Shown: positions 1 to 64,000 of the stretch, in pieces
Position numbering within the stretch: position 1 is the first letter of the stretch
How the letters are laid out: each line of letters begins with the position of its first letter
Origin: Ranitomeya imitator
Taxonomy: Eukaryota
NCBI RefSeq assembly: GCF_032444005.1
Contig: NC_091287.1
Span: 554,528,001-554,592,000, forward strand
Direction: 5' to 3'
Length of the DNA stretch: 64,000 nucleotides
The notes under the pieces: model-generated
What the model saw: only the letters and a program-made list of their open reading frames with translations
Databases searched by the model: none
What the model was told of the DNA's origin: nothing
Position numbers and translations under genes: made by a program

Positions 1-611
1 AATGCTCTGACTGTAGGCACATCCCAATAAATAGAAAAAAAATGAGAGATAACTGAGATGTAACGTGCAGAAACTTCTTTATTCAATATTGATAATATTT
101 TTAATATTCTATAGAATTTGTTTAAAGGAGCTTTCTACCATTTTGCCGTCTAACTATAAAACTACAGAGATTTTTCCATCCATCGGTAGGGTGCTCCATG
201 ATAAAGATTGTCGGAGCACTAGACTTCCCCTTTCCTACGAAACGTATCCTCGCACAGTGAGATAACTGGTATCCTTCCAGTAGTTTTGGCAATAGAGTTC
301 AGCAAATCTTCTGAAATTTTATTCGGTCGGTTTGCTCAATTTAGGGGACAAATTTGATCCCCATTGTGTAAATTTGATGCAAAATGAATCTCCTATGAAT
401 TGGTTTAAAAAAAATCCTTTTCACTCTCCTTCCTTGCATCTGTCCCACCACCACTGTTCCTCTGATTGACTCTTCTATCCTTTGGCCGGGTTTTTCGTTC
501 TAGTGGCTTCATGCCATCACGTGGGCTGTGGTGCATGTCACTGAGGGCATTGAAAAATATAGTAAACAGAAGATTAAATAGCCAATTGAAGGTCTGACAA
601 GTGTACAGCTC

Positions 612-3600
612 TGTGCCTCAACTCTGATGTGTAACCACTAAGTTTTATGCTTTAACTCTGATATGTAACCACTAAATTTTGTGCCTCAACTCTGATGTGT
701 AACCACCAAGTTTTGCGCGTTAACTCTGATGTGCAACCACTAATTTTTGTGCCTTAACTCTGATGTGCAACCACTGATTTTTGTGCCTTAACTCTGATGT
801 GTAACCACTAAGTTTTGTGCCTCAACTCTGATGTGTAACCACTAAGTTTTGTGCCTCAACTCTGATGTGTAAACACTAATTTTTGTTTCTCAACTCTGAT
901 ATGCAACCGCTAAGTTGTGTGCCTTAACTCTGTTGTGCAACCACAAATTTTTGTGCCTTAACTCTAATGTACAACCACCAAGTTTTGTGCCTTAACTCTG
1001 ATGTGCAACCACTAATTTTTGTGCCTTAAATCTGATGTGTAACTACTAAGTTTTGTGCCTTAACTCTGATGTGCAACCACTAATTTTTGTGCCTTAACTC
1101 TGATGTGTAACCACTAAGTTTTGTGCCTTAACTCTGATGTGCAACAACTAATTATTGTGCCTTAACTCTGATGTGCAACCACTAATTTTTGTGCCTTAAC
1201 TCTGATGTGCAACCACTGATTTTTGCGCCTTAACTCTGATGTGTAACCACTAATTTTTGTGCCTTAACTCTGATGTGCAACCACTAATTTTTGTGCCTTA
1301 ACTCTGATGTGTAACCACTAAGTTTTGTGCCTCAACTCTGATGAGTAACCAATAAGTTTTGTGCCTCAACTCTGATGTGAAACCGCTAAGTTTTGTGCCT
1401 TAACTCTGATGTGCAACCACTAATTTTTGTGCCTTAACTCTGATGTGTAACCACTAAGTTTTGTGCCTTAACTCTGTTGTGCAACCACTAATTTTTGTGC
1501 CTTAACTCTGATGTGCAACCACTAATTTTTGTGCCTTAACTCTGATGTGTAACCACTAAGTTTTGTGCCTTAACTCTGATGTGCAACCACTAATTTTTGT
1601 GCCTTAACTCTGATGAGTAACCAATAAGTTTTGTGCCTCAACTCTGATGTGTAACCGCTAAGTTTTGTGCCTTAACTCTGATGTGCAACCACTAATTTTT
1701 GTGCCTTAACTCTGATGTGTAACCACTAAGTTTTGTGCCTTAACTCTGTTGTGCAACCACTAATTTTTGTGCCTTAACTCTGATGTGCAACCACTAATTT
1801 TTGTGCCTTAAATCTGATGTGCAACCACTGATTTTTGTGCCTTAACTCTGATGTGTAACCGCTAAGTTGTGTGCCTTAACTCTGTTGTGCAACCACCAAG
1901 TTTTGTGCCTTAACTCTGATGTGCAACCACTAATTTTTGTGCCTTAAATCTGATGTGTAACTACTACTAAGTTTTGTGCCTTAACTCTGATGTGCAACCA
2001 CTATTTTTTTGTGCCTTAACTCTGATGTGCAACCACTAAGTTTTGTGCCTTAACTCTGATATGCAACAACTAATTTTTGTGCCTTAACTCTGATGTGCAA
2101 CCACTGATTTTTGTGCCTTAACTCTGATGTGTAACCGCTAAGTTCTGTGCCTTAACTCTGTTGTGCAACCACCAAGTTTTGTGCCTTAACTCTGATGTGC
2201 AACCACTAATTTTTGTGCCTTAAATCTGATGTGTAACTACTACTAAGTTTTGTGCCTTAACTCTGATGTGCAACCACTATTTTTTGTGCCTTAACTCTGA
2301 TGTGTAACCACTAAGTTTTGTGCCTTAACTCTGATATGCAACAACTAATTTTTGTGCCTTAACTCTGATGTGCAGCCACTAATTTTTGTGCCTTAACTCT
2401 GATGTGCAACCACTGATTTTTGTGCCTTAACTCTGATGTGTAACCACTAATTTTTGTGCCTTAACTCTGATGTGCAACCACTAATTTTTGTGCCTTAACT
2501 CTGATGTGTAACCACTAAGTTTTGTGCCTTAACTCTGATATGCAACAACTAATTATTGTGCCTTAACTCTGATGTGCAACCACTAATTTTTGTGCCTTAA
2601 CTCTGATGTGCAACCACTGATTTTTGCGCCTTAACTCTGATGTGTAACCACTAATTTTCGTGCCTTAACTCTGATGTGCAACCACTAATTTTTGTGCCTT
2701 AACTCTGATGTGTAACCACTAAGTTTTGTGCCTCAACTCTGATGAGTAACCAATAAGTTTTGTGCCTCAACTCTGATGTGTAACCGCTAAGTTTTGTGCC
2801 TTAACTCTGATGTGCAACCACTAATTTTTGTGCCTTAACTCTGATGTGTAACCACTAAGTTTTGTGCCTTAACTCTGATATGCAACCACTAATTTTTGTG
2901 CCTTAACTCAGATGTGCAACCACTAATTTTTGTGCCTTAACTCTGATGTGCATCCACTGATTTTTGTGCATTAACTCTGATGTGTAACCGCTAAGTTGTG
3001 TGCCTTAACTCTGTTGTGCAACCACTAATTTTTGTGCCTTAAATCTGATGTGCAACCACTGATTTTTGTGCCTTAACTCTGATGTGTAACCGCTAAGTTG
3101 TGTGCCTTAACTCTGTTGTGCAACCACCAAGTTTTGTGCCTTAACTCTGATGTGCAACCACTAATTTTTGTGCCTTAAATCTGATGTGTAACTACTACTA
3201 AGTTTTGTGCCTTAACTCTGATGTGCAACCACTATTTTTTGTGCCTTAACTCTGATGTGCAACCACTAAGTTTTGTGCCTTAACTCTGATATGCAACAAC
3301 TAATTTTTGTGCCTTAACTCTGATGTGCAACCACTGATTTTTGTGCCTCAACTCTGATGTGTAACCGCTAAGTTGTGTGCCTTAACTCTGTTGTGCAACC
3401 ACCAAGTTTTGTGCCTTAACTCTGATGTGCAACCACTAATTTTTGTGCCTTAAATCTGATGTGTAACTACTACTAAGTTTTGTGCCTTAACTCTGATGTG
3501 CAACCACTATTTTTTGTGCCTTAACTCTGATGTGTAACCACTAAGTTTTGTGCCTTAACTCTGATATGCAACAACTAATTTTTGTGCCTTAACTCTGATG

Positions 3601-3844
3601 TGCAGCCACTAATTTTTGTGCCTTAACTCTGATGTGCAACCACTGATTTTTGTGCCTTAACTCTGATGTGTAACCACTAATTTTTGTGCCTTAACTCTGA
3701 TGTGCAACCACTAATTTTTGTGCCTTAACTCTGATGTGTAACCACTAAGTTTTGTGCCTCAACTCTGATGAGTAGCCACTAAGTTTTGTGCCTCAACTCT
3801 GATGTGTAACCGCTAAGTTTTGTGCCTTAACTCTGATGTGTAAC
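612..3844. repeat. 34-bp satellite array, left part (~95 units)
   Basis: Head-to-tail unit AACTCTGATGTG(T/C)AACCACTAA(G/T)TTTTGTGCCT(T/C); GTGCC recurs at 783 and 817 (period 34). Interrupted by E1 and resumes at 9643. Confidence 0.97.
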
Positions 3845-3845
3845 T

Positions 3846-4648
3846 TGTTGTGAATTCTGTGGCAGAGCTCCCTCCTGTGGTCACAAGTGGTACTTCGGCT
3901 GATTCTCTCTGTGAGCTTCTGTTGGTGGAGGGAAGTGGTACTGCGGCTTCTGAGTTTCCTCCCTCAGGTGATCTGGTGAGGTCGTTTGGTGCTTCTCTAC
4001 TTAACTCCACCTAATGCTTTGATCCTGGCTTCCTGTCAATGTTCCAGTGTTGGACTTGCTTTTCCCTGGATCATTCCTGTGGCCTGCTGCTCTGCATAGC
4101 TAAGTTCTTCTTTGCTATTTGTTTGCTATTTTTTCTGTCCAGCTTGTCTAATTTGTTGCTGGAAGCTCTGGGACGCAAAGGGTGTACCTCCGTGCCGTTA
4201 GTTCGGTACGGAGGGTCTTTTTGCCCCCTTTGCGTGGTTTTCTTTAGGGTTTTGTGTAGACCGCAAAGTTACCTTTTCTATGCTCGTTCTGTTAAGAAAG
4301 TCGGGCCTCACTTTGCTGAATCTATTTCATCTCTACGTTTGTCTTTTCATCTTAACTCACAGTCATTATATGTGGGGGGCTGCCTTTTCCTTTGGGGTAT
4401 TTCTCTGAGGCAAGGTAGGCTTATTTTCTATCTTCAGGCTAGTTAGTTTCTCAGGCTGTGCCGAGTTGCATAGGCAGAGTTAGGCGCAATCCACGGCTGC
4501 CTCTAGTGTGGTTTGGAGAGGATTAGGGATTGCGGTCTGCAGAGTTCCCACGTCTCAGAGCTCGTTCTATGATTTTGGGTTATTGTCAGATCACTGTATG
4601 TGCTCTGACCGCTATGTCCATTGTAGTACTGAATTGCCTTACATAACA
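3846..4648 (+). repeat. E1 5' LTR
   Basis: Direct repeat of 8840-9642; TG...CA termini. Confidence 0.98.
3998..4036 (+). promoter_or_regulatory. E1 putative TATA-like box (TACTTAA 3998-4004) and predicted transcript 5' end/self-primer (GGCTTCCTGT 4027-4036)
   Basis: 4027-4036 is the reverse complement of the PBS at 4651-4660; AT-rich box 29 nt upstream; same geometry in E2. Confidence 0.7.
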
Positions 4649-4660
4649 GTACAGGAAGCC
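4649..4660 (+). promoter_or_regulatory. E1 primer-binding site, self-priming type (GT-ACAGGAAGCC)
   Basis: No TGG (tRNA CCA complement); 10/10 complementary to 4027-4036. Confidence 0.8.
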
Positions 4661-4670
4661 CAAAGTACTA

Positions 4671-7600
4671 ATGATTCTCAATAGAGGGAAAAAAGAAGAC
4701 CATTTTTTTTTTCTTTGTACTGTGTTTTGCCTTTTTTTTCCCCTAGACATTTGGGTGGTTCAGTACACAGGTGTAGCGATGGACATTAGAAGTCTGTCTT
4801 CATTTGTGGATCAGCTCTCGGCAAGTGTACAAAAGATTCAAGACACTATTGATCAGAAATCTATGTTAGAACCAAGAATTCCTATTCCTGATTTGTTTTT
4901 TGGAAATAGAACTAAGTTTCTGAGTTTCAAAAATAATTGTAAATTATTTCTGGCCTTGAAACCTCGCTCCTCTGGTGATCCAGTTCAACAGGTTTTGATT
5001 GTTATTTCTTTTTTGCGCAGCGACCCTCAGGACTGGGCGTTTTCTCTTGCGCCAGGAGATCCTGCATTGAGTGATATCGATGCGTTTTTCCTGGCGCTCG
5101 GATTGCTGTACGATGAACCTAATTCAGTGGATCAGGCAGAGAAAAATTTGCTGGCTCTTTGTCAGGGTCAGGATGAGATAGAGGTATATTGTCAGAAATT
5201 TGGAAAGTGGTCCGTGCTCACTCAATGGAATGAATCTGCGCTGGCAGCTATGTTCAGAAAGGGTCTCTCTGAAGCCCTTAAGGATGTCATGGTGGGATTT
5301 CCTATGCCTGCTGGTTTGAATGAGTCTATGTCTTTGGCCATTCAGATCGGTCGACGCTTGCGTCAGCGTAAATCTGTGCACCATTTGGCGGTATTACCTG
5401 AGCTTAAACCTGAGCCTATGCAGTGCGATAGGACTTTGACCAGAGTTGAACGGCAAGAACACAGACGTCTGAATGGGCTGTGTTTCTACTGTGGTGATTC
5501 CACTCATGCTATCTCTGATTGTCCTAAGCACACTAAGCGGTTCGCTAGGTCTGCCACCATTGGTACAGTACAGTCAAAATTCCTTCTGTCCGTTACCTTG
5601 ATCTGTTCTTTGTCATCGTATTCTGTCATGGCATTTGTGGATTCAGGCGCTGCCCTGAATTTGATGGACTTGGAGTATGCTAAGCGTTGTGGGTTTCTCT
5701 TAGAACCCTTGCAGTGTCCTATTCCATTGAGAGGAATTGATGCCACGCCTTTGGCCAAGAATAAGCCTCAATACTGGACCCAGCTGACCATGTGCATGGC
5801 TCCTGCACATCAGGAGGTTATTCGCTTTCTGGTGTTGCATAATCTGCATGATGTGGTCGTGTTGGGGTTGCCATGGCTACAAGCCCATAATCCAGTATTA
5901 GATTGGAAATCCATGTCGGTGTCCAGCTGGGGTTGTCAGGGGGTACATGGTGATGTTCCATTTCTGTCAATTTCGTCATCCACCCCTTCTGAGGTTCCAG
6001 AGTTCTTGTCTGATTACCGGGATGTATTTGATGAGCCCAAGTCCGATGCCCTACCTCCGCATAGGGATTGTGATTGTGCTACCAATTTGATTCCTGGTAG
6101 TAAATTCCCAAAAGGTCGACTGTTTAAATTATCCGTGCCTGAGCACGCCGCTATGTGCAGTTATGTGAAGGAATCCCTGGAGAAGGGGCATATTCGCCCG
6201 TCATCGTCACCATTAGGAGCAGGGTTCTTTTTTGTAGCCAAGAAGGATGGTTCGCTGAGACCTTGTATTGATTACCGCCTTCTAAATAAAATCACGGTCA
6301 AATTTCAGTACCCCTTGCCATTGTTATCTGATTTGTTTGCTCGGATTAAGGGGGCTAGTTGGTTCACCAAGATAGATCTTAATGGTGCGTATAATCTGGT
6401 GCGTATCAGGCGAGGAGATGAATGGAAAACTGCATTTAATACGCCCGAGGGTCATTTTGAGTATCTAGTGATGCCATTCGGACTTGCCAATTCTCCATCA
6501 GTGTTTCAGTCCTTTATGCATGACATCTTCCGAGAGTAGCTGAATAAATTCCTGATTGTGTACTTGGATGACATTTTGATCTTCTCGGATGATTGGGAGT
6601 CTCATGTGACGCAGGTCAGAACAGTTTTTCAGGTCCTGCGTGCTAATTCTTTGTTTGTGAAGGGATCAAAGTGTCTCTTTGGTGTGCAGAAGGTTTCATT
6701 TTTGGGGTTCATCTTTTCCCCTTCTACTATCGAGATGGATCCTGTTAAGGTCCAAGCCATCCATGATTGGACTCAGCCGACATCTCTGAAAAGTCTGCAA
6801 AAGTTCCTGGGCTTTGCTAATTTTTATCGTCGCTTCATCTGCAATTTTTCTAGTATTGCCAAACCATTGACCGATTTGACCAAGAAGGGTGCTGATTTGG
6901 TCAATTGGTCTTCTACTGCTGTGGAAGCTTTTCAAGAGTTGAAGCGTCGTTTTTCTTATGCCCCTGTGTTGTGTCAACCAGATGTTTCTCTTCCGTTCCA
7001 GGTCGAGGTTGATGCTTCTGAGATTGGAGCAGGGGCTGTTTTGTCGCAGAGAGCTTCTGATTGCTCAGTGATGAAACCATGCGCTTTTTTTTCCAGGAAG
7101 TTTTCGCCTGCTGAGCGAAATTATGATGTGGGCAACCGAGAGTTGCTGGCCATGAAGTGGGCATTCGAGGAGTGGCGTCATTGGCTTGAAGGAGCTAAGC
7201 ATCGCGTGGTGGTATTGACTGATCATAAGAACTTGACTTATCTTGAGTCTGCTAAGCGGTTGAATCCTAGACAGGCTCGTTGGTCGCTGTTTTTTGCCCG
7301 TTTTGACTTTGTGATTTCGTAACTTCCGGGCTCTAAAAAGGTGAAGGCGGATGCTCTGTTTAGGAGTTTTGTGGCCGACTCTCCGGGTTTGTCTGAGCCG
7401 GCGGGTATCCTCAAGGAAGGAGTAATTGTGTCTGCCATCTCCCCTGATTTGCGGCGGGTGCTGCAAAAATTTCAGGCTAATAAACCTGATCGTTATCCAG
7501 CGGAGAGACTGTTTGTCCCTGATAGGTGGACCAATAAAGTTATCTCTGAGGTTCATTGTTCGGTGTTGGCTGGTCATCCTGGAATCTTTGGTACCAGAGA

Positions 7601-9008
7601 GTTAGTGGCTAGATCCTTTTGGTGGCCGTCTCTGTCGCGGGATGTGCGTGCTTTTGTGCAGTCCTGTGGGATTTGTGCTCGGGCTAAGCCCTGCTGTTCT
7701 CGTGCCAGTGGGTTGCTTTTACCCTTGCCGGTCCCGAAGAGGCCTTGGACACATATCTCTATGGATTTTATTTCTGATCTTTCCGTTTCTCAAAAGATGT
7801 CAGTCATTTGGGTGGTCTGTGATCGCTTTTCTAAGATGGTCCATCTGGTACCCTTATCTAAATTGCCTTCCTCCTCTGATTTGGTGCCATTGTTCTTCCA
7901 GCATGTGGTTCGTTTACATGGCATTCCAGAGAATATCGTTTCTGACAGAGGTTCCCAGTTTGTTTCAAGGTTTTGGCGAGCCTTTTGTGGTAGGATGGGC
8001 ATTGACTTGTCTTTTTCCTCGGCTTTCCATCCTCAGACTAATGGCCAGACCGAACGAACCAATCAGACCTTGGAAACATATCTGAGATGCTTTGTTTCTG
8101 CCGATCAGGATGACTGGGTGTCCTTTTTGCCTTTGGCTGAGTTCGCCCTTAATATTCGGGCCAGCTCGGCTACCTTGGTTTCGCCATTTTTCTGCAATTC
8201 TGGGTTCCATCCTCGTTTCTCTTCAGGACAGGTTGAGTCTTCGGACTGTCCTGGTGTGGATACTGTGGTGGACAGGTTGCAGCAGATTTGGACTCAGGTA
8301 GTGGACAATTTGACCTTGTCCCAGGAGAAGGCTCAACGTTTCGCTAATCGCAGACGCCGTGTGGGTCCCCGACTTCGTGTTGGGGATCTGGTTTGGTTAT
8401 CTTCTCGTCATATTCCTATGAAGGTTTCCTCTCCTAAGTTTAAACCTCGTTTCATTGGTCCGTATAGGATTTCTGAGGTTCTTAATCCTGTGTCTTTTCG
8501 TCTGACCCTTCCAGATTCTTTTTCCATACATAACGTATTCCATAGGTCATTGTTGCGGAGATACGTGGCACCTATGGTTCCATCTGTTGATCCTCCTGCC
8601 CCGATTTTGGTGGAGGGGGAATTGGAGTATATTGTGGAGAAGATTTTGGATTCTCGTGTTTCTAGACGGAAACTCCAGTATCTGGTTAAATGGAAGGGTT
8701 ATGCTCAGGAAGATAATTCCTGGGTTTTTGCCTCTGATGTCCATGCTCCCGATCTTGTTCGTGCCTTTCATGTGGCTCATCCTGGTCGGCCTGGGGGCTC
8801 TGGTGAGGGTTCGGTGACCCCTCCTCAAGGGGAGGGTACTGTTGTGAATTCTGTGGCAGAGCTCCCTCCTGTGGTCACAAGTGGTACTTCGGCTGATTCT
8901 CTCTGTGAGCTTCTGTTGGTGGAGGGAAGTGGTAATGCGGCTTCTGAGTTTCCTCCCTCAGGTGAGCTGGTGAGATCGTTAGGTGCTTCTCTACTTAACT
9001 CCACCTAA
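4671..9008 (+). pseudogene. gag-pol: E1 gag-pol polyprotein, one frame broken by TAG 6537-6539 and TAA 7320-7322
   Basis: ORFs 4671, 6558 and 7341 share a frame. Motifs: CCHC knuckle CFYCGDSTHAISDC, protease FVDSGA, RT YLDD, RNase H DAS/TDHKNL, integrase SMDF/SDRG/QTER, GPY, chromodomain EYIVEKIL...VKWKGY. Both stops align to Tyr codons in E2. Confidence 0.97.
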
Positions 9009-9642
9009 TGCTTTGATCCTGGCTTCCTGTCAATGTTCCAGTGTTGGACTTGCTTTTCCCTGGATCATTCCTGTGGCCTGCTGCTCTGCATAGCTAAGTT
9101 CTTCTTTGCTATTTGTTTGCTATTTTTTCTGTCCAGCTTGTCTAATTTGTTGCTGGAAGCTCTGGGACGCAAAGGGTGTACCTCCGTGCCGTTAGTTCGG
9201 TACGGAGGGTCTTTTTGCCCCCTTTGCGTGGTTTTCTTTAGGGTTTTGTGTAGACCGCAAAGTTACCTTTTCTATCCTCGTTCTGTTAAGAAAGTCGGGC
9301 CTCAATTTGCTGAATCTATTTCATCTCTACGTTTGTCTTTTCATCTTAACTCACAGTCATTATATGTGGGGGGCTGCCTTTTCCTTTGGGGTATTTCTCT
9401 GAGGCAAGGTAGGCTTATTTTCTATCTTCAGGCTAGTTAGTTTCTCAGGCTGTGCCGAGTTGCATAGGCAGAGTTAGGCGCAATCCACAGCTGCCTCTAG
9501 TGTTGTTTGGAGAGGATTAGGGATTGCGGTCTGCAGAGTTCCCACGTCTCAGAGCTCGTTCTATGATTTTGGGTTATTGTCAGATCACTGTATGTGCTCT
9601 GACCGCTATGTCCATTGTAGTACTGAATTCCCTTACATAACA
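8840..9642 (+). repeat. E1 3' LTR
   Basis: Direct repeat of 3846-4648, preceded by PPT plus TAC. Confidence 0.98.
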
Positions 9643-10151
9643 GTAACCACTAAGTTTTGTGCCTTAACTCTGATGTGTAACCGCTAATTTTTGTGCCTCA
9701 ACTGTGATGTGTAACCACTAAGTTTTGTGCCTCAACTCTGATATGCAACCACTATTTTTTGTGCCTCAACTCTGATGTGTAACCGCTAATTTTGGGCCTC
9801 AAATCTGATGTGTAACCGCTAATTTTTGTGCCTCAACTCTGATGTGTAACTGCTAATTTTTGTGCCTCAACTCTGATGAGTAACCACTAAGTTTTGTGCC
9901 TCAATTCTGATGTGTAACCATTAAGTTTTGTGCCTCAACTCTGATGTGTAACCACTAAGTTTTGTGCCTCGACTCTGATGTGTAACCACTAACTTTTGTG
10001 CCTCAACTCTGATGTGTAACCGCTAATTTTTGTGCCTCTACTCTGATGAGTAACCACTAAGTTTTGTGCCTCAACTCTGATGTATAACCATTAAGTTTTG
10101 TGCCTCAACTCTGATGTGTAACCGCTAAGTTTTGTGCATCGACTCTGATGT
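9643..10151. repeat. 34-bp satellite array, right part (~15 units)
   Basis: Same unit as 612-3844, resuming in register after the TSD. Confidence 0.95.
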
Positions 10152-10599
10152 GGCTAAATTTAGCACTGCACTTTCCCAATAACATTTCAATATAAATAGT
10201 ACAATAGCAGCAGAAAGGTGTTTTACATATGTACAATACTGATTACATCAATATCACAACGAGAAATACAGAAAAGGGGTTGAATGAGACACTGTACATT
10301 GCAACCCCTTACAGTCTCACAAAAGATTTATAGGAAAATACCATGTTATTGGGATCTTGGAATGTTGTCTCTCTTTTTATACAATCCAAAATCTTATCTG
10401 CTTTTGCAGCTGCTGCTTGACATTGAGTTGCTTAGCTCAGCTGTGACCCGAATACCCGAGATCTTCTGCTGCCCCCAGTTTGTTCCATTCCATGTATATA
10501 CAGGATATATATCAAATGACATGAAATATTTGCCTTTTCTTCAGTCCAGATGGTTCAGGACCCTCAGTCTTGCGTTGACTGTCTTATAAGTAGGTGAAC

Positions 10600-11650
10600 A
10601 GTAGAATTATGATCATCAATATCTCCTTGCAGCTTAAGAACCTTCTCCCCGGACATGCTATAATGTATTCTATCTTTATGTTGCAAGACAAAATTCTCTA
10701 GCATGTAAAATTATGATTTTCATGATGGAGATTCTGAACCATTGGGTCACTTCTCGGTTATGTATCATTGTAAAAGCCGAAGTTTCCAGCAATTTGTCAC
10801 CAAATCCCTTAGGGCATATGAGGTGCCACCAGATCCCGAGACTTCCATTTGCCATGGCCCGTGGAGTCACTTAGAGCAGATGAGGAGCCTGTTCTATACT
10901 CATTGCTAATGTCCTTTGATACATTTAATAAGCTCCAACATTCACTGATAATTTTACAAATCTATTAATCTTCTCTGTTCTTTGTACACACGCATGTCGT
11001 GTCGTGGCACGAGGAGCATCGTGGGGATAATATTAGTTCTCATTTTTACACATGCCATTAATCTTTCATTTATAAATAGTTGGAGAATTCCAGAAGGGCA
11101 ATTTTAGGCATTAAATATGTGTCGAATATGAGGAACATGGTGGTTGGGTCTTATCCAATAAGCATTGGTAGCTGCAACCATACCAGTTTTATGGATCGGA
11201 TTATTGTGCGTCTTGTGTCAGTTGTTACGAAGAACTGGATCAATCAGTTTGGCAAAGTCTACCTTGAGATGCGGAGTCAAAGGAATATCTTTGTTCTTCA
11301 AGAAGTGTGTTGATTGGATTGGTTGAATTCCTAGATTGTGGAGATGTATCTTCAGAGTATGATGGAAGCGGTAAGAGGAGGACACGCAAATGGGCAAAAC
11401 CGAAACATCAAAGTCCAAGAACCAGTTGAGAAAAATGAAGAAGAAAGACAATGGAAGAATGCAAGGACAAGGTTAAGGTCAAGGTAAAACAGGACCGAAC
11501 TAACCCCACCTTGGGGTAAAGGCCATCAGATGCTGGTCTTCATAGAGTTGGGAATGGGTGGATCACAGAAGTCAAGTTCCCAAAGTTGGGGTTACGTGGA
11601 ATGAACTGATTAGTCATATCTTAAGTTGGGACCAAAGTTTTCTTCTTAAT
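10600..11650 (-). mobile_element. Possible decayed L1/Tx1-type LINE ORF2 3' fragment
   Basis: Frameshifted remnants on the minus strand resembling amphibian L1 C-terminal motifs (PRNPNF; TMF..I...CPKI..FW; CWK..TQW). Weak pattern recognition only. Confidence 0.35.
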
Positions 11651-11762
11651 ATTGACATCTGTCTCATGGTTTATTGTTTTACCTTCCTTGGAATTACCAC
11701 TGTAGATTACGTGCTGAACTTGAAGGACCTGACATAGTTGTTTGAGGGGAATGCGTTATCAG

Positions 11763-12526
11763 TAGTGTTGAGCGATACCGTCCGATACTTGAAAGTATCG
11801 GTATCGGATAGTATCGGCCGATACCCGAAAAATATTGGATATCGCCGATACCGATATCCGATACCAATACAAGTCAATGGGACATCAAGTATCGGAATGT
11901 ATCCTGATGGTTCCCAGAGTCTGAAGAAGAGGAAACTCTCCTTCAGGCCCTGGAATCCATATTAATGTGTAAAATAAAGAATTAAAATAAAAAATATTGA
12001 TATGCTCACCTCTCTGGCGGCCCCTGGACATCACGCTGGTAACCGGCCGGCTTCTTTGTTTAAAATGAGCGCCTTTAGGACCTGCGAATGACGTCGCGGC
12101 TTCTGATTGGTCGCGTGCCGCCCATGTGACCGGCACGCGACCAATCAGAAGCCGCAACGTCATTCGCAGGTCCTTAATTCCTAGAATTAGGAGTTTTGTG
12201 AATGAGAATGACGTCGCGGCTTCTGATTGGTCGCGTGCCGGTCACATGGGCGGCACGCGACCAATCAGAAGCCGCGACGTCATTCTCAGGTCCTAAAGGC
12301 GCTCATTTTAAACAAAGAAGCCGGCCGGTTACCAGCGTGATGTCCAGGGGCCGCCGGACAGGTGAATATATCAATATTTTTTATTTTAATTCTTTATTTT
12401 ACACATCCCTATTGATCCGATACCGATACCCGATACCACAAAAGTATCGGATCTCGGTATCGGAATTCCGATACCGCAAGTATCGGCCGATACCCGATAC
12501 TTGCGGTATCGGAATGCTCAACACTA
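11763..12526 (+). mobile_element. hAT-type MITE, family A
   Basis: TIR TAGTGTTGAGC...GCTCAACACTA; 8-bp TSD GTTATCAG (11755-11762, 12527-12534); subterminal GTATCGG/CCGATAC arrays; two internal hairpins. Confidence 0.93.
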
Positions 12527-12754
12527 GTTATCAGAAAATGATCTGCTGAATAATCCAGGATTTTATCTTAAATTTAGATTTTTTTTTATTATTAATTTTT
12601 TGAAATCTTGCCATTTTCAGACTGACCACTATTCTAGACCCATAGTTTCTGATCAGAAAATTCACTTGTACATTAGCAGCTACAGACTGACTCTGAACCC
12701 ATATTCTATATTGTAGCAGCTAATGAGGGTGTGCAGAGGTCATTGTGAAAGGAA

Positions 12755-14587
12755 GAGGAGGAGGCGAGCTGTGACATCACCTATTGTGAATGGTGGATCC
12801 TGTGTTATCTACTGTATATAGAGGTGTTATCAGTCATTGTACAGGAGGAGGAGGTGAGCTGTGATATCACATATTGTGCATGGTGAATCCTGTGTTATCT
12901 ACTGTATATAGAGGTGTTATCAGTCATTGTATAGGAGGAGGTGAGCTGTGACATCACCTATTGTGAATGGTGGATTCTGTGTTATATACTGTATATAGAG
13001 GTGTTATCAGTCATTGTACAGGAGGAGGTGAGCTGTGACATCACCTATTGTGAATGGTGGAACCTGTGTTATCTACTGTATATAGAGGTGTTATCAGTCA
13101 TTGTACAGGAGGAGGTGAGCTGTGACATCACCTATTGTGAATGGTGGATCCTGTGTTATCTACTGTATATAGAGGGGTTATTATTCATTGTACAGGAGGA
13201 GGAGGTGACCTGTGACATCACCTATTGTGAATGGTGGAACCTGTGTTATCTACTGTATATAGAGGGGTTATCATTCATTGTACAGGAGGAGGAGGAGGCG
13301 AGCTGTGACATCACCTATTGTGAATGGTGGATCCTGTGTTATCTACTGTATATAGAGGTGTTATCAGTCATTGTATAGGAGGAGGAAGTGAGCTGTGACA
13401 TCACCTATTGTGAATGGTGGATCCTGTGTTATCTACTGTATATAGAGGTGTTATCAGTCATTGTACAGGAGGAGGAGGTGAGCTGTGACATCACCTATTG
13501 TGAATGGTGATCCTGTGTTATCTACTGTATATAGAGGTGTTATCAGTCATTGTACAGGAGGAGGAGGTGAGCTGTGACATCACCTATTGTGAATGGTGGA
13601 TCCTGTGTTATCTCCTGTATATAGAGGTGTTATCAGTCATTGTACAGGAGGAGGAGGTGAGCTGTGACATCACCTATTAATAATGGTGGATCCCATGTTA
13701 TCTACTGTATATAGAGGTGTTAGCAGTCATTGTACAGGAGGAGGAGGTGAGCTGTGACATCACCTATTGTGAATGGTGGATCCTGTGTTATCTACTGTAT
13801 ATAGAGGTGTAATCAGTCATTGTATAGGAGGAGGAAGTGAGCTGTGACATCACTTATTGTGAATGGTGGATCCTGTGTTATCTACTGTATATAGAGGTGT
13901 TATCAGTCATTGTACAGGAGGAGGAGGAGAGCTGTGATATCACCTATTGTGAATGGTGGATCCTGTGTTATCTACTGTATATAGAGGTGTTATCAGTCAT
14001 TGTACAGGAGGAGGAGGTGAGCTGTGACATCACTTATTGTGAATGGTGGATCCTGTGTTATCTCCTGTATATAGAGGTGTTATCAGTCATTGTACAGGAG
14101 GAGGAGGTGAGCTGTGACATCATCTATTGTGACTGGTGGATCCTGTGTTATCTACTGTATATAGAGGTGTAATCAGTCATTGTACAGGAGGAGGAGGAGG
14201 TGAACTGTGACATCACTTATTGTGAATGGTGGATCCTGTGTTATCTACTGTATATAGAGGTGTTATCAGTCATTGTACAGGAGGAGGAGGTGAGTTGTGA
14301 CATCACCTAGTGTTAATGGTGATCCTGTGTTATCTACTGTATATAGAGGTGTTATCAGTCATTGTAAAGGAGGAGGATGTGAGCTGTGACATCACCTATT
14401 GTTAATGGTGCATCCTGTGTTATCTACTGTATATAGAGGTGTTATCAGTCATTGTACAGGAGGAGGAGGTGAGCTGTGACATCACCTATTGTGAATGGTG
14501 GATCCTGTGTTATCTACTGTATATAGAGGTGTTAGCAGTCATTGTACAGGAGGAGGAGGTGAGCTGTGACATCACCTATTGTGAATG
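12755..14587. repeat. ~90-bp minisatellite (~20 units, variable GAG run)
   Basis: AGCTGTGACA recurs at 13391 and 13481; unit length changes mostly in steps of 3 from the (GAG)n tract. Confidence 0.95.
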
Positions 14588-15707
14588 ATTTTGTTGATTA
14601 ATTCCCTTCAAATATTACCTTCTGTTGCTCCTTTACCTTTCCCATGATTCCCTATATTTTGCATTGATAACACCTCCTTTCCTCGGCTCTATCCTCACTT
14701 TTACCTGTGTGATAAGGATAACAGTGTTATTTTCCAATCCATTTGTTGCTCTCCTCCTTCACCGACGCTCTAGGCAGCTGCCTGCTTTGTCTCGCTTTTC
14801 TCCTCCCCAGCTTAAATCTCAGCGGTTTATTAAATGTCCATCGCAAAGACAAGCAGACAAGTAACATCCCGTAACCTGAGATAATACAGTCTCAAAAAAA
14901 CATGAATTAACTATTGATTTTGCTAAAGTATCAAATATTAATGACGCAATGTGCACCGTTACTTCTGCTGCATAGAAATCTGTAGGTGACGGTAATATAT
15001 ACATTGAGCCGCGAGCTCGGTGACATACAGCCGCATGACAACGCTGGTGATTTAATGGGAGTCATGGCTGCATATTCTCACAAAACCTCTTTATATGAGC
15101 GGCTTTAATCAATTTTATGGACACTGAAGCTCTGTTTAACATTCATTTCTAAATTTAATATCCATTTTATTACATGTCGCCCTCGCTGACCCCGGGTTCT
15201 TTAATTAGACTCTGTGTCCTGACATTGGAGATATATTACAACGTAGAGAGTTTTGCATTTATAAAACTTGATCAAGATTTAATTATTGTTACTGGAGAGA
15301 TCACAATGTTAATCAGGATCAGAACAAATGTGTCTCTGGTGTATGATAATGTGAGATATAGGGTGGCGGATCGGGGAGTTAATGCAGAACCAACCTCTCC
15401 TATGTCTTGTGGTTTTATGGGGTCTACATGAAATGAAGGCTGCCATATTGGGAGGAAAGACTCTCCAGAAAGGATGGCAACTGACTGGAAAGGTTGATTA
15501 TGGACCTGGGAAGCTGAAGGTAAAGTGCTTCGTCCAACAAATTTCAGCCAAAAATTTAGTAGCAGCAGAATCCAAATTTTTTGGAGATTCCCTCGAAACC
15601 AGGAAAATGATGACCGATCGCCATCTTTATTGGAAATACCAGTTAGGCAAACAATACACAGGGTTATCCTTCAATACACCCTATGTCCATCAGGAGATAG
15701 TAACATA

Positions 15708-17319
15708 CAGGTCCTTCTCAAAAATTAGCATATAGTGTTAAATTTCATTATTTACCATAATGTAATGATTACAATTAAACTTTCATATATTATAGATTCA
15801 TTATCCACCAACTGAAATTTGTCAGGTCTTTTATTGTTTTAATACTGATGATTTTGGCATACAACTCCTGATAACCCAAAAAACCTGTCTCAATAAATTA
15901 GCATATCAAGAAAAGGTTCTCTAAACGACCTATTACCCTAATCTTCTGAATCAACTAATTAACTCTAAACACATGCAAAAGATACCTGAGGCTTTTATAA
16001 ACTCCCTGCCTGGTTCATTACTCAAAACCCCCATCATGGGTAAGACTAGCGACCTGACAGATGTCAAGAAGGCCATCATTGACACCCTCAAGCAAGAGGG
16101 TAAGACCCAGAAAGAAATTTCTCAACAAATAGGCTGTTCCCAGAGTGCTGTATCAAGGCACCTCAATGGTAAGTCTGTTGGAAGGAAACAATGTGGCAGA
16201 AAACGCTGTACAACGAGAAGAGGAGACCGGACCCTGAGGAAGATTGTGGAGAAGGACCGATTCCAGACCTTGGGGAACCTGAGGAAGCAGTGGACTGAGT
16301 CTGGTGTGGAAACATCCAGAGCCACCGTGCACAGGCGTGTGCAGGAAATGGGCTACAGGTGCCGCATTCCCCAGGTAAAGCCACTTTTGAACCATAAACA
16401 GCGGCAGAGGCGCCTGACCTGGGCTACAGAGAAGCAGCACTGGACTGTTGCTAAGTGGTCCCAAGTACTTTTTTCTGATGAAAGCAAATTTTGCATGTCA
16501 TTCGGAAATCAAGGTGCCAGAGTCTGGAGGAAGACTGGGGAGAAGGAAATGCCAAAATGCCTGAAGTCCAGTGTCAAGTACCCACAGTCAGTGATGGTGT
16601 GGGGTGCCATGTCAGCTGCTGGTGTTGGTCCACTGTGTTTCATCAAGGGCAGGGTCAATGCAGCTAGCTATCAGGAGATTTTGGAGCACTTCATGCTTCC
16701 ATCGGCTGAAATGCTTTATGGAGATGAAGATTTCATTTTTCAGCACGACCTGGCACCTGCTCACAGTGCCAAAACCACTGGTAAATGGTTTACTGACCAT
16801 GGTATTACTGTGCTCAATTGGCCTGCCAACTCTCCTGACCTGAACCCCATAGAGAATCTGTGGGATATTGTGAAGAGAAAGTTGAGAGACGCAAGACCCA
16901 ACACTCTGGATGAGCTTAAGGCCGCTATTGAAGCATCCTGGGCCTCCATAACATCTCAGCAGTGTCACAGGCTGATTGCCTCCATGCCACGCCGCATTGA
17001 AGCAGTCATTTCTGCCAAAGGATTCCCGACCAAGTATTGAGGGCATAACTGAACATTATTATTTGATGGTTTTTTTGTTTGTTATTAAAAAAACACTTTT
17101 ATTTGATTGGATGGGTGAAATATGCTAATTTATTGAGACAGGTTTTTTGGGTTATCAGGAGTTGTATGCCAAAATCATCAGTATTAAAACAATAAAAGAC
17201 ATGACAAATTTCAGTTGGTGGATAATGAATCTATAATATATGAAAGTTTAATTGTAATCATTACATTATGGTAAATAATGAAATTTAACACTATATGCTA
17301 ATTTTTTGAGAAGGACCTG
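15708..17319 (+). mobile_element. Intact Tc1-family (IR/DR type) DNA transposon, 1612 bp
   Basis: TA on both sides (15706-7, 17320-1); TIRs 15708-15906 and 17120-17319 differ by one substitution and one A in a run; AAATTAGCATAT repeated at both ends of each TIR. Confidence 0.97.
16036..17040 (+). CDS. Tc1 DD34E transposase, 334 aa (upstream in-frame ATG at 15973)
   Basis: MGKTSDL start; HTH-like N-terminus; FSDESKF, FQHDLAPAH, SPDLNPIENLW with 34 residues between the second D and E; uninterrupted. Confidence 0.95.
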   Translation: MGKTSDLTDVKKAIIDTLKQEGKTQKEISQQIGCSQSAVSRHLNGKSVGRKQCGRKRCTTRRGDRTLRKIVEKDRFQTLGNLRKQWTESGVETSRATVHRRVQEMGYRCRIPQVKPLLNHKQRQRRLTWATEKQHWTVAKWSQVLFSDESKFCMSFGNQGARVWRKTGEKEMPKCLKSSVKYPQSVMVWGAMSAAGVGPLCFIKGRVNAASYQEILEHFMLPSAEMLYGDEDFIFQHDLAPAHSAKTTGKWFTDHGITVLNWPANSPDLNPIENLWDIVKRKLRDARPNTLDELKAAIEASWASITSQQCHRLIASMPRRIEAVISAKGFPTKY

Positions 17320-17321
17320 TA

Positions 17322-18321
17322 GTAACATAGTAACATAGTTAGTAAGGCCGAAAAAAGACATTTGTCCATCCAGTTCAGCCTATATTCCATCATAATAAAT
17401 CCCCAGATCTACGTCCTTCTACAGAACCTAATAATTGTATGATACAATATTGTTCTGCTCCAGGAAGACATCCAGGCCTCTCTTGAACCCCTCGACTGAG
17501 TTCGCCATCACCACCTCCTCAGGCAAGCAATTCCAGATTCTCACTGCCCTAACAGTAAAGAATCCTCTTCTATGTTGGTGGAAAAACCTTCTCTCCTCCA
17601 GACGCAAAGAATGCCCCCTTGTGCCCGTCACCTTCCTTGGTATAAACAGATCCTCAGCGAGATATTTGTATTGTCCCCTTATATACTTATATATGGTTAT
17701 TAGATCGCCCCTCAGTCGTCTTTTTTCTAGACTAAATAATCCTAATTTCGCTAATCTATCTGGGTATTGTAGTTCTCCCATCCCCTTTATTAATTTTGTT
17801 GCCCTCCTTTGTACTCTCTCTAGTTCCATTATATCCTTCCTGAGCACCGGTGCCCAAAACTGGACACAGTACTCCATGTGCGGTCTAACTAGGGATTTGT
17901 ACAGAGGCAGTATAATGCTCTCATCATGTGTATCCAGACCTCTTTTAATGCACCCCATGATCCTGTTTGCCTTGGCAGCTGCTGCCTGGCACTGGTTGCT
18001 CCAAGTAAGTTTATCATTAACTAGGATCCCCAAGTCCTTCTCCCTGTCAGATTTACCCAGTGGTTTCCCGTTCAGTGTGTAATGGTGATATTGATTCCTT
18101 CTTCCCATGTGTATAACCTTACATTTATCATTGTTAAACCTCATCTGCCACCTTTCAGCCCAAGTTTCCAACTTATCCAGATCCATCTGTAGCAGAATAC
18201 TATCTTCTCTTGTATTAACTGCTTTACATAGTTTTGTATCATCTGCAAATATCGATATTTTACTGTGTAAACCTTCTACCAGATCATTAATGAATATGTT
18301 GAAGAGAACAGGTCCCAATAC
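17322..18321 (-). mobile_element. 5'-truncated CR1 LINE (RT C-terminus, 3' UTR, (GTAACATA)n tail)
   Basis: Open frame LGPVLFNIFINDL...FADDTKL...LEKRRLRGDL...RGLDVFL; 8-bp repeat tail; the tail continues left of the Tc1 at 15697-15707. Confidence 0.93.
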
Positions 18322-18339
18322 CGTAACGGTCCCGTACAA

Positions 18340-18725
18340 AGATACGTATATATAACCTATAATTAATTGCACAAAAAGACCTCAATGTACAAAAACTTCC
18401 AAAATTTTATTAAAAAATAATCCAAACTATAAAATACAGCATGATGGAAATGGTACCAATATAGAGGCACCCCAGGCCAGAGGTAAGGCTATTACAACAT
18501 TAAAACCCACCGACACATATATCAAACTATCACTAGGGTGAACAGTCTCACTCGCCAAACAGCATAGTAACATATTCTACCCTAGATACATCACAATAAG
18601 TGCGGCAACATGAGAGTGCAAATGTACAAAATAGTAGCGTTTGTATTACCTCTGGTCTGATGGTGCAACGACCCCTACGCGCGTTTCGGCTGTGTGTGCC
18701 TTCTTCCGGGGGACTTACCTGGGGT
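18340..18725 (-). mobile_element. Penelope-like element pseudo-LTR fragment
   Basis: Contains a minimal hammerhead motif preceded by AG|GTAAG, followed by an AT-rich tail with AATAAA-like signals; no coding part retained. Confidence 0.55.
18672..18712 (-). ncRNA. Minimal type I hammerhead ribozyme motif (U4G variant)
   Basis: Minus strand CCCC-CGGAAGA-A-GGC(ACACACA)GCC-GAAA-C(GCGC)GU-A-GGGG: stems I, II and III all pair; GUA cleavage triplet. Confidence 0.7.
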
Positions 18726-18820
18726 TAAAAAATTATAACAAATTATTGTCAACTCACCACTCACCTGTCATGGTCTTGTATGACAACTATTCAGTCCCAG
18801 ACATGACGAAGAGCAAATAG

Positions 18821-19230
18821 TAGGGATGGGCGAACACCTGGACGTTCAGGTCCTTTGGGTTTGGCCGAACTAAAAAAATTTGCTGCAGGTATGATAAAGG
18901 TACTCGAACCCTAACCCTGACCCCCATTTAAATGAATGAGGGTCCCGAACATCCAGCGTTTCCCATACTGTCATCTGTGTGACAGCGCAGGAAATACCAG
19001 CCCTGATCAGTGGTAACCTTCCACTTTACCGCCGGTTACAGCGTTGCAGTCCCTATCTTGTCACACAGATGCCATTGTGTGAGCCAGCAGCTGTAGCCAG
19101 CAGTGAAAAGGTCAAACTAGCCTTTCAACAAGCTTTATTTGGGTTGCAGAACCCGAACACTAAGATGAACTTCCGGCAGAAGTCCATGTTCCGGGTCCGT
19201 GCACAGACACCAGACATGCATCCTATTACA
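18821..19230 (+). mobile_element. Degenerate hAT-type MITE, family C
   Basis: Left end TAGGGATGGGCGAA with GTTC(A/G)G/CCGAAC subterminal motifs; right TIR and TSD not recognisable. Confidence 0.45.
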
Positions 19231-19923
19231 ACTGATAGAGTTGGTCGATGAGACCTTCCGGCAGTGCACAAGTCCTGGCCTAGCAGCCAATAGTCTCCTA
19301 ACAATGTGGAAGTGACGATGCTAGATTAAACCTTAAAGCTACAGCTACAAACAGGGTTTCGTAAGGATCTCTGAAAGGTCAATACATTGCAAACCAAAAA
19401 CATTGCACCAATAACCAAACAATTGCAGATTCAAGTCTCCTAGTTCAAGTAACCAAAAGTGACAATGAAACAAAGCTACAAATGATTTTAAAAATCTGAA
19501 AAAAATGAAGAGATAAATATATTTGTAATTGTCACATACATTGTTATTAAGTGGATTCAAACTTGTTAGAATAAATAGGTTCAACCCCGTCATGGCCTGC
19601 AGCTATGACATCTAGCGAATTCTCATACCTTGTATAGTGGGCAGTACCGGGGCGGTCACAGATCAGCGGCTCCCAGCAGAGCCCAGGTTGTGCGGCAGAG
19701 TCATTACCCTTCTCTACAGTCACAGACTAAGTCTCTCTCTTCTATATGAAGCAATCAGAAGCCAGGAACTTTATGAAAAACCATCAATATTATATTAGAG
19801 AAAACAGAAGAAAATAAACAAAAAATAACATGGATGTGTAGACATGAACAGGAATGGCAAGGACCATAATAACAAAAAATATCCTGGTGACAATTGATCA
19901 GTAATACAGCAAAGTGCAATATA

Positions 19924-20780
19924 CAGGAGCTAATCACAAAATTAGAATATCAAAAAAGTGAATTTATTTCAGTTCTTCAATACAAAAAGTGAAACTCCTA
20001 TATTATATAGAGACATTGCAGACTGATCTACTTCACGTGTTTATTTCTGTTAATGTTGACGATTATGGCTTACAGCCAATGAAAACCCAAAAATGATTTT
20101 CTCAGTAAATTAGAATAATTAACAAAAACACCTGCAAAGGCTTCCTAAGCATTTAAAAAAGGTCCCCTAGTCTGTTTCAGTAGCTCCACAATCATGGGGA
20201 AGACTGCTGACCTGACAGATGTCCAGAAGGCGTCACTGACACACTCCACAAGGAGGGGAAGCCACAAAAGATCATTGGTAAAGAAGCCGACTAATCACAA
20301 AGCGCTGGATGCAAGCAGATTAATGGGAAGTGGAAGGAAAAAGTGTGGTAGAAAAAGGTGCACAAGCAACCGGGATAACCGCAGCCTTGAAAGGATTGTT
20401 AAGAAAAGGCCATTCAGTAATGTGGAGGAGATTCACAATCAAGGTCCCAGAGTCTGGAGGAAGAGTGGAGAGGCCACAATCCAAGCTGCTGGAGGTCTAG
20501 TGTGAGGTTTCCACCATCAGTGATGGTTTGGGGAGCCATGTCATCTGCTGGTGTAGGTCCACTGTGTTTTATCAAGACCAACGTCAGTGCAGCCGTCTAC
20601 CAGGACATTTTAGAGAACTTCATGATTCCCTCTACCGACAAGATTATTGGAGATGGAAATTTCATTTTCCAGCTTGACTTGACACCTGTCTACACTGCCA
20701 AAAGTACCAATACCTGGCTTACAAAAAACAGCAGTATCACTGGGCTTGATTCGCCAGCAAACTCACTTGGACACAACTAG
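19924..20780 (+). pseudogene. Decayed, internally deleted Tc1 related to the intact 15708 element
   Basis: TA-CAG start with AAATTAGAATAT; fragments MGKTADLTDVQK, CGRKRCTS, NQGPRVWRK, SVMVWGAMS, FIFQLDL; frameshifts; no right TIR. Confidence 0.85.
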
Positions 20781-20994
20781 ATTTGGTTTTGGTTTTCAGT
20801 TGAAAGGTGGAGGTACTTAAGGCAGAATGCTATGTATCAAATGTTTATGTTGATGACATATCCACGGCGTAGGTTTTCGGTGTGCAAAAAACACTTCCTA
20901 AATCTAGAGTATATGTTGAGACCACAGTTGGTGCAAATTAATTCACAAGGCCCAATCCATTGGGCAAGATGGTAGTCTGTGACCATTAGACCAT

Positions 20995-21181
20995 TATGGT
21001 GATCAATGAGTGGAACAGGCGGCCACGAGAGGTCGTGGGTTCTCTGTCAATGAACGTCTTCAAGTAGAAGCTGGACAGACATCTGTCTGAGATGGTTTAG
21101 TGAATCCTGCATTGAGCAGTGGGGACATGATGACCCTTGAGGGCCCTTCCAACTCTAACCTTCTAGGATTCTATGATTCTA
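20995..21181 (+). mobile_element. Short CR1 3' fragment
   Basis: Encodes VINEWNR.PREVVGS; ends GACCCTTGAGGGCCCTTCCAACTCTAA..TTCTA(G/T)GATTCTA, a CR1-type tail. Confidence 0.75.
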
Positions 21182-23244
21182 GAACCTGAAGTTGCTCTTC
21201 TTTTGATTAACGCGTGCATCATGCCACAACAATGACCTCACGCCAGGCTAAAAAGGAAAGCCGAGGACACCAGCAAAAAACAGTTGCTACTCCCTGTCCC
21301 GTCAAGCGGAAGCAGATCTCTATTATGGCCGATGGAATGGGATGTGAAAGTTCATTTGCACCAACTGTAGTTGAGACTATTTGACCATGAGTAAACTGGA
21401 CATCCCGGACTATAGATCTCGAAGTCAATGCTTCCATTGGAGACCGATGACTATGTGGAGTTTGTACAGAGCTTTTCATCCAGTCATAGTTTATAACTAA
21501 ATACCATTTTCTTTTTTTACATTTGGGTATTTTTATGTTTTGCCTTTCCATCTGATGTGTAAATTGTGTGAATGTTAGAGCTTTTGTTGTTTCCCCAGTG
21601 GACACTGTAAATTGATGTAATAACAAGTTCCATATGTACGTAGGCGTGCGCTGCATATTTTACTGTACAATCAAACAGTCAATGTTTTAATATTTTAACA
21701 AACAGTGAAGCGGAGAAAGTACAGATGGAATATATATATGGCAGGGGCCGTGTCGTAACATTTCGAATAGAACCAAATCCTGACAATCAACGATTGTACA
21801 CATGTGACTAATTAGCGCTTTATGGAAACGCTCCAGCTCTATTGCCTTTTCTAAAGCCCATTTAAACCACGTACTTTCTGGTGCGCAATTTCTAGTTAAA
21901 ACAGATGCCGGTATAATTTCGCCATCTTCATAATTACTCCCTTCCACTAAAAAAAACCTCTGTCTTGGCTCAACGTCCATTGGCGCACATTGTGCAAAGT
22001 TGTTGTGTCCTTCAGAACCATACGCTTAGCGCTCGTAATCCAACTCCTGACAAGCGCATTTTGTAATGTTTGTTCTTATTCTCTTGGATTAATGTATGCC
22101 CAAAATTATGTGCACCCCTCCTAATTATTGATCTACTGTGACAGGTGCATGGAATCAAGCTCACAGTCACGCGACTTCCATCGTATTGGTCATACTGAAG
22201 AGTTCAATCACATTTAACGAGGCACAATCATAAGTTACTACATTCACCACATCATTAAATTACATTTCTGTTCTTCTAGATTTGCTCCCATGACATTTTA
22301 TAGCTACTTTGGTGCAAAAGTTCAGCTAAAAAGTTGCAGCCCATACAGACCTACGGGGCACTTGGCATATAAAATGTAACTGTCTCTCCATTACGTTATG
22401 TACCAGAGTAACAATCTCCCATTTGAAGTGGCATCAGCACAGGAGATTTTCTTCAAAAATTGGGTCTGAAGTGTATGATCAGCATGCTCAATGCCAGGCA
22501 GCTGCAGGGTGTGGTGTAAAGCATGTCGTCCTTGGACTCTAATGTAGTGGAAACGTGTTTTACGGACTGAAAAAAAAAATCACCTGTCAGTATTTGTCTG
22601 ATACATAAAGATGAGCAAATCTTTTGAAACTTAATTTAAAAAAATAATCAATTTGCAGCAAATCTCAATCATTGCAAAGTTTCCATTTGCCCTGAAAACA
22701 CTTGTATAACACTCTGTGGTCTCCTAGGACTGCAGGGAACATTTTTCAAGCTCAGTAATGCAAACACAGGTGGCAGCTATTTATCACTTTAGTGCTGTAA
22801 TATGTTATCAGTGATTTAAAGATTTCTATCTCTATGGCTAAGGTGTGATGTCCTCTCATTATCCATGTTCACCACAAAATGTCAGCTGCATTCCCTGCCT
22901 CGGCTTTTATTCTGGCTATAAAAGGCCCTCTTGACTGATTGACAATTTGTGATAGTGGCCAGCCTTTAAGGGGAAACTCATGTGGGTGCATCTGTGGTTA
23001 TGTGAGCCGTCTCTTTCTCATGCAATGTTCTGTTTTGTGTAAAAGAGAGGTGGAAATTTTGGGTGGCAATTTTTCCGGGTTCAGAAAATTTGCCAAAACC
23101 TGAAACTAATTCAATTTGCTCAGCTTTACTTATGTCCCAAAATGTACTGTATAGTGCCCATAAAATGTGGTGGAGGAGGTGTTACAGACTGGGCATTTTT
23201 TTCAGGTCTGGCCCTTAATGAAGAATAATATTAACCCCTTCCCA

Positions 23245-23803
23245 ATTGGACAATTTTCAGTTTTTTTCTTTTGTTATTGCCTCCCCTTCTTCGGACAGTT
23301 TTCAGTTTTTGCTTTTTGTTTTTGCCTTCCCTTCTTTGGACAATTTATAGTTTTTTCTCTTTTGTTATTGTCTCCCCTTCTTTGGACAATTTTCAGTTTT
23401 TTCTCTTTTTGTTATTGCCTCCCCTTCTTCGGACAGTTTTCAGTTTTTTCTCTTTTTGTTTTTGCCTCCCCTTCTTTGGACAATTTATAGTTTTTTCTCT
23501 TTTGTTATTGCCTCCCCTTCTTTGGACAGTTGTCAGTTTTTGCTATTTTTGTTTTTGCCTCCCCTTCTTCGGACAATTTTCAGTTTTTTCTCTTTTGTTT
23601 TTGCCTCCCCTTCTTCGGACAATTTTCAGTTTTTTCTCTTTTGTTATTGCCTCCCCTTCTTTGGACAATTTTCATTTTTTTCTCTTTTGTTTTTGTCTCC
23701 CCTTCTTCGAACAGTTTTCAGTTTTTGCTCTTTTTGTTTTTGCCTCCCCTTCTTTGGACAATTTTCATTTTTTTGTCTTTTGTTTTTGTCTCCCCTTCTT
23801 CGG
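23245..23803. repeat. 46-47-bp pyrimidine-rich minisatellite (~12 units; two more at ~24880-24962)
   Basis: GGACA recurs at 23524, 23571, 23617; unit TTTTCAGTTTTTTCTCTTTTGTT(A/T)TTGCCTCCCCTTCTT(C/T)GGACA(A/G). Confidence 0.92.
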
Positions 23804-23804
23804 A

Positions 23805-24880
23805 TAAAAAAGGGGACAAAGAATTTACCATCAAATACTTCATTACTTGCTCTACAACAGGGGTGATATACACTATAAAATGTCCGTGCAAAAAACTGTA
23901 TGTGGGGAGGACTAAACGGCCCTTGAAAGTGAGAATTAACGAACATACTCGCAATATTAAAAAACAAATTTCTGGGCCATCCCCTTTCTAAGCACTTCAT
24001 AGAACACCATAATGGAATAGTCCAACAGATGGAGATAGTGGGTATCACAACAGTACACCACCATTGGAGAGGAGGCAACTATATCAAAGCTATGTCTAGA
24101 GCGGAGACAAAATGGATTTTTCTATTAGATACCATTGTACCCAGAGGACTTAACAGTGGAGTAGAACTTTTTAGTTTTCAATAATCAAGTTGATTGCTTG
24201 AGGAGATATAAGGACAATTATTCGGGGTAAGCACCATCCCTGAGGAAGGAGACAGACGTCTCAGAAACGCGTTGGTTATTGGTCCTTACTGCGTTCCGTA
24301 CACACCTTCGGGTCACCACAGCATCACCACAGCGTGAGTTACAACGTCACGAAGGTCCTGCAGACGAGCCGCTTTCACCGCTCGCACCACATGCGGCGTC
24401 TGCTCTATTGGATCCCACTTCCAACCTGAAGCTCTGCAAGGAATGGCTGCCACCGGCCGGGGCAGCTCTTCATGTTGATTCAAACTACTTACCTCTACCC
24501 ATCTCGTTGCTGATCATCAGGATTCTTTTCATCCCCATTCTATATTGCTTCAGCACCAGGGGTAAGAACTGACTTATTTTTAATTATATGCTACGTCTAT
24601 TCATGATTTGTGCGTTACAATTAACACATTTTTTTATAGCGGTGGGCCCTCTGTTGTTTTCACTATTGGCCCAGTGCACCTTTACCAACGAATATTGAGA
24701 TTGGTTTTCTCTGCTGACATTATTTGGGCTGTTATTCAGCGTGAATCTGTGTATACAGTTGTATATACATTTTTACATGTCTTTATCTGTATAAAAAAAT
24801 TTGTGGTAAATTGTTTGATTCGCAGCAGAATATCTAAGCTTTGTGACACCTTGCGCCACTTCTTTACACGTTTTTATAGT
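23805..24880 (+). mobile_element. 5'-truncated Penelope-like element: GIY-YIG endonuclease remnant (23805-24183) plus pseudo-LTR
   Basis: ITCSTTGVIYTIKCPCKKLYVGRTKRPLKVRINEH...HF...AETKWIFLLDTIVPRGLN; one frameshift near 23985; hammerhead motif follows. Right boundary inferred from resumption of the 46-bp array. Confidence 0.85.
24233..24283 (+). ncRNA. Degenerate minimal hammerhead ribozyme motif
   Basis: CC-CUGAGGA-A-G-GAGAC(AGAC)GUCUC-A-GAAA-CGCGU-U-GG; stem II closing pair mismatched and cleavage triplet GUU. Confidence 0.6.
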
Positions 24881-25033
24881 TTTCAGTTTTTGTTCTTGTT
24901 TTTACCTCTCCTTTCTCGGACAGATTTCAGTATTTGCTCTTTTGTTTTTGCCTCCCCTTCTTGTAAGAGCCATTTATTTTTTTGCTGACTTTGCCATATG
25001 AGGGCTTATTTTTGCAGAACAAGTTGTAGTTTT

Positions 25034-27992
25034 ACATAGTAACATAGTTATTAAGGTTGAAGGAAGACCATAAGTCCATCTAGTTCACCCCATAGCCTAA
25101 CCTAACATGCCCTAACATGTTGATCCAGAGTAAGGCAAAAAAAAACATGAGTAAACTCCACATTGGAGAAAAAAATTCCTTCCCGACTCCACATTCGGCA
25201 AACAGACTAGTTCCCTGGATCAACGCCCTATCAAGGCATCTAGTGTACAGTTAGGTCCATATATATTTGGACAGAGACAACATTTTTCTAATTTTGGTTA
25301 TAGACATTACCACAATGAATTTTAAACAAAACAATTCAGATGCAGTTGAGGTTCAGACTTTCAGCTTTCATTTGAGAGTATCCACATTAAAATTTGATGA
25401 AGGGTTTAGGAGTTTCAGCTCCTTAACATGTGCCACCCTGTTTTTAAAGGGACCAAAAGTAATTGGACAGATTAAATTATTTTAAATAAAATGGACATTT
25501 TTAGTACTTGGTTGAAAACCCTTTGTTGGCAATGACTGCCTGAAGTCTTGAACTCATGGACATCACTAGACGCTGTGTTTCCTCCTTTTTGATGCTCTGC
25601 CAGGCCTTCACTGCGGTGGTTTTCAGTTGCTGTTTGTTTGTGGCCTTTCTGTCTGAAGTTGAGTCTTTAACAAGTGAAATGCTGCTCAATTGGGTTGAGA
25701 TCAGGTGACTGACTTGGCCATTCAAGAATATTCCACTTCTTTGCTTTGATAAACTCCTGGGTTGCTTTGGCTTTATGTTTTGGGTCATTGTACATCTGTA
25801 GTATGAAACGACGACCAATCAGTTTTGCTGCATTTGGCTGGATCTGAGCACACAGTATGTCTCTGAATACCTCAGAATTCATTCGGCTGCTTCTGTCCTG
25901 TGTCACATCATCAATAAACACTAGTGACCCAGTGCCACTGGCAGCCATGCATGCCCAAGCCATCACACTGCCTCCGCCGTGTTTTACAGATGATGTGGTA
26001 TGCTTTGGATCATGAGCTGCACCAAGCCTTCACCATACTTTTCTCTTTCCATCATTCTGGTAGAGGTTGATGTTGGTTTCATCTGTCCATAGAATGTTCT
26101 TCCAGAACTGTGCGGCTTTTTTAGATGTTTTTAGCCTTTTTCTTCTTGATGCTTATGAGTGGCTGCACCGTGCAGTGAACCCTCTGTATTTACTTTCATG
26201 CAGTCTTCTCTTTATGGTAGATTTGGATATTGATCCGCCGACCTCCTGGAGAGTGTTGGTCACTGGGTTGGCTGTTGTGAAGGGTTTCTCTTCACCATGG
26301 AGATTATTCTGCGATCATCCACCACTGTTGTCTTCCGTGGGCGCCCAGGTCTTTTTGCATTGATGAGTTCACCAGTGCTTTCTTTCTTTCTCAGGATGGA
26401 CCAAACTGTAGATTTTGCCACTCCTAATATTGTAGCAATTTCTCGGATGGTTTTTTTCTGTTTTCGCAGCTTAAGGATGGCTTGTTTCATCTGCATGGAG
26501 AGCTCCTTTGACCGCATGTTTACTTCACAGCAAAACCTTCCAAATGCAGCACCACACCTCAAATCAACTCCAGGCCTTTAATCTGCTTAATTGAGAATGA
26601 CATAACAAAGGGATCGCCCACACCTGTCCTTGAAATAGCCTTGGAGTCAATTGTCCAATTACTTTTGGTCCCTTTAAAAACAGGGTGGCACATGTTAAGG
26701 AGCTGAAACTCCTAAACCCTTCATCCAATTTTAATGTGGAAACTCTCAAATGAAAGTTGAAAGTCTGAACTTCAACTGCATCTGAATTGTTTTGTTTAAA
26801 ATTCATTGAGGTAATGTCTATAACCAAAATTAGAAAAATGTTGTCTCTATCCAAATATATATGGACCTAACTGTATATACCATGTAACATTATACTTTTC
26901 CAGAAATGTATCCAGTCCCCTCTTAAATTTAAGTAATGAATCACTCATTACAACATCATACGGCAGAGAGTTCCATAGTCTCACTGCTCTTACAGTAAAG
27001 AATCCGCGTCTGCTTTTATGCCTAAACCTTCTTTCCTCCAGACGTGCAGGATGCCCCCTTGTCCCTGTTTCAGGTCTATGATTAAAAAGATCATCAGAAG
27101 GGTCTTTGTACTGTCCCCTCATATATTTATACATTAGGATAAGCTCACCCCTTAGTCTTTACTTTTCCAAACTAAATAGCCCTAAGTGTAATAACCTATC
27201 TTGGTATTGCAGACCCCCCAGTCCTCTAATAACCTTGGTCGCTCTTCTCTGCACCCGCTCCAGTTCAGCTATGTCTTTCTTATACACCGGAGACCAGAAC
27301 TGTGCACAGTATTCTAAGTGTGGTCGAACTAGTGACTTGTATAGAGGTAAAATTATATTCTCCTCATGAGCATCTATGCCTCTTTTAATGCATCCCATTA
27401 TTTTATTTGCCTTTGTAGCAGCTGCCTGACACTGGCCACTGAATATGAGTTTGTCATCCACCCATACACCCAGGTCTTTTTCATTGACAGTTTTGCCCAG
27501 AGTTTTAGAATTAAGCACATAATTATGCATCTTATTACTTCTACCCAAGTGCATGACCTTACATTTATCCCCATTAAAGCTCATTTGCCATTTATCAGCC
27601 CAAGCTTCTAGTTTACATAAATCATCCTGTAATATAAAATTGTCCTCCTCTGTATTGATTACCCTGCAGAGTTTAGTGTCATCTGCAAATATTGAAATTC
27701 TACTCTGTATGCCCCCTACAAGGTCATTAATAAATATGTTAAAAGAAGAGGGCCCAATACTGACCCCTGTAGTACCCCACTGCTAACCGCTACCCAGTCC
27801 GAGTGTGCTCCATTAATAACCACCCTTTGTTTCCTATCCCTGAGCCAGCTCTTAACCCACTTACACATATTTTCCCCTATCCCCATTATTCTCATTTTAT
27901 GTATCAACCTTTTGTGTGGCACCGTATCAAAAGCTTTTGAAAAGTCCATATACACTACATCCACTGGGTTCCCCTGGTCCAGTCCGGAACTT
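25034..27992 (-). mobile_element. Decayed 5'-truncated CR1 LINE interrupted by a Tc1
   Basis: Tail ACATAGTAACATAG at 25034; RT fragments VDVVYMDFSKAFDTVPH, QGSVLGP, FADDTKL, LVRPHLEYCAQFWSP in several frames. Confidence 0.9.
25248..26873 (-). mobile_element. Full-length Tc1 (1626 bp) with inactivated transposase (26517-25501)
   Basis: TA TSD; ~222-bp TIRs CAGTTAGGTCC...; MRSKELSMQ...KGFSTKY with frameshifts; second catalytic Asp is Tyr (QMYNDPKH), DD34E spacing. Confidence 0.94.
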
Positions 27993-30900
27993 ACTTGAAA
28001 TTGAATGGCGCTATTTATTTTATTTCTTAGCAATGTACTGTATTTTTCAGATTAAAAGATGCACTTTTTTCTTCCGAATTAGTGAGGAAAATGGGGGTAC
28101 TTCTTATAATCTGAACTGAGCTTACGGGGGTGGTGGCGGTGAAGAGGGATCACAAGAGGCAGGGTCCCTGCTTCAGGAGGCCAGCGGTGGCAGAAGAGAG
28201 GTGATGCTGCAGTGCTTGGACTCTCAGAAGATGTCAGCGCCGGTAAACAGAGTCCCCTTTCCTGTAGATTTCCCTGCGGTGTGCTTCAAGAAAATGGTTG
28301 CCAAAGCCAACGCGTGTGGCAATCTCAATCTCAATTTAGGTGGCCATTTTCCCAAAGGTCACCACTGTCATCTTATAAGAGCCCAGGCACCGCAGCATTG
28401 CCCCTCTCCTGAAGCAGCGACCTCCTGAAGCAGCGACCCTGTCTACTGTGACCCCACTCTACCACAGCCGCCTAAAAGTTAAGCTACTGCTAAAATGGAC
28501 TACAAGACCCACCCCCATTTTATTTTATTTTTTTTAAATCCCTATTTTCCACCAGACAATTTGAAGTGCGTCTTATGGTCTGATGTGTCTTATAATCCGC
28601 AAAATACAATACGGGAAAATGAGAATAACATTCAAAAAGAGGTGAAATTTCAGAAATAAAGTGCAATTCCGCAATTATTTGGATTTGTTTTTATGGCGTT
28701 AATTGTACTGTCGATAGAACTGGAGACATGATTATCCGGGTCAGTAGAATTACAGCGATAAAAAAACTTGTATAGATTTGATATAAATCATTAATAAACA
28801 AATTCAGAAATTTTGGAAAAAAAAATTAATAATAAAAAATGTCATTTATTTCATTTTTAGTTTTCTAAGACCCATATAGTTTTTATGTTTTTAGGTTGAT
28901 TTTTGCATAGTGAGACGACATTTTTATTAAAAAATGTGGGGATTTCAAATATTTGTATTTTCTATTTTATTTTTTTACATTTTTATTTTTAAAGGCATTT
29001 AATTTTTGATCAATATATTAAATATATATTTAGTCCCCTTAGGGAACCTGTGGTCATCTGATCGCTTATACTATATACTGCAATGTAACAATATTGCTAT
29101 TTATAAGACAAATCATGGACTCCTATGAAGGCCAGAGAAAGGCTGGTCTTCCTAGTAACATCATCATGGCAGACATGGGGGCACTCAACAGACCAAAAAT
29201 AAAACCATGATTACAGATGAGTGAATGGATTCTAAATTATTGAATAAGAGTTTCCTGTGACATTTTTCTCTATTCTGAGGACCGGTAAGTTGCTATAAAA
29301 ACAATAAACTATTATACTGACTTCTCCTCGGCCCACCCCATACCATCCCGTTGCCACTTGGCCCTCTTTTTGCTCTGCTTTGGACTTTTTGGCTTCCATT
29401 ACTGTCGTTCTTCACTCATTGACGTCAGTGATGCGCTGTGCGTCAGTCTGGGCCCAGTGAAGAATGTCAGTGCCGGATGTCTGGAGACAGCCGTAGAAGG
29501 GAGGAGAAAAAGTAGTAGATTGGCGAACCAGCAGCAGTGAAAGAAGCATGGCGAGAGTCAAAGGGAGGCAAATATAAGGTTTACTTACCCCGTCCTGGCA
29601 GATTTAATTTGCGAGAGTGGTTACCCAAGGTGCCAATTCAAAATTTTGGTACCCCCCCACCCCCCATTGGAAATATAATGAGAAATGGCCGTACCGACCC
29701 CTAGGAAATCTACACTGAGCAAATAACAAGCGCATCTCCTACTGGCGGTCATAAATGACCGCCACCCGGTGGGCACCGGCTTCAATCACAATAAGGTGGC
29801 CCGCTCACTGCTGAGTACAGATCACATCAACTGCTGTGCTCGGCTGCTGCTGCACTCTGCATAGGCAGCATTTCAGATGACAAAACATCCAGAGTAAGGA
29901 TCATACTGAGCACTTTCGAAGGACCCCTCAGTAATCAATGGAGCCCCTCTGCTTCCGTTTGCTTAACTGATACAATTGGATATGTTTACACATTGGTTCC
30001 ATTTGTCCTTCATGGAGCAAATAATAAACAAAATATGAATTTTGTCTGACTTTAATTACATTAGTGTTTTCTTACACATGCATAGGGAATAAGGAGTTCA
30101 ATACTGGACCCGTGGCGTGGACTGTGGGCGTGTTATTGGTCCACGGATTTGGAGGTGCAGAATACTTGTCATGCCCCCGTCACTGTCAGTCCGTTCTACA
30201 CCATGGGGAAAGATGCTTGTAATGGTGAATACAGTTTAAAATTCAATATATTTTTAAGTATACTCAATAAAAATTGTAGTTCGCACCGATCCTTCCCCTT
30301 TGTTTTCCTCCTTTTCCCCTGTAACATGAATATCTCAAATCAGAAGTGAGCGGAATTAATGGATTTAAGAAAATCTCCATTGCGCAATTTTTTTTCTAAA
30401 CCCGTATACAGATTCTCCATAGGACTGACTGGTAACTCTGTATGCAGTAAGCTCATGAGCTCCCCCTAGTGGTGGCTTCAGCCTGTGAGCCTTTATCATT
30501 TCTCTTTAGGCTTAAGCCTGTGATTTGGAGGTTTATTTCAGTAAAATGGAGTTCTGAAGTGAAGTAACAAGGACTGAAGGGTTTAAAAAATAAAATGGTT
30601 AAAGAAGAAGAGTCACGTCCTCCTCTCAAGTTTTAATGCTTATTACATTCAACTTGAAATTGATATTTTGTAACAGTTTGCTAATCATATATCACTTGGA
30701 GCTTTTTGATTTGCTTTAATAAAAGCAGTTCCTCCACCCAAATTCACATTAAAGCGACAACGCCTTGTAGCGCACGCATAGGTAAACGCTGGGTGACTGC
30801 GCTTTATCCAATGCTTTATCCTCCAGGTGATACATTGTTACCTTTTACTGGTCCCAGATTATCTTTTGTGTGTATTTTTTGCTCCTTTTATTAGATACAG

Positions 30901-31490
30901 CTGCATGAAAGGCATCAGAGAGATGAACATCAGCCTGGAGCGAAGAACAGCTGTTACCTTGTGATTTACAATCCCCGGCTTAACGGAAAAGGACGGTTAC
31001 AAGCGCTTGTAAGCCCCTCAGGCAAAAGGCCTAAAGTTGGGGGGCTTAAGAAGCGCTTCCAACCTCATAAATAGCAGTTTGCAGAGCAGAGAGTATAAAT
31101 CTTGCTTGACAGCCCACATCTCCTCACCGAAGATCGAAATCTGGGAAGGTTTTTCCTTAGCTTCATTAAGTCAGAAGATAGCAAGGTCCTCGGTGCCATC
31201 AGCACCTGCAGGAAGTAATCTAATCCTATATTACAAGGTGGAAACACCAAGGGGATCCGTTGTTGTACTTAGTTTATTGGAAAGAGGAGGAAGATGGTCA
31301 AATTCCCCCTGATGTCAGCTCGGGCCACCTTTATTGGACCAAAGCGATAACAATGTGAATTTATTTCTCCAAGGAGCCGACGGATGAGGAAAGCGACAGT
31401 GGAGCCAGTGAAAAAAAAAAAGTATTTTCTAATATTTTACGCTCAGGTCGGAGTTTATATGAAATTTATCTTTAAAGATATTTTGTGTTA

Positions 31491-33740
31491 CAGTTGTGTG
31501 GAAAAGTGTTTGCCCCCTTCCTGATTTCCTTCTTTTGCATGTTTGTCACACTCAAATGTTTCAGAACGACAAACAAATGTAAATATTAGACAAAGATAAC
31601 ACAAGTTATCGCAAAATGCAGTTTATACATGAAGGTTTTTATTATTAAGGGAAAAAAGAAATCCAAACCTACAGTACCCTGTGTGATAAAGTGACTCCCC
31701 TCCTCTAAAACATAAACTAACTGTGGTTTATCACATCACTGGGAAGGTAAGTTATAATTCCCAAGCCACGCCCAGGCCTGATTACTGTCACACCTGTTCT
31801 CAATCAAGAAATCACTTAAAAAGGACCTGCCTGACAAAGTGAAGTAGACCAAAAGATCGTTGAAAGCTAGACATCATGCCATGATCCAAAGAAATTCTGG
31901 AACAAATAAGAAAAAAAGTGATTGAGATCTGGAAAAGGTTATAAAGACATTTCTACAGCCTTGGGACTCCAGCGAACCACAGTGAGAGCAATATCCACAA
32001 ATGGCAAAAGCATCAAACAGTGGTGAATAGGGTTGAGCGACTTTTGTTTTTTTAGGGTCGGGTCGGGTTTCACGAAACCCGACTTTCTCAAAAGTCAGGT
32101 CGAGTGAAATCGGCCGATCCTATTAAAAAGTCGGGGTCAGGGTCGGCCGAAACACGAAACCCAATGCAGTGCAATGGGACACTAATGGTTCCCAGGGTCT
32201 GAAGGAGAGGAAACTCTCCTTCAGGCCCTGGGATCCATATTTATGTGTAAAATAAAGAATAAAAATAAAAAATAGGGATATACTCACCCTCGGACGCGCC
32301 CTGGTACTAACCGGCAGCCTTCCTTCCTAAGAATGAGCACGTGGAGGACCTTCGATGACGTCGCGGCTTGTGATTGGTCGCATGACCGCTCATGTGACTG
32401 CTCACGCGACCAATCACAAGCCGCGACATCATTGAAGGTCCTTCACGCGCTCATTCTTAGGAATGGAAGCTGCTGGTTACAGCGGTTAGTACCAGGGCGC
32501 GTCCGAGGGTGAGTATATCCCTATTTTTTATTTTTATTCTTTATTTTACACATAAATATGGATTCCGATACCGCAAATATCGGCCGATATCCGATACTTG
32601 CGGTATCGGAATGAAACGCGACTTTTGCGCGAAGATCGCCGACCTCATGGCCGACCCCACACAGGGATCGGGTCGGGTTTCATGAAACCCGACTTTGCCA
32701 AAGGACTTCTGAAAATGGCTGACCCGTTTCGCTCAACCCTAGTGGTGAACCTTCTCAGGAGTGGCCGGCGGACTAAAATTACTCCAAGAACACAGCGTCA
32801 ACTCATTCAAGAAGTTACAAAAGACCCCACAAAAGCATCAAAAGAACTGCAGTCCTCACTTGCTTCAGTTAAGGTCAGTGTTCATGACTCCACCATAAGA
32901 AAGAAACTGGGCAAAATGGTTTCAAGACTAAAACCACCGCAGAGCAATAAAAACATAAGAGAAAGTCTCAGTTTTGCTAGAAAACATCTTGGTGATCCCC
33001 AAGACTTTTGCCAGAATACTCTGTGGACTGACGAGACAAAAGTTGAACTTTTTGGGAGGTGTACAGTTTGTCCCATTACATCTGGCATTGAAGTAACACA
33101 GCATTTCAGAAAAGAAAAAGGAACATCATACCAACAGTAAAATATGGTGGTGGTAGTGTGATGGTTTGGGGCTTTTTTGTTTCTTCAGGAGAATGTCCAG
33201 CCATCTGTTCATGACCTCAGACTGAAGCGCACTTGGGTTATGCAGCAGGACAATGATCCAAAGCAAACCAACAAGTCCACCTCTGAATGGCTTAAGAAAA
33301 ACAAAATTAAGACTTTGGACTGGCCTAGTCAAAGTCATCACCTTAATCCGATTGAGATGCTGTAGCATGACCTTACGAAGGCAGTTCATGCTCAGAAACC
33401 ATCCAATGTGGCTGAATTACAACAATTCTGCAAAGATGAATGGCTAAAATACCTCTGAAGCGCTGTAAAAGACTCATTGCCAGATATCGCAAACACTTGA
33501 TTGCAGTTGTTGATGTTAAGCATGGCCCAACCAGTTATTAGGTTTAAGGGGCAATCATTTTTCATACAGTGCTCTGTAGATTTGGATTTCTTCTTCCCTT
33601 AATAATAAAGAACTTTATTTATAAATTGAATTTTGTGATTACTTGTGTTATCTTTGTCTAATATTTACATTTGTTTGGTGATCAGAAACATTTAAGTGTG
33701 ACAAACATGCAAAGAAGGAAATCAGGAAGGGGGAAACACT
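31491..33740 (+). mobile_element. Decayed Frog Prince-like Tc1 interrupted by a MITE
   Basis: TA-CAGTTGTGTGGAAAAGTGTTTGCCCCCTTCCTGATTTC left end; transposase from 31876 (MP*SKEI...RQLIQEVTKDP...QDNDPK...NPIEML); right TIR lacks its outer ~15 bp. Family name is from recalled motifs. Confidence 0.88.
32028..32741 (+). mobile_element. hAT-type MITE, family B
   Basis: TIR TAGGGTTGAGCGA...TCGCTCAACCCTA; 8-bp TSD GTGGTGAA (32020-32027, 32742-32749); GTCGGG/CCCGAC subterminal motifs. Confidence 0.93.
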
Positions 33741-34048
33741 ATTGAATACAACATAAACGTAGCAGAATCGCTGTGTACAAGTTCTACAATTTCCTAATAA
33801 ATGACATGATCCAGATACTCACAATCTTCAGGATATTTGACCATAGACAAGACAAATGCTTAGCAAAGGTTGTCTGCCAAAAATGCTCAAATAATGACAA
33901 ACAATAAACCTTATATATTTTTGCAACATTCACAAATAGTTAAAAAGAGGAGAAAGATAACAATGGAAATGTAATAAAATGCACTAATGACAATGTTTTA
34001 AAATTCAGCAAATTTTCATACAAAGCAGTACAAGATAAGACATATAAC

Positions 34049-37000
34049 GTATGTACACAGTGACTGCACCAGCAGAATAGTGAGTGCAGCTCTGGAGTAT
34101 AATACAGGATGTAACGCAGGATCAGTAATGTAATGTATGCACACAGTGACTGCACCAGCAGAATAGTGAGTGCAGCTCTAGGGTATAATACACGATGTAA
34201 CTCAGGATCAGTAATGTAATGTATGTACACAGTGACTGTACCAGCAGAATAGTGAGTGCAGCTCTGGGGTATAATACAGGATGTAACTCACGATCAGTAA
34301 TGTAATGTATGTACATAGTGACTGCACCAGCAGAATAGTGAGTGCAGCTCTGGGGTATAATACAGGATGTAACTCACGATCAGTAATGTAATGTATGTAC
34401 ACAGTGACTGCACCAGCAGAACAGTGAGTGCAGCTCTGGGGTATAATACAGGATGTAACTCACGATCAGTAATGTAATGTATGTACACAGTGACTGCACC
34501 AGCAGAATAGTGAGTGCAGCTCTGGGATATAATACAGGATGTAACTCACGATCAGTAATGTAATGTATGTACACAGTGACTGCACCAGCAGAAGAGTGAG
34601 TGCAGCTCTGTAGCATAATACAGGATGTAACTCACGATCAGTAATGTAATGTATGTACACAGTGACTGCACCAGCAGAAGAGTGAGTGCAGCTCTGTAGC
34701 ATAATACAGGATGTAACTCACGATCAGTAATGTAATGTATGTACACAGTGACTGCACCAGCAGAATAGTGAGTGCAGCTCTGGGGTATAATACAGGATGT
34801 AACTCAGGATCAGTAATGTAATGTATGTACACAGTGACTGCACCAGCAGAAGAGTGAGTGCAGCTCTGTAGCATAATACAGGATGTAACTCACGATCAGT
34901 AATGTAATGTATGTACATAGTCACTGCACCAGCAGAATAGTGAGTGCAGCTCTGGAGTATAATACAGGATGTAACTCAGGATCAGTAATGTAATGTATGT
35001 ACACAGTGACTGCACCAGCAGAATAGTGAGTGCAGCTCTGGGGTATAATACAGGATGTAACTCAGGATCAGTAATGCAATGTATGTACACAGTGACTGCA
35101 CCAGCAGAATAGTGCGTGCAGCTCTGGGGTATAATACAGGATGTAACTCACGATCAGTAATGTAATGTATGTACACAGTGACTGCACCAGCAGAACAGTG
35201 AGTGCAGCTCTGTAGCATAATACAGGATGTAACTCACGATCAGTAATGTAATGTATGTACACAGTGACTGCACCAGCAGAATAGTGAGTGCAGCTCTGGA
35301 GTATAATATAGGATGTAACTCAGGATCAGTAATGTAATGTATGTACACAGTGACTGCACCAGCAGAATAGTGAGTGCAGCTCTGGGGTATAATACAGGAT
35401 GTAACTCAGGATCAGTAATGTAATGTATGTACACAGTGACTGCACCAGCAGAAGAGTGAGTGCAGCTCAGTAGCATAATACAGGATGTAACTCACGATCA
35501 ATAATGTAATGTATGTACATAGTGACTGCACCAGCAGAATAGTGAGTGCAGCTCTGGAGTATAATACAGGATGTAAATCAGGATCAGTAATGTAATGTAT
35601 GTACACAGTGACTGCACCAGCAGAATAGTGAGTGCAGCTCTGGGGTATAATACAGGATGTAACTCAGGATCAGTAATGTAATGTATGTACACAGTGACTG
35701 CACCAGCAGAATAGTGGGTGCAGCTCTGGGGTATAATACAGGATGTAACTCACGATCAGTAATGTAATGTATGTACACAGTGACTGCACCAGCAGAACAG
35801 TGAGTGCAGCTCTGTAGCATAATACAGGATGTAACTCACGATCAGTAATGTAATGTATGTACACAGTGACTGCACCAGCAGAATAGTGAGTGCAGCTCTG
35901 GAGTATAATACAGGATGTATCTCAGGATCAGTAATGTAATGTATGTACACAGTGACTGCACCAGCAGAATAGTGAGTGCAGCTCTGGGGTACAATACAGG
36001 ATGTAACTCAGGATCAGTAATGTAATGTATGTACACAGTGACTGCACCAGCAGAATAGTGGGTGCAGCTCTGGGGTATAATACAGGATGTAACTCACGAT
36101 CAGTAATGTAATGTATGTACACAGTGACTGCACCAGCAGAACAGTGAGTGCAGCTCTGTAGCATAATACAGGATGTATCTCAGGATCAGTAATGTAATGT
36201 ATGTACACAGTGACTGCACCAGCAAAATATTGAGTGCAGCTCTGGAGTATAATACAGGATGTAACTCAGGATCAGTAATGAAATGTATGTACACAGTGAC
36301 TGCACCAGCAGAAGAGTGAGTGTAGCTCTGGGGTATAATACAGGATGTATCTCAGGATCAGTAATGTAATGTATGTACACAGTGACTGCACCAGCAGAAT
36401 AGTGAGTACAGCTCTGGGGTATAATACAGGATGTAACTCAGGATCAGTAATGTAATGTATGTACACAGTGACTGCACCAGCAGAATAGTGAGTGCAGCTC
36501 TGGAGTATAATACAGGATGTATCTCAGGATCAGTAATGTAATGTATGTACACAGTGACTGCACCAGCAGAATAGTGAGTACAGCTCTGGAGTATAATACA
36601 GGATGTAACTCAGGATCAGTAATGTAATGTATGTACACAGTGACTGCACCAGCAGAAGAGTGAGTGTAGCTCTGGGGTATAATACAGGATGTAACACAGG
36701 ATCAGTAATGTAATGTATGTACACAGTGACTGCACCAGCAGAACAGTGAGTGCAGCTCTGTAGCATAATACAGGATGTATCTCAGGATCAGTAATGTAAT
36801 GTATGTACACAGTGACTGCACCAGCAAAATATTGAGTGCAGCTCTGGAGTATAATACAGGATGTAACTCAGGATCAGTAATGAAATGTATGTACACAGTG
36901 ACTGCACCAGCAGAAGAGTGAGTGTAGCTCTGGGGTATAATACAGGATGTATCTCAGGATCAGTAATGTAATGTATGTACACAGTGACTGCACCAGCAGA

Positions 37001-37577
37001 ATAGTGAGTACAGCTCTGGGGTATAATACAGGATGTAACTCAGGATCAGTAATGTAATGTATGTACACAGTGACTGCACCAGCAGAATAGTGAGTGTAGC
37101 TCTGGAGTATAATACAGGATGTATCTCAGGATCAGTAATGTAATGTATGTACACAGTGACTGCACCAGCAGAATAGTGAGTACAGCTCTGGAGTATAATA
37201 CAGGATGTAACTCAGGATCAGTAATGTAATGTATGTACACAGTGACTGCACCAGCAGAAGAGTGAGTGTAGCTCTGGGGTATAATACAGGATGTAACTCA
37301 GGATCAGTAATGTAATGTATGTACACAGTGACTGCACCAGCAGAATAGTGAGTGCAGCTCTGGAGTATAATACAGGATGTATCTCAGGATCAGTAATGTA
37401 ATGTATGTACACAGTGACTGTACCAGCAGAATAGTGAGTGCAGCTCTGGGGTATAATACAGGTTGTATCTCAGGATCAGTAATGTAATGTATGTACACAG
37501 TGACTGCACCAGCAGAATAGTGAGTGCAGCTCTGGGGTATAATACAGGATGTAACTCAGGATCGGTAATGTAATGTG
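34049..37577. repeat. 86-bp tandem array (~41 units)
   Basis: ORF track repeats every 86 bp; unit GTATGTACACAGTGACTGCACCAGCAGAATAGTGAGTGCAGCTCTGG(A/G)GTATAATACAGGATGTAACTCAGGATCAGTAATGTAAT. Confidence 0.97.
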
Positions 37578-38495
37578 GATATATAATAAACATTTATTGC
37601 AATTCATATTTGATATATTAATTTTCTCTGGATTTATTTAAAAAAAGCATTTCACAGGGAAGCCTAAATTAGCCAGCAGACAATTTTTACACCCCATATT
37701 TCTGTGGGATGATGTAGTCGTGTGACTTCTGCTGTCGGTATGAGGCTCCTGTCTTACAAATAAGGAATTATCAATATTAATTTATCACATCAATCCAATC
37801 TTCTCGGTTTCGGCCTCTGTGATGTATATAAATCACAGGTAACAGTAAAATCCGTCCCGTAATGAGACGATAAGATCCGAGCCGTACAGTAAGTCAGTGT
37901 CACTGCGCTGTCAGGTTACATCCCGGTTCCTCAAGAATATTAATACAATATGGATTCTTCAACACAAATAGACGCTGTAGCTTGGAGAGAGCCGGTCGAT
38001 ATAATGTGTAAGTAAGCAGCGTAATCACTGGTGGTATTGTAAATCCGCAGCTACTATAGACATATAAATATTAACTACTGTATCACAAGACTAATAAATA
38101 ATTCAGGACTAAATAAAGAGTGGTGGCGGGGGAGGGGCAGGCTGCTTTCAGCATTGATGTTTTGCACGAACATTCATTAGATTGGGATGAAATTCCTTAT
38201 TGATCAATTGAAGTGTAAAAAGCTTCTCTCTATATTCGGGGGCTGCAGGAAAAAACAAGAGGGCGCAATTAAAAGTAAAAGGAAGAATGTTCAGGAGGGA
38301 TGGCGGTGATCTGGGAGAGGCAGCAGCAACGCAAGGTAGAGATCAATAAGATGAGAACATTCTGAGTGTGAAAGAAAAGTGTCTGCAACAGAGAACATGT
38401 CTACCGTACTGCAGGCGTCATGGAGGAGTCAGGAGAATAAGATGCCAGGACGAGGACGGTCACCAAACCAGTACAAAACTCCACAGCTGGGAGAG

Positions 38496-41400
38496 GTTAT
38501 AATCCTCTACATACGGAGCAGTATTATAGGAGTTATACTCCTGTACATAGGAGCAGTATTATAGTAGTTATATTCTTGTACATACGGAGCAGTATTATTG
38601 TAGTTATATTCTTGTACATAGGAGCAGTATTATAGTAGTTATATTCTTGTACATATGGGCAGTATTATTGTAGTTATATTCTTGTACATAGGAGCAGTAT
38701 TATAGTAGTTATATTCTTGTACATAGGAACAGTATTATAGTAGTTATATTCTTGTACATAAGAGGAGTATTATAGTAGTTATATTCTTGTACATAAGAGC
38801 AGTATTATAGTAGTTATATTATTGTACATAGGAGCAGTATTATAGTAGTTATATTCTTGTACATAAGAGGAGTATTATAGTAGTTATATTCTTGTACATA
38901 AGAGCAGTATTATAGTAGTTATATTCTTGTACATAGGAGCAGTATTATAGTAGTTATATTCTTGTACATAGGAGCAGTATTATAGTAGTTATATTCTTGT
39001 ACATAGGAACAGTATTATAGTAGTTATATTCTTGTACATAGGACGCAGTATTATAGTAGTTATATTCTTGTACATAAGAGCAGTATTATAGTAGTTATAT
39101 TCTTGTACATAAGAGCAGTATTATAGTAGTTATATTCTTGTACATAGGGGCAGTATTATAGTAGTTATATTCTTGTACATAAGAGCAGTATTATAGTAGT
39201 TATAGTCTTGTACATAAGAGCAGTATTATAGTAGTTATATTCTTGTACATAGGGGCAGTATTATAGTAGTTATATTCTTGTACATAGGGGCAGTATTATA
39301 GTAGTTATATTCTTGTACATAAGAGCAGTATTATAGTAGTTATATTCCTGTACATAGGGGCAGTATTATAGTAGATATATTCTTGTACATAGGGGCAGTA
39401 TTATAGTAGTTATATCCTTGTACATAAGAGCATTATTATAGTAGTTATATTCTTGTACATAAGAGCAGTATTATAGTAGTTATATTCTTGTACATAGGGG
39501 CAGTATTATAGTAGTTATATTCTTGTACATAGGGGCAGTATTATAGTAGATATATTCTTGTACATAGGGGCAGTATTATAGTAGTTATATTCTTGTACAT
39601 AGGAGCAGTATTATAGTAGTTATATTCTTGTACATAGGGGCAGTATTATAGTAGTTATATTCTTGTACATAGGAGCAGTATTATAGTAGTTATATTCTTG
39701 TACATAAGAGCAGTATTATAGTAGTTATATTCCTGTACATAGGGGCAGTATTATAGTAGTTATATTCTTGTACATAAGAGCAGTATTATAGCAGTTATAT
39801 TCTTGTACATAGGGTCAGTATTACAGTAGTTATATTCTTGTACATAGTGAGCAGTATTATAGTAGTTATATTCTTGTACATAGGAGCAGTATTATAGTAG
39901 TTGTATTCTTGTACATAGGAGCAGTATTATAGTAGTTATATTCTTGTACATAGGAGCAGTATTATAGCAGTTATATTCTTGTACATAGAGCAGTATTATA
40001 GTAGTTATATTCTTGTACATAGGGGCAGTATTATAGTAGTTATATTCTTGTACATAAGAGCAGTATTATAGTAGTTATAGTCTTGTACATAAGAGCAGTA
40101 TTATAGTAGTTATATTCTTGTACACAGGGGCAGTATTATAGTAGTTATATTCTTGTACATAGGGGCAGTATTATAGTAGTTATATTCTTGTACATAAGAG
40201 CAGTATTATAGTAGTTATATTCCTGTACATAGGGGCAGTATTATAGTAGATATATTCTTGTACATAGGGGCAGTATTATAGTAGTTATATCCTTGTACAT
40301 AAGAGCATTATTATAGTAATTATATTCTTGTACATAAGAGCAGTATTATAGTAGTTATATTCTTGTACATAGGGGCAGTATTATAGTAGTTATATTCTTG
40401 TACATAGGGGCAGTATTATAGTAGATATATTCTTGTACATAGGGGCAGTATTATAGTAGTTATATTCTTGTACATAGGAGCAGTATTATAGTAGTTATAT
40501 TCTTGTACATAGGGGCAGTATTATAGTAGTATATTCTTGTACATAGGAGCAGTATTATAGTAGTTATATTCTTGTACATAAGAGCAGTATTATAGTAGTT
40601 ATATTCCTGTACATAGGGGCAGTATTATAGTAGTTATATTCTTGTACATAAGAGCAGTATTATAGCAGTTATATTCTTGTACATAGGGTCAGTATTATAG
40701 TAGTTATATTCTTGTACATAGTGAGCAGTATTATAGTAGTTATATTCTTGTACATAGGAGCAGTATTATAGTAGTTGTATTCTTGTACATAGGAGCAGTA
40801 TTATAGCAGTTATATTCTTGTACATAGAGCAGTATTATAGTAGATATATTCTTGTACATAGGGAGCAGTATTATAGTAGTTGTATTCTTGTACATAGGTG
40901 CAGTATTATAGTAGATATATTCTTGTATATAGGGGCAGTATTATAGCAGTTATATTCTTGTAAATAGAGCAGTATTATAGTAGATATATTCTTGTACATA
41001 GGGAGCAGTATTATAGTAGTTGTATTCTTGTACATAGGTGCAGTATTATAGTAGATATATTCTTGTATATAGGGGCAGTATTATAGCAGTTATATTCTTG
41101 TACATAGTGGTCAGTATTATAGTAGTTATATTCTTGTACATAGTGGTCAGTATTATAGTAGTTATATTCTTAAACATAGGAGCAGTATTATAGTAGTTGT
41201 ATTCTTGTACATAGGAGCAGTATTATAGTAGTTATATTCTTGTACATAGGGGCAGTATTATAGTAGTTATATTCTTGTACATAGGAGCAGTATTATAGTA
41301 GTTATATTCTTGTACATAAGAGCAGTATTATAGTAGTTATATTCCTGTACATAGGGGCAGTATTATAGTAGTTATATTCTTGTACATAGGGGCAGTATTA

Positions 41401-44400
41401 TAGTAGTTATATTCTTGTACATAGGAGCAGTATTATAGTAGTTATATTCTTGTACATAAGAGCAGTATTATAGTAGTTATATTCCTGTACATAGGGGCAG
41501 TATTATAGTAGTTATATTCTTGTACATAAGAGCAGTATTATAGCAGTTATATTCTTGTACATAGGGTCAGTATTATAGTAGTTATATTCTTGTACATAGT
41601 GAGCAGTATTATAGTAGTTATATTCTTGTACATAGGAGCAGTATTATAGTAGTTATATTCTTGTACATAGGAGCAGTATTATAGCAGTTATATTCTTGTA
41701 CATAGAGCAGTATTATAGTAGTTATATTCTTGTACATAGGGGCAGTATTATAGTAGTTATATTCTTGTTCATAAGAGTAGTATTATAGCAGTTATATTCT
41801 TGTACATAGGGTCAGTATTATAGTAGTTATATTCTTGTACATAGTGAGCAGTATTATAGTAGTTATATTCTTGTACATAGGAGCAGTATTATAGTAGTTG
41901 TATTCTTGTACATAGGAGCAGTATTATAGTAGTTATATTCTTGTACATAGGAGCAGTATTATAGCAGTTATATTCTTGTACATAGAGCAGTATTATAGGA
42001 GATATATTCTTGTACATAGGGAGCAGTATTATAGTAGTTGTATTCTTGTACATAGGTGCAGTATTATAGTAGATATATTCTTGTATATAGGGGCAGTATT
42101 ATAGCAGTTATATTCTTGTACATAGTGGTCAGTATTATAGTAGTTATATTCTTGTACATAGTGGTCAGTTTTATAGTAGTTATATTCTTAAACATAGGAG
42201 CAGTATTATAGTAGTTGTATTCTTGTACATAGGAGCAGTATTATAGTAGTTATATTCTTGTACATAGGGGCAGTATTATAGTAGTTATATTCTTGTACAT
42301 AGGAGCAGTATTATAGTAGTTATATTCTTGTACATAAGAGCAGTATTATAGTAGTTATATTCCTGTACATAGGGGCAGTATTATAGTAGTTATATTCTTG
42401 TACATAGGGGCAGTATTATAGTAGTTATATTCTTGTACATAGGAGCAGTATTATAGTAGTTATATTCTTGTACATAAGAGCAGTATTATAGTAGTTATAT
42501 TCCTGTACATAGGGGCAGTATTATAGTAGTTATATTCTTGTACATAAGAGCAGTATTATAGCAGTTATATTCTTGTACATAGGGTCAGTATTATAGTAGT
42601 TATATTCTTGTACATACTGAGCAGTATTATAGTAGTTATATTCTTGTACATAGGAGCAGTATTATAGTAGTTATATTCTTGTACATAGGAGCAGTATTAT
42701 AGCAGTTATTTTCTTGTACATAGAGCAGTATTATAGTAGTTATATTCTTGTACATAGGGGCAGTATTATAGTAGTTATATTCTTGTACATAAGAGCAGTA
42801 TTATAGTAGTTATAGTCTTGTACATAAGAGCAGTATTATAGTAGTTATATCCTTGTACATAAGAGCATTATTATAGTAATTATATTCTTGTACATAAGAG
42901 CAGTATTATAGTAGTTATATTCTTGTACATAGGGGCAGTATTATAGTAGTTATATTCTTGTACATAGGGGCAGTATTATAGTAGATATATTCTTGTACAT
43001 AGGGGCAGTATTATAGTAGTTATATTCTTGTACATAGGAGCAGTATTATAGTAGTTATATTCTTGTACATAGGGGCAGTATTATAGTAGTTATATTCTTG
43101 TACATAGGAGCAGTATTATAGTAGTTATATTCTTGTACATAAGAGCAGTATTATAGTAGTTATATTCCTGTACATAGGGGCAGTATTATAGTAGTTATTT
43201 TCTTGTACATAAGAGCAGTATTATAGCAGTTATATTCTTGTACATAGGGTCAGTATTATAGTAGTTATATTCTTGTACATAGTGAGCAGTATTATAGTAG
43301 TTATATTCTTGTACATAGGAGCAGTATTATAGTAGTTGTATTCTTGTACATAGGAGCAGTTTTATTGTAGTTATATTCTTGTACATAGGAGCAGTATTAT
43401 AGTAGTTATATTCTTGTACATACGGAGCAGTATTATAGCAGTTATATTCTTGTACATAAGAGCAGTATTATAGTAGTTATATTCTTGTACATAGGAACAG
43501 TATTATAGTAGTTATATTCTTGTACATAAGAGGAGTATTATAGTAGTTATATTCTTGTACATAAGAGCAGTATTATAGTAGTTATATTATTGTACATAGG
43601 AGCAGTATTATAGTAGTTATATTCTTGTACATAAGAGGAGTATTATAGTAGTTATATTCTTGTACATAAGAGCAGTATTATAGTAGTTATATTCTTGTAC
43701 ATAGGAGAAGTATTATAGTAGTTATATTCTTGTACATAGGAGCAGTATTATAGTAGTTATATTCTTGTACATAGGAACAGTATTATAGTAGTTATATTCT
43801 TGTACATAGGACGCAGTATTATAGTAGTTATATTCTTGTACATAAGAGCAGTATTATAGTAGTTATATTCTTGTACATAAGAGCAGTATTATAGTAGTTA
43901 TATTCTTGTACATAGGGGCAGTATTATAGTAGTTATATTCTTGTACATAAGAGCAGTATTATAGTAGTTATAGTCTTGTACATAAGAGCAGTATTATAGT
44001 AGTTATATTCTTGTACATAGGGGCAGTATTATAGTAGTTATATTCTTGTACATAGGGGCAGTATTATAGTAGTTATATTCTTGTACATAAGAGCAGTATT
44101 ATAGTAGTTATATTCCTGTACATAGGGGCAGTATTATAGTAGATATATTCTTGTACATAGGGGCAGTATTATAGTAGTTATATCCTTGTACATAAGAGCA
44201 TTATTATAGTAGTTATATTCTTGTACATAAGAGCAGTATTATAGTAGTTATATTCTTGTACATAGGGTCAGTATTATAGTAGTTATATTCTTGTACATAG
44301 GGGCAGTATTATAGTAGATATATTCTTGTACATAGGGGCAGTATTATAGTAGTTATATTCTTGTACATAGGAGCAGTATTATAGTAGTTATATTCTTGTA

Positions 44401-44728
44401 CATAGGGGCAGTATTATAGTAGTTATATTCTTGTACATAGGAGCAGTATTATAGTAGTTATATTCTTGTACATAAGAGCAGTATTATAGTAGTTATATTC
44501 CTGTACATAGGGGCAGTATTATAGTAGTTATATTCTTGTACATAAGAGCAGTATTATAGCAGTTATATTCTTGTACATAGGGTCAGTATTACAGTAGTTA
44601 TATTCTTGTACATAGTGAGCAGTATTATAGTAGTTATATTCTTGTACATAGGAGCAGTATTATAGTAGTTGTATTCTTTTACATAGGAGCAGTATTATAG
44701 TAGTTATATTCTTGTACATAGGAGCAGT
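38496..44728. repeat. 35-bp satellite array, left part
   Basis: Unit TATATTCTTGTACATAGGAGCAGTATTATAGTAGT; recurs at 39061 and 39096. Confidence 0.97.
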
Positions 44729-45475
44729 TGTTGTGAATTCTGTGGCTGAGTTCACTTCTGTGGTCACAAGTGGTATTGCAGTCTCTGGGCTTCCTCCCTC
44801 AGGTGTTTTGGTGAGCTCGTTGGCTGCCTTGCTATTTAGCTCCACCTGAGTCTGTCTTCCTTGCTCCTTGTCAATGTTCCAGTGTTGGATCTGAGCTACT
44901 GCATCTTTCCTTGGGCCTGCTGCTCTGCTAGATAAGTGCTTCTAGTTTGTTTTCTGTTTTTTCTGTCCAGCTTGTTATTATCTTTTGCTGGAAGCTCTGA
45001 GAAGCAAAGGGGTGCACCGCCGTGCTGTTAGTTCGGCACGGTGGGTCTTTTTGCCCCTTTGCGTGGTTTTCGTTTTAGGGTTTTTTGTAGACTGCATAGT
45101 TCTCTTTGCTATCCTCGCTCTGTCTAGAATATCGGGCCTCACTTTGCTGAATCTATTTCATTCCTACGTTTGTCTTTTCATCTTGCTAACAGTCATTATG
45201 TGTGGGGGCTGCCTATTCCTTTGGGGTATTTCTCTGAGGTAAGTCAGGCTTGTATTTCTGTCTTCAGGCTAGTCAGCTCCTCAGGCAGTGCCGAGTTGCA
45301 TAGGTAGTGATAGGCGCAATCCACTGCTGCTTATAGTTGTGTGAGGATAGATCAGGTACTGCAGTCTACAGAGATTCCACGTCTCAGAGCTCGTCCTATT
45401 GTTTTTGGTTATTGCCAGATCTCTGTATGTGCGCTGATTACTGCACGCTGTGTTGCCTGATTGCCAGCCATAACA
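44729..45475 (+). repeat. E2 5' LTR
   Basis: 747-bp direct repeat of 49668-50415. Confidence 0.98.
44833..44871 (+). promoter_or_regulatory. E2 putative TATA-like box (TATTTAG 44833-44839) and predicted 5' end/self-primer (GCTCCTTGT 44863-44871)
   Basis: 44863-44871 is the reverse complement of the PBS at 45478-45486; box 30 nt upstream. Confidence 0.7.
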
Positions 45476-45486
45476 GTACAAGGAGC
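45476..45486 (+). promoter_or_regulatory. E2 primer-binding site, self-priming type (GT-ACAAGGAGC)
   Basis: No TGG; 9/9 complementary to 44863-44871. Confidence 0.8.
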
Positions 45487-45492
45487 CTTTCA

Positions 45493-48400
45493 ATGATTTC
45501 CAATAGAGGGAAAAAAGAAATCCTGACATCATTTTTTTTTCTTAGCTCTGTCTTCAGTCTTTTTTTTCCCCTAGACATTAGAGTGCTTCAGGACACAGCT
45601 GTGGACATGGATATTCAGGCTCTGTGCTCCTCAATGGATAATCTCGTTGTAAATGTACAAAAGATTCAAGATACTATTGATCAGAAATCGATGCTAGAAC
45701 CAAGAATTCCGATTCCTGATTTGTTTTTTGGTGACAGAACTAAGTTCCTGAGCTTCAGAAATAATTGTAAGCTATTTTTGGCCTTGAAACCTCATTCTTC
45801 TGGTAATCCTATTCAACAGGTTTTGATTATTATTTCTTTTTTGCGCGGCGACCCACAGGACTGGGCGTTTTCTCTTGCACCAGGAGATTCTGCATTGAGT
45901 AATGTTGATGCATTTTTCCAGGCGCTGGGATTGCTTTACGATGAGCCTAATTCAGTGGATCAAGCTGAGAAAAATCTGCTGGCTTTATGCCAGGGTCAGG
46001 ATGATGTAGAAGTATATTGTCAGAAATTTAGAAAATGGTCAGTACTTACTCTGTGGAATGAATCTGCACTAGCGGCTTTGTTCAGAAAGGGTCTCTCTGA
46101 AGCTCTTAAGGATGTAATGGTGGGATTTCCTATGCCTGCTGGTTTGAATGAGTCTATGTCCTTGGCCATTCAGATCGGTCGTCGCTTGCGCGAGCGTAAA
46201 TCTGTGCACCATCTGGCGGTATTGTCTGGGAGTAAGCCTGAGCCTATGCAGTGCGACAGGACTATGACTAAAGTAGAACGGCACGAACACAGACGTCTGA
46301 ACAGACTGTGTTTCTATTGTGGTGATTCTACTCATGCTATTTCTAATTGTCCTAAACGCACTAGGCGGTTCGATAGCTCTGCCGTTATTGGTACTGTACA
46401 GTCCAAATTCCTTTTGTCCATTACCTTAATGTGCTCTTTGTCATCATATTCTGTCATGGCGTTTGTGGATTCAGGCGCTGCCCTGAATCTGATGGATTTG
46501 GATTATGCTAAACGTTGTGGATTTTTCTTGGAGCCTTTGCGGTGTCCTATTCCGTTGAGAGGAATTGATGCTACACCTCTGGCCAAGAATAAGCCTCAGT
46601 ACTGGGCCCAGCTGACCATGTGCATGGCTCCTGCACATCAGGAAGTTATTCGCTTTTTGGTACTGCATAATTTGCATGATGTGGTCGTGTTGGGGTTGCC
46701 ATGGCTACAAACCCATAATCCAGTATTGGATTGGAACTCTATGTCGGTAACCAGCTGGGGTTGTCAGGGAGTACATGGTGATGTTCCATTTTTGTCTATT
46801 TCGTCATCCATTCCTTCTGACATCCCAGAGTTCTTGTCGGACTTTCAGGATGTATTTGAAGAGTCCAAGTCTGATGCCCTTCCTCCGCATAGGAATTGTG
46901 ATTGTGCTATCGATTTGATTCCTGGTAGTAAATTCCCTAAGGGTCGTTTATTTAATTTGTCCGTACCTGAACACACCGCTATGCGCAGTTATGTGAAGGA
47001 GTCCCTGGAGAAGGGACATATTCGCCCATCGTCGTCACCATTGGGAGCAGGGTTCTTTTTTGTAGCCAAGAAGGATGGTTCGCTAAGACCGTGTATTGAT
47101 TACCGCCTTCTTAATAAGATCACTGTTAAGTTTCAGTATCCCTTGCCATTGATTTCTGACTTGTTTGCTCGGATTAAGGGGGCTAGTTGGTTTACTAAGA
47201 TTGATCTTCGTGGTGCGTATAATCTGGTGAGAATCAGGCAGGGAGATGAATGGAAAACGGCATTTAATACGCCCGAGGGTCATTTTGAGTATCTGGTGAT
47301 GCCGTTCGGACTTGCCAATGCTCCATCTGTTTTTCAGTCTTTTATGCATGACATTTTCCGTGAGTATCTGGATAAATTCTTGATTGTTTACTTGGATGAC
47401 ATTTTGATCTTCTCAGATGATTGGGAGTCTCATGTGAAGCAAGTCAGAATGGTTTTCCAGGTACTGCGTGCTAATTCCTTGTTCGTGAAGGGATCAAAGT
47501 GTCTCTTCGGTGTGCAGAAAGTTTCATTTTTGGGGTTCATCTTTTCCCCTTCTACTATCGAGATGGATCCGGTTAAGGTTCAGGCCATCCAGGATTGGAC
47601 TCAGCCGACATCTCTAAAAAGTTTGCAGAAATTCCTGGGCTTTGCTAATTTTTATCGTCGCTTCATCTGTAATTTTTCTAGCATTGCCAGACCATTGACC
47701 GATTTGACCAAGAAGGGAGCTGATTTGGTTAATTGGTCTTCTGCTGCCGTGGAAGCTTTTCAGGAGTTGAAGCGTCGTTTTTGCTGTGCCCCTGTGTTGT
47801 GTCAACCTGATGTTTCTCTTCCGTTCCAGGTCGAGGTTGATGCTTCTGAGATTGGTGCAGGGGCGGTTTTGTCACAGAGAGGTTCTGGTTGCTCAGTGTT
47901 CAAACCATGTGCTTTCTTTTCCAGGAAATTTTCTGCTGCTGAGCGTAATTATGATGTGGGCAACCGAGAGTTGCTGGCCATGAAGTGGGCATTCGAGAAG
48001 TGGCGTCATTGGCTTGAGGGTGCTAAGCATCGCGTGGTGGTTTTGACTGATCATAAGAACCTTACTTATCTTGAGTCTGCCAAGCGCTTGAATCCTAGAC
48101 AGGCCCGTTGGTCGTTATTTTTTGCTCGTTTTGATTTTGTGATTTCATACCTTCCGGGCTCTAAAAATGTGAAGGCGGATGCTCTGTCTAGGAGTTTTGT
48201 GCCCGACTCTCCGGGGTTATCTGAGCCGGCGAGTATCCTCAAGGAAGGAGTCATTGTGTCTGCCATCTCCCCTGATTTGCGGAGAGTGTTGCAGAAATTT
48301 CAGGCTAATAAACCTGATCGTTGTCCGGCCGAGAAACTGTTCGTCCCTGATAGGTGGACTAGTAAAGTTATCTCTGAACTTCATTGTTCGGTGCTGGCCG

Positions 48401-49788
48401 GTCATCCAGGAATCTTTGGTACCAGGGAGTTGGTTGCTAGATCCTTCTGGTGGCCATCTCTGTCACGGGATGTGCGTGCTTTTGTGCAGTCCTGTGGAAT
48501 TTGTGCTAGGGCTAAGCCCTGCTGTTCACGTGCCAGTGGGTTGCTTTTGCCCTTGCCGGTCCCGAAGAGGCCTTGGACACATATTTCGATGGATTTCATT
48601 TCTGACCTTCCCGTTTCTCAAAAGATGTCTGTCATTTGGGTGGTCTGTGATCGCTTTTCTAAAATGGTCCATCTGGTGCCCTTGGTTAAATTGCCTTCCT
48701 CCTCTGATTTGGTGCCTTTGTTCTTCCAGCATGTGGTTCGTTTACATGGCATTCCTGAGAATATTGTTTCTGACAGAGGTTCCCAGTTTGTCTCGAGGTT
48801 CTGGCGAGCCTTTTGTGGTAGGATGGGCATTGACCTATCTTTTTCCTCGGCCTTCCATCCTCAGACTAATGGCCAGACCGAACGAACCAATCAGACCTTG
48901 GAAACATATCTGAGATGTTTTGTTTCCGCTGACCAGGATGATTGGGTGTCATTTTTGCCGTTGGCTGAGTTCGCCCTTAATAATCGGGCCAGCTCGGCTA
49001 CCTTGGTCTCTCCATTTTTCTGCAATTCTGGGTTCCATCCTCGTTTCTCTTCAGGACAGGTTGAGTCTTCGGACTGTCCTGGTGTGGATTATGTGGTGGA
49101 CAGGTTGCAGCAGATCTGGACTCAGGTAGTGGACAATTTGACCTTGTCCCAGGAGAAGGCTCAGCTTTTCGCTAATCGCAGACGCCGTGTGGGACCCCGA
49201 CTTCGTGTTGGGGATCTGGTTTGGTTATCTTCTCGTCATATACCTATGAAGGTTTCCTCTCCTAAATTTAAACCTCGTTTTATTGGTCCGTATAGGATTT
49301 CTGAGATTCTCAATCCGGTGTCTTTTCGTCTGACCCTCCCAGACTCCTTTTCCATACATAATGTATTCCATAGGTCGTTGTTGAGGAGATACGTGGCACC
49401 TATGGTTCCATCTGTGGAGCCTCCTGCCCCTGTTTTGGTGGAGGGGGAATTGGAGTATATTGTGGAGAAGATTTTGGATTCTCGTGTCTCTAGACGGAAA
49501 CTCCAGTATCTGGTCAAATGGAAGGGTTATGCTCAGGAAGATAATTCCTGGGTTTTTGCCTCTGATGTCCATGCCCCAGATCTTGTTCGTGCCTTTCATG
49601 TGGCTCATCCTGGTCGGCCTGGGGGTTCTGGTGAGGGTTCGGTGACCCCTCCTCAAGGGGGGGGTACTGTTGTGAATTCTGTGGCTGAGTTCACTTCTGT
49701 GGTCACAAGTGGTATTGCAGTCTCTGGGCTTCCTCCCTCAGGTGTTTTGGTGAGCTCGTTGGCTGCCTTGCTATTTAGCTCCACCTGA
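45493..49788 (+). CDS. gag-pol: E2 Gag-PR-RT-RNaseH-IN-chromodomain polyprotein (likely functional start ATG 45607)
   Basis: No stop or frameshift; CFYCGDSTHAISNC, FVDSGA, YLDD, DAS/ELLA/TDH, H..C..C, MDF/SDRG/QTER, GPY, EYIVEKIL...VKWKGY. Confidence 0.97.
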   Translation: MISNRGKKEILTSFFFLSSVFSLFFPLDIRVLQDTAVDMDIQALCSSMDNLVVNVQKIQDTIDQKSMLEPRIPIPDLFFGDRTKFLSFRNNCKLFLALKPHSSGNPIQQVLIIISFLRGDPQDWAFSLAPGDSALSNVDAFFQALGLLYDEPNSVDQAEKNLLALCQGQDDVEVYCQKFRKWSVLTLWNESALAALFRKGLSEALKDVMVGFPMPAGLNESMSLAIQIGRRLRERKSVHHLAVLSGSKPEPMQCDRTMTKVERHEHRRLNRLCFYCGDSTHAISNCPKRTRRFDSSAVIGTVQSKFLLSITLMCSLSSYSVMAFVDSGAALNLMDLDYAKRCGFFLEPLRCPIPLRGIDATPLAKNKPQYWAQLTMCMAPAHQEVIRFLVLHNLHDVVVLGLPWLQTHNPVLDWNSMSVTSWGCQGVHGDVPFLSISSSIPSDIPEFLSDFQDVFEESKSDALPPHRNCDCAIDLIPGSKFPKGRLFNLSVPEHTAMRSYVKESLEKGHIRPSSSPLGAGFFFVAKKDGSLRPCIDYRLLNKITVKFQYPLPLISDLFARIKGASWFTKIDLRGAYNLVRIRQGDEWKTAFNTPEGHFEYLVMPFGLANAPSVFQSFMHDIFREYLDKFLIVYLDDILIFSDDWESHVKQVRMVFQVLRANSLFVKGSKCLFGVQKVSFLGFIFSPSTIEMDPVKVQAIQDWTQPTSLKSLQKFLGFANFYRRFICNFSSIARPLTDLTKKGADLVNWSSAAVEAFQELKRRFCCAPVLCQPDVSLPFQVEVDASEIGAGAVLSQRGSGCSVFKPCAFFSRKFSAAERNYDVGNRELLAMKWAFEKWRHWLEGAKHRVVVLTDHKNLTYLESAKRLNPRQARWSLFFARFDFVISYLPGSKNVKADALSRSFVPDSPGLSEPASILKEGVIVSAISPDLRRVLQKFQANKPDRCPAEKLFVPDRWTSKVISELHCSVLAGHPGIFGTRELVARSFWWPSLSRDVRAFVQSCGICARAKPCCSRASGLLLPLPVPKRPWTHISMDFISDLPVSQKMSVIWVVCDRFSKMVHLVPLVKLPSSSDLVPLFFQHVVRLHGIPENIVSDRGSQFVSRFWRAFCGRMGIDLSFSSAFHPQTNGQTERTNQTLETYLRCFVSADQDDWVSFLPLAEFALNNRASSATLVSPFFCNSGFHPRFSSGQVESSDCPGVDYVVDRLQQIWTQVVDNLTLSQEKAQLFANRRRRVGPRLRVGDLVWLSSRHIPMKVSSPKFKPRFIGPYRISEILNPVSFRLTLPDSFSIHNVFHRSLLRRYVAPMVPSVEPPAPVLVEGELEYIVEKILDSRVSRRKLQYLVKWKGYAQEDNSWVFASDVHAPDLVRAFHVAHPGRPGGSGEGSVTPPQGGGTVVNSVAEFTSVVTSGIAVSGLPPSGVLVSSLAALLFSST

Positions 49789-50415
49789 GTCTGTCTTCCT
49801 TGCTCCTTGTCAATGTTCCAGTGTTGGATCTGAGCTACTGCATCTTTCCTTGGGCCTGCTGCTCTGCTAGATAAGTGCTTCTAGTTTGTTTTCTGTTTTT
49901 TCTGTCCAGCTTGTTATTATCTTTTGCTGGAAGCTCTGAGAAGCAAAGGGGTGCACCGCCGTGCTGTTAGTTCGGCACGGTGGGTCTTTTTGCCCCTTTG
50001 CGTGGTTTTCGTTTTAGGGTTTTTTGTAGACTGCATAGTTCTCTTTGCTATCCTCGCTCTGTCTAGAATATCGGGCCTCACTTTGCTGAATCTATTTCAT
50101 TCCTACGTTTGTCTTTTCATCTTGCTAACAGTCATTATATGTGGGGGCTGCCTATTCCTTTGGGGTATTTCTCTGAGGTAAGTCAGGCTTGTATTTCTAT
50201 CTTCAGGCTAGTCAGCTCCTCAGGCAGTGCCGAGTTGCATAGGTAGTTGATAGGCGCAATCCACTGCTGCTTCCAGTTGTGTGAGGATAGATCAGGTACT
50301 GCAGTCTACAGAGATTCCACGTCTCAGAGCTTGTCCTATTGTTTTGGGTTATTGCCAGATCTCTGTATGTGCGCTGATTACTGCACGCTGTGTTGCCTGA
50401 TTGCCAGCCATAACA
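49668..50415 (+). repeat. E2 3' LTR
   Basis: 748-bp direct repeat of 44729-45475. Confidence 0.98.
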
Positions 50416-53400
50416 AGCAGTATTATAGCAGTTATATTCTTGTACATAGAGCAGTATTATAGTAGTTATATTCTTGTACATAGGGGCAGTATTATAGTAG
50501 TTATATTCTTGTACATAAGAGCAGTATTATAGTAGTTATAGTCTTGTACATAAGAGCAGTATTATAGTAGTTATATTCTTGTACACAGGGGCAGTATTAT
50601 AGTAGTTATATTCTTGTACATAGGGGCAGTATTATAGTAGTTATATTCTTGTACATAAGAGCAGTATTATAGTAGTTATATTCCTGTACATAGGGGCAGT
50701 ATTATAGTAGATATATTCTTGTACATAGGGGCAGTATTATAGTAGTTATATTCTTGTACATAAGAGCAGTATTATAGTAGTTATATTCCTGTACATAGGG
50801 GCAGTATTATAGTAGTTATATTCTTGTACATAAGAGCAGTATTATAGCAGTTATATTCTTGTACATAGGGTCAGTATTACAGTAGTTATATTCTTGTACA
50901 TAGTGAGCAGTATTATAGTAGTTATATTCTTGTACATAGGAGCAGTATTATAGTAGTTGTATTCTTGTACATAGGAGCAGTATTATAGTAGTTATATTCT
51001 TGTACATAGGAGCAGTATTATAGCAGTTATATTCTTGTACATAGAGCAGTATTATAGTAGTTATATTCTTGTACATAGGGGCAGTATTATAGTAGTTATA
51101 TTCTTGTACATAAGAGCAGTATTATAGTAGTTATAGTCTTGTACATAAGAGCAGTATTATAGTAGTTATATTCTTGTACACAGGGGCAGTATTATAGTAG
51201 TTATATTCTTGTACATAGGGGCAGTATTATAGTAGTTATATTCTTGTACATAAGAGCAGTATTATAGTAGTTATATTCCTGTACATAGGGGCAGTATTAT
51301 AGTAGATATATTCTTGTACATAGGGGCAGTATTATAGTAGTTATATCCTTGTACATAAGAGCATTATTATAGTAATTATATTCTTGTACATAAGAGCAGT
51401 ATTATAGTAGTTATATTCTTGTACATAGGGGCAGTATTATAGTAGTTATATTCTTGTACATAGGGGCAGTATTATAGTAGATATATTCTTGTACATAGGG
51501 GCAGTATTATAGTAGTTATATTCTTGTACATAGGAGCAGTATTATAGTAGTTATATTCTTGTACATAGGGGCAGTATTATAGTAGTATATTCTTGTACAT
51601 AGGAGCAGTATTATAGTAGTTATATTCTTGTACATAAGAGCAGTATTATAGTAGTTATATTCCTGTACATAGGGGCAGTATTATAGTAGTTATATTCTTG
51701 TACATAAGAGCAGTATTATAGCAGTTATATTCTTGTACATAGGGTCAGTATTATAGTAGTTATATTCTTGTACATAGTGAGCAGTATTATAGTAGTTATA
51801 TTCTTGTACATAGGAGCAGTATTATAGCAGTTGTATTCTTGTACATAGGAGCAGTATTATAGTAGTTATATTCTTGTACATAGGAGCAGTATTATAGCAG
51901 TTATATTCTTGTACATAGAGCAGTATTATAGTAGATATATTCTTGTACATAGGGAGCAGTATTATAGTAGTTGTATTCTTGTACATAGGTGCAGTATTAT
52001 AGTAGATATATTCTTGTATATAGGGGCAGTATTATAGCAGTTATATTCTTGTACATAGTGGTCAGTATTATAGTAGTTATATTCTTGTACATAGTGGTCA
52101 GTATTATAGTAGTTATATTCTTAAACATAGGAGCAGTATTATAGTAGTTGTATTCTTGTACATAGGAGCAGTATTATAGTAGTTATATTCTTGTACATAG
52201 GGGCAGTATTATAGTAGTTATATTCTTGTACATAGGAGCAGTATTATAGTAGTTATATTCTTGTACATAAGAGCAGTATTATAGTAGTTATATTCCTGTA
52301 CATAGGGGCAGTATTATAGTAGTTATATTCTTGTACATAGGGGCAGTATTATAGTAGTTATATTCTTGTACATAGGAGCAGTATTATAGTAGTTATATTC
52401 TTGTACATAAGAGCAGTATTATAGTAGTTATATTCCTGTACATAGGGGCAGTATTATAGTAGTTATATTCTTGTACATAAGAGCAGTATTATAGCAGTTA
52501 TATTCTTGTACATAGGGTCAGTATTATGGTAGTTATATTCTTGTACATAGTGAGCAGTATTATAGTAGTTATATTCTTGTACATAGGAGCAGTATTATAG
52601 TAGTTATATTCTTGTACATAGGAGCAGTATTATAGCAGTTATATTCTTGTACATAGAGCAGTATTATAGTAGTTATATTCTTGTACATAGGGGCAGTATT
52701 ATAGTAGTTATATTCTTGTACATAAGAGTAGTATTATAGCAGTTATATTCTTGTACATAGGGTCAGTATTATAGTAGTTATATTCTTGTACATAGTGAGC
52801 AGTATTATAGTAGTTATATTCTTGTACATAGGAGCAGTATTATAGTAGTTGTATTCTTGTACATAGGAGCAGTATTATAGTAGTTATATTCTTGTACATA
52901 GGAGCAGTATTATAGCAGTTATATTCTTGTACATAGAGCAGTATTATAGGAGATATATTCTTGTACATAGGGAGCAGTATTATAGTAGTTGTATTCTTGT
53001 ACATAGGTGCAGTATTATAGTAGATATATTCTTGTATATAGGGGCAGTATTATAGCAGTTATATTCTTGTACATAGTGGTCAGTATTATAGTAGTTATAT
53101 TCTTGTACATAGTGGTCAGTATTATAGTAGTTATATTCTTAAACATAGGAGCAGTATTATAGTAGTTGTATTCTTGTACATAGGAGCAGTATTATAGTAG
53201 TTATATTCTTGTACATAGGGGCAGTATTATAGTAGTTATATTCTTGTACATAGGAGCAGTATTAGAGTAGTTATATTCTTGTACATAAGAGCAGTATTAT
53301 AGTAGTTATATTCCTGTACATAGGGGCAGTATTATAGTAGTTATATTCTTGTACATAGGGGCAGTATTATAGTAGTTATATTCTTGTACATAGGAGCAGT

Positions 53401-56400
53401 ATTATAGTAGTTATATTCTTGTACATAAGAGCAGTATTATAGTAGTTATATTCCTGTACATAGGGGCAGTATTATAGTAGTTATATTCTTGTACATAAGA
53501 GCAGTATTATAGCAGTTATATTCTTGTACATAGGGTCAGTATTATAGTAGTTATATTCTTGTACATACTGAGCAGTATTATAGTAGTTATATTCTTGTAC
53601 ATAGGAGCAGTATTATAGTAGTTATATTCTTGTACATAGGAGCAGTATTATAGCAGTTATATTCTTGTACATAGAGCAGTATTATAGTAGTTATATTCTT
53701 GTACATAGGGGCAGTATTATAGTAGTTATATTCTTGTACATAAGAGCAGTATTATAGTAGTTATAGTCTTGTACATAAGAGCAGTATTATAGTAGTTATA
53801 TTCTTGTACATAGGGGCAGTATTATAGTAGTTATATTCTTGTACATAGGGGCAGTATTATAGTAGTTATATTCTTGTACATAAGAGCAGTATTATAGTAG
53901 TTATATTCCTGTACATAGGGGCAGTATTATAGTAGATATATTCTTGTACATAGGGGCAGTATTATAGTAGTTATATCCTTGTACATAAGAGCATTATTAT
54001 AGTAATTATATTCTTGTACATAAGAGCAGTATTATAGTAGTTATATTCTTGTACATAGGGGCAGTATTATAGTAGTTATATTCTTGTACATAGGGGCAGT
54101 ATTATAGTAGATATATTCTTGTACATAGGGGCAGTATTATAGTAGTTATATTCTTGTACATAGGAGCAGTATTATAGTAGTTATATTCTTGTACATAGGG
54201 GCAGTATTATAGTAGTTATATTCTTGTACATAGGAGCAGTATTATAGTAGTTATATTCTTGTACATAAGAGCAGTATTATAGTAGTTATATTCCTGTACA
54301 TAGGGGCAGTATTATAGTAGTTATTTTCTTGTACATAAGAGCAGTATTATAGCAGTTATATTCTTGTACATAGGGTCAGTATTATAGTAGTTATATTCTT
54401 GTACATAGTGAGCAGTATTATAGTAGTTATATTCTTGTACATAGGAGCAGTATTATAGTAGTTGTATTCTTGTACATAGGAGCAGTATTATAGTAGTTAT
54501 ATTCTTGTACATAGGAGCAGTATTATAGCAGTTATATTCTTGTACATAGAGCAGTATTATAGTAGATATATTCTTGTACATAGGGAGCAGTATTATAGTA
54601 GTTGTATTCTTGTACATAGAGCAGTATTATAGTAGATATGTTCTTGTATATAGGGGCAGTATTATAGCAGTTATATTCTTGTACATAGTGGTCAGTATTA
54701 TAGTAGTTATATTCTTGTACATAGTGGTCAGTATTATAGTAGTTGTATTCTTAAACATAGGAGCAGTATTATAGTAGTTGTATTCTTGTACATAGGAGCA
54801 GTATTATAGTAGTTATATTCTTGTACATAGGGGCAGTATTATAGTAGTTATATTCTTGTACATAAGAGCAGTATTATAGTAGTTATATTCCTGTACATAG
54901 GGGCAGTATTATAGTAGTTATATTCTTGTACATAGGGGCAGTATTATAGTAGATATATTCTTGTACATAGGGGCAGTATTATCGTAGTTATATTCTTGTA
55001 CATAGGAGCAGTATTATAGTAGTTATATTCTTGTACATAGGGGCAGTATTATAGTAGTTATATTCTTGTACATAAGAGCAGTATTATAGTAGTTATATTC
55101 CTGTACATAGGGGCAGTATTATAGTAGTTATATTCTTGTACATAAGAGCAGTATTATAGCAGTTATATTCTTGTACATAGGGTCAGTATTATAGTAGTTA
55201 TATTCTTGTACATAGTGAGCAGTATTATAGTAGTTATATTCTTGTACATAGGAGCAGTATTATAGTAGTTGTATTCTTGTACATAGGAGCAGTATTATAG
55301 TAGTTATATTCTTGTACATAGGAGCAGTATTATAGCAGTTATATTCTTGTACATAGAGCAGTATTATAGTAGATATATTCTTGTACATAGGGAGCAGTAT
55401 TATAGTAGTTGTATTCTTGTACATAGAGCAGTATTATAGTAGATATATTCTTGTATATAGGGGCAGTATTATAGCAGTTATATTCTTGTACATAGTGGTC
55501 AGTATTATAGTAGTTATATTCTTGTACATAGTGGTCAGTATTATAGTAGTTATATTCTTAAACATAGGAGCAGTATTATAGTAGTTGTATTCTTGTACAT
55601 AATAGCAGTATTATAGTAGTTATATTCTTGTACATAGGGGCAGTATTATAGTAGTTATATTCTTGTACATAGGAGCAGTATTATAGTAGTTATATTCTTG
55701 TACATAAGAGCAGTATTATAGTAGTTATATTCCTGTACATAGGGGCAGTATTATAGTAGTTATATTCTTGTACATAAGAGCAGTATTATAGCAGTTATAT
55801 TCTTGTACATAGGGTCAGTATTATAGTAGTTATATTCTTGTACATAGTGAGCAGTATTATAGTAGTTATATTCTTGTACATAGGAGCAGTATTATAGTAG
55901 TTGTATTCTTGTACATAGGAGCACTATTATAGTAGTTATATTCTTGTACATAGGAGCAGTATTATAGTAGATATATTCTTTTACATAGGGAGCAGTATTA
56001 TAGTAGTTGTATTCTTGTACATAGAGCAGTATTATAGTAGATATATTCTTGTATATAGGGGCAGTATTATAGCAGTTATATTCTTGTACATAGTGGTCAG
56101 TATTATAGTAGTTATATTCTTGTACATAGTGGTCAGTATTATAGTAGTTATATTCTTAAACATAGGAGCAGTATTATAGTAGTTGTATTCTTGTACATAG
56201 GAGCTGTATTATAGTAGTTATATTCTTGTACATAGGGAGCAGTATTACAGTAGTTGTATTCTTGTACATAGGGGCAGTATTATAGTAGTTATATTCTTTT
56301 ACATAGGAGCAATATTATAGTAGTTATATTCTTGTACATAGACGCAGTATTATAGCAGTTATATTCTTGTACATAGGAGCAGTATTATAGTAGTTGTATT

Positions 56401-59400
56401 CTTGTACATAGGAGCAGTATTATCGTAGTTATATTCTTGTACATAGGGAACAGTATTATAGTAGTTGTATTCTTGTACATAGGGGCAGTATTATAGTAGT
56501 TATACTCTTTTACATAGGAGCAGTAATATAGTAGTTATATTCTTGTACATAGAGGCAGTATTATAGTAGTTATTTTCTTGTACATAGGGACAGTATTATA
56601 ACAGTTATATTCTTGTACATAGGGGCAGTATTATAGTAGTTATATTCTTATACATAGGAGCAGTATTATAGTAGTTATATTCTTATACATAGGAGCAGTA
56701 TTATAGTAGTTATATTCTTGTATATAGGGGCAGTATTATAGCAGTTATATTCTTGTACATAGGAGCAGTATTATAGTAGTTATATTCTTGAACATAGGAG
56801 CAGTATTATAGTAGTTATATTCTTGCACATAGAAGCATTATTATAGTAGTTATATTCTTGTATATAGGAGCTGTATTATAGTAGTTATATTCTTGTACAT
56901 AGGAGCAGTATTATAGTAGTTATATTCTTGTACATAGAAGCGTTATTATAGTAGTTCTATTCTTGTATATAGGAGCTGTATTATAGTAGCTATATTCTTG
57001 TACATAGGGGCAGTATTATAGTAGTTATATTCTTGTATATAGGGGCAGTATTATAGCAGTTATATTCTTGTATATAGGGGCAGTATTATAGCAGTTATAT
57101 TCTTGTACATAGGAACAGTTTTATAGTAGTTATATTCTTGTACATAGGTGCAGTATTATAGTAGTTATATTCTTGTATAAAGGGAGCAGTATTATAGTAG
57201 GTATATTCTTGTACATAGGAACAGTATTATAGTAGTTATATTCTTGCACATAGGTGCAGTATTATAGTAGTTATATTCTTGTATATAGGGAGCAGTATTA
57301 TAGTAGTTATATTCTTGTACATAGGAACAGTATCATAGTAGTTATATTCTTGTACATAGGTGCAGTATTATAGTAGTTATATTCTTGTATATAGGGGCAG
57401 TATTATAGCAGTTATATTCTTGTACATAGGAGCAGTATTATAGTAGTTATATTCTTGTACATAGGAGCAGTATTATAGTAGTTATATTCTTGTACATAGG
57501 AGCAGTATTATAGTAGTTATATTCTTATACATAGGAGCAGTATTATAGTAGTTATATTCTTGTACATAGGGACAGTATTATAGCAGTTATATTCTTGTAC
57601 ATAGGAGCAGTATTATAGTAGAAAAAGCAGAAGTCCAGCGCGGGCGATGTCCGTAAAAAATACCCTTTATTCCATATTCGTTAAAAGCACATAAATCCAA
57701 AGTCCATCTTCATATCCATTATGGATATGAAGATGGACTTTGGATTTATGTGCTTTTAACGAATATGGAATAAAAGGTATTTTTTACGGACATCACCCGC
57801 GCTGGACTTCTGCTTTTTCTTCAAACTACTTGCTGCACTGCATGACCGTGCGCTGGGCCTGAGAGGAGGTGAACTGATCTTCGTTGCTTTTTCTTTTCCA
57901 GTATTATAGTAGTTATATTCTTGTACATTGGAGCAGTATTATAGTAGTTATATTCTTGTACATAGGAGCAGTATTATAGTAGTTATATTCTTGTACATAG
58001 GGACAGTATTATAGCAGTTATATTCTTGTACATAGGAGCAGTATTATAGTGTTATATTCCTGTACATAGGAGCAGTATTATAGTAGTTATATTCTTGTAC
58101 ACAGGACCAGTATTATAGTAGTTATATTCTTGTACATAGGGGCAGTATTATAGGTTTTATACTCTTTTACATAGGGACCATATTATAGCAGTTATATTCT
58201 TGTACATAGGAGCAGTATAATAGTAGTTATATTCTTGTACATAGGGGCAGTATTATAGTAGTTATGTTCTTGTACATAGGAGCAGTATTATTGTAGTTAT
58301 ATTCTTGAACATAGGGGCAGTATTATAGTAGTTATATTCTTGTACATAGGGGCAGTATTATAGTAGTTATATTCTTGTATATAGGGGCAGTATTATAGCA
58401 GTTATATTCTTGTATATAGGGGCAGTATTATAGCAGTTATATTCTTGTACATAGGAACAGTTTTATAGTAGTTATATTCTTGTACATAGGTGCAGTATTA
58501 TAGTAGTTATATTCTTGTATATAGGGAGCAGTATTATAGTAGGTATATTCTTGTACATAGGAACAGTATTATAGTAGTTATATTCTTGTACATAGGTGCA
58601 GTATTATAGTAGTTATATTCTTGTATATAGGGGCAGTATTATAGCAGTTATATTCTTGTACATAGGAGCAGTATTATAGTAGTTATATTCTTGAACATAG
58701 GAGCAGTATTATAGTAGTTATATTCTTGCACATAGAAGCATTATTATAGTAGTTCTATTCTTGTATATAGGAGCTGTATTATAGTAGTTATATTCTTGTA
58801 CATAGGAGCAGTATTATAGTAGTTATATTCTTGCACATAGAAGCAGTATTATAGTAGTTCTATTCTTGTATATAGGAGCTGTATTATAGTAGCTATATTC
58901 TTGTACATAGGGGCAGTATTATAGTAGTTATATTCTTGTATATAGGGGCAGTATTATAGCAGTTATATTCTTGTACATAGGAGCAGCATTATAGTAGTTA
59001 TATTCTTGAACATAGGAGCAGTATTATAATAGTTATATTCTTGTACATAGAAGCATTATTATAGTAGTTATATTCATGTACATAGGAGCAGTATTATAGT
59101 AGTTATATTCTTGTACATAGGAGCAGTATTATAGTAGTTATATTCTTGCACACAGGACCAGTATTATAGTAGCTATATTCTTGTACATAGGGGCAGTATT
59201 TTAGGTTTTATACTCTTGTACATAGGGACCGTATTATAGCAGTTATATTCTTGTACATAGGATCAGTATTATAGTAGTTATATTCTTGTACATAGGGGCA
59301 GTATTATAGTAGTTATGTTCTTGTACATAGGAGCAGTATTATAGTAGTTATATTCTTTTATATAGGGGCAGTATTATAGTAGTTATATTCTTGTACATAG

Positions 59401-60210
59401 GGGCAGTATTATAGTAGTTATATTCTTGTACATAGGAGCAGTATTATAGTAGTTATATTCTTGTACATAGGGGCAGTATTATAGTAGTTATATTCTTGTA
59501 CATAGGAGCAGTATTATAGTAGTTATATTCTTGTATATAGGGGGCAGTATTATAGTAGTTATATTCTTGTACATAGGAGCAGCATTATAGTAGTTATATT
59601 TTTGAACATAGGAGCAGTATTATAATAGTTATATTCTTGTACATAGAAGCATTATTATAGTAGTTATATTCATGTACATAGGAGCAGTATTATAGTAGTT
59701 ATATTCTTGTACATAGGAGCAGTATTATAGTAGTTATATTCTTGTACACAGGACCAGTATTATAGTAGCTATATTCTTGTATATAGGGGCAGTATTATAG
59801 CAGTTATATTCTTGTACATAGGGGCAGTATTATAGTAGTTATATTCTTGTATATAGGAGCAGTATTATAGTAGTTATATTCTTGAACATAGGAGCAGTAT
59901 TATAGTAGTTATATTCTTGTATATAGGGGCAGTATTATAGTAGTTATATTCTTGTATATGGGGGCAGTATTATAGCAGTTATATTCTTGTACATAGGTGC
60001 AGTATTATAGTAGTTATATTCTTGAACATAGGAGCAGTATTATAGTAGTTATATTCTTGTATATAGGGGCAGTATTATAGTAGTTATATTCTTGTACATA
60101 GAGAGCAGTATTATAATAGTTATATTTTTGTAAATAGGGGTCAGTATTATTTTCATTTGATTCATATACATGGGTGTTGTACATAAAGACAGTATAATAG
60201 TAGTTATATT
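50416..60210. repeat. 35-bp satellite array, right part; more diverged after ~56200
   Basis: Same unit, resuming in register after E2. Confidence 0.97.
57620..57898. repeat. Insertion with a 100-bp-arm inverted repeat (57620-57719 / 57721-57820) and a 78-bp tail
   Basis: Arms pair with two mismatches around a 1-nt spacer; flanked by CAGTATTATAGTA at 57608 and 57899. Confidence 0.95.
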
Positions 60211-60995
60211 ATTTTATCTAGGAGCCATCTCATAGGATAATTTTTCTTGTAGATGTGTGGAAGCATTATAGTCATATTATTAAACAAAAAAATCTACATG
60301 TAGGTACAGGAGTTTAATTTTGATCTGCCGAGTTTGATACAAATGAAAGTTTATTTTACTCACTTATTATATACATTTTACTATGCTACTAATATTTTTC
60401 TAGTAAATGTGTTGAAATGTCTTAATTACATATGGCTACACACTAGATCTGGGAAAGAGGTTGCAAAGTAAGTAGATTAATTGGTTGGTGACAGACAATA
60501 TAGTAACCAAGTTGAGATCAATTGCCATTGTGTGTGACTTAAGTTAAAACTCTTGCTAAACCTTACTGTCCAAAACTTTTTTATTTTTTTATTTTATTCG
60601 AATTTCAAAAAGTAATTTGGAAAAATACCTTCCATTTTGCTGTGACAAAATTCTTAGATCCTTTAAATAACTTCCAAAAACTGAAAATATTTTTAATGTT
60701 TTAATGTCTCTGTGTTACAATTTCATTTAAATGCCAAATAAAGTTGGACGGTAGATAAATGCTTTATGTAAGTTAAAACATTTGGGGACTAAATTAGACC
60801 CATGGCGGTTCCAGAAAAATGTAAAAACAAATAATTTCAGTATTTCTAGATCAGTTAAACATTTCAAAAAGTTGTAACTCACATTCAAATTTATCTTATT
60901 TTTCATATTAATTTGTAATTTTTTAGGCTATCTCTACTCTATTGTTACTCCTGTTTATTTCAACCATATCATATCCTTTGCTTGCTTGCTTTTAA

Positions 60996-61411
60996 AGAGA
61001 TTGTCTACTAATTAATAATTGATGATCTATCCTTTGGATAGGTCATCAATGTCTGATCGATCAGGGCTCCACATCTGGCAAGCCCGCTGAGCACTAGTTC
61101 TAGGGAATGGAGGTGGCGGCCGCCGGCTGGAACTGCTCAATTGAGGAGGTGCTCCGTCTTCTAAAAGCAGCTGCGGCACTGTACTGCACATCCACCTCCT
61201 ATTGATTTGAATTGGAGACGCATGTACAGAACCCTTCGGCGGCCGTTATGAGAAGATGGAGCAGCTCCGCTATTGAGCAGCATCGGCTGCCACTTCCAAC
61301 ACTAACAACAGCTGATTGGCAGGAGTGCAGAATGTTGGCCCTCAACCAATCGGACATTTAGAACTTATCCTTAGAATAGGTCATCAATGATAAAGTAGTG
61401 GACAAACTCTT
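60996..61411. mobile_element. Degenerate TTAA-flanked MITE (T2/Kolobok-like)
   Basis: TTAA-AGAGATTGTCTACT ... AGTGGACAAACTCTT-TTAA; imperfect internal symmetry. Confidence 0.55.
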
Positions 61412-61629
61412 TTAATGACCATATTATGTTAAATTTGAATTATTATAATTTTTTAATTGTGTCCTGGTCTGAGTTTCAAACCCTTGAATCTGTGCTTTGT
61501 GGTCAACTTCTCTGTCCCCCGAATCGCAGAAGTTACACTTTTTCTCCTGGTGTTTAGTTTCTGTATTCCTTGCTTCAGTCGTTTTAGAGTAAGTGGTGTT
61601 TTCATTTACTCTTTTGTTTCACCTATCAC

Positions 61630-62404
61630 TAGTGTTGAGCATTCCGATACCGCAAGTATCGGGTATCGGCCGATACTTGCGGTATCGGAATTCCGATACC
61701 GAGATCCGATATTTTTGTGATATCGGGTATCGGTATCGGAAGTGTAAAATAAAGAATTAAAATAAAAAATATTGTTATATTCACCTCTCCGGCGGCCCCT
61801 GGACATCAGCGGGAGGATCCGGCGTCCGGCACGGCTTCTTTCTTCTAAATGCGCGCCTTCAGGACCTGTGGAATGACGTCCCGGCTTCTGATTGGTCGCG
61901 TGCCGCCCATGTGACCGCCACGCGACCAATCAGAAGCCGCGACGTCATTCCTCAGCTAAAGTCCTAGAATGAGCGCCTTCTAGGACCTGAGGAATGACGT
62001 CGCGGCTTCTGATTGGTCGCGTGGCGGTCACATGGGCGGCACGCGACCAATCAGAAGCCGGGACGTCATTCCACAGGTCCTGAAGGCGCGCATTTTGAAG
62101 AAAGAAGCCGTGCCGGACGCCGGATCCTCCCGCTGATGTCCAGGGGCCGCCGGAGAGGTGAATATAACAATATTTTTTATTTTAATTCTTTATTTTACAC
62201 TTTAATATGGATCCCAGGGCCTGAAGGAGAGTTTCCTCTCCTTCAGACCCTGGGATCCATGAGGATACCTTCCGATACTTGATGTCCCATTGACTTGTAT
62301 TGGTATCGGATATCGGTATCGGCGATATCCGATATTTTTCGGGTATCGGCCGATACTATCCGATACCGATACTTTCAAGTATCGGACGGTATCGCTCAAC
62401 ACTA
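61630..62404 (-). mobile_element. hAT-type MITE, family A, second copy in opposite orientation
   Basis: Same TIR as 11763-12526; 8-bp TSD CCTATCAC (61622-61629, 62405-62412). Confidence 0.94.
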
Positions 62405-62910
62405 CCTATCACCTTTCGGGTGCGACTTTATATATTTTTCCTCTGGTGGTATTCCCTGCTGGTGATAGTCTCATTTGTATGTCCAGCCATACTGCTGTGG
62501 TTTTAGCCAGGCAGTGAAAGACCAGCTAGGGTTTATCTCTGTTTTTTTTATGTTTTTTTTCCCTGCACTCATCTTCTGTTTCCTTTTAGGAAGTAAGTGG
62601 CATATTCTCTAACAGTGCATACTTAAACCTTTATTTTGCATTTGGTATTTTGTTTCACCTATCACCTTTCGGGTGCGACCTTATATATTTTTCCTCTGCT
62701 GGTATTCCCTGCTGGTGATAGTCTCATTTGTATGTTCAGCCATACTGCTGTAGTTTTAGCCAGGCAGTGAAAGACCAGCTAGGGTTTATCTCTCTGTTTT
62801 TTTATGTTCTTTTCCCTGCACTCATCTTCTGTTTCCTTTTAGGAAGTAAGTGGCATATTCTCTAACAGTGCATACTTAATCCTTTATTTTGCATTTGGTG
62901 GTTTGTTTCA
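62405..62910. repeat. 253-bp direct tandem duplication
   Basis: CCTATCACCTTTCGGGTGCGAC starts at 62405 and 62658; copies nearly identical. Confidence 0.9.
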
Positions 62911-64000
62911 TGCAGTCTGGGATCTCTTTCTATTTCAGCACATTTTCCTTTAACTTTGCACTTTGCTCTGTCTTCCAGTTCTATAGGAGGAACGTGAAGC
63001 ACTCGATGAACTTTTCCGAGTTGCCATTGTCTCTTCTGTGGTTACGGCTACGCACAATCCACTTGGGACTAGCGATGTCTAGTCTGTACAGGAACCGACA
63101 AGGTTAGATACAGTTTTTAGCTACCTATTTTCCTTAGTGAGTTACACTATTATAACAAATAGTCGTTTGTTTGGTTTTTATTTTGCAAGAAAACTCATAA
63201 AATGCATCTTCAACTTGTCTTTTAGGCTGATGCTTATTTTCTATAATTTTCTAGTCAGCTTTGCTGTATGTACAGGTCGGGATGAGCAGAGTCATCTCAT
63301 TAGGATTATTATATATTTGGATGGAGGCCTAGATCTGGCAGGACAAACACAGAAAAAGCTTTTTGTGCAGCTCCGTTGTCACTCCTTTGGAGAGGGGTTG
63401 TACACTGTTACCAGTCGTAGTAATATTTCTAACTCATTGTATTCCCTTTCAATTGAAATGCAATAAATCTTATAAATTCTGCTATATTTCATATACAGAC
63501 AATACGGGAAGGGTTTGACTCCAATATGGCCACTTCCTCAAAACATAGACAAAAAAAATGTAAAAGCTTCTTTTTTTTTTTTGTTCATTTCCACCGTCTG
63601 ACCTGTAAGAATTGACACTACATTACATACTTAAGAAATTCCCTTTAAATTTAAGGGATTTGTGTTATTTCCTTTTTGCTTTAGGAATTTGCTGTCTCTC
63701 TTAATCAAGTAAAAATGCTACATCAGACATTTCTTGGGATTTGTAAAATTGCTGGGTGCTTTGTTTTGTCAATTAATTTCACCAAGAAAACAGCTGACCG
63801 GGCTCGAAAAACAGGAATGATGATTTTTTTGTTGTTCTCCCCTCCTCCACCCCTCTTGTCAGGTCACTTAAAGTCCATTACTCAGTAGGGGCGACGATGA
63901 CCACAGCAGACTTAAAATCTTACAACTCTTGCACATTTGCAAATCTTATTTCCTTGACTAGAACAGCAGAGAAGATGAACACTATGATGACAACTTATGG

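What the first reader, a model, noticed from the sequence alone, without database searches (positions are those of the whole stretch)
4027..4660. tRNA-independent self-priming supported by compensatory covariation between two elements
Seen: neither PBS begins with TGG. E1 PBS ACAGGAAGCC (4651-4660) pairs 10/10 with GGCTTCCTGT (4027-4036). E2 PBS ACAAGGAGC (45478-45486) pairs 9/9 with GCTCCTTGT (44863-44871) at the homologous LTR position, both followed by CAATGTTCC. The two PBSs differ at positions 4 and 6, and both partner bases changed to keep the pairing. A TATA-like box sits 29-30 nt upstream in each. Rough chance of a 10-mer match in 800 bp is about 1e-3 before counting position and covariation. 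Established: fission-yeast Tf1 primes from the first 11 nt of its own RNA, cut off by RNase H, and this has been proposed for vertebrate Tf1/sushi elements. Inferred: TSS at G4027/G44863 and a 9-10 nt primer. The 2-nt gap (GT) between LTR and PBS, mirrored by AC on the PPT side (GTAC-TGTT...AACA-GTAC), predicts dinucleotide end processing.
Basis: partly seen in the sequence, partly recalled or inferred. Interest (0 to 1): 0.85.

Follow-up and report, generated by a model that had tools for sequence, protein, structure and literature searches.

The report
Self-primed frog jumping gene (Tf1/sushi type)
Two young copies of a poison-frog jumping gene carry, right after their first long repeat, a 9-10 letter site that pairs perfectly with the predicted first letters of their own RNA, so they most likely start DNA copying with a piece of their own transcript instead of a host tRNA; this trick is already known for their family, so this is a well-supported but ordinary new example.

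Summary
In E1, GGCTTCCTGT (4027-4036) is the exact reverse complement of ACAGGAAGCC (4651-4660). In E2, GCTCCTTGT (44863-44871) is the exact reverse complement of ACAAGGAGC (45478-45486). The sites are homologous in an LTR alignment, and both PBS differences are matched by complementary changes.

E1 and E2 are young Ty3/gypsy chromoviruses, with LTR pairs about 99% identical. The host is a dendrobatid frog, almost certainly Ranitomeya imitator.

I fetched six more relatives at 42-54% polyprotein identity. Each has a different perfect 9-11-nt complement at the same two places: 1-3 nt after the 5' LTR's terminal CA, and 29-31 nt after a TATA-like box. Across the eight elements, 72 of 72 anchored cells are Watson-Crick, against a mean of 23.7 in mismatched-partner controls. 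The Fisher-combined chance p is about 4e-10.

Tf1-type self-priming is therefore strongly supported in silico. Three things remain unshown: the RNA 5' end, RNase H cleavage, and the dinucleotide end processing. Public runs gave only short contigs. The Tf1 "pretzel" side duplexes were not recovered.

Self-priming is a published hallmark of the Tf1/sushi group, vertebrates included (Butler et al. 2001), so this is a new member of a known kind. The scan noted the same signature on another piece of this genome (s1-288191).

The parts
3846..4648 (+). E1 5' LTR (803 nt, TGTTGTG...CATAACA). U3 is 3846-4026; R-U5 runs from 4027.
   Evidence: blastn self-comparison; sequence; alignment A1
3998..4004 (+). 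E1 TATA-like box TACTTAA. Its first T is 29 nt before the self-primer.
4027..4036 (+). E1 self-primer GGCTTCCTGT. Predicted first 10 nt of the transcript.
   Evidence: The whole duplex with the PBS is present in the unconstrained MFE fold of the 694-nt leader.
4037..4054 (+). Block CAATGTTCCAGTGTTGGA, invariant between E1 and E2, directly after the predicted cleavage site. Role unknown.
   Evidence: alignment A1
4649..4650 (+). GT between the LTR's terminal CA and the PBS. These would be the first two template bases copied.
4651..4660 (+). E1 primer-binding site ACAGGAAGCC
4779..9008 (+). E1 gag-pol reading frame, interrupted by two in-frame stops (6537-6539 and 7320-7322). 89-95% identical to E2.
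8827..8839 (+). E1 polypurine tract AAGGGGAGGG followed by TAC
8840..9642 (+). E1 3' LTR, 98.9% identical to the 5' LTR. Self-primer copy at 9021-9030.
44729..45475 (+). E2 5' LTR (747 nt)
44833..44839 (+). E2 TATA-like box TATTTAG, 30 nt before the self-primer
44863..44871 (+). E2 self-primer GCTCCTTGT
45476..45477 (+). GT gap between the LTR end and the PBS in E2
45478..45486 (+). E2 primer-binding site ACAAGGAGC
45607..49788 (+). E2 intact single gag-pol ORF: gag with a CCHC knuckle, RT, RNase H, integrase, Tf2-1-type SH3, chromodomain. It reads through the PPT and 120 nt into the 3' LTR.
49655..49667 (+). E2 polypurine tract AAGGGGGGGG followed by TAC
49668..50415 (+). E2 3' LTR, 99.1% identical to the 5' LTR. 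Self-primer copy at 49802-49810.

Best explanation
E1 and E2 are young chromoviruses (Ty3/gypsy, Tf1/sushi type) of a dendrobatid frog. They initiate minus-strand DNA synthesis by Tf1-type self-priming.

Proposed steps, with E2 coordinates (E1 in brackets):
1. RNA polymerase II starts at G44863 (G4027), 30 (29) nt after a TATA-like box.
2. The first 9 (10) nt of the transcript fold back over about 615 nt onto the PBS at 45478-45486 (4651-4660).
3. The element's RNase H cuts the RNA at the end of the duplex, after U44871 (U4036), leaving a 3' OH.
4. Reverse transcriptase extends this primer through GT, U5 and R, then jumps to the 3' R.
5. When plus-strand strong-stop DNA later copies the attached RNA primer, the PBS of the progeny is rewritten from the primer. 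A change in the primer copy of the LTR is therefore converted into a matched PBS change within two cycles. This explains the clean covariation.

Status of each point:
- Shown here: the complementarity, its position at both landmarks, its conservation with changing sequence in eight lineages, and the absence of a tRNA-type PBS.
- Inferred: the exact TSS, the cleavage, the primer-to-PBS copying, and the trimming of the GT by integrase.
For: Exact complements at the stated coordinates.

Element anatomy and protein domains: Retrotrans_gag, RVT_1, RNase H, integrase, SH3_Tf2-1, Chromo.

Six further relatives, L001, L002, L004, L007, L008 and L011, at 42-54% polyprotein identity to E2. Each has its own perfect 9-11-nt complement:
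- it starts 1-3 nt after the LTR's CA;
- its partner starts 29-31 nt after a TATA-like box;
- in 7 of 8 the partner has a pyrimidine at -1 and G at +1.

Statistics:
- Per-element empirical p is 0.001-0.007. The Fisher-combined p over six independent lineages (L011 not included) is 4e-10, before counting the TATA spacing.
- In the anchored table, 72/72 cells are Watson-Crick with 3-4 pair types per position. Mismatched-partner controls have mean 23.7 and maximum 38.

Compensatory double changes: E1 versus E2 at two pairs, and L007 versus L011 at one pair.

Folding: the unconstrained MFE fold of the whole R-U5-PBS leader contains the full duplex in E1, E2, L001b and L002. It lies within 1.4-4 kcal/mol of the MFE in L004 and L007.

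Room for another PBS: in the five relatives whose gag ATG was located (L001b, L002, L007, L008, L011), the leader from the LTR end to it is only 13-30 nt, so no other PBS fits.

Literature: self-priming is described as a common feature of Tf1/sushi elements from fungi to vertebrates.
Against: - No RNA 5' end was observed. The four public runs laid on E2 are short contigs (100-450 nt) of uncertain RNA/DNA origin, and they yielded no table of molecule starts.
- The two extra duplexes of the Tf1 'pretzel' were not supported. RNAduplex z-scores are near 0 in 13 of 14 tests (L011 was not included).
- The U5 hairpin next to the PBS is no better than shuffles.
- No canonical poly(A) hexamer lies downstream of the primer in the E1/E2 LTRs, so the R/U5 limit is undefined.
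- Host tRNAs could not be compared.
- In L011 the base before the primer is G, not a pyrimidine.
Confidence: 0.85

Rival explanations
1. The PBS is bound by a host tRNA, tRNA half or tRNA fragment through an internal region, as in copia or half-tRNA-primed plant elements. On this view the complement in the LTR is incidental or only regulatory.
For: - Host tRNAs could not be examined: none lies in the window and no frog tRNA set is available in the tools.
- Half-tRNA priming exists in other LTR elements (PMC6317226).
Against: - Eight lineages have eight different PBS sequences, each matched by its own LTR. tRNAs are far too conserved to track that.
- No TGG lies at the position where a tRNA CCA end would pair in E1, E2, L001, L002, L004, L008 or L011.
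- The leaders are too short for a second PBS.
Confidence: 0.04
2. The duplex is a conserved long-range 5' leader structure, for packaging, dimerisation or translational control. It closes the R-U5 loop but does not supply the primer; priming would use something else.
For: - Retroviral leaders contain U5-leader and U5-IR stems around the PBS.
- The duplex appears in the MFE folds as a loop-closing helix.
- Nothing here shows a 3' OH at the end of the duplex.
Against: - One arm sits exactly where minus-strand synthesis must begin to regenerate the LTR end (1-3 nt after CA). The other arm sits at the predicted cap site in all eight elements.
- No alternative primer site exists in the short leaders.
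- The homologous arrangement was shown experimentally to prime in Tf1, as reported.
Confidence: 0.08
3. The complementarity is due to chance.
For: A single 9-mer match in an LTR of about 750 nt is not very rare (5/1033 control windows for E2).
Against: - Combined p is about 4e-10 over six independent lineages, before counting position relative to the TATA box.
- 72/72 cells are paired against a maximum of 38 in controls.
Confidence: 0.01

Closest known systems
[quoted passage not shown]
   Same: - The PBS just after the 5' LTR is complementary to the start of the element's own transcript rather than to a tRNA.
- The LTR ends in CA.
- The integrase carries a chromodomain.
- Gag-pol is a single ORF (E2).
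- A 5-bp target duplication is likely.
   Different: - The primer is 9-10 nt rather than 11.
- The loop closed by the duplex is about 615 nt.
- Gag has a CCHC knuckle, which the fission-yeast elements lack.
- The three-duplex 'pretzel' could not be recovered here.
- There is no experimental evidence for this element.
Vertebrate Tf1/sushi group (sushi-ichi of Takifugu and relatives; Butler et al. 2001, J Mol Evol 52:260; Goodwin and Poulter 2001)
   Same: - Vertebrate chromoviruses for which self-priming was already proposed from the same kind of complementarity.
- The LTR termini fit the published Sushi motifs TGTYANR...CNTNACA.
- The fish-like relatives fetched here carry AATAAA close to the LTR's 3' end, as described for Sushi LTRs.
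   Different: - The host is a dendrobatid frog.
- E2 has a single ORF, whereas most non-yeast members use a -1 frameshift.
- The frog-type LTRs lack a canonical poly(A) hexamer after the primer.
- The Butler paper itself was not held, so its amphibian examples could not be compared.
Tj1 of S. japonicus and Tosmo/Tcry elements
   Same: Self-priming was inferred for these in the same way, from complementarity between the PBS and the predicted RNA 5' end.
   Different: Their hosts are fungi. [quoted passage not shown] Tj1 has been shown to transpose.
tRNA-primed Ty3/gypsy elements and retroviruses
   Same: - The overall reverse-transcription plan.
- The PBS lies next to U5, and the PPT next to U3.
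- There are two extra bases beyond CA, as in HIV-1 (CAGT).
   Different: The primer is not a tRNA, and the PBS is 9-10 nt rather than about 18 nt and does not start with TGG.

Membership tests
Tf1-type self-primed LTR retrotransposons (mechanism) | The PBS immediately downstream of the 5' LTR is complementary to a sequence within the same LTR. | tested here: met
   10/10 in E1 and 9/9 in E2. 9-11 nt in six relatives.
Tf1-type self-primed LTR retrotransposons (mechanism) | The complementary sequence is the very 5' end of the transcript. | tested here: inconclusive
   A TATA-like box lies 29-31 nt upstream in 8/8, and a pyrimidine/G start context is present in 7/8. No RNA 5' ends could be read: the runs were contigs only.
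Tf1-type self-primed LTR retrotransposons (mechanism) | Primer and PBS co-vary (compensatory changes keep the pairing). | tested here: met
   Two compensated pairs between E1 and E2 and one between L007 and L011. 72/72 cells are Watson-Crick over eight elements, with 3-4 pair types per position.
Tf1-type self-primed LTR retrotransposons (mechanism) | No PBS complementary to a tRNA 3' end. | tested here: inconclusive
   No TGG at the PBS position, the PBS differs in every lineage, and the leaders are only 13-30 nt in relatives. Host tRNAs were not available.
Tf1-type self-primed LTR retrotransposons (mechanism) | A three-duplex 'pretzel' RNA structure around the primer:PBS duplex. | tested here: inconclusive
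   The central duplex is present in the MFE folds. The side duplexes are not better than shuffles, except in L001b. The U5 hairpin has a z-score of about 0.
Tf1-type self-primed LTR retrotransposons (mechanism) | RNase H of the element's RT cleaves the RNA at the end of the duplex to free the primer. | not testable with these tools
   This needs biochemistry. An RNase H domain is present.
Tf1/sushi clade of chromoviruses (Metaviridae) | Ty3/gypsy domain order: gag, PR, RT, RNase H, IN. | tested here: met
   Pfam hits in that order. The closest solved relative is Ty3 Gag-Pol, 7q5b, E = 3e-139.
Tf1/sushi clade of chromoviruses (Metaviridae) | [quoted passage not shown] | tested here: met
   PF00385 at residues 1322-1369 of E2 and in E1 piece 3, plus PF24626 SH3_Tf2-1.
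Tf1/sushi clade of chromoviruses (Metaviridae) | Phylogenetic placement with Tf1 and sushi-ichi rather than with the plant chromoviruses. | not tested
   No reference sequences of Tf1 or sushi-ichi could be obtained with the tools. Indirect evidence: the best non-vertebrate relatives are fungal, at 41% identity over RT-IN. This agrees with the 'Fungi/Vertebrates cluster' described.

The most novel reading that the evidence does not exclude
The base directly 3' of the PBS core is C in all eight lineages (...GC|C in seven, ...AC|C in one). In six of them the base before the primer cannot pair with it.

One reading the data do not exclude is that this C answers the cap. Either it stacks or pairs with the cap guanosine of the folded-back 5' end, or it matches the extra C that reverse transcriptases add opposite a cap when plus-strand strong-stop synthesis copies the short capped primer to its very end. 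In the second case the 3' end would stay fully paired for the second strand transfer.

If so, self-primed elements would be built around the cap of their own RNA, a feature not described for Tf1.
Probability: 0.12. Interest if true: 0.55.

Novelty: new member of a known kind. Interest (0 to 1): 0.3.

Why it matters
**What it adds.** It extends a mechanism proven only in fission yeast to young, probably still mobile elements of a giant frog genome. The comparative evidence is clean: eight lineages, every base pair co-varying. It also gives a precise, testable prediction of the transcription start and the primer.

**Genome context.** Gypsy-type elements make up a large share of dendrobatid genomes (PMC6278860). 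Knowing that these copies need an exactly placed start site to replicate gives the host a simple way to disarm them. In S. pombe, shifting the Tf2 start site yields RNA that cannot support reverse transcription (PMC5341516).

**Annotation.** Tools that look only for tRNA-type PBSs will misjudge such elements.

The mechanism itself is not new.

Tried and rejected
**Reading the TSS from public runs.**
- The look-up of sequencing runs listed 19 holders, all Logan contigs with a guessed RNA label and no raw reads.
- Read laying on the whole of E2 with four runs gave contigs of 100-450 nt. There was no table of molecule starts or ends and no informative variants at the primer or PBS.
- This says nothing for or against the TSS.

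**Fetching other subfamilies from the R. imitator assembly and from one large ENA sample.** Six look-ups returned no DNA because the files were too large.

**Pretzel side duplexes.** RNAduplex against shuffles gave z between -1.3 and +1.6, except L001b at -2.5. The side duplexes are not supported, but this method does not disprove them.

**U5 hairpin abutting the PBS (xxUGU...ACAGU).** It is present in the E1, E2 and L007 folds but is no better than shuffles.

**Other negative searches.**
- Rfam scan of 3800-4850: only a chance-level miRNA-like hit, E = 0.54.
- tRNA scan of the window: none found.

**Papers not held in the library.** Butler et al. 2001, Levin 1995, Lin and Levin 1998, and Atwood-Moore et al. 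2006. Their content is cited only through papers that quote them.

**Chance** was rejected as an explanation.

Full report
**What is there**

The window holds two full-length LTR retrotransposons of one family.
- E1 has LTRs at 3846-4648 and 8840-9642, 98.9% identical.
- E2 has LTRs at 44729-45475 and 49668-50415, 99.1% identical.
- The E1 and E2 LTRs are about 81% identical to each other.
- The LTRs read TGTTGTG...CATAACA. A polypurine tract plus TAC precedes each 3' LTR.
- Both elements sit inside 35-bp satellite arrays, with a GTAAC (E1) or AGCAG (E2) target duplication.

E2 carries one intact gag-pol ORF (45607-49788). It encodes a gag domain with a CCHC knuckle, RT, RNase H, integrase zinc and core domains, a Tf2-1-type SH3 and a C-terminal chromodomain. 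E1 has the same frame interrupted by two in-frame stops. These are chromoviruses of the Ty3/gypsy superfamily; the closest solved structure is Ty3 Gag-Pol.

Many Ranitomeya imitator proteins are 96-100% identical to E2 pol. Other identities are Dendrobates tinctorius 78%, Phyllobates 64%, Xenopus 56%, teleosts about 53% and fungi 41%. The host is therefore a dendrobatid frog, almost certainly R. imitator.

**The observation**

- The 10-mer ACAGGAAGCC occurs three times in 64 kb: once as the PBS and, on the other strand, once in each E1 LTR. Shuffles expect 0.12.
- In the alignment of the four LTRs the two primer sites are homologous. The two PBS differences between E1 and E2 (positions 4 and 6) are matched by complementary changes at the paired primer positions. 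A third primer difference, at position 1, costs E2 its tenth pair.
- TATA-like boxes start 29 nt (E1) and 30 nt (E2) before the primer.

**Evidence from relatives**

I used the pol protein to find relatives and fetched the DNA of six further lineages from ENA and Logan contigs:
- L001 and L002, of the frog type;
- L004 (the same element as L003, L005 and L006), L007, L008 and L011, all fish-like, two of them with separate gag and pol ORFs.

Their polyproteins are 42-54% identical to E2 and 42-66% identical to each other.

In each one the bases 1-3 nt after the 5' LTR's terminal CA form a perfect 9-11-nt complement with a site in the LTR. That site begins 29-31 nt after the first base of a TATA-like box. 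The sequences are all different:

| Element | Primer | PBS |
|---|---|---|
| E1 | GGCTTCCTGT | ACAGGAAGCC |
| E2 | GCTCCTTGT | ACAAGGAGC |
| L001b | GCGGTTTATA | TATAAACCGC |
| L002 | GCCTGTTATT | AATAACAGGC |
| L004 | GCGAAGTCTT | AAGACTTCGC |
| L007 | GCCAGATCG | CGATCTGGC |
| L008 | GTTGGTTTGT | ACAAACCAAC |
| L011 | GGCCGGATCGT | ACGATCCGGCC |

Further points:
- L007 and L011 differ by one PBS base and by the complementary primer base. This is a second, independent compensatory change.
- Against other windows of the same element, the observed match length is reached in 0-7 of about 1,100 windows per element. Fisher's combination over six independent lineages (L011 not included) gives about 4e-10, without counting the position relative to the TATA box.
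- Anchored on the PBS 5' end, all 72 cells of the first nine positions are Watson-Crick, with three or four pair types at every position. When each primer is paired with another element's PBS, the mean is 23.7 and the maximum 38.
- The base before the primer is a pyrimidine and the first primer base is G in seven of eight, the usual polymerase II start context.
- In the five relatives whose gag ATG was located (L001b, L002, L007, L008, L011), the leader from the LTR end to it is only 13-30 nt. No other primer site can be hidden there.
- None of E1, E2, L001, L002, L004, L008 or L011 has the TGG that a tRNA CCA end requires at that place.

**Folding**

- The unconstrained minimum-free-energy fold of the whole R-U5-PBS RNA (350-694 nt) contains the complete primer:PBS helix in E1, E2, L001b and L002. 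The helix costs 1.4-4 kcal/mol in L004 and L007.
- The two additional helices of the Tf1 'pretzel' (described) are not supported by a duplex-versus-shuffle test.
- A small U5 hairpin next to the PBS is no better than chance.

**How it most likely works**

This section follows the mechanism established for Tf1, as summarised.
1. Transcription starts at the first primer base.
2. The 5' end folds back on the PBS.
3. RNase H cuts at the end of the duplex.
4. RT extends the 9-10-nt RNA through GT, U5 and R, and the product transfers to the 3' R.

From the general logic of reverse transcription (inference), the plus-strand copy of the PBS is templated by the primer itself, as retroviral PBSs are rewritten from their tRNA. 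A mutation in the primer copy of the 3' LTR is first inherited by both LTRs and then written into the PBS one cycle later. The perfect covariation is therefore what self-priming predicts even without a second mutation. It speaks for the primer's identity and not merely for a conserved RNA helix.

**What is not shown**

- *The TSS.* The only public runs holding the element are assembled contigs of uncertain RNA or DNA origin. Laid on E2 they are 100-450 nt long and give no molecule ends.
- *The R/U5 limit.* The frog-type LTRs have no canonical poly(A) hexamer after the primer, whereas L004 and L007 have AATAAA 46-70 nt before the LTR end.
- *The 'dinucleotide end processing'.* It rests on analogy with retroviruses. 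The gap is GT in E1, E2, L008 and L011, but T, G, G and GTA in the others. In Tf1 about half of the cDNA keeps a single-stranded PBS copy, and RT adds untemplated bases (PMC11042837). The real ends may therefore be more complex.
- *Host tRNAs.* They could not be compared.

**Comparison with what is known**

[quoted passage not shown] It was proposed for vertebrate members by Butler et al. 2001 and Goodwin and Poulter 2001.

The LTR termini match the published Sushi integrase-recognition motifs.

The differences are matters of degree:
- a 9-10-nt primer rather than 11 nt;
- a loop of about 615 nt;
- a single ORF, whereas most non-yeast members frameshift;
- a CCHC knuckle that fission-yeast elements lack;
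- no obvious poly(A) signal.

I could not place the element in a tree with Tf1 and sushi-ichi because no reference sequences were obtainable. Clade membership therefore rests on domain content and on fungal elements being the nearest non-vertebrate relatives.

The scan had already noted the same signature on another piece of this genome (s1-288191).

**Verdict**

The mechanism is a known family trait, so this is a new member of a known kind and of modest interest. The odd details worth a look are the invariant C after the PBS, the missing poly(A) signal, and a strong conserved stem-loop in R.

Noticed in passing
window 4176-4232 (E1) and 45004-45062 (E2): A strong conserved stem-loop lies about 150 nt after the predicted TSS. 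It has an 11-bp inner stem, a UUAGUU loop and an outer CAAAGGG/CCCUUUG stem, with a U5 run between the inner stem and the 3' arm of the outer stem. Free energy is -31.9 and -38.9 kcal/mol, z = -5.4 and -6.6. One base pair is changed on both sides between E1 and E2. Function unknown; it could be a packaging, dimerisation or 3'-end signal.
   Followed up: partly
window 4027-4648 and 44863-45475; L001, L002: There is no canonical or common variant poly(A) hexamer downstream of the primer in the frog-type LTRs (one AAGAAA in E1 only). The fish-like relatives L004 and L007 carry AATAAA 46-70 nt before the LTR end.
   Followed up: partly
window 4661, 45487; same position in L001, L002, L004, L007, L008, L011: The base right after the PBS core is C in all eight lineages (GCC in seven, ACC in one). 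In six of them the base before the primer cannot pair with it. Unexplained.
   Followed up: partly
window 3845 and 44728: One extra T lies between the 5-bp target duplication and the 5' LTR in E1 (GTAAC-T-TGTTG, against a 3' flank of GTAACC). The same T is present in E2, where it could equally be a sixth duplicated base. Possible explanations are a 6-bp duplication with a mutation in E1, or an untemplated base joined at integration.
   Followed up: no
window 45239-45574 (E2) and about 4410-4747 (E1): A candidate leader intron: GAG|GTAAGT in R-U5, and a long pyrimidine tract ending CCCCTAG| just before the gag ATG. It would remove the PBS. This was already noted by the scan as s1-307430. No contig with this joint was seen in four runs, which proves nothing. 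The relatives have leaders of only 13-30 nt and no such segment.
   Followed up: partly
window at least 3700-3845 and 9643-9720; about 38400-44728 and 50416-50480: Both elements are inserted in two different 35-bp satellite arrays. The array next to E2 spans more than 6 kb and is extremely abundant in the public runs (first depth bin).
   Followed up: no
L001 5160-6124; L008 4440-5750; contig: [quoted passage not shown] This could be an assembly artefact of collapsed repeats. It could also be real tandems, like those made by integrase-independent, PBS-homology insertion of Tf1 (PMC11042837).
   Followed up: no
window 49655-49788 and 8827-9008: The pol reading frame runs through the polypurine tract and about 120-170 nt into the 3' LTR (U3). 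The integrase tail is therefore encoded by LTR sequence.
   Followed up: no
window 4682-4727 and 45505-45548: An A-run/T-run hairpin lies in the E1/E2 leader between the PBS and the gag ATG (GAGGGAAAAAAGAAG...CTTTTTTTTTTCTTTG), and is seen in the MFE folds. There is a chance-level mir-373-like Rfam hit at 4686-4742 (E = 0.54).
   Followed up: no
window 15973-18372: Further ORFs of 215-355 aa on both strands, not examined.
   Followed up: no
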